The position numbers and the translations under genes are program-made. Under the pieces are notes generated by a model that worked only from the letters and a program-made list of their open reading frames with translations, was not told the origin of the DNA and searched no databases. A DNA stretch of 64,000 bases from Lytechinus pictus. Its lineage: Eukaryota. The DNA is taken from NCBI RefSeq assembly GCF_037042905.1, contig NC_087250.1, positions 19,904,001 through 19,968,000 on the forward strand, written 5' to 3'. This document shows positions 1 to 64,000 of this stretch, in pieces (position 1 is the first letter of the stretch; each line of letters begins with the position of its first letter).

Positions 1-244
1 TCGATAAAAAAAATTTAGCGGCGGATTTATCGTGAAACATGACGAGGGGAAGGCTGAATCAGCTCCCAATTTTAGGGTTAAACCTCAATCTTTTTTATGA
101 CATTTATTCATCTCGAGGAGAAAAACACTTATGTAAATTGATAGCTAAAAGAGCATGGATAAGCGAGAGAGCAATGTCACTTTATTGTATTCATAAAGCA
201 ATACTTTATTAGATAATCGATTACAAAATATAGGATATATGGGA

Positions 245-423
245 GGTGCCGTGGCCGAGTGGTCTAAGGCGCCTGGCTATACATGGAAAGTCCGGAGTTC
301 GATCCCCGGCTGCGGCACCTATGCCCGTGAGCAAGGCATTTAATCTAAAATGCTCTTTTATCCTGCTTTCAAATAAATGGAAATGCTATATGCATTATTG
401 GTAACTAGGTGTGCACTTAAAAA
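245..423 (+). mobile_element. tRNA-derived SINE (tRNA-like head 245-319)
   Basis: A-box TGGCCGAGTGG, B-box GGAGTTCGATCCC and acceptor-like stem GGTGCCG/CGGCACC. The anticodon arm is non-canonical, and a non-tRNA body with an A-rich end follows. Confidence 0.75.
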
Positions 424-771
424 GGATACTAATTTTCTACTTTTTTATTGGTGCTATATTTTTTACAATTTTTTCTTTCTTTTTTTACCTACAAATATTC
501 ATTTTATATTTAAATAATACTTTTGGGACTACAACAAATGAATTAAGCAATTTTTAAAAGGAAAACAGTTATTAAAGAGAAACTAACCTGTTAAATTATG
601 TGCTTTTATACAGATATACATTAAACATACAATATGTAAATTGTGATAGATCAACAGGAATTTAAGTCTATATCCAGTCCAAATTTATATTTTTGTCGAG
701 ACACCTGCTCAGTCTGGACGGTGTCTCCAATGTTTGACGTACTGATGAGTCTAATATCTAATATCATGATT

Positions 772-3405
772 CCGGGACCTGCGAAGCGGGGGTGCTGGGG
801 GTGCTGAAGCACCCCCAGAAATTATCCTGGGGGTGCCGCGTGTATTATTTTCCATAGGCAGCACCCCCACGAAATCAGGTTCCCCCCTGTATTTTTTAAA
901 ATATGTTATAATGTACATAATTATCACATCAGACAATCGCAAATCATTTACATAGTCTTTCACATATTCCAATAACATCCCTCCTATAACGCGACTCAAT
1001 CAAGCTCCAGCGGGGCAGCACTCCGATACAGACGTGGTCGCGCGCAATACGTGATACACACTGGGGTGGTTGGACTTGAAACTTCCAGGTTTAATGTCGA
1101 ATCAAGTGATAGAAATCAAATTTCACAGTCTTTTTCGCCCTGCCCCATGGCCCTATGGGCTGGGAAGCGGGGGTGCTGGGGGTAAAATCACCCTCTTTCA
1201 GATCGGAATATCAAATGTTTTCTGCTCGCGCTTTGCGCTCGCATAAATTGATTTTTATCATAAAAAATGTATTTAGAATGCCCAGATCCTAGGTCCAACT
1301 CTAAACACGCGCACGCATATTTAATAGGTGGGCTGATGCTGTCACATCCCCACTATCCTAGCTGTTCCTTGTGGAATCAAAATTGTTTCATTTTTTTCAT
1401 ACCAGAATGAATGATATGTCTCCCTTATTTTTTTTTTCTTTTCCTCGTTCAGAGGTACTTTATTCTTCATATTCCTTTCTCATTTTAACAATTTCTTTCG
1501 AGGCACAGTGCGTGTAGAGTTACAAAACAAGTTACATATAAACATGTTATAGACATCAACAATTTAATCTAAAATGTGATAAAGATGAAATTTCTCTATA
1601 GGGTTAAAGCTCTTTGAACATTTGAATTAAATGAACATTGGATTTAAATCGCCATTTTACATAAAAAAGTATCTCTTTCTTGAACTCATACCAAATTGAA
1701 TATATATTAAAAGCTCTTCCTTGCCTCTTATACATGACATAAGATTTGAATATTGCATACTGTGCAAATATCATAAACAAGTTAACCAACGTAAACTTGC
1801 GATTGTGAATTTTGTATCCAATGAACAACGTCGTTTCGTTAATAGGAATTGCAATTTTAAACATAAATTGCAGAGAATTCTTTATCTTTATCCAAAAATT
1901 GGCAACAGGATTACATTCTAACATAATATGAACAAAAGTTTCTTCTGCTTCACAGAACATACAAGATGTGTCATTAGCTAATTTCCAACGACATAAATTG
2001 AATTTAAAGGGTAATAAATTGTGAAGCATTTTCAAGTTGTATTGTCGAATCTTGTTATACTTTAAATACTTTAGTTTGAAATTAAAAACATTTTGCCAAT
2101 CAAAGTTTACTGGTAATTCTAATTTAGATTGCCAGTATTGTATAATGTGTGGATCGGACTTTTTTTTGGTTACAAGTAAAACATAAAAATCTTTTGATTT
2201 CATGTTCTTTAAGTTTACAATATCTCCTCCACTAATTTCAAAAAGATCTTCTGGAAGCTTTGAAGATAAGGTGTCACATTTGTCAGTCCATTCAGCCGGG
2301 ACAGCTCTTTTTAGCTTTGAATATTCAAACTCGACTAAAAGTGATTTACATATGTCTCCCTTATAATGAAATAAGTTGCAGCAAAGAATATCTAATGGAA
2401 TAAATCAGTTGTCAATTCAACTGTTTTGGTTCTTGAAAGGAAAATATTAAATAAACATAATTTTATATAATAAAATACAAAAGAACAAGTGGGGAATAAT
2501 GCTAATCTTTAAAATGCAATAATTGTGATTCCTTGTCTGATTTTGATCAAATCTTTATTCTTATGATCGTCTGAGTTTTCTTTATCTGTTTAAACCATTT
2601 TACATTCTGTGTGGAGTTTCAGATCAGAATATCAACAATTTTCTGCTCGCGCTTCGCGCTCACATTATTAATTTAAGAATATATCCAACTTACCCATCAT
2701 TTTCTTGATTTACAAAACATGAATAGAATGTCCCGTTTTCAGGTCTGAAATCTCAATTTTGTTTCCGCTCGCGCTTTACGCTCGCATCAATTGTATAGTT
2801 ATATACCTATCCTGTTCATGATTAGAAAAGTGCATAAGAATGATGTCTCGTTTTTAGATTTGAAATCTCATTTTTATTTCCGCTCGCATCAATTGTATAG
2901 TTTTATACCTATCCTTATCATGATTAGAAAAGTACTTAGAATCTCTCGTTTTTTTGGTCTGAAATCTTAATTTTGTTTCAGCTCGCGCTTCGCGCTCGCA
3001 TCAATTGTAAATACACCTATCCTGCTCATAATTAAAAAACGTGCTTAGAATGTCCAGTATTTAGGTCGGAATGTCAAATTTTTCAGCTCGCGCTTCGCGC
3101 TCGCATTATTTGATTGTTGATATATGTATCGTCTTCATGGGTAACTGCAAAACAGTCCTTATAACACGTCCCTTTCGATCAGGCCAGAGCGTATATAAAA
3201 AAATATCTGCTCGCGCTCACAATTATTATTTGTTACATACGCATCTTTGACCACAAACATTGCTCAAAATGTTTAATTTTCATGGCAAAATACATGAAAT
3301 TTCCACAAAAAATAGCTCGCGCTTCGCGATCGAATTATCTAATTATATATTTATGTTTTTTTATAAAAAGAAAGCCAAGAAGTGACTGTCATATGTATGT
3401 ATATT

Positions 3406-3441
<36 letters not shown>

Positions 3442-3547
3442 GTATGTGTGTGTGTGTAATTATGTTAAACTCAATTGTGTCTGCCCCCCCTCACCTCTGA
3501 GGAGAGATTTCAGCACCCCCACTGAAAAAATCGTTCCCAGGTCCCTG
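772..3547. mobile_element. Non-autonomous hAT-like DNA transposon with nested insertions
   Basis: Imperfect TIRs CCGGGACCTGCGAA / reverse complement CAGGGACCTGGGAA. 8-bp TSD TCATGATT at 764-771 and 3548-3555. Internal degenerate repeats with core GCTCGCGCTTCGCGCTCGCAT at about 2640-3340. Confidence 0.8.
1429..2349 (-). mobile_element. 5'-truncated L1/Tx1-type LINE (ORF2 C-terminal zinc-binding region, 3' UTR, poly-A)
   Basis: ORF 1604-2203 has CxxC...HxxxxC (SCMFCEAEETFVHIMLEC). The poly-T on + at about 1428-1437 is the poly-A tail. 15-bp TSD ATATGTCTCCCTTAT at 1414-1428 and 2350-2364. Confidence 0.88.
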
Positions 3548-4392
3548 TCATGATTTCCCTGAAATCACTAGATATTTCATTATCTTATAGATGGGTAAAA
3601 TATAAGGGAGTCATCATTGTCTCTCTTCGTTTCCTCACATCTTTCAGCCCCTCATCGATTTTTCAGCCTTTTGTATCTTACGATGGATACCTCTGAGTGC
3701 TCAATATTGTAGATAAAACATGATTATAAATGAAGAGGTGAAGGGGAAGGTGCATGGGGGGGGGGGGGGAGTTGCAGCGGAGGAAGACAAAATATGACGT
3801 CATTATTATTTCATATTCTATTATTGTTCTATTTTTGGCATATAAAACATAATTACAAGTAAAGAGGTGAAGGGGAGGAAAGCGGCGCGAAATAAAAATA
3901 CGACATCATCATTATTGTTATTTTTATTATTATTATTGCTATTATTATCATGATTATTTATTTTTATTGTTATTTTATTATTATTATTATTGTCCTAATT
4001 ATCATTTTTATTATTAATATCATCATTACACTGTATTATAATTATTTCTATTATTATTATTATGATTATTAGTTACTCAAACATGATTAAAGGGGTGAAG
4101 GGGACGGTGGAGACAGAGGCGCAAAATAAAATTGGAATTATAATTATTATCATTATTATTTTTAATATTATTATTATTATTTTAGAAATAAATAGTTTAA
4201 AAGACCTACACCACTATCTCGCTTTATTGACACGACATTTGCTCCGGTGTTACTGTTACCATAGTAACATTGCTTCTCAGCCAATCAAAAACAAGGAAAG
4301 GTGTCAGATATGGCAACTTGTCACACAAAGTGATGAAACGCTCTATAAGAGTTTTTGGTTCACAGCAATATAGGCCCAAAGCAACAATTGCC

Positions 4393-4814
4393 CCCGGGTG
4401 GGGCCAGTCAAATATTCTGCTGTACACACGCGTGATCAAGTTCCAAACACACCCGAAACGAGTTTTTCTCTTTGTGCAAAATAACCCCTAAACAGGTTTT
4501 TCGCGGGCTTTATTTACACATTTTGGCCCCTAAACAAGTTGTCGCCAAAATATGACCTCAGAGGAAAAGCTTGGGGAAAACATAACCTAAACACGTTTGG
4601 CTAGTCTTTAAAAAAGCTATGAGGGGGGGGGGGGGGGACATGCCCTAAATACATTTGACCCCGCGATTGACCATTGACCAGTTTTTCAAAACCACCCTTT
4701 TCTCGAAAATCCACGCGCGGACTGCGTCTATATAGAACTGAAAAAAAAAAAACACTCACGCGGTTTTTTTTTTATCACGCGTGTGTACAGCAATACATGC
4801 ATGCCCCCCCCCGG
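4393..4814. mobile_element. MITE with CCCGGG-type termini
   Basis: Subterminal inverted repeat GCTGTACACACGCGTGAT / ATCACGCGTGTGTACAGC. 8-bp TSD CAATTGCC. Same structural type as 52444-53117. Confidence 0.7.
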
Positions 4815-6057
4815 CAATTGCCATGGAACCGTTTTATCAATATCCCCCAATCCAATTGTTTTACAATGTCATGAATGTGGAGGAGATCAATATCCTTAAC
4901 CCTAAATAGACTGGGCTATTTCGACGCCTAAGAAGACGGGGGGGGTGCTGATCTTTTAATTGATCTATCTTATTCGTCTCCTCTCACATCTTGCAGCCCC
5001 TCATCCATAAAACCCTTTGTATAATGTCTCTCATGCACGTATGACCTTCTGCAGTGGCGTATATATGCAGGGGGGGGGGGGTTCAACCCCCCTTAAATTT
5101 TGTTGATACCCAACCCCCTTAATTTTGTTTATTTTTTTATTTTGCTAGTCAAATTTTTATGACGTGCGAAACGACGTAAAATTTGTGGTGAAGACCCTCT
5201 TTTTTTTTGGGGGGGGGGTAGGAAACGACCTAAAATTGGTGGTGAAGACCTTTTTTAGGTTGTCAACATTTCCTTCAGCTTTAACCCCCCCCCCCCTAAA
5301 AATTACTGACATTCTGTTCCTTCCATCTCTACTTTGAATGATCATTTGTGGTAAAATGAAAATAATCATACCCAATTACTTGCTACATAATGTACGGAAT
5401 TTGCCGATTTTTCCTTCGGATTTTTTTTCTTCGCAAATACCTTAATACGGCAGCGCAGCCTCTTCTTTCCAATTTATTCTGCAGAATTCTGTGACGAAAC
5501 CTTCGGCTTTGCACCTCTGAAAAGTTGTTCCGGAGTTGGCGAATCAATGATTTTGTACCTGTATGGCTGATCTGGTGAGTTGATCCTCATGTAAATTAAT
5601 CAAGGCTTAACGAACTGTTACTTAAAAAAACAGACAAAAGCTGTGTTTCACTTTTTAAACTTCAAGGAAGTTGCGCCGCGGAGTTACTCAGCTCGGAACT
5701 CCGCTCAGCTCAGCACCGCCCCCGACCAAGTCGGCGCGCGCCGGGGCGCACCCCGACGTCAGCCGGTGCAGGTTTTCTTGAATTGTGTCGGTGCTAATGC
5801 AGTTTCGCATTGGCCCCGTCTTGCCTTGTCTTGCTCTGCTTGGCCTTGGGTTCAGTCGGCATATGCAGACTTGCTGTACTCCGCCAACCTGGAGATTAAT
5901 GTCATATAGACTTTGAGGCGTTCAACTTCAAGTGCAAGTGCAGTACAACTTCATGAACTTAAGACAAGATATCAGTTATCACACTCACACAGTCACAGAC
6001 GTGCTTAATGATGGAGCCAGGGACAAGATGCCATTACATTATCGACTACGTAGCCAG

Positions 6058-9000
6058 GGGCCTGTTGCATGAAAGGGTCTTTCGTAGAACCATTCTACGT
6101 AAGAACGAGATATCGCTCAACTGTTTCACAAAGCCGATTTGGGCGATACGAAGAATGGTCCTTGGATTTGGAAAGACACCTCCAGACATGTCCTACGTCA
6201 ATCTAGGCGACACCCCAATACTTACCCGTGCTAATAAACTGGGACTCCACTCACACGCATTTGGGCCGCCCTAGCTTAGAACTAAGCAATATTATCTAGA
6301 AATTGTTACATTGTAGTCATTAAATATGTTCTATTAAATAAATTGATAATGTTTAATCGGTACTCACAGGTTCTTTTGTTGCATTTTCAGACCATTTCTC
6401 ACAATTCTTCGTAAATATTTGCGGCAAATTTTGTCGCCATAGACAGCTTAGCATCCATCTTTATTGATAAATGGAGCGCCCTTTACGATAGTTGTTAATG
6501 CCGCGGAGAAATCGTTAGGCATTTTGGCCTGTGTTCAAGGCGTTCTTTCTGTTTTATTTTTTATATTGAAGATTGTGCATTTGTTGAATAGTGCCGTCTA
6601 CGTCAGGTATGAGATCGAGTGTATAAATACACTCTTCCAAAATAATTATGATTCCGACCTGGCGCTGTTTAACTTCAATCTCTTTCACCTAAATTAGCGA
6701 TGAATGCTAGCATTATAAAATATATATTATTAACGTCTGACGAAAAGAATAACCAACCGATCAGCTGACGAGAACGCGAATCACGTGATCTTCATATCAG
6801 CTTCGATCGCGAGTCAGAAGAGAAGAGCAGCTGCCCAGAAAATCAGGAAAAAGCCGTGAAAATGTAAGTTCCCCTTCATTTCTTTCATTTTTTGTTGTTG
6901 CTAACGATGCATTTACACTATAAAATTATAATTTAAATAAGAGAAAGGAATATAGCTTGTACTTGTGATATAATATATAAATATCCTGTTCTCAGAGATT
7001 TCTAACCAAAAATACTACTGATGTCGCCTATGAGGTCCATACATGTAATGTTGGACCTCATTGGTACTAGGAGTGTCCTACGTAGGCATGATCTTCTTTG
7101 CACACCGCCCGCCACCGTCGGCATTGAGAGAAAATGCGCTTACGGCAAGCCATGCACACTGACATATCACCTTTAAACATTTTTTGGGGTTGCACACTGA
7201 TGCATTTTATCTGGGATGGCGCCAAGTTATTTTTTATATGGGGGCTAGCTAGTTGTCATCAATTTCAGGTAGTCTTTTTGCACGGCAAGACGACCAAAAA
7301 CAGATGTCATTTTAACTTCTCCGGGCATTATGTCCGGGGGTAATGTAGGCCCAAATATTTTTTCTTTTATTCTCCGTCCTATCCCCACACCATTTCCATT
7401 AATTTTTTTGAAATATCGAAATGGGCGGCACTATCTCTTCGACCCCTCATGCTTTCTCATTATAGATAATTAAACAACATGAAAACAAATTTCTTTAAAA
7501 GAAATTATGTAAAGTAAAAAACGTGTTTATAACGTTCGGCAAAAAAAAAATACAAAACTAAAATGTTAAACATGGTAAATCATTCATTTATTTTTATTTC
7601 ATTTTCATTATAATCATTGCTTTTTTGCTGAGATTGATATTAATCAATGAAAATTAATTGTCGGATTTTTAATTGGGCTAACTTGAGATGTGAAACAGTG
7701 AAACAAAACAAAAAAACTGCAGTAACAAAATAGCTAATTGAATTTAAGATACAGATTAGGAGTATAGCTTTATTATGAATCCATCACAATTATTACAAAT
7801 GAAGATAAGCTAGCTAGTTTATTAAAGAAAAAAAATATGGAAAGTCCATACGAAGAGGCGCATTTTAAATTGTAGGGTACATATAGGCCCCTCTCGGCCC
7901 CTATAAATGTTAAAGCTTCTCTACTCCTCAACTTTGAAATGTTAAAGGTCAAGTCCACCCCAGAAAAATGTTGATTTGAAACAATAGAGAAAAATCCAAC
8001 AAGCATAACACTGAAAATTTCATCAAAATCGGATGTAAAATAAGAAAGTTATGGCATTTTAAAGTTTCGCTTATTTTTCACAAAATAGTTATATGAACAA
8101 GTCAGCAACATGCAAATGAGAGAGTCGATGATGTCCCTCACTCACTGTTTCTATTGTTTTTTATTGTTTGAATTACACAATATTTCAATTTTTAAAAATT
8201 TGACAATAGGGATCAACTTGATTGAATCACAAAATGCTAAAACAATGGTACTTCCACATGTTCAGAGAGGAACAAAACTTTCTTTCACATGACAAAAAGG
8301 GGAAAATTAGAATAATTCATATTTCATTCAATAAAATACAAAAGAAATAGTGAGTGGATGACATCATCAGTTCCCTCATTTGCATACAGACCAGGATGTG
8401 CATATAACAATTTTGTGAAATTAAGCAAAATTTAAAAATGTCATAACTTTCTTATTTTACATCCGATTTTGATGAAATCTTCAGCGTTGTGCTTGTTGGA
8501 TTTTTCTCTTTTTATTCAAAACAACTTTTTGTTGGGGTGGACTTGTCCTTTAAATATATATTGTTTATATTCTTAAAACTTATATTCTTATATAAGCTTC
8601 CATAAATTAAGTAATCAACTTTAAAGATGACCAACGTTTATGATCATTGTAATATTTAGCATTATTTCTGTAAATAGTATTTTTTCCATTGCGGATTGCA
8701 CACCCTTTTCTATGTTTTAGTTTAGTTAGTTTAGTTTACTCCAACGATGTTGTATATAGGACTAAGCCTGATCATCGATCAAAGTAGAATGTCTATTGCT
8801 GCTCTCCTTCAGACAAAATTAGGTGTGCTACTTATGTTGGCAGGGAGGGGTGGCAGGGGGTATTTTTTTAAATTGTTATTGCAAAGCACTACTTTATCCA
8901 CTTAGACATGTTTGCAGCAATTTTCATATATTCCTTGTCTTCGGTTACTCATCATGCAATTGAGGTATGTTTGTACTCTAAACACTCACATTTGTATTTC

Positions 9001-9692
9001 TTGCGTTTTATCTGACAAATAAAATAAATAAATTAGATTTTTCACAGGCAGCCTCTCATATTTTCCTTTTTAGTCTCATACAATCAGACACTGTTGATTT
9101 TGTTCACTCCATTCAAACCCTATTTTTACCTCAACAGATAACATATTAACGCATAATTTGCAAAATTATCATTATATATATGTATTCTATAAAAAATCAG
9201 TATATTGAACTAATAATATGTCGAAATTACTTTGTTAAATCAATTTTTATGTCGGACAAGGGTCTCTTTCGTTGAAATATCAATGAAAGGTGTCTCTAAA
9301 AGGACACCGTGTTCTAAATAAGGGAAATAATGAAAATTTCGATTTTATCCAGTTATGTTTGTGAATCTTGAAAGTTTTTTCTCTTTTTACCTCATAAAGT
9401 ACGCTCCATACATCAATTCTACAATCAGTAATAAATAAAACATTATTTGATTCCCTTTTATTGAAATATATGATTTTATGAAAAGTCGTCATTCCGAAAT
9501 AAAAGGTTCAGGTGACGATGAAGACTAATAAATATTTTTCCGATACTATCGATATCAAACGATGTCGCGGACTTGAAAGACAAAATTGCCTTCGTGAAAC
9601 GGAAAGCGCTGATTTGTCGCCAATCTTCCTATCTCGGAAGAATGGTCCTAGGACGTTCCTACGTATCGCTCATCTCGTCATGCAACAGGCCC
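6058..9692. mobile_element. Non-autonomous PIF/Harbinger-like element, about 3.6 kb
   Basis: TIR GGGCCTGTTGCATGA / TCATGCAACAGGCCC. 3-bp TSD CAG. The subterminal motif GAAGAATGGTCCT occurs at both ends. No intact transposase ORF. Confidence 0.8.
7946..8549. mobile_element. Kolobok-like MITE nested in the Harbinger-like element
   Basis: TTAA TSD and TIR AGGTCAAGTCCACCCC / GGGGTGGACTTGTCCT. Related copies at 29665-30242 and a fragment at 11417-11510. Confidence 0.8.
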
Positions 9693-10000
9693 CAGGAGGC
9701 TTCTAGAGAGTAAAAATCATTTACTAACGTAGGCTTACTCTCAATGAAGCCAGGTCTTCCTTCTCATTCACCTACACGAAGGACCACAAAACCTGAATTT
9801 CTGAAACTTTCACCCCCAAGATTTCTACTTTCCTTCTAAAAAATCTAGCCCTAGAGCCTAAATCATGTACATGGGATAAAACTTCATTTCCGACATTTCT
9901 ACGCTCTCGTTGTTAATTTTAAACAAGAATTCATCAAAAAATGAGAAAAATATTGTGAAAAGACGGAAGAGACTTGCCCGATGTTTACGCCGCCATCTTG

Positions 10001-10069
10001 TTTCCTATTGTTCTTCGCCAACGTTACGCAATGCACGCGTCTGTAACGTTGGCGAAGAACAATAGGAAA
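10001..10069. repeat. Perfect 27-bp inverted repeat (hairpin)
   Basis: TTTCCTATTGTTCTTCGCCAACGTTAC, a 15-nt loop, then GTAACGTTGGCGAAGAACAATAGGAAA. Confidence 0.9.
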
Positions 10070-10301
10070 ATAAACTTAAAGGGGAAAAAAAAGTGACTTC
10101 GGCTGTCGCGCAACTTCACTTCCCTGTTTTATCTGAACTTAATACATAAACATATATGGCCGTGGCATTTAGTCCCTTTACAGATCGAGCTAGAACTTCG
10201 GTCTCTGTATTTGGTGAGTGGAGGCAACAGAGTTCAGCGGAACAGCCAACATAACAGAGACCGAAGCTTTTGGTCTAATTTACCCCCTGCACGTACTAAT
10301 G

Positions 10302-10745
10302 TAGACAGCTGGCAGCCGTCTGTTTCAAGGAGTTTTTTAACATTTTAATTTTTTTTTTATTTCTCCTCGTACACAGACGGCTCGCTATTGTGCAGCCACC
10401 ATTAGGGGGTTAACAATGCAAAATCCCCCCGACGGGGCTCATCAATTTTTTTCTTTATTTCATAAAAATATATAAAAAAACTACCAAAATAAAGATTATT
10501 ATTCCATTTTGGCCTGAAATGCACCAAAACTGGAAAAAATACACTAAGGGGGAAAAACAGTTAATTCAGCTGTCGCGCAACTCCCACTTCCCTGGTTGAT
10601 CCGAACTTAATACATAAACATATGGCCATTGAGTCCCTGTACAGATCGAGCTACAAAGTACAACTTCGGTCTCTGTATTTGATGAGTGGAGCCAACGGAG
10701 TTCAGCGGAACAACCAACATAACAGAGACCGAAACTTTTGGTCTA
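10302..10745. mobile_element. MITE with TAGAC...GTCTA ends and 9-bp TSD
   Basis: TSD GTACTAATG on both sides. Second copy at 23705-24089 and a partial copy at about 10070-10277. Confidence 0.8.
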
Positions 10746-11325
10746 GTACTAATGGTGCATGTATTTATTCATATTAATCAAGAAAAAATGAGAATAATTG
10801 ATTGTCGCCATCTTGCCGTCTTTGTTATCGTAGCCTAGCTACAAGATGCATATAGAGGGCAACAATATCATGAGCAGTGCCAAGGTCTTAGATAAAAAAT
10901 ACTTGCATCAGCCGATAAATATCATGAATCGTAAAATACTTGCATCGGCCGATAAATATGATCATGAATTGACTTCGTTAACATTTGTTCCGCAAAATGC
11001 GCCAATTACTCCGCTGACGTTTGCTCCATAAAATGCGACAAATGCTCCACACACATGGCCGATGAAATTTGGATCTGGAATGCTTATTTTGCTAATTTCT
11101 CAGCTCTCGCACATTTTTTTCGAGAGCCATTTGGCACATATTTTCTATTTATACATAAATGGGTGATCATTTTATTGGATTCTATTCAAACTCATTTTGA
11201 GATTGTTACCACAACTGGTTTTTATCTTAAAATATATTTTCCACCACAGGTACTGGTACTACTCTTGATATTTCCCATCCCAATGAAGTGTTATAAGATG
11301 ATGAAAGGAGGGAATTATCAATGGA

Positions 11326-11380
11326 ATGGCAGAGAATTTTAAAAGGAGGTTCAGCTTCAGACACCTAAGTTTCAGGAAGG
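11326..11380 (+). CDS. SH3-domain gene, coding exon 1 (MAENFKRRFSFRHLSFRK)
   Basis: Acceptor ccacag|11250, ATG at 11326, donor G|gtaag in phase 1, compatible with all downstream exons. Confidence 0.65.
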
Positions 11381-11716
11381 GTAAGAATTTTCAAAAGAAA
11401 ACAATTCACAGCTTAAAGGACAAGTCCACCCCAACCAAAAGTTGATTTGAATCAAAAGAGAAACATCCAACAAACATAACACTGAAAATTTCATCAAAAT
11501 CGGATGTAAAAGTATTAACAAACGCGCGCACCATACGCGTCAGAAATAATTTCATTTCGTCAAAACGTTGCAACATCCTTCTAAAGGGAACTTGAATGGC
11601 AGGATTATGAAAAATGGTCAGAAACACATTTTCCAAGTCTCTATATTCTCAAAATAATAAAATATGGTAAAAATAACTCATGAGTAATTTTGTTGTTTTC
11701 TCAACTTTTCCCACAG

Positions 11717-11731
11717 GAAACAAACGTCATG
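11717..11731 (+). CDS. SH3-domain gene, 15-nt microexon (GNKRH)
   Basis: Acceptor ttttcccacag and donor gtaata. Symmetric phase 1-1 with an open frame. Confidence 0.5.
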
Positions 11732-12628
11732 GTAATACGATAGCATTTTCAAGTGGCCCAAATATTTCACGTGGGGTTCGATCGGAGGCTGATTTCGAAA
11801 AAAATTAAGATAAACATATTTGTGTACATGAATGGTGGAAGTTTTATTGAATTTTGTGAGAATATTGTGTTTGATATGATTGAATCTATGAAGTGTTTGG
11901 TAATACGATCCACTACCCGACATCTCCAGTCCAGTAAAATATGATATAGATTTATTAACCATTTGCACATTATAAATGTTGCAAAATTTCACACAGTTGT
12001 TTAGTTGAATTAAAGTGCTTTTCTCCATCATAATTGTACCAGCGAAGCTCATATTAACTCTTCAGTATTATGTATCAATGATACGATGAGGACGGCAAAG
12101 TTCAAAGAAAAACTTGAAAGAACAATATTTATCCCTTTGGAAATAATTGAGCATGCAAAGATTTTTAAAACAATGGAAGAACTCATGGAATGTCTTATAG
12201 AATAGGGACAGTATGAACCACCAGAGACAACAATTATCGTACAAATTCAAAGGAAAGATTTTTTTCATATGAAGATTGAGCTGTATACATTGATTGAACT
12301 TGAACTTGTGGGATAAGAGGGTAATTATAGCGAACACTTTGTATCCTCAGGCAAAAAGCACTATATAAACCCAGCAATTATTTTTATTGTTTTGACAAGA
12401 ATAAGGAATTCAAGTAACATGATTCATAATGGAATGGAAATTAGAGTAAGTTTTTATTAATTTTCCACTCTTTTCCACAGCCAAAAATTAATCTCACTGA
12501 CCAAAGTGAATTCCCATAGAAATATGCCCTATGTCCAAAAAAAAATAAAAATTAAGGTACCTTTAAAATTCCTGTGGCTCACTGGGAATGAAAATAGTAT
12601 TCTAATAATTTTCCACTCTTTTTCACAG

Positions 12629-12784
12629 CAAAAAAGCAACCTGATCGACCCAAATCAATTCATGTCACAGAACCCCAAGCAGAGTTGAGAAGAACAACTT
12701 CATCTAGGCAACCGAAGACATCAGGGGATACTGCACGTGCATCGAATTTGAAGAGATTAGCTCCCAAGAAGCCTTCCTCCCCAG
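12629..12784 (+). CDS. SH3-domain gene, repeat exon A (KKQPDRPKSIHVTE...KRLAPKKPSSP)
   Basis: tttcacag / gtaatg, 156 nt, phase 1-1, homologous to the exons at 15754, 18867 and 19516. Confidence 0.85.
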
Positions 12785-12825
12785 GTAATGTCATAGCGCC
12801 CTCCCTCAGAGGATATATGAATATA

Positions 12826-13091
12826 ATAATATAGGGTATTTATATTGCGCACATATCCACCTTGTTAGGTGCTCAAGGTGCTCCTATATAACCCGGTTAA
12901 GCTAGGTGTTCATAGCGCACACAGCTTTTTAAGGAATTACTTCCTACCGGTACCCAATTACCTCACCTGGGTTGAGTGCAGCACACTGTGAATCAGTTTC
13001 TTGCTGAAGGAAATTACGCCATGGCTGGGATTCGAACCCACAACCCTCTGTTTCAAAGTCCGAAGACTAATCCACTGGGCCACAACGCTCC
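12826..13091 (-). mobile_element. tRNA-derived SINE with L2-like 3' tail
   Basis: On the minus strand: A-box TGGCCCAGTGG, B-box GGTTCGAATCC, core CTCAACCCAGGTGAGG, tail GCACCTTGAGCAC...GTGGATATGTGCGCAATATAAAT. A related degenerate copy lies at about 45940-46138. Confidence 0.85.
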
Positions 13092-13623
13092 AGAAATGCA
13101 GAAATAGAGTTGTCAGAGATGTGCCAGCTGCATATCAGCAACATATATTTATAATCCCATAGCGCCCTCCCTCAGAGTATATAGGAATATGTGTAAACGG
13201 TGTTGTCATATGGTTTGGCATGTGATAATATGAACATATTTCGTTGTCATCAATACCCCCAAAAGGTTGAATAATGTAAAATACTTGGATCTGTGGTATT
13301 AAAGTGATCAGATTCAGAATTTATGGAATTGTAGTTTCGAGACATAAAAGGGAAAGAGAGTCTTCAATAATATGAGAAATAGATCAAAGTTAAAAAAAGT
13401 TATAGTATAAAAGAGAAGAATGTTAACAAAAGAAAAAATTTCTTTCAATTAAAAATTAAAAACTTAGATAAATACAGCGGAATGTATCACACCACGTGTA
13501 TATTCATTTTTCATTATTCAGTTCATTTCTGTTTCGAATGACCTTTTTCACGCATTTCCTACTCGTAGTGGCACGCAACACAATCATGTTGTGATTGTGT
13601 GACAATCATCACACAAGCGTATT

Positions 13624-13990
13624 ATGTTCAAGATTTTGTTGTTAACTTTTCATTGTGTTCATGGCTCATCTCCCCAGTACCTTATTTCACTTATCAAAAG
13701 TTATACCCCTTCAAGATCCTTACGTTCCTCCTTTTCCAATTCTCTTGTTGCCCCAAAAATTTCCAAAACCTGGGGTGAAAGATCATTTGTTTACTCATCC
13801 TCTAAGCTATGGAATAGCCTCCCTCAAAACATAAAACAATGCTTGACTTCTGAAACTTTTAAACATTACCTCAAAACATTTCTGTTCAATTCTTCTTAAT
13901 TTCTTTTATAATTTCCTAAAAAGCGCCTTGAGCACTCTACAGAGTGGATTTGGCGCGATATAAGTCTAATTATTATTATTATTATTATTA
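13624..13990 (+). mobile_element. 3' fragment of an L2-like LINE
   Basis: Typical ORF2 C-terminus FKILLLTF...PQYL...YTPSRSLRSS...GERSF...KLWNSLP, then the 3' motif AAGCGCCTTGAGCAC...GGCGCGATATAAGT and an (ATT)n tail. Confidence 0.85.
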
Positions 13991-13999
13991 TGTGGCCAT

Positions 14000-14720
14000 C
14001 GGAGGTCCCAGCCTCTTTGACCTTTTCATGGATTTTAGCTTGCCACAAGAGATCGTGGTTGTAAGCTGTCAGGGCAAGCTTGGCCAGTGCATTACCAGTT
14101 CCTTTTAATCGCCTCCCGGCACACAGAACTGCAGAGCGCTTGTGGTGTGTACAAAATTTTACAATCATCACCCGCAGTTTCCTCTTGGCTGTAGCGCCCT
14201 CAACATTTGACATAGTGTTCTCATAGGAACTTGAAGAGGCATCCTGGCAACGTGATGCGATCCGTCCAAATCGTCTGTTGATCGCGTCACACCCGGTCGT
14301 TCCGTGGCAATACCGCGTATCAATTCGTCGGTTTTCTTATCTTTGTTATTAGGTATCCCGTAGAATAGCAAACAATTCCTACGTTAGTACTGTTGCATCT
14401 CATTCATCTCAAGTTGGAGATTGTTGATGCTCGAGGCTTGATCGGAGAGCATTCTATCGAGGCCTTCAATTTTTTTTACCTGAGACTCAATTTTGGCTTC
14501 TGAGTCCATTATCATTCCAGCATTGTACTTGACATGCTCTGTTAAGCCAGATTGGCCACCCTCTAATTGCTCGATTTGCTTGAATAACTTGTTCAATTGC
14601 TTATCGATTCCTTTTACAATAGCTTCTTCAACAGCTTTGAAAAATGCATCACTCTCTAAGTATTCCTCGACTGCTTGAATGACAATGGTTTTCTGCATTC
14701 GACTTGGCTCTAGTTGTCAT
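14000..14720 (-). pseudogene. Disrupted LINE ORF1-like remnant (coiled coil plus RRM-like segment)
   Basis: Heptad-rich ORF 14384-14698 continues past a stop into QQY*RRNCLLFYGIP and later, in another frame, IVKF. These motifs are typical of L1-type ORF1 proteins. Confidence 0.7.
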
Positions 14721-15753
14721 GATGAAATGTTAGCTCATAAAATTTTACACCTTGGAAAATCACATGAAAAAGTAATGTACAATGTAGTTTCGTCGCAAAT
14801 TGAAACAAAATGCAGAATTAGGTTACATGAGATTCAATGATGAAAAGACCCGTTGAATTCTGTAAATGTTAATTATTGCAGAGAAGATACAATAGTAAGT
14901 CAATTTTCAGAAATACGGCTGTCTTATCACATGATGCAATGTATTCCAGTAGTGCAAAGGATAATTATAGAGCTGAAAACATGTTCGGCTATGACGAGAT
15001 GATAATATATAAGAGTAAAAATATTCTCTCAGACAATTTCAAAACTTACAAATTAAAAGAAATATGGAAGACAATTCGGCTGTACTTGGTATTTGCAATC
15101 ATGGCTGATAGAGCTTCGTCAATCGAAGTTCCGGTTCCCGGACGATATATGTTATAGTATGTATCACGGAATATATGGTAGACATATACAACAGGTGAAG
15201 ATAGAGCATTCCGGCATAAATCGGAAGTGCGATTCAGAATGTATAGAAGACCAGATTCACGCTAAAACTATCTTAATCATGTCAATAAACACCGAAAGAA
15301 GCTATACGTACAATCTTTTTTCGACGATATAAAAAAATGTGGTATGAGACAAAATTGGAAGCAAAAAAAATATTGGCATTATATGCACCTCAAATTCCCA
15401 GTTTTCGTTTCCTGGAGTGCAAATCATGGATTGATTAAGTATTGCAATGGATAAAGTTATCATTAGGCCTACTGTTTCACCATAATTCCTTGTGAATATA
15501 TCGTATGGAAAAATATTGCAGATATGAAACGTAAAAATGTTCATAGCATAATAGACTCCCTTTATTCCATAGTGATTAAAAAGTCATTTCCGTACTTTAT
15601 TTACACGTGCCCTGTTATTTTATGGACAATCTTGTGTAAAATTTGTAATTTTTCTTGTTAAATTTCAAGTCTGATTTATTCGAATTAGCTTGATCTTATT
15701 TCTGCCCTTTTAATGATTAATGATGTTCTTCTTTTTATTTCCCCTTTTCACAG

Positions 15754-15909
15754 CTAAAAAGCAATCTGATCCTCCAAAATCAATTCATGTCACAGATTCT
15801 CAATCAGATATAAGATCGATATCTGCGCGCCAATCACCAAATACACCGGGAGGAGGTTTATCTACATCCAATGTGAAGAGGGTTGCCCCAAGCAGACCCT
15901 CAAAAACAG
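15754..15909 (+). CDS. SH3-domain gene, repeat exon B (KKQSDPPKSIHVTD...KRVAPSRPSKT)
   Basis: ttttcacag / gtaatc, 156 nt, phase 1-1. Confidence 0.85.
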
Positions 15910-16090
15910 GTAATCACTGTCCTCTTGATCAATGTCCTTAAAACAAAAATGAAAATGAAACTTGAACATCTTCTGCATTATTTTTTCTTACTAGGAGTTA
16001 TGACTGATCTGATCAACTATGGAAAGCCAGCAACATTAACATATAAAGCGCATGCTTATTCAAATGTGTTGTAGATATGTTATATATTCA

Positions 16091-18073
16091 GCTCGGATTA
16101 TTTCCGAATTTGCACTGGAGCTGAGTCACCCCCTCACCGCTATTTTCAATGAATCTATTAGAGAGTCGGTGGTGCCACATAGTTGGAAGCGAGCAATTGT
16201 GGTACCCATCCCGAAAACGACAAACCCCACTATAGAAGACTTGAGACCAGTTTCGCTAACAGACCATTTCGCAAAGATCCTGGAGAAATTTATTGCGAAG
16301 TGGTTGGTGGGTGACATTGGCAATGCGATCGATAAGTCACAGTTCGGCAACAGGAAAGGCCATTCAACTGCACATTATTTGATAGATATACTAAACACAA
16401 TTCATCAGAATGCCGATAAACCAAAAATGGTCTCAACCCTGGTGGCTACGGACTTCAGCAAAGCCTTCGACAGGATAGATCATGGGCTAGCTGTTAGGAA
16501 ACTGCTTGATATGGGGGCATCTCCGTCCTTGGTGGCTTGGATCTCCAATTTCCTCTCCAACCGAAAGCAGAGTGTACGTTATCTGTCTCAACTCTCTGAT
16601 TGGATGGAGATTTCGGCAGGTACTCCGCAAGGCACTCGACTTGGACTGATAATCTTCGTCTGCATGATCAACGACTTGTTCAAGGATAGCGACCACCAAT
16701 ATTGGAAATATGTCGACGACCTCTCCCTGCTTGAATGTAGGAAATCAACGGATCAATCAAAAATCCAAGAAGAAGTAAATAAACTGGAGAAATGGACCAA
16801 AGACAACTGCATGAAACTGAACCCTAAGAAATGTGTCGTAATGAACGTTCAGTTTATGAGAAACCCAACGTGTGTCCCAAAAGTAATAATTGATGATCAA
16901 GAACTAGGTGAAGTCCATCTTGTTAAACTTTTAGGTGTGTTCGTACAAGATGACTTAAAATGGTCATACCATGTTACAGAAATGGTCAAGGCAGCGAGCA
17001 TGAGGCTACACATGATGCGGATCCTGAAAGGTTTTCGGCTACCAGTTGAGGATTTGAAAGTAGTATATTGTTCTTATGTGCGCCCGAAACTCGAATACTG
17101 CGCCCGGTTTGGCATTCTGGCCTAACGCAGAAAGAAAAAAAAATGATTGAGAGAATTCAGAAACGTGCGTGTCGCCTCATGCTTGGCCAAAGGTACACCA
17201 GTTATGATGACGCCCTCACTGTTCTTCACCTCCCAACATTAGAAGAGAGAAGGGAAACGTTAACACTGAAACTAGCGAGTAACCTTACAAAAGAGACGTC
17301 CCCATTCCATCACTGGCTCCCTCCTACCAGAGCCATTAGCACCTCCCGTAACCTGCGGAATGCTGGGAAATACTCTGAAATTAAGTGCAAAACCCAGCGC
17401 TATAAAAAGAGCGCACTGCCATTCATTGTGAGGCTACTCAACTCAAAATCTGAATAACTGGCTAAATTATAATAATGATAACAAATAATACATTGTATGA
17501 ATTATTGAATTTTTAGTTGGCAGTATGAAATGAAATGATTAGCATCAGAGTTACTTATTCTACTTATAATATAGATGCATATCATAAATTATGCTCAAAT
17601 TATAAATCTTAATGCTCTTGGACACATTTTTTTTTCTTTTATACATTTCAAGCTGGATATCCCGCTAGTCTTTATCATGTTTGCCAAGGCAATATATCAG
17701 TGTTTTAACGATACAAAAAATATTTCTATTGCCACCCATATTGTATAAATTATATGACCTTAAACTTTGTATCCTTAAGCCTATACTTGCACCGAAAGAT
17801 GCATGACATATATATCACAAAGCAACCGTATTGAATTATATTATATTATGAAATCTTCATCTAGTAAAATCATTTGTTAAATCCTATTACCAATATCCAT
17901 TTATTCAGATCAGAGTTTAGTTACTTATGTCTTATTTCAATATCTTATTTTTAACAACTATTGTGTGTGTATTGTTTGTATTAATCATTTTTGTAAATTG
18001 TACGCAATTCAACCGTAAGGCTGCTATGTGCAATGTTTTTATACCGAAATAAATAAATAAATAAAATAAATAA
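16091..18073 (+). mobile_element. 5'-truncated CR1-group LINE (reverse transcriptase, one frameshift near 17105)
   Basis: RT motifs LRPVSLT, DFSKAFD, GTPQGT, KYVDD and LLGV. The C-terminus continues in ORF 17068-17457. About 600 bp of 3' UTR ends in (AAAT)n. Apparent 5-bp TSD ATTCA within a MITE homologous to about 27990-28262. Confidence 0.93.
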
Positions 18074-18866
18074 ATTCATACATTCATTGTTTTCTTGAAA
18101 TTCCAGTGTGCTTCTCTTTGTTTACAAAGGACATTGTGCAAATTTCCTGTTTTCCGGTAGTAGAAATTATGACATTGATGGATTTCCATATAGTTGGGGT
18201 TGATCTGATCAATTGTAACTCTTTGTAAGAGTTGCAGAAAGAGTTGCAATCAATCGTAACTCTAAAAATGATGCGCAACTTGATTTTCAACCAATCAACA
18301 GCGCGCATTTGGGACTTGCGATTGATTTTTTGGCTTGCGTTTAAACGCAACTCTTTCTGCAACGGGCCCCAGGTGCAAATCCAGGTATGGCAAAGCCGAT
18401 TGCATCGATAAACATGCAATGAACTGCATAACAATGAGAAGAGGAGAATATCGGCGATGCAGTCTTCTATGCAAAATGATGGACAGTACTGTTTAGGAGG
18501 TACTTAATTGAATTATACTCCCAGAAATATCTTAGAAACCTTTCGTTTTACAAGTCTTAGCGGTTTGTTGCAAGAAAATATTTGCAGTCAATTGCAAACT
18601 GCTTATGCAAATTTGCAATCGATATATCTAGAGCAATTTGATTTTTTTCTGCTTGTTTCAAGAATTAGACCAGCAATCTAGTGCAAATTTGCAATTTCAA
18701 AACTTATAATCAATTTTTTAACCTAAATTGACTAGTGATTGATTAAAATTTTCTTGCAATGCCCCGGTTATTAGATACTTAATCTCCGTTAATTTAAAGT
18801 CTTTTTACATTTTTTTGAAATGACACCTATCACAAGTAATCTTTGTATTTTTTCATATTTCCACAG

Positions 18867-18998
18867 CCCAAAAGCAACGTGATGTGCCTTACTCTAAAGA
18901 GGCCACTGGATCCTCTATAGAATTAAAGAGATGCAATTCATCAGGTCATAGTTTATCTAGTGTAAAGAGACTTGCTCCAGGGAGACCATCTAACCCAG
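18867..18998 (+). CDS. SH3-domain gene, repeat exon C (QKQRDVP...KRLAPGRPSNP)
   Basis: tttccacag / gtattt, 132 nt, phase 1-1. Confidence 0.85.
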
Positions 18999-19515
18999 GT
19001 ATTTATATTACATTGGATGGCTCGGGATGGAATACCAGAAATATTCCAGGAGTTCGGGCAAGTATTCCTCAAATTGAAGATTAGTGAAATATTAGCTTTA
19101 ACGGGTGGGATATTTCTGGTATTCCATGAAATAAGGCCATCCAATATAGTTATTTTTTCTATCACACTCCCCCCCCCCCCCGAAAGAAATTGATTGAGCA
19201 AGTCATGACACTTAATCAGTTAATATTTAATACCTCACTTCAGCCCTCCACTTTTATCCCAAACTGTGTACAAAAATGTAAAAAATGACTATCTGACTGT
19301 GATTTTTGCATGGGCAGCCCCCCACTTTCAGGATATTTTCATAATTTCAACCTTAGCAAGTAGAAAAAACACATGAAAACTGAATAGTAATGAATAATAA
19401 TGTTTCCAGATTGTGAAATTAATCAATTTTGATCTATTGATCAGAATTTGTTGTATTTTTGACAGAGTTTCATGATTTATTTCTCTCTTTGAATATTTGT
19501 TTTCTCTTGTCTTAG

Positions 19516-19674
19516 CTAAAAAGCAATGCGATCAATCCAAGTCAAATCATGTCACAGAATCGCAAACAGAGTTACAAGGAACAACACCTGCAGAAGAAGC
19601 TAATACTTCAGGAGAATGTTCAGGTGGATCAACTATTAAGAAGAGAATAGCTCCCAGAAGACCATCTGTTCCAG
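19516..19674 (+). CDS. SH3-domain gene, repeat exon D (KKQCDQSKSNHVTE...KKRIAPRRPSVP)
   Basis: ttgtcttag / gtaaag, 159 nt, phase 1-1. Confidence 0.85.
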
Positions 19675-20930
19675 GTAAAGAATTTTTTACTTTTATAGTC
19701 GGGGGATTATTTCATGAAACACATAGTCGGTGATTTTCACTGACTATTTGGTATAATCTACTGAAATCCTTGCTTCTGATTGGCTGAGAGTACATTATTC
19801 ATTGAAAATCACTGACAAGATGCTTTATGAAACAATCCCTAGGAGAGAGAGAGGGAACAGGAGAGTATTTAAATGACAACTGTTATAAGCTACTGAAATC
19901 CTTGCATCTGATTGGCTCAGAGCAAATTTGTCGTTGAAAATCACAGATAAGTTACTTCATAATACATCACCTGAAGAGTGTCTTTCAGCGAGATTCTCAG
20001 TCAGTGTCTGGGGTATTTAGGTTTGTGTTGACTAATTCCTTTTGTTTGTTGGAAATTCTTTTTTTTTTTTTTTTGGGGGGGGGAGAGGCATTTATTGAAC
20101 CAGGTTGGCAGCTCTGATACAAGCAAGATCCATTGCAAGGTTTTTGGCAAGTCCTGTCAGTTCCCGACTATCTCAGTTTTTACCTTAATGGTCATGAGAC
20201 TTTGCAAAAATAAGTTTATCTTGGAGTGTAGGTGTGTTCTAAGATACATTTTCCCTCAGGTGCTTGATACATCACTATGGTAACAACACATTACGGCATT
20301 GAACGAAGACAAATGCATTCCTTGATTCAGGGCTATTTTATTTTGTTACTATTAATACAATATAAAAATCTTAATGAGTTTCTGCTTCGCCAATCTTTCA
20401 AAATTGATACAAGTTTGGCGGCTTTAGCAGCATTGTTGGGACCACAGTACCCTTCCCCACATTCCAAGGTTTATCTATCTGTATTCCAAGGGAATATAAA
20501 CATCTATCCATGCTATCAATAGAGGGCATTCCCCCCCCCAAAAAAAAAGGGGGGGGGGGTCATGACCAACAGGCCAAGTTAAAAGGGAGAAAAAAAGAAA
20601 AGGAACAGATTTAAATATGATATTATTTTCAATATTTACCTTAATATTCATTTAAAAAGGTCACAATTTTTGCTCACTCATCTTTTTAGGGGTATTATTC
20701 AGTTACATTAAATTTGGAATGCAAAGAACGGGAAGTGGCCCACTTGCTGGAAATCATTGCCCTCTTTTCTTCTGGACCTCAAAAGCATTTTCTTTGCCTT
20801 TACTCTCAATAATAATGCCTTATTGGACAGCATACAAAACTGTTCCTTTTCCATTATATAATAGAAGAAAAAAAATATTTTTTCAAACTTTGAACAAGTT
20901 TTATATTAAAATGTCTTCTCATATTTACAG

Positions 20931-21089
20931 TGGAGAAGCACCCTTATCAGCATAGACCATCGTTTGACGCCACTGATTCTAAAGGTGCCTTGAAGAGATC
21001 TAAGTCTGTAACCCCAGGATGTATATTAAGAAAGGGTTCAGGCACAGCTAATGGGAGGAAAGACCTTGCCAAAAGAGCGTCAGTACCAG
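20931..21089 (+). CDS. SH3-domain gene, divergent repeat exon E (EKHPYQHRPSF...KDLAKRASVP)
   Basis: atttacag / gtatga, 159 nt, phase 1-1, ends SVP like exon D. Confidence 0.8.
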
Positions 21090-22649
21090 GTATGACCACC
21101 AACCGTCCCCTGCCAAGAGGCAAATTGTTCTGCGCCCTAATATGTATTGGGCAATTCCATAAGATGATCAACTTATATGTCCGACCCCCATTTTTCTCAA
21201 GTCTTACTTCACTTTATAAACTGACCAAGTCATGGTCCTTTAATTATTACAGACTGTCAATAGAACAAGAAATCAGAGACAGAAAATGTCACGCAGGTCC
21301 CACATATACGGGTCGGACGTACATATTTTATGGAATTGCCCTATTCTAAATTCAGATCCCATTGCCAGTCTGAAGCCTGATTTTGATATAATCATGGTCC
21401 ATTTCTGTCGTTTAATCGTGGATAGCCAAGCGTGACATGGACCTGTTAGATTTGACTTTCAATTTGTCAGCATTTTAAACTCAATACATTGAAAGTAATC
21501 CAGCAATGGTAATGAGAATTAAAATGTTCACAAAATTTTGACTCTCGGTATTCCATAATTTTAGCACTTACTTACTGGTAGGCCGTGGCTTGAGTTAAAC
21601 CAGAGATTGGAATGCAGGCCCATATTATTTAAGTGAAGAGAAGAGCAATGTAAATCCAATACTTTGATCAAAGATATAAGTCCAGTAGCAGGAATCAATC
21701 CATATTCCTTGCATCTGTAGACATGTGCTGCAACCCTGAAAAGACTTGACTATTTGGATGCCCTACAAGACCATGGGGGTGGGGGGGGGGTGGTAAATTG
21801 CCAATTTGTCTACTGCCAACTCGTCCACTCACCATATGGTCTAACTTTATTTAGCCTAATGCCATTCCGTCCATCATTTCGTCTAACAGCAATTGGTCCA
21901 TTAGCCATTTCGTCCAATCATCACTTCGTCTAATCAACAGTTTGTCTGTGACCATTTCGTCTCAGAACCAGTTGGTCTAAAATCTGTTTTATTTTCACTC
22001 ATTTTGCCCAGTCCATTTAGGCCAAATGGTATATGGACTAAATGGCTATTGGACCAACTAGTTATTAGACGAAATGGTGAGTGGACGAAATGACAATAAG
22101 ACCATGTGGATATTAGATGAACTGATGGTAGACCAAATGATAGTAGACTAGTTGGCAATTGGATGAATTGGCATTGGACGAAATGAAGATAAACCGTGGG
22201 GCGGGCTGAATTGTTCGGCCATGATTGCAACAAAAATTACCATTACCCACAGCATGCCCTACAAATCTTGAAAGTCAAATTTATAAAGGATGAAAGTCAA
22301 ATTTATAGTGGACAAATAGGGTTGTTTTCATAATTCAAGAATGGTTGATAGTTATTCCCAAATAAAAAGGTTGCTTATCATAAAAAAAGGACAAGTCAAA
22401 CTAGTGAACATCTAAAGATATTATGGATTAAGACTCGTAGCACTTACCTCCCATTATAAATAAAAATGTTCTTTCCTGATTGTGTTTAGCCACCTTCCTC
22501 ATTGTTTGTGAATAGCAACCCTCTTCCATGTTATGACTAGCGACCCTCATTTCATAGGAAATGTAGACCTTATAATGAAAGGCCCTTATGACCTTATGTG
22601 CATAAACTATTTCATATTTTGATGCATCCATTTCTTTCTCCATATACAG

Positions 22650-22852
22650 ATTGGAATGATATATGGAACAAGCCCACCATTGGGCAAGCTTTGCAATCCT
22701 TTACGGCCATTCTTCGCTGCGACTTGACCTTTGAAGCCGGCGATCAGATTGAAGTTCTGACCCAAACAAGCAAGCAGTTTGATTGGTGGGAGGGGTCGGC
22801 GCGAGGTCACACGGGGATCTTCCCTGCCAATTACGTTCAACTCCTTCAATGA
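22650..22852 (+). CDS. SH3-domain gene, last coding exon; SH3YL1-like SH3 domain
   Basis: ALQSF...DLTFEAGDQIEVLTQTSKQFDWWEG...GHTGIFPANYV is a clear SH3 signature. The FDWWEG...TGIFPANYV pattern resembles SH3YL1/Ysc84 from memory. Acceptor atacag, stop TGA. Confidence 0.93.
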
Positions 22853-22857
22853 AAGCA

Positions 22858-23527
22858 GGGCCCTGTCTTACAAAGAGTTGCGATTGATCAGGGGGGCGTT
22901 TCATCAATATTTTCGTCCGACAAGTTGTCAGATCTGACAACTTTCCTGGATTCTGATTGGTTGAGAAGCACTGTTACTATAGTGACTGGCAGATAAAACA
23001 GGACTTGTCGGATAAAACGTCTGACAAGTCCTTTCATGAAACGCTCCCCAGGACCCTGTCTCACAAAGAGTTGCGATTGATTCGATCAACCCCAACTATA
23101 TGGAAATCCATCATTGTCATAATTTTTCATCCCAGAAATTTGCGCAATGTCCTTTGTAAACAAACGAGAACACACCAAATTTTCAAGAAATGAAAATATA
23201 GATATACATTCATATCTAGATTTTTTTTAAACAAACATGTATTTTATATATTTACTTTGCTGGCTTTCCATAGTTGCGATTGATTCAATCGACCACAACT
23301 ATATGGAAATCCATCATCGTCATAGTTTTTCATACCAGAAATTTGCGCAATATCCTTTGTAAACAAATCGGAAGCACACTCAAGTCTCAAGACAACAATG
23401 AATGCATGAGTATACATCGTATCTCGAAAACATTTTGAACAAACATGTATTTTAGATGATGGCATTGCCTGGCTTTCCATAGTTGTGGTTGATTGGATCA
23501 ATTGCAACGCTTTGTAAGACCGGGCCC
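22858..23527. mobile_element. Cluster of nested Harbinger-like MITEs at the start of the 3' UTR
   Basis: Termini GGGCCCTGTCTTACAAAG / CTTTGTAAGACCGGGCCC, with an inner GGGGCGTTTCAT...ATGAAACGCTCCC element flanked by CAG. The family recurs at about 15990-18370, 27990-28262 and 48187-48463. Confidence 0.7.
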
Positions 23528-23704
23528 TGGAGAGTGTTAAAAGAAATTGGTGAGACCTATGCATCTAAGATACTTGTACTTGAAGATTGATCGGAGTCAT
23601 TGTTTGCTGCAGTTACGAGTGAGAATCCAACTCAGCGTCTTTCTCTTTGCAATCCTTTTATGGAATTGACAAAACTATGTGGATCAGAAAAGCTGCCTGC
23701 AGCC

Positions 23705-24089
23705 TTGACAGCTGGCAGCCGTCTGCTTCGAGGAGTTTTTTAACATAAAAAAAAAAAAAGGCAAAATCCCCCCGACGGGACTCATAGATTTTTGTCTTTA
23801 TTTCATGAAAATATATGAAAAGAACTTGACCAAAATAAGGATTATTATTCTGTTTTGGCCTGAAATGCACCAAAACGGGGAAAAATAAACTTATAAGGAC
23901 AAAAAACAGTGTCTTTCTTTGGCTGTCGCGCAACTTCACTTCCCTGGTTTATCCGAACTTAATACATAAGCATATGGCCATTGAGTCCTTGTACAGATCG
24001 AGATAGAACTTCGGTCTCTGTAATTGGTGAGTGGAGCCAACGTAGTTCAGCGGAACAACCAATAAAACAGAGTCCAAAGCTTTTGTCTA
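23705..24089. mobile_element. Second copy of the 9-bp-TSD MITE
   Basis: Homologous to 10302-10745, TSD CCTGCAGCC. Confidence 0.8.
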
Positions 24090-24519
24090 CCTGCAGCCTT
24101 GATAATCCACTTTCACTATTTGAAAGTATGAAGTCCTACTCAGCGTCATTTCTCTTCTGATTCGCTGATTCTTGCATTGGTAAAATATTTCAGGATTGGG
24201 TAAGCCATTATGAAATCCTGTGTCTGTGCACGTGTAGGCTATGGGTGCATACTTAGCTGCAGCTAGTAGTGGGAATAACTCGGCACCTTTTTCTTTTACA
24301 ATCGTCTTATTCATGTACTGTCACACTACGGTGGATTGGGAAAAGCTTCTGTGAAACTTTCATGTTTTGAAATTGTGTATACAACTCATATTTATGTTAT
24401 GTGTCATAGCCTTTCAGGAAGGTTTTTTTTCACTGATAGATGTTTTAAACTACTGAAATCCTTTAATCTTATTGGCTGAGAGCAAATCTGTAGGTGAAAA
24501 TAAAAAAACAAGACTCATT

Positions 24520-24801
24520 GGCCCGTATTCTGAAGTCAGGTTTAACTTAGACCATGGTCTAACTCTGTGCTAAAATTATGGGAAGCCAAAAGTGTCAAAA
24601 TTTTTATTTAGTTGTATGTTTCATATGTCTACTGTGCTCTTTCCTGATTCATCGATGGTGAAGACAATCATCTATTTATACTTCCTACACAATTATGATT
24701 TGAGAGCCAAATGAGGTGAAACATTGGATCTCTACTGATAGCGATTTATGTAACAATTGGCTATCCATACTTAAACCACAACCCACTTCAGAATACAGGC
24801 C
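24520..24801. mobile_element. MITE with GGCCCGTATTCTGAAGT termini
   Basis: Inverted termini; an oppositely oriented copy lies at 34980-35290. Confidence 0.75.
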
Positions 24802-24984
24802 ATTATGTAACGGGGGATGATTAATTTTCAAATTCATAGTGGGGATATTCATCACACCTATGTGTAAATTTATTTGTGACTGACTGTATAAATTACATTA
24901 CAATGAAGACCCAAATGCGAACCTCAATCATTTGAAACTTTAATTGTGCTATAAGCCAACATTGAAATATGCATTATTACAATT

Positions 24985-25718
24985 CTCGCTACCCCAAATA
25001 GCGATTTCGCCGAGATCCGGGAAAATCCCTGTAACGCGCATTGCATTATGGGATAGCTTTTCGATATTACAACTTCCTGTTCGGATGTCCAATGCACTGT
25101 TTTGCCTTTCAGATCAACAGTGCCGTCATGCACAACACAACGTCGCTTTCGCTCGGAAAAATCGTGATCACAACCCTCTCTTTCACGATACAGTTTAACG
25201 GTCTTTTCTGCTAAAGTCACTAATTCTGCCCATCGCTTTCCATCGCATGGTATTCCTCTGTCAGTTAAGATTTTTTAAAGTTCCGAAACTGATTTTTATA
25301 TCCATTTTGTGGTCGACGAAAAATTGAACGGAGTGAATGCTGTATATACTTAGCGTCTAGTCTAGTCCGATCGTGATGTCAGGCCGGTCGCTAAATGCAA
25401 AATTTTAAGATATTCATTTTTTGTTTACTTTTTTTATAACCAAATAAAAACATGAATAAAAATTATTTTCACGTGAAATATATTTTTTAATTTTATTTAT
25501 AATTCAAATGGAATCAAAACTGACCAAATTTAATAAAAAGTATTATAATCTGTACATATAACGCTGATTGGCATCGATTTCAGCGTGGTGGAAAACTCAG
25601 TATCGCGAACCTCGCGCGAGCATGACTCTGAACCGGAAGTGGTGATGACGACCCGACGGAGTGAAAATTATCTCGTCTCGCGCATTATGAGATTTTTGTT
25701 CCTATTTGGGGTAGCGAG
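24985..25718. mobile_element. MITE with AATT TSD (Sola1-like)
   Basis: TIR CTCGCTACCCCAAATAG / CTATTTGGGGTAGCGAG flanked by AATT. The superfamily is inferred from the TSD only. Confidence 0.65.
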
Positions 25719-27500
25719 AATTGAAATATGCAAGTGCCATTATGTTAGAACTACGAATACAAAACCTTTCCAAAGGCACCATGATATTTTTGTTATACAT
25801 GTAGTATATAGCTTACCAGATTAACAAAAACCTAGCATTTTATTGCTAACTCATATAAATTATAGGTCAATGTGATATATATGTATTATCTGTTGCCATT
25901 TGGCATGTCCCATGTAAGCAATAATGCGAATGTCAACCAGTACTCTTTCTTTACAGTATTTGTATATTGTATTTTAAATGTTTAGTTAGGGGGAGGGGGT
26001 AGGGGACAGCGGGTCAAAAATAGAAAAATAGGCCTACTTCAGACATGCCAACTGTTCCCTTTTTAGAGTATTTGTTCCTCTTTTTTGCTATAAATACACC
26101 AATACTTTTTTGTATGATTTGTTACTTTTTAAAATTTCTGATCATGGAGTATGTATTATACACAGCGCTTGACACTGGCACCGGTACGACAGTCCCAGAC
26201 CGGTAAAAATCACTGTCGAGCCAGTAACTTCTTGCATGAAAAGAACAAGTAAATTCTTGCCTACAAGCACATGTTTGAAAGGATGAGTCATTTCACATGT
26301 TTTTTCACCAATGTCACTACAACAGGCTGGCGATTGTAACGTTGAGACAAATTTTAAAAAATACTCTTTTTTGTCAATTTTTTTTCCCCTTATAAGAATA
26401 CTTTTTTTGGTTTTAGAAGGTTGGCAGGTCTGCAGTACTTCACTTTTTTTAAAATATGAAGTGCTACCTTTTTTGTTGCCTTGATGTCCCACAGGGTCCC
26501 GTCTTTCTTATTACATTCCATTTTTTTGCAAGGTAAAGCGCTATTTTTCTTGTCTTCCAAGTCACATGAAATATAACCATTTTATTATCTTCCTTTCAGT
26601 GAGGACAGATTGTGTATATAACAGTTGTTAAGAAATGATCACCTGTAAATAAATGCGATGAGGTGTTATATATACTTTTTTATGTCGCAGTGAAAAAGAC
26701 TATATTTAGACTTTGTATTATATTGTTTATATGAAATATGCGCTGCTAAAAAAGTGCAGTTAATGTAAATACATGCAAGTAGAGAAAAAGAATTAATTTG
26801 TCTGCTATGCAATATAATTGTACATGTACTTAAAATATTAGAAGTCCATTTCGCAGAGAATTAGCTGTGAATGATAATTAGAATCATACACAACTCGTTT
26901 TTGGGATTTTAGTTAATATGTGATCCCATACATTGTATGCTTTAAATACATGTTATCTGAACGTTGCGTAACACCCTCGTTCATCAAAGTTTCTGTTGTG
27001 CCTCCAGTTAGAGGTGATATCTCCTTGATCCAATAGGCTACATAATACTAATATCACCATGGAGATATCATCTCCTTGGTATCACAAAATTAAAACAAAT
27101 AGAGGGCAGCTCATAAAATGTTCCTTTTAAGACAAAAATGGCAACAATTCTTTAACCCTAGAAATATTTTTCTACCGATTGGTTTGGTTTAGTTTTATTT
27201 ACCGTATAAAAATCACTTTAAGATTCATTGTACAAAATATTAAGATTAAATATATAAACACTTTAAAAGATACGGATGGATCACTCTATTCAGAGCCGTT
27301 GATATACCAGTAATAACTCTGCTTTTCCTAGAGGTCCAATTAAAGTAACATGGGAAATAATATGCCATATATTTATTACTATATTAATGATAAAAAGTAT
27401 GATAAGATATTAGGTGACTGTTTTGAGACTTTTTTTGCCATTATTGTCATAACTCTAAAATACAGCTTTTTGTGACCTTGTCATTAAAATTTTAGATTTA

Positions 27501-27912
27501 AGGCGACCACACACCTTACGATTGGTCTGCAACTCAATTTTGGAATAAAATGTAGTAGAATTTGATGCTAATATTGAGACTTGAAATATCTTAATGTTTA
27601 ATGATCGAAATCATCGTACGAATACCTATGTTCAAATCTGTGACTTTGCTATCATCCTTCTTAGAATAAGAGCAAACTTAATATCTAGTCGTAATGACGT
27701 CATAGTCGTACGATTGGCTACGATTTGAAACTAATTTGGCTTTTACTCCAAAATAAAGGCTTGCAATCTTTCAAAATGGTTATACTAGTATTCTTTCAAT
27801 TAATATTAACCTCAAATAAAATGATATGTTCCATTCACATCTTCAGAAAGTGAGCAAATTGCGATTTGTTCTAAAATCGGATCGCGAACAGTCGTAAGGT
27901 GTGTGGTGGCCT
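27501..27912. mobile_element. Harbinger-like MITE (TTA TSD)
   Basis: TIR AGGCGACCACACACCTTACGA / TCGTAAGGTGTGTGGTGGCCT with TTA on both flanks. Confidence 0.75.
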
Positions 27913-29012
27913 TTAGACATGCGAGGTTTCACCATAAATGTCTTCTCTAAGAATGACTGAAAAACGAATTGGGGAAAAATCAGATTAATCAGGGACCCGT
28001 CTGACAAAGAGTTGCTATTGATTTGATCAATCGCAACTATGGAAAGCCAGCAACGTCAACATCTAAAAAGCATGTTTGTTCAACATATTTATCTAGATAT
28101 GACTCCTATTCATGCATTCACTGCTTTCTTGACAATTCAGTATGCTTCTCTTTGTTTTCAACAGACATTGAGCAAATTTCCAAAAGAAAAAAATTATGAC
28201 ATTGATGGATTTCCAAACTGGAGATTAATCAGATCAATCGTTACCCTTTAAGATAGGGCCCGATGAACAACTAAGGTCATTGGTTGGTATTCTTAATGTG
28301 GGTTTATTGTGAGATCTCACTCAGAAATGTTTACATTTTTGTATTTTTGCAATGATAATGAGATAATGATCTAAAAAAAAAGCTGATAAAGTTTGCATTT
28401 GCATTGTGAAGTGTAATATTGAACCATTTTTGTACTTGTGTTGTTATGATATTCAGGTGGATGTCATCTGTAGTCGGGGCCTTTTTCATAAAACTTGTTC
28501 CAGTAACAAATTTGCAGTTACAGTTTAAAGCTACTGAAATCATTGAATTTAATTGGCTGATAGTAAATATATTATATAAATTGTGCTCATAGTCACCATA
28601 AACATGTTTTTGTGAAACTTTACCCTGTGTCCATTTCATATAAAAAGAATATATATATTTTGTTCTTCAAATATTCCATAAGCAAGATATTTCCAAGTGC
28701 TGTAATTTTTTAAAACAATGGTACTGAATGTTAGGTAGCAAAAACGAGTACTTAAAATTTATATTTTTATTTTTGTTTATTTTTTTAGTGAAATGAAATA
28801 AATTTGAAACAAATGGTCTTGGTTCTGTGGTTCAGGATTGCATTATTCATTCTGTAAGAAAGATGTGAAAGAAATAGAGAGAGCAAGACTGATGGTGTGT
28901 GTGCATCATTACGTCAAACCCCCGTTTGGAGAAAGACCGCAGTTCAGATTGCAAACTGCGGTTCTATACCCCATTTTGCGTTTGGAAATCCCAAAATCAT
29001 TTCCAAGCCCAG

Positions 29013-29173
29013 GGGGCCGTTTCATAAAGCTGCTCGTAAGTTAAGAGCGACTTTAAGAACGACTGGTGATCCTTTCTCGCGCGCTAGATCTTCGCCAATG
29101 GTGTGTACCATTTACCGCAAGACAGGATCACCAGTCGCTTTTTATTTACGAACAGCTTTATGAAACACACGCC
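29013..29173. mobile_element. Short Harbinger-like MITE
   Basis: GTTTCATAAAGCTG / CAGCTTTATGAAAC inverted ends plus an internal inverted repeat CGACTGGTGATCCT / AGGATCACCAGTCG. Confidence 0.65.
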
Positions 29174-29664
29174 TGATCAATCCCGCTAGGCCAGGTAATC
29201 CCCGCTGTCTCAATTTTACCTCCACAGGCCAGATTATGAGCGTTGAGCCAAGGACGAAATGATAAACAACAGCTGTGCTATTACGTAAGACTTCTCTGCC
29301 TGTAGTAGGACCTTCGGAATGAAATTATTGTATTCGATATTTAATCACGTTTTCAAATGCATATTGTATTCAGAAATCCAATGTTAGTCCATTTTCAAGT
29401 TCGAACGAAGAAAATCGACCTCGAAATAAGGAAAGTAAGTGAATTAAAATGACGGCATGCTTTGCTCGGGCTGTTGTGTTATCTTCGGACCAGAAACAGG
29501 TGTTTTGATACTTAAATTGCTTGCTTGGGGCAGTTATGGTTTGTCGTACTTGGAGAAGAGAATTGATTGAGGGAATCTGGGGTATAGTGTTTCCAAATGA
29601 AAGGTTTTCGTCATGTCAAAATTTGTGAGTTATGGGGTTATGTATATGTGCGTGCTCCTGTTTA

Positions 29665-30242
29665 AGGTCAAGTCCACCCCAGAAAATTGTTCATTGGAAT
29701 CAATGGAGAAAATTCAAACAAGCATAATGCCGAAAATTTCATCAAAATCGGATGTAAAATAAGAAAGTTATTAAATTTCAATTAAGTTTCCCTTATTTTT
29801 TTACAAAACAGTTACTCAGTATATGCACAACTCGGTGATATGCAAATGAGACAATAAATGATGTCTGTCGCTCGATTTTGTTTTTGTTTTTTATTGTTTG
29901 AATTATACCTTCATTTTTACAGACTTGACAATAAGTACCAACTTAACTGAACCACAGAATGTTATAAACAATGGTAATTCCATATGTTCAGGGAGTAATG
30001 AACTTAGAGGAGACAATTTTTTTCATATTTCATATTTTACTTAAATACAAAAGAAATAGTGAGTGGGTGACGTCATCAGTCTGCTCATTTGCATACCGAT
30101 CACTGATTTGTGAAATTAAGAGAACTTTGGAATGCCATAACTTTCTCATTTTACATCCGATTTTGATGAAATTTACTGTGTTATACTTTCGGATTTTGCT
30201 TCTTTTATTAAAATAAACTTTTTGTTGGGGTGGACTTGTCCT
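29665..30242. mobile_element. Kolobok-like MITE, copy of 7946-8549
   Basis: Same TIR and internal sequence, with degenerate TTAA flanks. Confidence 0.75.
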
Positions 30243-30896
30243 ATAACAAATCAAGAGTGATTGTGTGTGTGCATCATCTGCGAGGGAAAGAATTATGTTG
30301 GTTTGATGAGTGTGCGTGTGTGTGTGTGTTAGAAAGACATAAAGGAATTAATGATAGAGTAGGAGTCATGGTGTGTGAGGGCTGATGATATGTGGGTGTG
30401 TATTCGTAAGCGTGTGTGGAGGTTAGCGTGTTTGAGAGTGTGTGAGATGGTCTTTCCTCAGTTATTAGCTGTGTTGTCATGGGTTATTGAGTATATAGTT
30501 GGGGGGGGCTAGTTTTTGTCTATGGTGGGTGGGTGTGTTTTAGGGGAGAGAAATAAGAGAATAAATGGATACAGGTTAAGAATGTAGGGCGTGTGTGAAA
30601 TGCTAATGTGTGTGCGGGGATGAGGGAAGAAAAGCAAATCAAAGTGGCAATAGTTTCTTCTCAACTAAATCGTGCTAGTATCGATCTATGTTCACGCATT
30701 AAGAGTAGGCCCTCATTTAAATGAAATGAATACGAAATTAAATTCCAATATCTCAAACGAGCCCACGTTCGCGATAATAGTTATGTGCTACACGCGGTTC
30801 AATGGCCCCCCAAGAAATATAAATAAAAATCAATTTACGTAATGATCACGCGTGTGTACAATTTTATAGATGACCCCCCCCCCCCCCCTCCTCGCC

Positions 30897-33800
30897 GGCT
30901 GCGAAATTATTTTTCCCACCGAGTTCTGGACCGACATATGAATATTCATGACTTGCGTCTTCGGATTGAGAGTACGCATGCGCGTGGACTTGGCTTCGAC
31001 CAGTGCCGATCGTAAGCATTCACGTTGCTCAGAATGAATTAGCATCGTCAAATTATAGTGGTTCCATGCTGATACAGCGTAGATCAGAGTCTAGATATAG
31101 AGACCAGACTAGAACTAAGATATTTTTTTTTTAAGATCTAGGACTGGTTTTGTATACGGACTAGACATATTAAACCATGGCAAATAAGCTAATATTTGTC
31201 CAAACCTAATTAAACGTGAAGTTCGGAATCAACCAGTTTGAAGTTAACCATGGCATTAGTCGGCTATTCAGTGTTGTAGTCAAGGCTCAAACCTCCAAGG
31301 CCAAGGCCAAGGCTTTAATACCCAAGGCCAAGGCTTCAATACCAAAGGCCAAGGCCAAGGCATGGAAACCCAAGGCTAAGGCCTGAAAACCTCAAGGCCA
31401 AGGCATTTCAAACTTACGATATACAGAACAATAAACTAACAATACTTAGGCGGCAGACATCACACATGGTAAAATGTATGTGAGCGAGGGGACTGAGCGA
31501 GAAAAAAAATTAACCTTTGTACATTTAAAACAAAAATAATTTCATGATAGAGACATATCAAAATAATGATATAGTTACCTGTGTACACATAATCCATAAT
31601 TTTTCTATAGGCAATTTACATTGCAATAATTATTATTACCACGGTCATCTGATCCTGGCATTCTCAACGTACCATATGTTTCAGTCTCCACTCCCTGGGA
31701 CAGGGGCAGCAGAAAATTATTATGGGGGGGGGGGGTCAACGCCAAAAAGGCACCCATTTTTCAAAATGAGTTTTTTTGTGCAAACAGATACATGTATTTT
31801 CAAAATGAGATTATGAACTGCGTGAAGTAATTGTGTGTTTTATAGAAATTAAGTTGAGCAAAGGCTTTCTAAAGTGATTTTTAATTAGAAGATAGATATT
31901 TTGCTTTAGGTTTTACTTCTCAGCGAGAAAGCATAGCGAGCAAGCGGTTTTGAAAAAAAATTAATTCTGAAGTTGTAAAACTTGATTTATGGTCAATTAT
32001 GGGGCTAATCATTGTTGAAATTTCCTTGCGCGATGTTGCCAGCGCGAATCTCCAGCTCAAACTTCTTGACATGTCGTGTAATAAGACATGGAAATTATTT
32101 TATTCTGAGCTGGTTTTGTAATCATGAAATAGATGTGTATCTAACTAAAAAATAACTTTGCGCTCGCTAATTCTTTTTATATACTGACCAGTAAAGGAAG
32201 CAGTTAATTAAGCAGTTAATTACTGCATTTTAAATAAGATACATAACTCACCAATAAAAAATAATGCGAGCGCAAAGCGCGAGCTCAAAAATTTGAGATA
32301 TTCCAACCTGAAAACTGGACATTCTAAGCATTTTTTTTGTGAACGTGAAGAGAACGAGTACAATAATTGATGCGAGTGCAGGAAGCGAGCCAAATATTTG
32401 TGATATTTCAACCATAAAGCAACATTCTATACATTTTTGTAACCATTAGCAGTACTGTACTAAACAATAATTGATTCAAGCACGATTCAAAATCTGTGAT
32501 TTTTTAACCTAAAATGTATTATGTTTTATTATTAAAGAAGGTATTTCTTTTTTAAAAAGGGCATATTTCATTTGGAAAAAAAAAATCCTACAGGGATTTT
32601 TTTTTTTTTGGGGGGGGGGGGCAAGAGAGCACAAAGCGCAAGCTAAAATTTTCAAATGCTTAAACTGAAAATGAGTCATTTTTAGGACTCTTGTCAGTTT
32701 TCATATTTTTTTCTGCTTACAACCACTTTTATTAAACAGTTAATTAATCATTAATTATTAATACTTATTGATAATATTAATAATTATTAATTATTAAATT
32801 ATTTTTTTTAATTATTATTTCTTGAAACCATATTGACACAAAAACAAATATGTTGTTTATTTCCTTGAAACTGTAAAGAAATGAGATTCAATGTTGAACG
32901 TTATATGATTAAAAAGAAGTAAACATTTTTTCCCCTTTGTTTTGTCAATCTGACCCAAAACAAATATAACATTTAGAAGAGAGATAGAGAGAAGAAGAAG
33001 TCCCACCACCAAGAATAAACTTAGACAAGGGGGGAAAGGGAAAGGAAAAGATGGAGTAAATGTGATATTATTTTTTAAACAATCTATTGCAAAATTAGCT
33101 TTTCTTATAGAAAGAGGGGGACAGGTTTTGTTCACTCGCTCGCTTCAATCGCTTTCTTCTTTTTTTGGACAGAAATTTTGCTCTATATATGCCATGCTTG
33201 GCCCCTCAAAGTTTCTGGCTCTTCATGCCATTGACATAACCCATTTGGATATGACAAAAATGGAGACTGTGTTCAAGTTTACCAAATATTTTCAGAATAT
33301 CATTAAGACTTAAAACATTCTTGTTGGCCAAAGAAAATAATACAAGGAAAATCCTAATGGAATAGAAATCAACCTTGTTATCGTTATTTAGAGTTAGCTA
33401 TGTTTAAAGTATGAAAATTGTTGTCAAAATTGCAGTCAGATGTAAAAATTATTCTTGTCATCTTGATCATGACCATTATTATTTACTGTCATTATCATCA
33501 TATGATTACAACACATTACCAATACATAATGCTATTTTTCATAACTGATGTATTCTTTGTTTGAATTTCTTGATAATGGTGACAATTACAATTGATGACA
33601 CTGCTAGTACATTTACTACTGCTGCTGCTACTGTTACTGGTGATTGGTAGTATTGACCATGAGTGTTATTAAATATATATTTAAAAAAAACAATTGAAAC
33701 ATTTATAATTACTTATTTAAAACAAATGAAAGTACAAAATACAAAATGCCTTGAAAAAGCCTTAAAATTTCAAGGCTCAAAATCCTCAAGGCCAAGGCCC

Positions 33801-34201
33801 TCTCAAGGCCAAGGCTTTGAAAAAGTAGCTAGGCATTTAGGCGCCTAAAGGCCAAGGCCGAGCATCAAGGCACTACATCACTGATTAGTACTAGGCATTA
33901 ATTAGACAGGTCCAGATTTGAGGTAAAGTTAATGCAGCTAGTTTATTAAGTGTTTAAGAATTGGATATATATATATATATATATATATAGATCTAAGCCT
34001 ATAAGACCTATATACATGTATGTAACTATGTAAGGGTACCGGTAATTTGACGATGCTAATTCATTCTGAGCAACGTGAATGCTTACGATCGGCACTGGTC
34101 GAGGCTAAGTCCACGCGCATGCGCACTTTCAATCCGAAGACGCAAGTCATGAATATTCACATGTTGGTCCAGAACTCGGTGGGAAAAATAATTTCGCCCC
34201 C
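30897..34201. mobile_element. Element with about 160-bp terminal inverted repeats (MULE/foldback-like)
   Basis: 30897-31055 is the near-identical reverse complement of 34043-34200. This produces the mirrored ORFs 30830-31051(-) and 34047-34250(+). No clean TSD seen. Confidence 0.75.
31269..33883. mobile_element. hAT-like non-autonomous element nested in the long-TIR element
   Basis: CAGTGTTGTAGT / ACTACATCACTG termini with subterminal (CCAAGG)n arrays at both ends. TSD not evident. Confidence 0.65.
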
Positions 34202-34979
34202 CGCGGCTTCCCCATCGCAATCTAATGGCGCAAAATACAGCATACCATAATATTAAATACAGAGAAACGCTTGGTCCAATGGACATAATCGAAAGGGGAT
34301 AAATTAATTTGGATGCGTCTGCACGTACCGTAATCCCTTAACATCTTCATTAGATCATTGGAACAAATTTGTACGAAGTCTTCGACTCAGGACATTTGAA
34401 ATTTGCTATATTATTACTAGTTCAGAGAAAATGAAATATGATCATTTGTAATGAAACCATGCATTAACAAAAGTTCAAGTAATAAAATTGTTGAAAGCAA
34501 TACGAATATACATTAATTTACTGCAATTGAAACCGATTCGGAAAACACAATATATGTGATTTATTCATCCCTTTAATTGATTAGTTAAAATGGGTGTTAT
34601 TTGAACGTTTTGAAGCCTCGATGATGTACACAAGTTATTTTTGTCACGGTTTTTATTTTTCTTTCAAAATGACGTCAGAAATACAAGTCGATTGTCCTAT
34701 ATCTGTATAAAACAGCCTTATCGCATTTCTTAATGAGATTGTGGTTCACTAATTTTAAAAATAATGTGAAGGATACAATCAACACAGGAAGTTGTTTGGA
34801 CGGAAATTCGAAAGGGGGTAAGATAACCAAAAGATTACACCCCTTTTTCGACTTAATTGTAGGATCGTAGGAATAAATCCATTTTAAGAAATAAGTTTAC
34901 CATACTTTCAGCTATGTACCTGTATGATTTGCTTGTTTTTTGTGTTTTTTTTTCCTTTTTGCCCCTGCATGAACTCTAT

Positions 34980-35290
34980 GGCCCGTATTCTGAAGTCGGG
35001 TTTAACTTAAACTCAGGTTTAAAGTTGTGCTTTAAGTATGGCGAGCCAATTGTTACATAATCACTAACAGTAGAGATATCATACTTCAGCTCAATCGGCT
35101 CTCAAATCATTCATAATTGTGTAGGAAGTATACATAGATGATTGTCTTCACCATCGATGAATCAGGAAAGAGCACAGTAAACATAAGAAACATACAACTT
35201 AATAAAAAAATTTGATACTTTCGGCTTCCCATACTTACACCACAACTTAAAACCTGAGTTTAAGTTAAACCCGACTTCAGAATACGGGCC
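34980..35290. mobile_element. MITE with long TIR
   Basis: GGCCCGTATTCTGAAGTCGGGTTTAACTTAAACTCAGGTTT and its reverse complement at the other end. Confidence 0.8.
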
Positions 35291-36352
35291 AATCTATTTT
35301 CACTGTGAACACGTTAAACTTCAGTCTTTGGATGTATAGCATGTCCTGCTTTTCGTTGAATAATCCATGAATTGAACTGACTGAAAATAGATTATTACAG
35401 AGATTCGCAGCCAAGACGTATTCTTTTAATGCCCTTCGTACTTCTTTCTTTCATTTTCTCACGTCTCCTTTTCTCCTCTTTTCTCCCATTATTAAACTAT
35501 TAAAAAAAATCATAAGGGCGGTTGCCCCCTACCCCTCTTGTGGCACCGCCAATTGTAGAAATATGTTCATGTTGTTATGTTTAATTTAATGTCTCTTTTG
35601 CTTATGAACAAGCACTTATTGACAACAAATACTTGGCATTAAGATTCAAAATGATATGCAATTACTGATATTATTTTCAGAATAAAATCTTTATTTAAAA
35701 AATTCTCAAAAAATAATGTTAAAAATATACACAAATCACTGTACAATGTAAATATAAATAGTACATAAGTATTGCATAAATAAAATATGGAATGTGAATT
35801 AGTTGGATATGCCTCTTTCCATCAGTGTATAGACAAAATTTATCGTGTTGCATGTGCATTTTATATGCTATCTAATACTGATATTCTACTTTCTTTCCAA
35901 TGAAGAAATTGAAAGGACCTATCAAGCATCTAATCTAAAAAAATATTGCACCATGATGAAGAGTAGGCTTATTGTCCCCTGGTATACCGAAGACAAAGTG
36001 ATGAAAGTCATCTTGATTTCACTTTTAAGTGTACATTTTTCGAATTCATTCCAAGAGGCATTGCTAAAATAAATGAGCAAGCTTTGCTGATTTGGTTTCT
36101 AATATTTTTGTCTGCGTCTAAAGGAATGCATGTTCTAATAAGGTATTGCGTACCTGCAGGCTTTATAAGAATAAGGATATATATATGAATGTATATATAT
36201 ATATATCTACATCTGTGTTTGAGGCGATTTTTTTTGTCTTTCAATGTTCGTAATGCGCCTTAATGCCCTCAACCTTTCGTCTTTACGTCTGTATGTGTAT
36301 TATGACGGAATAAACCCATTCATAGACTTCGCCCTTACGTAGGATGTAGGCA

Positions 36353-36430
<78 letters not shown>

Positions 36431-36563
36431 TATATATATGCGTATATATATATAAATATATATGTATATATATATACAATTGTGAAGAGCAGGGACCTAT
36501 ACATTGCGAGGTGCTTTCTATTATATATTTGAGAGGATGCTATATGTAGATACATATAGCATC

Positions 36564-36628
<65 letters not shown>

Positions 36629-36842
36629 TTGTAAATACTTCAGCATCAACGCAAGACGTAGCTTCCATGTATCTCTTTATTACAAGCTTTCGGCCAATGG
36701 GGCCTTCATCAGGCCTATAATTCCAGTGTCAGTGAGAGTGTGTCGACTGGGTGTGCAGGTATGAGGTAAAGTGATGCTGAATTATTTACAAGTGTACATA
36801 GAACATGACGCGCTGTAATACACGTTATGCAAAGGGCCCTCT

Positions 36843-36875
<33 letters not shown>
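36353..36875. repeat. (TA)n microsatellites
   Basis: Runs at about 36353-36476, 36569-36627 and 36850-36875. Confidence 0.95.
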
Positions 36876-36880
<5 letters not shown>

Positions 36881-37750
36881 CTACAGTTCAGTTAAATAAT
36901 AATTGAACAGAACAGCATTTGCTGAACAGAAAATACATGAATTAGAGTTGGAGATTTCAACTATCTCGAGAATATAACACGTCTAGTCTTAGTCAAAACT
37001 CTCTCATTCTATCTGGTACATTAGCTGAATACCAATAATGAAAGTTAGAATGTATATCATTAAATCAGAATATGTGAGAAAATTACCATCAAGATTCGAT
37101 ATTTCATGCAACATTTCAACATACTGAAGATGACAACTCTGAAAGCACCGTAGATACATTAAAGACAATTGACAAAATACTGAAAAGGCTTTATAAATAA
37201 AGAAAATTGAATTCAAAAGATAAGAATCATTCAAGTAAAGTCTTTGTTTGACGGATCAGACGACTTGTCAAACAACAAAATGTTGATGGGATTGCTACTC
37301 AGTGGAGAGAGATGGGGAGAAGCAGAGAAAAGAAAGAGAGGGGGGGGGAATGAGAATGGCCAATAGAAGGAATGGAATAGAGAGATTGAAGGAGAGACGG
37401 TAAGAGAGAGATTATCAGAGGGGAAAGAGCGAAAAGAGAATATAAGGTGAAGGGGATAAATGAGAAAATAAGGTAAAGAGATAGGGTGAAAGGAAGGAGA
37501 GAGAAAAAAAAAAAAAGAAGGAGTGTTGAAATTGTTTATTTCGTAGACTATTTATTTATATAGTATTGGAATCTAACAATGATAAATACTCAAATTACTG
37601 CCTATTCTCTCGACCTCTGCCCCACACTATCTCGACCCACCCCTATCTCCCCCTCTCTCTCCTCATTTGGGAGTAACACTGGCAAGAAATGTCATTTTGT
37701 TAAACTCTTCATCCTCTTTTAGCTTTGTTCGTCAGGGAAAGGAAAGATAT

Positions 37751-40080
37751 TCAGTTCCATTCTAAGAGCCACTTTCCAACGAAATCTCTAGTTCTCTCAT
37801 TCTCTTCAGAAGCAAACGAGTCAAGGGTATATGCCCCAGGACCTGGCAGTTTCACGCGGACGGTAACAGACGATTTCCCACTTTCCGATTTCGTTTCAGA
37901 AACCTGACATCTTTTATCAGATACTTTGAAAACAATTCGAAATGGCTTGCCCCGGATCAGTTGTAGTGTACAAGTCCCGTCCGGGTCGGCGGCGAGGGTT
38001 GAACATCGAGGCGAATTTGTAGAAAGACCCATCTGGAAGAACTTGGTGGAAGGCCCCATGGTGCCTCTGACGGCTGGAAACATTACCTGCGTGGTTGCCT
38101 TCGGACAGTCAACCAACCAAACTCCTGCAAAGCTGAAGGTATTGTCTTTTTCGTTTTCGACGAAGACAACAAGATCATAGACCCCGGGTGTTTGGACCCT
38201 AAGTCGCAATCTGGTCGCTGTGATTTCGCCCTTATCTGACCACGAGGCTTCGATAAGCATGGTGGCTGAGTCCTGATCACGTGACGATTCTAGGTGAGCA
38301 TTTATTCTCCGTTTCGTTCCCGGTTTGTGGGTTAAGCACAGATCACCTTCTCCGTTGACCAGTTCAAGCCTCTTTGACTTCCCATCGTCAAGGTCCAATC
38401 CTGAATCCCAGAACACACGGTTTGGACCATAGGCCGTTTTCCTCCCGGGAAATTTAGGTTTCTTGCAAACGATGTCATTCACTACCAGGAATACCCCAAC
38501 GTAATTGAAGTTCTCGCTTCCGTTTGCTTTCGCAAATAATCGGAAAGCGAATATGCCCGTCCTGTACATACGGATAAAGAAACGTGTCGTGCGGATTGCA
38601 TTCATAACGTATGTATCTGCAAATATTAGGCCTATACTCTCAGGTTCATCTTCTTCGCCTTTCTTGATTTTGAAGACAAACTCGACATTGGATTTCGCAT
38701 CACTGAACACATCAAGATTGCCTTCGCCATTTTCACACACTATTCTGCTTTGAGTCGTCGTATGCAAACATAGGGAATGGAACTCGGCCACGGGTCCAAT
38801 TTCGGTAACACCTATTGGAAACTGTTCCGTCTTGATCGGTTTACGACATACCACCAGCCAGTATCCGATATAATCGTGCTTGGACATTGACTCGGTCTTT
38901 GCAAAAAGTGACAGTTTAAAGAAGCCTTTCTGATTTAATCTAAGGTATACGGTAGTAACCTGTTCCGTTTCCCTTTTGTCTGTCTCTACAGTGTAGCTTC
39001 CATCTTTCTTTGGTGATTCAGAGACATCCTTCAAGTCAGCAATTACCTTAATCCCTTTCCCTAGATCACTTAGGATATCTAGTTGCCCTTCTCCTTCTGA
39101 GGTAACAATTGTTGTTGAGGGCGCTTCTTTGAGACGTAGACCAAGTTCCTCAAATCGAGCGTTCGGACCGGAAGGGCCCTTCATATCTGGAAGACGCACG
39201 GGGTCGAATTTACCTTCACAGACAACGGTATACATCATTCGACAGGAGTGAACCTCTTTGTCAGATTTAACATACATAATCAGAGAATATCTTCCAGGCG
39301 AAGGGCACCTCACGTGGAAAACCACCAAATCATCGAATTGTTCGCAGTATACAGAAGATGACAGCTTCTTGTTTTGATCTTCAAATTTGTAAAGTTCTAT
39401 ACTGATAGACGAAGGACCTTGATGAAGCTTTTTAAAGACCAGATGAGCATTTCCTGATGCAGTAGGAATAGTAGCATCGTTTTTGGAAACTGGGACTAGG
39501 CCATAGTCTGGCAAATTCAAAGGTGCACCAAAGAGGTCAAAGTTCTCTTCAGTGGACATGGAGTTCAACTTCTCGCTGCCTGTTGCTTTGATAACATACC
39601 TTACTAATGAATTGGTAATGGCATCTGATATATGTTCGGGATATAAGACTTCAGTGTTGCTGTTCTCCTTGCGGCGTGCCGATAAGCTCCCAATTATGAC
39701 GAAACTGTACCTACCAGCTTTTGGAAGTCGAATGCTACAGCACAACTCGTTCCCATTCCACCAATGTTGCACAGCTCCTTTCAATTTCTTCCCGCCTTCG
39801 TTCTCAATTATGCAGAAGGTTTTGTAAAGCGCCCTCTTCAATTTGAACTTCATCAGGCAACTGTTATTAGGTGCTTTGATGACACCATCTTTGTGGCTTA
39901 GGCACTTGAGAGAGCAGAACTGCGCAAGGTGTCCAAACTGTGGAGTGTTGTTCCACTCCTCTAATGACTTGTAGGGGTAATTTTCATGGTTGCTTAAATC
40001 TCTGGGAAGATGGGAATTTGCGAAACTTGAAGGATCAGCTAAGAACTCTTCCTCCTTCCAATGTCTTGTGAAGGCAGTAT
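37751..40080 (-). CDS. KY/hillarin-like protein, last coding exon (end of catalytic domain plus about six Ig-like repeats)
   Basis: Acceptor at 40081-40083, open to the stop at 37751. Begins DTAFTRHWKEEEFLADPSSFANSHLP, which matches the KY-family F-L-x-x-P-x-x-F-x-x-x-H-x-P motif. Repeats of about 120 aa. Confidence 0.9.
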
Positions 40081-40641
40081 CTGTATAAACGCAAAAAGAT
40101 ACATGTAATTGATAAATACCAGAGACAAAATGTGTAGGCCTGCATAGGACTTTCGTGACAACCCTTCCCCTTTCCAGTTTTAAGGCAAATCAGACGACTT
40201 GATGGAGGGTACTGCTTAGAGATTAAGAAAAAAGGAGGATCATAAAAGGTCCTCAGCATTTTCCCTTCTTCTGACCCTTCGGCCAAATGGGTTCTCTTTG
40301 ATGTTCTTTGGCTTTCATTTCGAGAAAAATGCACGTAAACTTGCATAAGTCGTGCATTGTCCTAGGTCGAAGCAATTTTAGAATAGATTATGTAGTACCC
40401 TTCACATTTGTCAGTGTATACGTCCTGGAGAGCTTAGAGCAAGCGCTTCCAGCCCCTCCAAAGATTGTTTGACTGGATTTCTCTCCAGTTAAATAGTTCT
40501 CATCCATGTTCCGCTTGGTCATCCCATCTTTCTGTGATGCACATGTCATGACATGTGTTACATATACATTTTGCAAGTCGGATGTCTCCTTGATCGAATG
40601 CGGTATTGCGGTCCTCTTGGCTCCGACTTTGCCAAAGTTAA

Positions 40642-41137
40642 AGGGGAAGTTCACCCTGATGAAAACTTTGTTGTAAAAATAGCAGAAAAAAACAGTAAAA
40701 AATATTGGTGAAGGTTTGAGGAAAATCCGTTAAAGAGTAAGAAAGTTATTAGAGTTCAAAGTTTTGGATTTGTGACGTCATAAACGAGCAGCTGCCCCAA
40801 GGTTATGTAATATAAAATGCATGAATTTCAAATTTTCCATGGTTCCTGATGACTTAATTTTGTTTTCTATTCATGATCGGGTGTGAAATGATTTGTCTAT
40901 TGGTATACAAAAAGTATAGTGAAAACCATTTTCAATTTTCTGAGAAAATTACATTTCATTGATTTTTTACCATTCGCTATGTAGGAATGCTGCTCGCATA
41001 TGACGTCACAAATCAAATGATTGAAATTCTAATAACTTTTTAATTATTTGATGAATTTTTCTCAAACCTTCGGAAATTTTTTTATTATTTTTTCTGCTAT
41101 TTTTACAATAAACTTTTTGTCAGGGTGAACTTCCCCT
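40642..41137. mobile_element. Kolobok-like MITE (intronic)
   Basis: TTAA TSD and TIR AGGGGAAGTTCACCCTGA. Another copy lies at 49052-49554. Confidence 0.85.
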
Positions 41138-41185
41138 TTAAGCATAAACTAAATTTTAAAAAATTATAATAATAAAATCACTCAC

Positions 41186-41346
41186 CAACGCTACCCGCCG
41201 CCCAGGTGCAATCGCAGAGATACGTCTGACCATCTAACGTCACTCTGTTCCAAGAATGGGTTTGCTTTGAAAGATTCTCACTGCCAGGTCGGTAGCCAGC
41301 ACCCTTTGCATACCCATTGATCATTTCGCATTGGACACCAGCTTTC
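41186..41346 (-). CDS. KY/hillarin-like protein, coding exon 3 (catalytic His and Asp)
   Basis: KAGVQCEMINGYAKGAGY...QTHSWNRVTLDGQTYLCDCTWAAGSV, with tag / gtgagt splice sites and phase 2-1. Confidence 0.92.
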
Positions 41347-42258
41347 CTAGATGGGGAAAAATCGTTTTAATGACATATTTAGGAAAACATTAACAATTCC
41401 AGAGCTGAGACTTCCAAGATCTAAAAATCTAAAACGACTGCAATGTTCCAGATACACCTAAATTTGTATTTAATTGAAAATGCGTGCCCCCCCCCCCCTC
41501 CTCCTTCGTTTCCGTGGAAGAATGGTAATAGGGGACTTATATGTGATCAAGGAGTGCTGGTAACTCCTTGATGTAATTCAAGATAATTATAATCGTACAA
41601 AGTAACTCGGCTCAATCACGTTATAGTTGTAAACCATTCATAACAGGATAGTCCCTGAAAGATTGCCAGGGTTTTGAAAAAAATAGAAGTATATGAATTT
41701 TAATTCACGATATCATTATGATGATCGTTGGGATGCATGACATTCATTTGCCCCGGCGGCAATTGCTCCAATGGAAAATCTGCATGATCTGCAAGAAATC
41801 ATTTCTTGGTATCAAACATGAAAGCTAACCTCCAAAACTAGATAAACCCTAATCCTTACATTGACATTTTCTGAACCAAAATTCTATTACAATCCTAACT
41901 CTAACCATATGCTCTCCGAGATATTGAGACCGGAGCAAATGTCGCCGATCATTGATTTGGGTAATTTGATATTATCTACATAAGATGGCTCACTGTCGCT
42001 GTGATTGATCAGCCATTTGATTAATTTAAACCCAGTGTATTAGCATCCCATTCTTCGTAGCTTCACATCAATTGTTATTGTGATAGTGTGATAATAAGGG
42101 TGAATGGAAATAATGGTTTTTCTATATATGGGGTGGAAATTCTGGTATAAAAAGATTATAAAGCAAACATGAAAATGATACAGATCATATGCAGTCATCA
42201 CAAGAGGTAAGGGATTTTTTCCCGTAAATGGGTGAAATTTTGGAGGTTGACCCGGGCG

Positions 42259-42529
42259 TATGGCAAGCCGTCTTAACATTTATTCACATTTTCTGATATC
42301 AAGACTTCATTTCTTGATATCAAGGATTCATTTCTTGATATCAAGAATTAATTTCTTGGTATCAAGAATTAATTTCTTGGTATCAAGTATTCATTTATAG
42401 GTAATATCAAGAATTCATTTCTTGGTATCAAGAAATAATTTCTTGGTATCAAGAATTAATTTCTTGATATCAAGAAATCTAATTCTTGATATCAGAAAAT
42501 GTGAATAAATGTTAAAACGGCTTGTCATA
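42259..42529. mobile_element. IS3EU-like MITE with 21-bp internal tandem repeats
   Basis: TAT...ATA ends, long TIR, 6-bp TSD CGGGCG, internal ATCAAGAATTAATTTCTTG(A/G)T repeats. Confidence 0.8.
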
Positions 42530-42659
42530 CGGGCGTCGATTTTTAGACAAGACAGCTCCTGTTTATAATCATATACCTAATTTCAGGTAATAGTGATTAT
42601 ACAGAAGCCGTAGAATGAGAAAAGGAACTACTAGAGTGATAAAAGAAGGCACTACTCAC

Positions 42660-42892
42660 TGGCACATTGCCCGGAGCAGGTTGCTATAACCTGCACAAAC
42701 TGCTAGTCCGGTCCGAAGGACAGTTTCTGCTGAGTTGTCTCCGAGCTTGCCACTCTTGTATCCGGGGACGTTGTATTCGGTGTTATGAGCTACCCATCGG
42801 AATACCACTCTGAGTTTCTCTAGATGTGTGTTAGTGCCTTTGGTCAGATGTGCAACAAGCTTGTCCATGTCTTTCCGAAGTGGCTGTGGGGT
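42660..42892 (-). CDS. KY/hillarin-like protein, coding exon 2 (catalytic Cys)
   Basis: TPQPLRKDMDKLVAHLT...EKLRVVFRWVAHNTEY...VLRTGLAVCAGYSNLLRAMC, with cag / gtgagt splice sites and phase 0-2. Confidence 0.92.
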
Positions 42893-43979
42893 CTGATGAT
42901 AAAAGAAAGAAAAATGATGTAAACTTCTCCGAATCTGAACATGTTGCTTCCGAGGAAAACTAAATCAAATTTTAACAAAATTGACTTTTATCTAAAAATC
43001 AGTTTTGAAAAAATATATACTAAAAACAAAAATGGTATTGTGTTTTTTCATCTAGAACTGGGTAGCTACATGTAGCCTAGTTTAAGACGGTTACAAAATA
43101 TATACACATTTACAATAGATTGGAAGTAGCGATTACAAATGGATCAATAATCTGAAGTCTTTAGACTTAACTGATGAACTTACCCCCAGCACATTTTCTT
43201 GGTAATTATGAAATATTGAAATATAATTGGTTTGCATAGGTCGAGGATTCCGATATTGGAATAAGAAAATTAAAACAAATTACATTATTCTGTATACCTC
43301 TTCATTTTGGATCATTTTAGTTCCGAAGCTTGTAAGTGCCAACCAGATAACGAGATGAGAAAACAAGAAGACGGGTTGGATGACGAAAAGACGAATTGTT
43401 GGAACTTGGCAAGTCGACTTCATTGTTTGGGACAAGATAACGAGTTTATGAAATTTGGCAAGTCGACATGAGTTTTGGAATTTGGCAAGTCGACTTGTTT
43501 GGAACTAGAAGACAAGATGAGTTGGTGAAACTCGGCAAAACCATTAGTTTAGGATGAGAAAAACAAGATAACGATTTGTTGGGACTCGGCTAGTCGGCTT
43601 GTTTAGGATAAGAAGACAAAGTAAAGGGTTTTTTGGAAGTTGGCGCATCGACTCATTTATATAAATCAAGAAGACAAGATAACGATCGCAAGTCGAATTC
43701 TTTGGATTAAGAGACTAGGATGACGAGTATGAAAATCCAACAACTCGTCATCTTTTCTTTATTTCCTCCACAAGTCGAATTTACGAGTTTGAACAATTAC
43801 TTGTAATCTTCTCTATTTTCCCGAACAAGAGTTTATACAACTTTTCATTTTTTGGTCTCCTTCCAAGTCAAGTCGACTTGCCGAGTTCCAGCAACTCGTT
43901 TTCTCATCATTTTAACCCGTCTCATTCTTACCTCGTATGGTTAGCACATAAAAGCTCAGACTTCTCATATCGCACTCAC

Positions 43980-44825
43980 CTCAATGGCGTGTTTATCAAG
44001 TTCCTTCATTTTGTTGTAATCAGGAATCAGGGCACGTTTCCCAGGCCAGAAAGTATCCTCGACCTTCAAATCAGGGTTGTCTTTGCTCAATGGAAACGCA
44101 CTCCTCCCGAAGACGGGGATCGGATCTTTTCGGTATTTTTCGACTTTTACCGAAGGATCGAAAGGTGACTCGGTTTTTAACCTACTCGGGATATTCTCAG
44201 GAGCGCTCTGTAAGGGAGTTTGATTACTCTTTGTAACGATTGTATTAACTTTCTTAGACTCGTTCTCTTTCGCTAAATGGCCGTTTTGTCGGTCTTGGGG
44301 TTTAGTTCTGACACTCGTATTGTTATCATTGTTACTTTCTCTAGCTTGACTGCCACCTTCTTTGGTTTGAGATGTTTGCCCTTTGGGAGGAGGAACGGCA
44401 TTCTTCTTCTGAGACTCTCGACCCTTCTGGGACTCAGAACTTTTACCAGTCGCCATTTTCTTCTCTTGGACACCCTCACTGCTCTTAAGTGGCGCTTTTT
44501 CTCTTTGATTCTGTCCCATTTTTGAAAAATGGATCTTACGTCCATCTTCCACACCCTTCTGTTCATCAGAAACAATGCGGTCACTAATACCGGTTGTATC
44601 TCCATTTTTTTCCTTTCGAGAATTTATTGGAATAGCTGACTTCTCGTTTGTGGCAACAGTATGAACCTCAGTACTGCTTTCTCTATTGGATACACCGTCG
44701 TCAACTTTTTCGCCAACTGTTGCTCTCTTAATTGTGACGTCATTGTTTCGTTTAACGCTACTGTGACGTTGAACGTCGACGTTGCTTTCGACAACAGCGG
44801 TGCTCTTTGATCCCCCGCAGCCCAT
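43980..44825 (-). CDS. KY/hillarin-like protein, coding exon 1 (MGCGGSK start, low-complexity N-terminal region)
   Basis: ORF ends KELDKHAIE|gtgagt in phase 0, in frame with exon 2. Acceptor at 44915-44917. Confidence 0.88.
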
Positions 44826-45939
44826 GGTGAGACTGGCAGTGGCTTTTCACACTTGTCCAAATATCTGCGCGTTGTTTACTTCCAGTGCAGAGTTGTGAAT
44901 TTAAGACAGGCAATCTGTATAAATCAAAATAATAAAACATAATAAAAGATGAATATACAAGGATGTAAGACGCAGCTTTCAGAATCAGAGGTTTACTTTT
45001 TAGCATCAGTCGGGCCCCTAAAAAGCTTACTGTAGGACTACCAATCATAACACATCATTTTGTTTCATTTATTAAAAGAGGAAGAGGAAAAAAATAGTCA
45101 TCAAATTTTAAAACAAAATGAAAATACAAAAAATGGGTTGAACATTCTTTCATAACCTATAGAGCCGTTTTACCGTTTTGTTTTAAAGTCCCAACAACAC
45201 TTTCATCAAGGCATGGTGGATTTTTTAAAACCCATTTCCTTTCATTTTCCTGAAAAGTGACGACCTTATAATAGATTGTTAACATACATGATATTCTCGA
45301 GGAGGATACAAAGCCTAATAAATCCGAACTTGTGTACGATGGATCTACAAGAATAAGTTAGTTAAATATTTACTAATGTATAATTATGTTGCCCACTAAC
45401 GTAACCAAAGCAAATTGTGGTAGCGTAGCAATACATCTAAGCATAACATTGTTACGTCACAATCTTGATCTTACGGTATATGCGCAGATTAATACAAATT
45501 ATTTCAATGCTTAATTACTCAATTGTCTCAATTTAGGCTTAGCTCTTCTGGAAAGAAAGCAGCGAGATTATTACATATGAAGGATTCATGAGGCATGATC
45601 ACATACTCGATGTTTTTCGTAATTATTCGAAGTCTTCGTAATTACTCGACATATCCTTCGTTCTTTACGGATTGTTAATGATGAATTTCGCTAAATCAGT
45701 GGTCACAGTATTGTTCCGGTTTATCATCATTTGAACTCCTGTGAAATGAATGACGAGCGCCCCTAACACTCACTGGCGGACGAGAGCATCCCCCTCCACC
45801 CCCCCCCCTATGCCTAGAACAAAATACAACCAATAGAAAAGGAAAGGAATGAAAGGGAAAGGGGTAAAATATCTTCTAGATTTGAGAATAATTGTACATT
45901 TATTTTGCGCAATTTTTGTTTTATATAATACTCAACTGC

Positions 45940-46138
45940 GCATTGCAATATCACCCCGGCTATAGCCGTGCTGACTACAGGTGCTCCGGCATTCGAGAAT
46001 TTCGTCCTACTAGGTTCCCATTCACCTCACCTGGGTTGAGCGAAACACAATGTGGATAAACTTATTGTACGCCATGGCTGGGAATCGAACCCATATCCTT
46101 CAGATTGAAAGACTAGAGTCATAACTACTACAACGCCC
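45940..46138 (-). mobile_element. Degenerate tRNA-derived SINE
   Basis: Shares CACCTCACCTGGGTTGAG and CGCCATGGCTGGGA.TCGAACCC with 12826-13091. Confidence 0.7.
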
Positions 46139-48175
46139 CCACAGTGTTTATCTTAAAATATAATTGTCCAAATTAAACTTCAATTTTTTCCTTGTTCGCT
46201 TTGCTCTCTCTAGCCTAGAACTTTGTTTGGAATTACGCCACGTACCCCTCACGATCATCATGTACATATTTTACAAAAGGTCATTTTTCTAACTTGTCTG
46301 GGTAACATCCCCGACATGCTGTTAAATTCTTTGTGTGGATAGTTCTGTTATTTATTGGAGTCCATAATCGTGACACCAAATTCATGATTACTGAATCTAG
46401 GCATATCTTATCCCAGATCTCACGATTAGTATAAAGTCCCCGAGTGATACCGTGAATCAATGGGTGAAACATTTTTCTGAATATTTATTTTTATGGTATT
46501 TGGTGTTTGTATATATACCGTCTTTAAAAATGTGATGTTCTATTCATCTGAGATTCATTTAAACCAAATTGCAGGGGACATTGGAAAAACTAATTCCTTT
46601 ACAAAAAAAAACTACGTATGTACAGTATAACACTCTAGAAGCTGATATTTGATTTAAACATCCCATATAATATATTTAGTTAGATAACTTTTTACTGGCC
46701 TTATGGGCAACATCAAATATAATGCCCGCAACAGAACAATATAAATTTGTCCAGAGCCTTATGGTTACTAAATGGTTTCTCTCGACAAATAAACATGCTT
46801 TAATAGTACATATCTCATCAGCATATGCTCAAATATGGTTAAAATTGTTATAGGCCTACTACACATTTTTATATATCTCACATGAATATGGTTATTCTCA
46901 CCAAATAATGTCCGTACTATTTCCGTCTTCCTCTCACCGTAGTTGTTGATGGTGACACCGGCACCCTCGGGGGCAGTTAGCTACCAAGTCATTAATCATA
47001 ATCATATTTGGAGACCCATAAATCAATAATATTTTCAGATTTTTAACTGATTATAACATCAGTATAGAGTGGCATTTGCAGCACTGAATAATTCGCTATG
47101 TATATATTCCGCTATATTCTATACAGACCGGAGGGACTCTGGACAGATTCATATAGTCTTCATTCACACTTTAACTGCACAAGTTTACCTAAGCAGATAA
47201 TTCAGTATCAAATAGATTAGAATTAACTTATAGGCCTATGTACCTTTATCTATCACATAATGTTATAACTTATTTTGCTTATGTAAATATTGCTATCTGG
47301 TGTGAAAACATTAATAAAAGTGGAATTTAACTATAAAATTGTCCAATTGAAAGTCTGAAAGTAGAATATCGTTTATAATGAATGGGACCCACAGAAATAC
47401 AATACAACGATCCGTAATTAACGCCTGCTTGCACATTTCCAATGGGACCGAATAGATAGAGATAATCTGCCTGGGCAAATAGTACGGTCGCTTGGTGACA
47501 ATGCTAACATTTTGAGTTGAACTAATTAATGGCGAGTGATGGCGCTTTCTCTCTAATACGGAAAATGGACAAGAGAAAGGAAATTCAGTCCAGTTGTTAT
47601 AAAGACAGATGTATTTAACAGGAAAAAAATAAATCGATAATAATCACGTAATAAAGTCACATCGTTTCTGACAAAACTGTTCCTGTATGTAAGTTACCAA
47701 TCTTTTTTTTTTTTTTTGGGGGGGGGGGGGTGCAGCTATCGTAAATTTTAAACTAAATCCTCTTCCCCACCGAATTTAGCTGGTTCACAGAATTTGGTTT
47801 GTCTATTAGAGATGCTAAACATTTTCCCCCTCACAAATATACTTTGGCCATTGTAAGCTGAGGGAATTCCAATTAAAAACACATGGGATAACAAGAATAA
47901 TAATGATGAAGATGATGATTATGATGATGATGATAACATATATAGGCCTAATGATAATGGTTATATGGCACGGTTATATTGATAATATGTAACATTAATT
48001 TTAATTATGTATTATTCAAATGAATCGGGATTTTATCGTGTCCTTATGCAAAACGAAGTTGAAATGTATTGTCATTCACTATTTCAGTGATACATTCTTT
48101 CCGCTATGGAGGATATGAAAACGGTAATGTAGTTTACCAGTATCGAATGGTAGAAGAAGTGAAAGGAATATTGAA

Positions 48176-49554
48176 AGGTACTCCAAGGCCCCGTCTTATA
48201 CAAAGAGTTACAATTGATCCAATCAATCGTAACTCTATGGAAATCCATCAGTGTCATAATTTTTTCTACAGGAAATTTGCAAAATGTCCTTTATAAACAA
48301 AGGAGATCACACCAAATTGTCAAGAAATCAATGAATTTTTTATTGATATACATTCATAACTAGATTTTTTTTTAATAAACCTGCATTTTAATGTTGCTGG
48401 CTCTCCATATTTTGCGATTGATTGGATCAATCGGATCAACTCGATCTCAGTAAGATCGGGCGCAGGCTAAAGTAAATACGATTTGAACAGATAAAGAAAA
48501 ATCAGACAAACAAAAAACTGAAAATTTGATCCAAACCGGACAAGGAATATATGACATTTTAAAGGTTTGCATTTTCCGGTGAAGCAGTTAGGCATGTCTT
48601 GTACGAATATGCAATGAGCAAATTGATGATGGCATATCCCCTTTTGTTCTTTTGTATCTTATTAATTGTATATGAAATTGGTTTATTTAATTTTTTCCTA
48701 CAAGAACTAAAAAAAAACTGATTCAGTACATTAAATATTCATTGCTGCAACTTATTTCATTATATAAGGGAGACATATTATTTACATTATTTTTTATGCA
48801 TGAAATAATGAAACAATATGATTTCATGTAATAAAATAAGAAAAATGAAAATTAGTGGGGATGTGACATCATCAGCCTACTAACGAATATTCATGACGAT
48901 GTGCATAAAACTGTTTTTCACAAAATATTGCTTTACTTTAAAATTCTATAACTTCTTTTTTTTATCCGATTCAAATGTTTGGCATTTTGCTTTGTGAATT
49001 TTACACTATTTATTCAGATATAAATATTTTCAGCTTGGAGCATCCCTTTAAAGGGGAAGTTCGCCCTGAAGAAAAGTTTGTTGTACAAATAGCAGTAAAG
49101 TAATAAATATTATTGGTGAAGGTTTAAGGAAAATCCATTAATGATTAAGAAAGCTATTATAATTCTAAATTTGTGGATTTGTATTGTCTTAAACGAGCAG
49201 CTGCCTCATACGTCAAGTAATATAAGATGCATAAATTTAATTTTTTTAATGGTTCCTGATGGCTTATTTTTGTTTTCTTTTTAGGGACGGGTATACAATG
49301 ATTTGTTTATTGGTATACTAAAGGTATATACAATAATATTTTTTTTTCAATTTTCTGAAAAAATGGCATTTCATTGATTTTTTTTACCATGTGATAAGCA
49401 GCAGGAAAATTGCTCGCATATGACGGCACAAATCAAATAATGAAGCTTCTAATAACTTTGTTATTATTTCATGGATTTTGAAATCAAACCTTTGACTATT
49501 CCTTATTATTTTTTTGCTCTTTTTATCAACTTTTTGTCAGGGTGAACTTCTCCT
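48176..49554. mobile_element. Two adjacent Kolobok-like MITEs (48176-49047 and 49052-49554); the first contains a Harbinger-like MITE
   Basis: AGG...CCT termini, with one TTAA at 49048-49051 between them. Confidence 0.75.
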
Positions 49555-50092
49555 TTAAAATCAAAGTTGAGGGGAAAATAATAAATTATAACACCCTCTC
49601 ATTAGAACCTATAACGAAATATGGAATGTTTAATTATTTCACATTACCCCCCCCCCCCCCGCCCCCGGGGAGAAATAGAGGAAAAGGAAATTTGTTATCC
49701 TCAGATTCTCACGTTTTTATCAGACACGGGAGGGGTGAATGCTTGGGTACTGAAGACAAGGGGGCGGCTGTCAATAATGAGCGGGTGCATCCGTTTGTTT
49801 GTTTTTTATTTCATCCTTTCTTTTTTTATTCTATAGTTTGTTTTATTGATTGTTATTGAACTCTCTTTCAGTTAAAAAAAGGGAAACTATATATATTATA
49901 GCTATAATTGTTTTGTATTTAATTGACTTCAAATCTGAATCAAGCGCCATTTGATCCTCGTGTCAAAATATGTATCTAATTAAACAGGCGATGTGAGCGC
50001 TAAGCGCGAACCAAAACTGTTTTAATTCCCCCCCCCCCCACCTCTCAGTGTTGCCACGTCACTCAGTCAGTGACAGTCGAGTACTACTTTAA

Positions 50093-51964
50093 AGGAGAAT
50101 GAAACCCTTGAAACCAGCTGAATCAATATCAAAGAGAAAAATCAAAGAAACATATTGTTGAAAGTTTGAGGAAGATTGAATGAATAATAAGAAAGTTATG
50201 AGCATTTGAATATTGAGATCACTAGTGCCATGTAGATCCTCCCATCGGCAATGCGACCAAGATCTGTGATGTCACACACGTACAACTCCCTCATTACTTC
50301 AGTACTTATTTCACTTATATTCTCACTTTTATAGAGTCTATCACAAGGTGAGGTGTTCTCTTTATGAGATGACAAGTAGAGAGGTTTCACAAAATTATAT
50401 CATTGATGAATCATTTGTCATATGATTAGAATGAGCAAAAAGAGATGATTTGGGGTATATTTTCAGTGTCCAAATGGGAGAGTTGTACGTGTGTGACATC
50501 ACAGATCTTCCCAGAAGGAAAAACCAGTAAGACCAGTAATTTTTTTTTACTGGTTTCCAGTAGAATTTTACTGGTTTCCAGTATATTTAAACTGGGCCAG
50601 TTGATTTTTAACTGGACCAGTAAAAATCAACTGGAGACCAGTTCAAACAATTGCCTTCCAGTTGAAGCAATTAGTAATACCAGTTAAATTGTTTTTCATC
50701 AAACTGGTGTTTCTGGTCCAATAAATGGTTTCCAGTAGATTTTTACTGGTTTCCAGTATATGTTTACTGGACCAGTAAAAATCAACTGGAGACCAGTTCA
50801 AACCAGTTAAATTGTTTTTCATCAAACTGGTGTTACTGGTCCAATAAATAATGACTTTATTTCAAGTCAGATCATTTGACGAATTATGGAAAATGAATCT
50901 TGCAATTCAGAGAAAGTTATTATCGTTATCATTGTTTTCATCATTCTTCTTATAATTATCATAATTATTGTTATTATGATTATATTATGATCATTGTTGT
51001 CATCATTCTTATTACTGTTATCATTGTTATCGATATTGTAATAATTATTAATAATATTATCATAATTATCAAGTATTAACATTCTCATTAAAATAATTAT
51101 TTCCTTTAATTATGATTAAGATCAAAGCAAGATATATTCCTCTGATATAGTCAACTGGTCTAAAGTAATTCATCGTTTGAAATTGAACTGGTCAAGACCA
51201 GTAATACCAGTAATTCTGAAGATGCTGACCACGTGGTTTACCTCATTTGCATATTTCCTATTTTAAAAAGAAAAATCAGGATTTAGAATGGAATGTCCTT
51301 GCAATGGCACTCATTGTTGTTTAAAAACTTTCCAAATAAGTGTGTGAACTAATTCACAATGAAAATGTGTAATTTCATATATCACTATTTAAATAACAGC
51401 AGAAAGATTAATTTACTAACCATCTTTTCCATCACATTTCAATGACCATGGTATATAACAAACCAAATGCATGTAATAATTGATCCAGTAAGACCAGTAC
51501 GAGGACCAGTTCGACCAGTTCGAGGACCAGTCAGACCAGTAGAAAATACCAGTAAAGACCAGCTTGAATTGGATACCAGTATGAAGACCAGTGAGACCAG
51601 TAACAACTCACCAGATACAAGACCAGTATAAAATTCCAGTAATTCAAGACCAGTTTAATTTTTAACTGGACCAGTAAAATTTTAACTGGACCAGTATGAC
51701 CAGTTAGACCAGTAAACCGATGTTCCAATTTCCAGAGTTACCAGTGAAAATTTTACTGGTCGAACTGGTACAGTGGAACTGGTTTTTCCTTCTGGGTTGG
51801 TCGCATTGCCAATGGGAGGATCTCCATAGCATTAGTGATCTCGACATTCAAATGCTCATAACTCTTTTATTGCTAGTCCTATTTTACTCAAACTTTTGTT
51901 GATCTTATTCTTTGATTTTTCTGCTTTCACAAAAGCTAACTTGCTCCAAGAGTTTCATTCTCCT
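50093..51964. mobile_element. Kolobok-like MITE interrupted by a nested element
   Basis: TTAA|AGGAGAATGAAAC...GTTTCATTCTCCT|TTAA. One arm of its internal inverted repeat is split at 50509/51797. Confidence 0.85.
50510..51796. mobile_element. CMC/EnSpm-like non-autonomous element
   Basis: TIR CCCAGAAGGAAAAACCAGT / ACTGGTTTTTCCTTCTGGG, 2-bp TSD TT, dense subterminal ACCAGT/ACTGGT repeats. Confidence 0.8.
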
Positions 51965-52434
51965 TTAAAAAAAGAAAAGAAAACTTTATATCAAAATGCC
52001 TTAAGACCTTTCTATACTGTAACACAAGGTGGCGCACTTCTTTAATGTCAATGAAATTGATATTGTTCATTTAATTAATCTAATTCGAGAAACTGGCAGA
52101 ACTGATGGTCCCCACTCGATGATTTCTCCACTTCTTTTGGCAGGATTTTGCGGTAAGTTACAATTTCCTTGACGTTGTACAGAAGTAGAGTTTTTAAGCA
52201 ATCATTGAAATTTTATTTTTGTTAGAAATGCGACATTTCAATGTGAAATGTATTCTGGGCAATTGAATTTAGCTGGGACGCAATCGTGACTGAGGCTGAG
52301 CTGAGGGCTGAGGCTGAGCTGTTTCTCTTGATAGGGAGCTCCGTCCGCGTCGCCTCGCCCGCCAGGCGGGGGCGGCGCTCCTTGCATTTTGCGATCGAGT
52401 CATCGTGCACTGGCCCGACCAGTGTCAACACCAG

Positions 52435-53456
52435 GGGCCGATTCCCGGGGGGGCCACTTACATTGACGAGTGGATACCATGCGCGACCAAAAAAACACGT
52501 AAAAAGGATGTCTTTTTCAAGATAGGGCACGTTACGTACGTAACGTGATAAGGGTGTCAAAAACACAAAAATATCAAAAAAAGGGTATCTATTTCGCTCG
52601 GAAAAATATACGTGTTTAGGGTCAAATATGCGGGGATTATAAAACAAAATCAAAATGTTTTATAAAGGGTGTCCTTTTTGCCCCAACACTACGTGTTTAG
52701 AGTCCGATTTGCGCGAGGTGTGGAAGGTGGGGCCGTACTAAACCAAAATAATGGTGTCTAAAGGTAAAACCGACGGACGCGTGACATAACATTACAATTA
52801 AATATCTGTGTACTTGTTTAGGGGTTCATTTCAGGGAATACTTACTAAGACTAGAGTATCGTTTTGTTTCCAATACTTGTTAAGGGGTGCATTTTCAGAA
52901 TATGGAAATACATCGCTGTACTTGTTTATAGGGGCTCAGTTCTGGGAATACTTGCCAATAGTATTTGTTTCCAATACTTGTTAAGGGTAGGGTTTCACAC
53001 GTCAATACTTGTTAAGGGGTGTATTTTCAGAATATGGAAAATACGTGTTTAGGGTGCTTTTCAAGACCCCGTGGTCGCGCATGGTATCCACTCGTCAATG
53101 GAAGTGGCCCCCCCGGGGGCCGATTGCACGAAAGGGTCTTTGCAAGAACCGTCTTCATGTCGCCGAATTATTAATATGATGTGCCATGTGAAACGCATTT
53201 TAAATAAATAACCTGCAGACATATTATTTTATTCTTCCGTTATTAAAAGTAAACAAAATCATTGTTTATAATATTAAATGATCATGAAATTGTTGTATAC
53301 AATTTGATTTAAATACTTAACTTAGCTAACAAATTTTATTTGTTTATGAACGTTATCATAAAAACATATTCAGATATATCCTGCGTACAGCACATCTTAA
53401 AAGATGGGTGACACAAAAGACGGTCCTTAGAAAGACCCTTTCGTGCAATCGTCCCC
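52435..53456. mobile_element. Harbinger-like MITE (CAG TSD) whose left TIR is split by a nested element
   Basis: GGCCGATTGCACGAAAGGGTCTTT / AAAGACCCTTTCGTGCAATCGTCC. Confidence 0.8.
52444..53117. mobile_element. MITE with CCCGGGGGGG termini and 8-bp TSD
   Basis: TIR of about 45 bp (CCCGGGGGGGCCACTT.CATTGACGAGTGGATACCATGCGCGACC), TSD GGCCGATT. Confidence 0.85.
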
Positions 53457-54302
53457 CAGGTCCAGTGAACATTGTGAAGACTTGGCCTCAGTCTAAACTT
53501 TCCCTTTCATTAAAGGGGAATCCAGCCTTTGCCATAAAATGTTGTGTTGGGAAGTATAAAAATAAACTAGATTTTAATTCGTCATGCGGACGAATTAGGT
53601 GGTCTGTCGTATAGATAGATAAACAGGAAAAAAATATTTAAACAGATATTAGATTGAAAAATAGATAGACAAACAGATTTACATAATCAAACAGATACAT
53701 ACAAGAAAGATAATTATATTAGATGGATGGAGTGATGGATTGAGAGATAAATTATAGGTGGTTATATTAATAAAACATAGACATATAAAGATAGATATAG
53801 AGAGACAGACATATAGATAGAGAGACAGACATATAGATAGATAGAGAGACAGACTTATAGATTGATAGATATATAGATATATAGATAGATAGAGAGATGA
53901 TTGGTGGTTATATTAATAAAACATATATAAACATATAGATAGAAAGAGAGACAGACAGATAGATAGATAGACAGATAGATAGACAGACATATATATAGAT
54001 AGAGAGACAGACATATCATGAAGCTATTACGAGCTATCTCGTAATAGCTTCATGCTGCGTGGTCCTATCGCGTTATGTAAGCGGGCTCTAACTTTCGCCT
54101 GGCGGCTCGCCAATTGATGTTAGATATCGTTCCTTCGCCCGAAGGAAGCGATAACAAAGGATTAAGAGAGAAATTGGAAGATGGTTCTCCTTCTCGTGAT
54201 AGCTTCATGGATAGATAGACAGACATATAGATAGACAAACATATAGATAGACAGAGAGACAGAAATATAGATAGATAGAGAGACAGACATATAGATAGAT
54301 AT

Positions 54303-54343
<41 letters not shown>

Positions 54344-54860
54344 CATATAGATAGATACAGAGACAGACATATAGATTGATAGAGATCGAGACAGAGATAG
54401 ATAGAGAGACAGACATATAGATGAATAGAGAGACAGACATATAGATAGATAGATAGATAGATAGACAGATAGATAGATAGATAGAGAGACAGACAGACAG
54501 ATAGATAGATAGATATATAGATAGATAGATAGATAGAGACAGGCAGATGGATGGATAGATAGATAGACATATCTAAACAGATAGATACATATATATTAGA
54601 CAGAGAGAGAGAGAGAGAGATAAACAGACAGATAGATATACAATGTAGGTAGATAGACAGACAGACATATGGATAGATAGAGAGAGAGGGACGTATTCAA
54701 ACAGAAAGATATATATTAGACAGAGAGATAGATATGTCATGTAGGTAGATAGACAGACAGATAAATAGATATGATATAAAAAAGTAATTATAATCTGTTT
54801 TATTTTGCAATATTTTAGCTATTATTTGTTAGAATTCTTATAATTGATCGTGGGCAAGAT

Positions 54861-56860
54861 TACGAAAGACCATTAGTGCCACGGACAAAAAAAAACACTA
54901 TTTCTACTAATCTGTTATAACAGATTACGGTATTTCTACTAATCTGTTTAAACAGATTATAATCTGTTATAACAGATTACTGTATTTCTACTAATCTGTT
55001 ATAACAGATTACGGTATTTCTACTAATCTGTTATAACAGATTACGGTATTTCTACTAATCTGTTATAACAGATTACGGTATTTCTACTAATCTGTTATAA
55101 CAGATTACGATATTTCTACTAATCTGTTTAAACAGATTATAATCTGTTATAACAGATTAGTAGAAATACCGTAATCTGTTATAACAGATTAGTAGAAATA
55201 CCGTAATCTGTTATAACAGATTAGTAGAAATACCGTAATCTGTTATAACAGATTAGTAGAAATACCGTAATCTGTTATAACAGATTATAATCTGTTTAAA
55301 CAGATTAGTAGAAATATCGTAATCTGTTATAACAGATTAGTAGAAATACCGTAATCTGTTATAACAGATTAGTAGAAATACCGTAATCTGTTATAACAGA
55401 TTAGTAGAAATACCGTAATCTGTTATAACAGATTATAATCTGTTTAAACAGATTAGTAGAAATATCGTAATCTGTTATAACAGATTAGTAGAAATACCGT
55501 AATCTGTTATAACAGATTAGTAGAAATACCGTAATCTGTTATAACAGATTAGTAGAAATACCGTAATCTGTTATAACAGATTAGTAGAAATACCGTAATC
55601 TGTTATAACAGATTATAATCTGTTTAAACAGATTAGTAGAAATATCGTAATCTGTTATAACAGATTAGTAGAAATACCGTAATCTGTTATTACACAAGGC
55701 TCCACATTAACTTTTTTTGGTGGTGGCCCGTTCGGGCCACCAAAACCTTCAAATAATTTTTTTTGGTGGCCCGATAATAAAGTTTGGTGGCCCGAAAAAT
55801 ATAAAGAAAAACATTAAAAATGAATAAATAGGTATAAATGGTTTAATCACTGTCAAAAAAAATGAAAGAAAATAATAACGGCCAAAAAAAAATGTGAGAA
55901 AATTCCTTCCCTAAATTTGCCACAATGTTGGAAAAATTCACATTTCATATTAATGAAATACCTTCCCAAAGTATTTACTTTCTCAAGAGTTGTTTAAGAA
56001 GTCATTTATAAACAAGAAAGAAAGTAACTGTCTGTTTATTTTGGCTAGAAAAGACCGGAAAAGACCCCGAAAAGACACAGCTTCGAAAGAAACCAAGTAA
56101 CAACATACATACAAATGCACATGTGGGACTGTAATGTACTCACCTATGTGTTTTTATGTGTATTATTTTCATTTGGAAATCGGTCTTTTTGAGTCAAAAG
56201 AGAGGTCATGATTCCTCTTTTTAATGCTTGCAAATAATCAGGATACACCAGATATTAGCAAAAAGGTCTGTAGAAGGGCATTTCATTGGTGTAAAATGTG
56301 ACTTTGACTTGGATTTTCACAGTTCTGTGGAAGATTTCTTAGCAGCAACATTTCGTATTGCAGCTCCCTGAGTCTGAATAGGCTGCTAACGCACAGCTGC
56401 TTCAAGCATGCAAAGCTCACGCCAGCTGGCCGGCGCGGCCGGCTGGATAAAAGCTACTTCATGCTATAGCGGTAGGCCAACTTTGTGTGTGTGTTTGTGT
56501 GTAGATCAACAAAAAGGGCGCATGACGAACTGGCTTGCAATTTGAACTGTAGAAAGTTGATAAATGCGTGCAAAATGGGGAGAAAAATTGCGCTATTCTG
56601 AAAATTATTGGTTGCCCGATTCGGGCCACCAAAACTTAATATTTTTTCAATAATGGTTGCCCGAGGTGAATTTCTGGTGGCCCCGGGCCACCGGGCCACC
56701 GCTAATGTCGAGCCTTGTATTACAGATTATAATCTGTTTAAACAGATTAGTAGAAATACCGTAATCTGTTATAACAGATTAGTAGAAATACCGTAATCTG
56801 TTATAACAGATTAGTAGAAATAGTATTTTTTTTTCTCCGTGGCACTAATGGTCTTTCGTA
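54861..56860. mobile_element. IS3EU-like element with a 32-bp palindromic minisatellite, inserted in array unit 1
   Basis: TIR TACGAAAGACCATTAGTGCCACGGA and 6-bp TSD CAAGAT. The empty site GGGCAAGATAGCT is visible in units 2 and 3. Confidence 0.88.
55695..56717. mobile_element. hAT/P-like non-autonomous element nested in the minisatellite
   Basis: TIR CAAGGCTC(C/G)ACATTA, apparent 7-bp TSD TATTACA, subterminal GGTGGCCCG/CGGGCCACC repeats. Confidence 0.8.
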
Positions 56861-56895
56861 CAAGATAGCTAAAAAAAAAAAAAAAAAAAAAAAAA

Positions 56896-56980
56896 TCATG
56901 TTCACCCGCGGACTCGAACCCCTGCCTGCATGATGGAATGAGAAGTAAGTCTGACGCCTAACCGATTGAGCTAGAATATT
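56896..56980 (-). ncRNA. tRNA-like Pol III cassette in array unit 1
   Basis: A-box TAGCTCAATCGG, B-box GGTTCGAGTCC, immediately followed by a long T run. Not a canonical cloverleaf. Confidence 0.6.
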
Positions 56981-59531
56981 TCCCATAGACTTAACACGTA
57001 AGCAAAACACCAGAATCTCAAATCCAATCTTGCAAGTGAATTACGGGCATGATCCCGACATCTGATCGGAAAATGAAGGAAACGCAACCGAAAGCTTAGA
57101 ATCTCAGCTACAACATACTAAAAGCTCAGGGATAACTAGCAACAAAAATTGGAGATATGGCTTACGAAATAGAAGAATGTAGAATCTAGTTTTGAGAAAA
57201 AGTCATGTCCCATAGAGATTACACGCAAAATGAGTAAAAATGACATGCCATTATTATTTGCAATTTTTGAGGATGATTTGTCTATCAAAATGAAAAATAA
57301 AGGCAATAACTCAGAAAGAGTAAGAACTAAGCTACAACATATCAAAAATTGGGTGAAAATTGACCAATATTCACGGAGTTAGAGCAAGATTTGCATAATT
57401 ATAATGACGTCATAATAGGCAAAATGGATTTTTTGAATTCCGACGCCATTTTGATGACGTCATAATATAATTGAGGGTCAAATGAGACATAAAATTATAT
57501 CTCTAGTTCATACTCTATCAAAATATGAAAAAAAAATTGGGGGTCCCCATGCGTTCTGAAGAGCTACAGCGGATTTTCTATAGGCATGTTTTTGCCCATA
57601 TATGGCCTATAGTGAGAGCTCGCGCGCACACGTGCTGCAAACTTTAACGGGTGTTAATTTCCTTATTAATGGTCGTAAAAGGTTGATCAAGGTATCAAAT
57701 TGCTCAAAATTATATGATCAATGCAATGAAATAAAAAAAACGGTGTTTCTGAGTTGCATTCAAGGCGTTACGCGCGGAAACGCGCGCGCATACGTTTGCG
57801 CGCGCAATTTTTTGAAATGCTTAAAATGACCTAAAACGTACTCTGTTTTGGTCAAAAAGTGATTTTAAGCATTTTAAAATTTTGACGCGCGCGTACGCGC
57901 GCGTCGTGACCTTCAGGTGACCTTTGATGACATGACCTGATGACCCTTGATCTGAAGTTTATGTCATGTGAATTTGATTTATTTTTGATAATTGATAATG
58001 GAGATATGATTGATAATGTGATTTTACAAAATGGCGTCTAGATGACGTCATGATGACGTCATGACATTAAGATTCTTGCAGAATTGAGGTCTTATTGATG
58101 TTGATATGTGGTGATATTTTGATGATTATTGAATATGAACTTTCTGAGATTTGCTGTCCACAAGAAATGGAGGAAATAAAAATAAGAAATAAAAATAAAC
58201 TAGATATTTAATTCGTCATTGGGACGAATTAGGTGGTCTGTCGTATAGATAGATAAACAGGAAAAAAATATTTAAACAGATATTAGATTGAAAAATAGAT
58301 AGACAAACAGATTTACATAATCAAACAGATACATACAAGAAAGATAATTATATTAGATGGATGGAGTGATGGATGGAGAGATAAATTATAGGTGGTTATA
58401 TTAATAAAACATAGACATATAAAGATAGATATAGAGAGACAGACATATAGATAGAGAGACAGACATATAGATAGATAGAGAGACAGACTTATAGATAGAG
58501 AGATAGATTGATAGATATATAGATATATAGATAGATAGAGAGATGATTGGTGGTTATATTAATAAAACATATATAAACATATAGATAGAAAGAGAGACAG
58601 ACAGATAGATAGATAGACAGATAGATAGACAGACATATATATAGATAGAGAGACAGACATATCATGAAGCTATTACGAGCTATCTCGTAATAGCTTCATG
58701 CTGCGTGGTCCTATCGCGTTATGTAAGCGGGCTCTAACTTTCGCCTGGCGGCTCGCCAATTGATGTTAGATATCGTTCCTTCGCCCGAAGGAAGCGATAA
58801 CAAAGGATTAAGAGAGAAATTGGAAGATGGTTCTCCTTCTCGTGATAGCTTCATGGATAGATAGACAGACATATAGATAGACAAACATATAGATAGACAG
58901 AGAGACAGAAATATAGATAGATAGAGAGACAGACATATATATAGATATATAGATAGATAGATAGATAGATAGATAGACATATAGATAGATACAGAGACAG
59001 ACATATAGATTGATAGAGATCGAGACAGAGATAGATAGAGAGACAGACATATAGATGAATAGAGAGACAGACATATAGATAGATAGATAGATAGACAGAC
59101 AGATAGATAGATAGATAGAGAGACAGACAGACAGATAGACAGATAGATAGATAGATATATAGATAGATAGATAGATAGAGACAGGCAGATGGATGGATAG
59201 ATAGATAGACATATCTAAACAGATAGATACATATATATTAGACAGAGAGAGAGAGAGAGAGATAAACAGACAGATAGATATACAATGTAGGTAGATAGAC
59301 AGACAGACATATGGATAGATAGAGAGAGAGGGACGTATTCAAACAGAAAGATATATATTAGACAGAGAGATAGATATGTCATGTAGGTAGATAGACAGAC
59401 AGATAAATAGATATGATATAAAAAAGTAATTATAATCTGTTTTATTTTGCAATATTTTAGCTATTATTTGTTAGAATTCTTATAATTGATCGTGGGCAAG
59501 ATAGCTAAAAAAAAAAAAAAAAAAAAAAAAA

Positions 59532-59616
59532 TCATGTTCACCCGCGGACTCGAACCCCTGCCTGCATGATGGAATGAGAAGTAAGTCTGACGCCTAACCG
59601 ATTGAGCTAGAATATT
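59532..59616 (-). ncRNA. tRNA-like Pol III cassette in array unit 2
   Basis: Identical to 56896-56980. Confidence 0.6.
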
Positions 59617-61650
59617 TCCCATAGACTTAACACGTAAGCAAAACACCAGAATCTCAAATCCAATCTTGCAAGTGAATTACGGGCATGATCCCGACATCTG
59701 ATCGGAAAATGAAGGAAACGCAACCGAAAGCTTAGAATCTCAGCTACAACATACTAAAAGCTCAGGGATAACTAGCAACAAAAATTGGAGATATGGCTTA
59801 CGAAATAGAAGAATGTAGAATCTAGTTTTGAGAAAAAGTCATGTCCCATAGAGATTACACGCAAAATGAGTAAAAATGACATGCCATTATTATTTGCAAT
59901 TTTTGAGGATGATTTGTCTATCAAAATGAAAAATAAAGGCAATAACTCAGAAAGAGTAAGAACTAAGCTACAACATATCAAAAATTGGGTGAAAATTGAC
60001 CAATATTCACGGAGTTAGAGCAAGATTTGCATAATTATAATGACGTCATAATAGGCAAAATGGATTTTTTGAATTCCGACGCCATTTTGATGACGTCATA
60101 ATATACTTGAGGGTCAAATGAGACATGAAATTATATCTCTAGTTCATACTCTATCAAAATATGAAAAAAAAATTGGGGGTCCCCATGCGTTCTGAAGAGC
60201 TACAGCGGATTTTCTATAGGCATGTTTTTGCCCATATATGGCCTATAGTGAGAGCTCGCGCGCACACGTGCTGCAAACTTTAACGGGTGTTAATTTCCTT
60301 ATTAATGGTCGTAGAAGGTTGATCAAGGTATCAAATTGCTCAAAATTATATGATCAATGCAATGAAATAAAAAAAACGGTGTTTCTGAGTTGCATTGAGG
60401 CGTTACGCGCGGAAACGCGCGCGCATACGTTTGCGCGCGCAATTTTTTGAAATGCTTAAAATGACCTAAAACGTACTCTGTTTTGGTCAAAAAGTGATTT
60501 TGAGCATTTTTAAATTTTGACGCGCGCGTACGCGCGCGTCGTGACCTTCAGGTGACCTTTGATGACATGACCTGATGACCCTTGATCTGAAGTTTATGTC
60601 ATGTGAATTTGATTTATTTTTGATAATTGATAATGGAGATATGATTGATAATGTGATTTTACAAAATGGCGTCTAGATGACGTCATGATGACGTCATGAC
60701 ATTAAGATTCTTGCAGAATTGAGGTCTTATTGATGTTGATATGTGGTGATATTTTGATGATTATTGAATATGAACTTTCTGAGATTTGCTGTCCACAAGA
60801 AATGGAGGAAATAAAAATAAGAAATAAAAATAAATAATAAATAAAGAAAGAAAATTCGGACAAACATAAGAGGTGATCTGTCATAGACAGACCACCTAAT
60901 AACTAGATTTTAATTCGTCATGCGGACGAATTAGGTGGTCTGTCGTATAGATAGATAAACAGGAAAAAAATATTTAAACAGATATTAGATTGAAAAATAG
61001 ATAGACAAACAGATTTACATAATCAAACAGATACATACAAGAAAGATAATTATATTAGATGGATGGAGTGATGGATGGAGAGATAAATTATAGGTGGTTA
61101 TATTAATAAAACATAGACATATATAGATAGATATAGAGAGACAGACATATAGATAGAGAGACAGACATATAGATAGATAGAGAGACAGACTTATAGATAG
61201 AGAGATAGATTGATAGATATATAGATATATAGATAGATAGAGAGATGATTGGTGGTTATATTAATAAAACATATATAAACATATAGATAGAAAGAGAGAC
61301 AGACAGATAGATAGATAGACAGATAGATAGACAGACATATATATAGATAGAGAGACAGACATATCATGAAGCTATTACGAGCTATCTCGTAATAGCTTCA
61401 TGCTGCGTGGTCCTATCGCGTTATGTAAGCGGGCTCTAACTTTCGCCTGGCGGCTCGCCAATTGATGTTAGATATCGTTCCTTCGCCCGAAGGAAGCGAT
61501 AACAAAGGATTAAGAGAGAAATTGGAAGATGGTTCTCCTTCTCGTGATAGCTTCATGGATAGATAGACAGACATATAGATAGACAAACATATAGATAGAC
61601 AGAGAGACAGAAATATAGATAGATAGAGAGACAGACATATAGATAGATAT

Positions 61651-61683
<33 letters not shown>

Positions 61684-62229
61684 CATATAGATAGATACAG
61701 AGACAGACATATAGATTGATAGAGATCGAGACAGAGATAGATAGAGAGACAGACATATAGATGAATAGAGAGACAGACATATAGATAGATAGATAGATAG
61801 ATAGACAGATAGATAGATAGATAGAGAGACAGACAGACAGATAGATAGATAGATATATAGATAGATAGATAGATAGAGACAGGCAGATGGATGGATAGAT
61901 AGATAGACATATCTAAACAGATAGATACATATATATTAGACAGAGAGAGAGAGAGAGAGATAAACAGACAGATAGATATACAATGTAGGTAGATAGACAG
62001 ACAGACATATGGATAGATAGAGAGAGAGGGACGTATTCAAACAGAAAGATATATATTAGACAGAGAGATAGATATGTCATGTAGGTAGATAGACAGACAG
62101 ATAAATAGATATGATATAAAAAAGTAATTATAATCTGTTTTATTTTGCAATATTTTAGCTATTATTTGTTAGAATTCTTATAATTGATCGTGGGCAAGAT
62201 AGCTAAAAAAAAAAAAAAAAAAAAAAAAA

Positions 62230-62314
62230 TCATGTTCACCCGCGGACTCGAACCCCTGCCTGCATGATGGAATGAGAAGTAAGTCTGACGCCTAACCGAT
62301 TGAGCTAGAATATT
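62230..62314 (-). ncRNA. tRNA-like Pol III cassette in array unit 3
   Basis: Identical to 56896-56980. Confidence 0.6.
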
Positions 62315-64000
62315 TCCCATAGACTTAACACGTAAGCAAAACACCAGAATCTCAAATCCAATCTTGCAAGTGAATTACGGGCATGATCCCGACATCTGAT
62401 CGGAAAATGAAGGAAACGCAACCGAAAGCTTAGAATCTCAGCTACAACATACTAAAAGCTCAGGGATAACTAGCAACAAAAATTGGAGATATGGCTTACG
62501 AAATAGAAGAATGTAGAATCTAGTTTTGAGAAAAAGTCATGTCCCATAGAGATTACACGCAAAATGAGTAAAAATGACATGCCATTATTATTTGCAATTT
62601 TTGAGGATGATTTGTCTATCAAAATGAAAAATAAAGGCAATAACTCAGAAAGAGTAAGAACTAAGCTACAACATATCAAAAATTGGGTGAAAATTGACCA
62701 ATATTCACGGAGTTAGAGCAAGATTTGCGTAATTATAATGACGTCATAATAGGCAAAATGGATTTTTTGAATTCCGACGCCATTTTGATGACGTCATAAT
62801 ATACTTGAGGGTCAAATGAGACATGAAATTATATCTCTAGTTCATACTCTATTAAAATATGAAAAAAAAATTGGGGGTCCCCATGCGTTCTGAAGAGCTA
62901 CAGCGGATTTTCTATAGGCATGTTTTTGCCCATATATGGCCTATAGTGAGAGCTCGCGCGCACACGTGCTGCAAACTTTAACGGGTGTTAATTTCCTTAT
63001 TAATGGTCGTAGAAGGTTGATCAAGGTATCAAATTGCTCAAAATTATATGATCAATGCAATGAAATAAAAAAAACGGTGTTTCTGAGTTGCATTCAAGGC
63101 GTTACGCGCGGAAACGCGCGCGCATACGTTTGCGCGCGCAATTTTTTGAAATGCTTAAAATGACCTAAAACGTACTCTGTTTTGGTCAAAAAGTGATTTT
63201 TAGCATTTTAAAATTTTGACGCGCGCGTACGCGCGCGTCGTGACCTTCAGGTGACCTTTGATGACATGACCTGATGACCCTTGATCTGAAGTTTATGTCA
63301 TGTGAATTTGATTGATTTTTGATAATTGATAATGGAGATATGATTGATAATGTGATTTTACAAAATGGCGTCTAGATGACGTCATGATGACGTCATGACA
63401 TTAAGATTCTTGCAGAATTGAGGTCTTATTGATGTTGATATGTGGTGATATTTTGATGATTATTGAATATGAACTTTCTGAGATTTGCTGTCCACAAGAA
63501 ATGGAGGAAATAAAAATAAGAAATAAAAATAATAAACTAGATTTTAATTCGTCATGCGGACGAATTAGGTGGTCTGTCGTATAGATAGATAAACAGGAAA
63601 AAAATATTTAAACAGATATTAGATTGAAAAATAGATAGACAAACAGATTTACATAATCAAACAGATACATACAAGAAAGATAATTATATTAGATGGATGG
63701 AGTGATGGATGGAGAGATAAATTATAGGTGGTTATATTAATAAAACATAGACATATATAGATAGATATAGAGAGACAGACATATAGATAGATAGAGAGAC
63801 AGACTTATAGATAGAGAGATAGATTGATAGATATATAGATATATAGATAGATAGAGAGATGATTGGTGGTTATATTAATAAAACATATATAAACATATAG
63901 ATAGAAAGAGAGACAGACAGATAGATAGATAGACAGACATATATATAGATAGAGAGACAGACATATCATGAAGCTATTACGAGCTATCTCGTAATAGCTT

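Follow-up and report, generated by a model that had tools for sequence, protein, structure and literature searches.

Proteins of the SH3YL1 (human) and Ysc84/Lsb3 (yeast) family possess an N-terminal SYLF domain, a serine-rich disordered linker, and a C-terminal SH3 domain of a common subtype with the signature FDWWEG..G.TGIFPANYV. According to the available text of PMC3105542, the SH3 domain of human SH3YL1 binds SHIP2 via PPLPPR, and N-WASP and dynamin 2 are recovered in its pull-downs; PPLPPR, the sole mapped ligand given there, belongs to class II and not class I. Yeast Ysc84 binds actin only when its SH3 domain is engaged by Las17 (available portion of PMC4552428). The KRAP motifs of Cobl and Cobl-like, present in several copies per protein, bind the syndapin SH3 domain, and their consensus sequences are Kr+APxpP in Cobl-like and KrRAPpPP in Cobl (excerpted text of PMC8282341).

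In the 64,000-nucleotide stretch of Lytechinus pictus DNA analysed here (the window), we identified a gene for a protein that shares the SH3 subtype and the serine-rich linker of the SH3YL1/Ysc84 family but lacks the SYLF domain, and whose linker is made of five exon-encoded repeats. Four of the five units have the K-R-x-A-P-x-x-P skeleton of the KRAP motifs, agreeing at K, R, A, P, and the final P; they depart from it at the third position, where L, V, or I replaces a basic residue, and at the seventh, where K or R takes the place of P. The parallel with Cobl drawn by the initial annotation is found in print. The L. pictus protein has neither Cobl homology nor a WH2 domain, and its motifs are candidate syndapin ligands. 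Overall, the gene represents a variant within a known adaptor family.

Gene structure and transcription

The gene comprises seven coding exons on the + strand (11326-22852), and all junctions are in phase 1. An AG acceptor following a pyrimidine tract and a GT donor can be read at every exon. The features are as follows.

11250..11380, + strand: first coding exon (5' UTR 11250-11325; coding part 11326-11380), encoding from the ATG at 11326 MAENFKRRFSFRHLSFRK plus the first base of the next codon
12472..12513, + strand: dead partial repeat-exon copy (acceptor and first codons), 148 nt upstream of exon A, read by eye
12629-12784, + strand: repeat exon A, 156 nt, phase 1 at both ends, with KRLAPKKP at residues 60-67
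15754-15909, + strand: repeat exon B, 156 nt, phase 1, with KRVAPSRP
18867-18998, + strand: repeat exon C, 132 nt, phase 1, with KRLAPGRP; middle shorter by 8 residues
19516-19674, + strand: repeat exon D, 159 nt, phase 1, with KKRIAPRRP
20931-21089, + strand: repeat exon E, 159 nt, phase 1, without the proline motif, carrying LKRSKS and ending in RKDLAKRASVP
22650-22852, + strand: SH3 exon (last coding exon), with the pre-SH3 stretch DWNDIWNKPTIGQ, an SH3YL1-type SH3 domain, and a stop codon at 22850-22852

The translation of the joined exons is 339 aa long, slightly shorter than the approximately 344 aa initially estimated, and agrees at every residue with the NCBI model 'uncharacterized protein LOC129262852 [Lytechinus pictus]'. 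An in-frame stop (11302-11304) lies 5' of the ATG in the first coding exon, and the AG acceptor at 11248-11249, just before the 5' UTR part, indicates at least one non-coding exon further upstream. One transcript contig (X15, record 7; 1196 letters) spans all seven exons with no other letters and no gaps; it covers 11249-11379 and carries 66 extra letters on the 5' side. Another contig (X1, record 6) joins exons D and E and the SH3 exon, and the 3' UTR is seen in transcript contigs to at least 22885. The A-to-B joint is crossed by 19 raw RNA reads in X19 and 19 in X20, and the first mate is on the - strand in all of these reads, as expected for a transcript of the + strand when the library is stranded. 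The two contigs and the A-to-B reads bear out the splicing directly, and show that the gene is real and transcribed. No exon-skipping joint was present among the 15 of 126 joints listed. An allele with an in-frame 3-nt deletion was found in exon D at 19634. The dead partial copy has a stop at the third codon in phase 1 and is absent from the transcript contigs.

The initial annotation had described five symmetric phase-1 exons of 156, 156, 132, 159, and 159 nt, the first four of which start with KKQxD or QKQxD. Their sizes and phases, as well as the starts, agree with this description, and the exon-duplication architecture is real on this evidence. It had also described exons A-D as ending in the motif; all four motifs are present near the 3' end, but three more residues follow them (SSP, SKT, SNP, and SVP, respectively).

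The SH3 domain and the loss of SYLF

The Pfam search identified only an SH3 domain in the 339-aa protein (residues 286-337). The three SH3 families tested (PF00018, PF07653, and PF14604) matched both the whole protein and the last exon, for which the scores were 41.8 bits for SH3_2 (cut-off 21.8; 8.4e-11), 40.4 for SH3_9 (cut-off 30), and 38.9 for SH3_1 (cut-off 22.9). AlphaFold2 predicted five strands in the SH3 domain (pLDDT 90-97) and no secondary structure in residues 1-270 (block-mean pLDDT 41-59), in line with the earlier view that the SH3 domain is the only folded domain and that the linker is disordered.

The best solved relative of the domain is the SH3 domain of human SH3YL1 (2d8h; E 1.4e-16, 62.9 bits), followed by the C-terminal SH3 domain of GRB2; yeast Ysc84 and Lsb3 rank 5th and 6th. 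The SH3 domain and the preceding W..KP stretch align with the full-length crinoid and hemichordate SH3YL1 proteins, and judged by these alignments the domain is of the SH3YL1/Ysc84 type. The pocket residues D297, W318, P331, and N333 are invariant in 23 aligned relatives, and Y334 is nearly so. The ALYDY motif reads ALQSF here; the Q that replaces tyrosine may weaken or alter ligand binding. At the other end of the protein, the N-terminus RRFSFRHLSFRKAKK resembles the post-SYLF stretch KWRSMSFRSKDKKKSS of the hemichordate Glandiceps, with which it shares a basic Ser/Phe motif.

No match to SYLF (Ysc84, PF04366) was found in the 339-aa protein; the same profile was found in P0037, P0046, P0086, and P0094 at 1e-39 to 1e-44. 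An exon-by-exon search of the 812-Mb genome (a single assembly) with PF04366 also yielded no match, and all four matches obtained with the crinoid full-length protein were to SH3 exons, with no SYLF. The present gene encodes the best SH3YL1-like SH3 domain in the L. pictus genome; no SYLF+SH3 gene was found there. Sea urchins, sea stars, brittle stars, and sea cucumbers are absent from the named proteins among the best 120 of 1744 SYLF hits. The single-stretch hits fetched from the profile search include full-length SYLF+SH3 proteins from Antedon (a crinoid), Glandiceps (a hemichordate), and Owenia (an annelid), and short SYLF-less proteins from Holothuria, Patiria, Amphiura, and Acanthaster. 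Among eleutherozoans (sea stars, brittle star, sea cucumber, and sea urchins), only short SYLF-less forms were found. Within the tentative functional reading given below, the gene is most likely a descendant of SH3YL1 without the lipid- and actin-binding SYLF domain, as the sequence comparisons suggest.

Proline motif and divergence of the repeat units

The pattern KR[LVI]APxxP has four matches when all six frames of the window are read, each close to the 3' end of one of exons A-D, whereas 200 mononucleotide shuffles of the window gave a mean of 0.01 and a maximum of 1. The class I pattern [KR]xxPxxP, to which the motif had been likened, fits RLAPKKP, RVAPSRP, RLAPGRP, and RIAPRRP (residues 61, 113, 157, and 210, respectively), and two additional matches occur elsewhere in the protein. 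In units A-D, neither the A nor either of the two P residues of the motif varies. The residue before the last proline is K or R, whereas classical class I ligands and the Cobl consensus have a hydrophobic residue or proline there, which is a point against SH3 docking by these motifs.

Pooled over exons A-D, pN/pS is 0.40 in the last 13 columns (the motif box), 0.59 in the first 21, where a second conserved box lies at the start of each repeat, and 1.03 in the middle, values that come from short regions and from pairs that are not independent of one another. By this measure, constraint within the repeat is strongest in the motif box, and the earlier statement that the motif is kept as the linker diverges is upheld among these units. 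Because pS is 0.49-0.62 in all three parts, the copies are old, and their intron flanks are no more similar to one another than random pairs. Eleven single-letter coding variants were translated from the listed read differences, and the sole one in a motif is synonymous (P116). Between L. pictus and L. variegatus, differences were found at 5 of 48 residues in the motif box, 7 of 80 in the first box, and 11 of 68 in the middle; here the motif box shows no clear slowing relative to the other parts, which weakens the case for docking.

Distribution among echinoderms

The short eleutherozoan forms (Patiria XP_038053024.1, Amphiura XP_072014543.1, Acanthaster XP_022096384.1, a Holothuria form, Diadema, and S. 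purpuratus XP_011678670.1) have the same layout as the L. pictus protein: the basic R.LSF[RK] motif at the N-terminus, then a linker rich in serine, then the same SH3 domain. Their length is 110-198 aa and they carry 0-2 repeat units; only that of S. purpuratus contains KRxAPxxP. There is one repeat unit in Diadema, two in Strongylocentrotus, and five in Lytechinus. The motif is present in four copies in L. pictus, three in L. variegatus (in which P163L removes the last proline of the third motif), two in S. purpuratus, and none in Diadema or in the four short forms from other echinoderm classes. RxAPxxP occurs in 1 of 112 full-length SH3YL1 linkers scanned. The KR[LVI]APxxP-type motif is restricted to Lytechinus and Strongylocentrotus, which counts against a docking function; the initial annotation was right about the architecture, disorder, motif fit, and constraint, but the conservation that it expected in orthologues does not extend beyond these two genera.

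The free variation in copy number among urchin lineages, the broken motif of L. variegatus, and the neutral evolution of the unit middle (pN/pS 1.03) would all be expected if the repeats grew as a neutral linker and the motif had no function of its own. We regard this as highly improbable, in view of the low pN/pS of the two end boxes (0.40 and 0.59) at a pS of ~0.5-0.6, the one-to-one retention of the five units in both Lytechinus species (the tree supports 4 of the 5 orthologous pairs), and the preservation of phase 1 and an open frame at all junctions.

In linker sequence, unit E is the closest of the five to S. purpuratus unit 2 and to the sea-cucumber protein, and KRRAPLRP of S. purpuratus unit 2 aligns with KRSKSVTP of Lytechinus unit E.

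Possible functions of the linker

RxxS serine sites number 9, 10, 10, and 7 in the L. pictus, L. variegatus, S. purpuratus, and Diadema proteins, respectively, and are older and more widespread than the proline motif. These dense sites, the second box at the repeat start, and the SH3YL1 ancestry had been overlooked in the initial annotation.

The conserved boxes may chiefly be sites for basophilic kinases or 14-3-3 proteins in a basic serine-rich linker controlled by phosphorylation, with prolines that are incidental or tune kinase recognition. The RxxS counts accord with this explanation, as do the serine after the motif (S49), which every one of the five units keeps, even unit E, in which PxxP is absent, and the four occurrences of [KR]xxSxP in the L. 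pictus protein. LKRSKS and R[LA]SVPD are common to Lytechinus unit E and the sea-cucumber protein and therefore long predate the proline motif; in S. purpuratus, KRRAPLRP and RRDAPKRP alternate at the same positions with KRSASVRP and RRDVTKRSS. It leaves unexplained, however, the invariant A and both P residues of units A-D at saturated synonymous divergence, and it is compatible with SH3 docking rather than exclusive of it. As the main role of the boxes, we consider it rather doubtful.

The motifs could also act only in cis, folding onto the SH3 domain of the same protein (autoinhibition) or linking copies head to tail. Motif and SH3 domain share one chain, valency grows with repeat number, and the Las17-dependent actin binding of Ysc84, as given in the available part of PMC4552428, is a case of SH3-dependent control in the family. 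On the other hand, the human SH3YL1 ligand PPLPPR is class II in the available text, whereas the motifs here are class I-like with a basic residue before the last proline. No such motif is present in the short forms from other echinoderms, whose SH3 domain evidently works without it. Purely intramolecular or self-associating action appears improbable. Adaptors of the p47phox type carry an SH3 domain and a phospho-regulated, autoinhibitory basic proline region in one chain. The L. pictus protein has in common with them an SH3 domain, a basic serine-flanked proline segment, and a possible switch by serine phosphorylation; it is not homologous to them and has no tandem SH3 pair, and the comparison is one of analogy.

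We tentatively favour, at somewhat less than even probability, the explanation that this SYLF-less SH3YL1 with its five-repeat linker is a phospho-regulated multivalent adaptor whose motifs are putative SH3 docking sites. The first steps are those that the data directly bear out: SYLF appears to have been lost, the C-terminal SH3 domain and the basic Ser/Phe motif retained, and the disordered linker lengthened to five units by tandem duplication of a ~52-codon phase-1 exon; beyond these steps, we infer the mechanism. The SH3 domain of the protein would bind PxxP clients, as does that of human SH3YL1. The four KRAP-like, class I-fitting KRxAPxxP motifs, after each of which comes a serine in basic surroundings, would be docked onto by the SH3 domains of other proteins, of which the syndapin/PACSIN type is the best lead from print, or by the protein's own SH3 domain, and phosphorylation of the adjoining serine would turn binding off. 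To judge from its composition, the basic N-terminal motif may replace SYLF in membrane holding. That the mapped human SH3YL1 ligand in the available text is class II and the motifs here are class I-like also stands against this explanation.

A more elaborate version is decidedly improbable. The protein would be a phospho-switchable scaffold whose motifs recruit F-BAR (syndapin/PACSIN) SH3 domains and thereby restore membrane binding in trans; its own SH3 domain would bring phosphoinositide phosphatases, WASP, and dynamin, and valency, tuned by exon copies (1, 2, or 5), may drive cortical clustering.

If the favoured explanation is true, the gene provides a natural example of domain loss followed by the rebuilding of an adaptor through an exon-duplicated short linear motif. 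The graded copy number in sea-urchin lineages would allow the effect of motif valency on an SH3 adaptor to be tested, and knock-outs and live imaging are practical in L. pictus. The surprise to a specialist is moderate, because the gene model is already in the public annotation and SH3 domains and proline motifs in one chain are common.

Naming of the orthologues

The comparison corrects two misleading automatic names, 'drebrin-like' and 'SH3YL1' for a SYLF-less protein. The L. variegatus orthologue is named 'Drebrin-like protein' at NCBI, a candidate identity that was rejected: the L. pictus protein has no ADF-H domain (Pfam identified SH3 only), and among the 60 best solved matches listed, no drebrin-like chain is as near to its SH3 domain as SH3YL1. 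The likeness consists of a C-terminal SH3 domain after a disordered region, and the name looks like an automatic best-hit label.

Structure and transcription of the LOC129262852 gene

The window (C6, 19904001–19968000; assembly size, 812 Mb) is AT-rich (GC 0.31–0.45) and carries a gene at 11326–22852 on the + strand, the seven coding exons of which were read from the sequence as follows.

11326 (ATG) to 11380, + strand, first coding exon
12629–12784, + strand, repeat exon A (156 nt)
15754–15909, + strand, repeat exon B (156 nt)
18867–18998, + strand, repeat exon C (132 nt)
19516–19674, + strand, repeat exon D (159 nt)
20931–21089, + strand, repeat exon E (159 nt)
22650–22852, + strand, last exon, encoding the SH3 domain, with the stop codon at its end

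The splice sites of all exons consist of an AG acceptor behind a pyrimidine tract and a GT donor, and every junction is in phase 1. The translation of the joined exons is identical, letter for letter, to the NCBI model 'uncharacterized protein LOC129262852' (339 aa; referred to here as P0001). The initial annotation had given the sizes of the five repeat exons exactly and had set the protein slightly too long, at about 344 aa.

Transcription was assessed in two raw RNA runs with the same species label and two runs of assembled transcript contigs. Record 7 of the contig run X15 (1196 letters) covers all seven exons with no other letters and no gaps, which demonstrates that the repeat exons are spliced to the SH3 exon, as had been assumed from the sequence; in the contig run X1, record 6 joins exons D and E and the SH3 exon, and record 3 covers exon A. 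Each of the two raw stranded RNA runs contains 19 reads over the A-to-B joint, with 15 and 13 starts, respectively; this joint is the sole canonical joint among the 15 listed of 126; no skipping between non-neighbouring exons had read support among these 15. In all exon reads listed, the first mate lies on the - strand, which fits RNA of the + strand. Because the first coding exon is preceded by an AG (11248–11249) and the X15 contig extends 66 letters further 5', there is a non-coding exon upstream. An in-frame stop (11302–11304) lies inside the first coding exon upstream of the ATG, indicating that the reading frame starts at ATG 11326.

Probable relationship to SH3YL1 and absence of the SYLF domain

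The best solved relative of the SH3 exon is the SH3 domain of human SH3YL1 (2d8h, E 1.4e-16), followed by the C-terminal SH3 domain of GRB2 and then by those of yeast Ysc84 and Lsb3. A profile of four urchin orthologues, searched against 1.84 billion representatives, gave 2728 matches (E up to 0.001), the best 150 of which are mostly multi-SH3 proteins. Nineteen matches were taken for a stretch beyond the SH3 domain or for short length, and names were obtained for 10. The profile matches include both full-length proteins with the N-terminal SYLF (Ysc84) domain and short proteins without it.

Crinoid Antedon, 450 aa, full-length (SYLF and SH3)
Hemichordate Glandiceps, 351 and 393 aa, full-length (SYLF and SH3)
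Annelid Owenia, full-length (SYLF and SH3)
Holothuria, 110 aa, short, SYLF-less (named via a 76-aa cluster member)
Patiria, 111 aa, short, SYLF-less
Amphiura, 129 aa, short, SYLF-less
Acanthaster, 162 and 176 aa, short, SYLF-less

In Pfam, the four long proteins matched PF04366 at 1e-39 to 1e-44; the short proteins, like P0001, matched SH3 alone. The short forms have in common an N-terminal basic motif, R.LSF[RK]..KK, to which the Glandiceps stretch KWRSMSFRSKDKKKSS, located just behind the SYLF domain, is very similar, suggesting that the short proteins correspond to SH3YL1 from that stretch onward. The N-terminus may resemble the effector domain of MARCKS. Membership of the drebrin-like family does not apply to P0001, because it contains no ADF-H domain (Pfam).

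A PF04366 profile search of the 812-Mb L. pictus genome gave no match, and the full-length crinoid protein matched SH3 exons only (all four matches) and no SYLF sequence in the same genome, its best match being the SH3 exon of the window (57% identity). The SYLF region of the crinoid protein retrieved 1744 proteins at E up to 1e-10. The named rows among the best 120 of these belong to crinoids, molluscs, annelids, a nemertean, hemichordates, amphioxus, lamprey, and jawed vertebrates; no sea urchin, sea star, brittle star, or sea cucumber is named among the best 120, in which about one-third of the rows are nameless. As far as these negative searches indicate, loss of the SYLF domain probably dates to the common ancestor of echinoderms other than crinoids. 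P0001 lacks the domain that defines the SH3YL1 family, yet most likely descends from that family.

We also considered whether a longer gene with upstream SYLF exons gives rise to this transcript as a short isoform. Inspection of positions 1–11300 by eye, without a profile scan, revealed no SYLF-like open frame of at least 70 aa. Because no SYLF sequence was found upstream or in the genome and an in-frame stop precedes the ATG, this idea was rejected for this transcript.

Repeat units and the proline motif

Across all six reading frames, the window contains four matches to the pattern KR[LVI]APxxP, each near the 3' end of one of exons A–D, compared with a mean of 0.01 and a maximum of 1 in 200 shuffles. 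It had been described as the end of each of these four exons; the four copies stand, but three residues intervene before each junction. The units start with a conserved box, KKQxDxPKSxHVT[ED]SQ, and end with another, [KR]RxAPxRPSxP, with a variable middle between them, from which 8 residues are deleted in C. In unit E, the start box is weaker and the end reads RKDLAKRASVP, without the proline motif. In addition to RxxPxxP, the protein has three class II-like strings (PxxPx[KR]), of which PSSPAK and PSNPAK each span an exon junction. In a profile search with the repeat alignment, 2154 candidates yielded no protein other than the two from Lytechinus, and the likeness to Cobl and Cobl-like is limited to the short motif.

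Pooled pN/pS among units A–D was 0.59 in the first 21 columns, 1.03 in the middle, and 0.40 in the last 13 (six pairs, which are not independent, with 13–21 codons per region). Within the repeat unit, constraint is strongest in the end box, which is under purifying selection, in agreement with the proposal that the motif is kept while the linkers diverge; that the repeat expansion was neutral is, in our judgement, very improbable. Values of pS among A–D were 0.49–0.62 in all parts, and the intron flanks are 0.48–0.66 alike, as against a mean of 0.53 and a maximum of 0.66 for random 100-nt pairs, indicating that the copies are old.

AlphaFold2 (23-row alignment) predicted no secondary structure before residue 274, with block-mean pLDDT of 41–59 over residues 1–270 versus 90–97 in the SH3 domain. 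Together with the Pfam result, this bears out the initial view of a disordered linker with SH3 as the lone folded domain.

Growth of the repeat array in sea urchins

The orthologue of Diadema setosum (147 aa) has one unit, with ERAPSR only and no KRxAPxxP; that of S. purpuratus (198 aa) has two, with RRDAPKRP and KRRAPLRP; and L. pictus and L. variegatus have five each. The third motif of L. variegatus reads KRLAPGRL. Conservation of the motif in orthologues, which the initial annotation had expected, therefore fails in Diadema (no copy) and at the altered third copy of L. variegatus. Among 112 full-length SH3YL1 proteins scanned, one has RxAPxxP in its linker. Substitution counts per box between the L. 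pictus and L. variegatus protein sequences are too alike to indicate motif-specific constraint.

In a tree of the 13 repeat units, the L. pictus/L. variegatus pairs of A, B, D, and E are supported and nothing deeper is, neither the order of duplication nor the relation to the S. purpuratus units. The supported orthologous pairs imply that all five units already existed when the two Lytechinus species diverged. The SH3 domain is adjoined by unit E in Lytechinus and by unit 2 in S. purpuratus, and LKRSKS and R.SVPD are common to unit E and the sea-cucumber linker; on these grounds, unit E looks like the ancestral unit, and its conserved elements are basic serine sites rather than proline motifs. 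The position of KRRAPLRP in unit 2 of S. purpuratus is occupied by KRSKSVTP in unit E of Lytechinus.

Possible roles of the conserved boxes

The gene is transcribed, and its product is predicted to be a disordered chain with a basic N-terminus and five exon-encoded repeats, followed by an SH3YL1-type SH3 domain. The SH3 domain of human SH3YL1 is reported to bind SHIP2 via a class II site, PPLPPR, and to pull down N-WASP, dynamin 2, PI3K-C2beta, and Tks4 (PMC3105542); a literature search on SH3YL1 specificity class gave nothing beyond this paper. The SH3 domains of Lsb3 and Lsb4 have been proposed as hubs of endocytic assembly (PMC2756588), and the syndapin SH3 domain is reported to be bound by KRAP motifs, i.e. 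Kr+APxpP, KrRAPpPP, and RRQAPPPP of dynamin I (PMC8282341).

The four motifs are candidate SH3 docking sites, in trans or in cis, for which a syndapin-type SH3 domain would be the best lead as a trans partner; the serine adjoining the motif would be a putative phospho-switch, and the basic N-terminus may help membrane attachment. Taken as a whole, this reading of the sequence is put forward tentatively, as falling somewhat short of probable. Several features argue against SH3 docking: the motif is young and is not retained throughout, a basic residue precedes its last proline, and the first tyrosine of ALYDY is Q in the echinoid SH3 domain.

The serine after the motif position is invariant in all five units, and P0001 has 9 RxxS and 4 [KR]xxSxP sites. 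The boxes might mainly be kinase or 14-3-3 sites, an explanation that overlaps with SH3 docking and that we consider rather unlikely. For SH3 docking itself, an uncontrolled complex prediction of the SH3 domain (272–339) with residues 46–86 (motif A and the A/B junction) returned no answer (score 0.02, mark 0.34), which is no evidence either way. A purely cis role of the motifs, in autoinhibition or self-association, seems improbable to us.

The gene model is already public; no paper on LOC129262852 was found, and a literature search on SH3YL1 in sea urchin gave a single, unrelated review. The probable loss of SYLF and the motif array introduce no new principle and provide a tidy case of domain loss and motif amplification by exon duplication, in a species amenable to testing.

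Sequence variants and other elements

An in-frame 3-nt deletion at 19634 (exon D), present in 8 of 9 and 5 of 8 RNA reads, removes Ile207 just before KKRIAP and matches the state of the L. variegatus protein. The read variants S154N, E181D, and V335I likewise correspond to L. variegatus residues. Nonsynonymous read variants in the repeats include P78R, T180K, and T190A, and none affects a fixed motif position.

A 79-nt stretch at 12435–12513, 148 nt upstream of exon A, is a partial copy (75% identity) of the intron end and of the first 33 nt of that exon. In phase 1, this dead pseudo-exon reaches a stop at its third codon, and it does not occur in the transcript contigs. Right after the exon A donor, a repeat (approximately 12823–13092) shows a raw RNA depth of about 700–800 in its bin, with loose ends numbering in the hundreds at either edge. 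Direct repeats of 39 nt (90% identity; 12786–12824 and 13152–13190) flank it, and the whole (12786–13190) resembles a SINE-type insertion whose flanks are duplicated. The B–C intron contains a LINE-like retroelement in sense orientation (16040–17457, + strand), a long open frame with RVT_1 (E 1.5e-29) and near-zero read depth. Directly behind the stop codon, in the 3'UTR region (22856–23500), a repeat of about 200 nt (families D2, D7, D14, and D16) occurs in several copies and marks the end of the transcript contigs; both raw RNA runs contain 61 reads with an opposite-strand joint, 22889/23284.

The following features were identified in the remainder of the window.

37751–40189, - strand, 812-aa open exon of a neighbour gene, with six KY-like immunoglobulin-like domains (PF23265, E 3.1e-53)
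43965–44846, - strand, open frame with MGCGGSK, further on
54210–54685, 58856–59327, and 61558–62025, three similar degenerate (GATA)n blocks of about 470 nt each, within 53797–62109
54899–55694 and 56730–56822, arrays of a tandemly repeated 32-nt unit that contains a palindrome

MGCGGSK could be a protein start, its N-terminal glycine being available for myristoylation. In the last 12 kb, the strong GC and AT skew is explained by the purine-rich strand of the arrays in 53797–62109.
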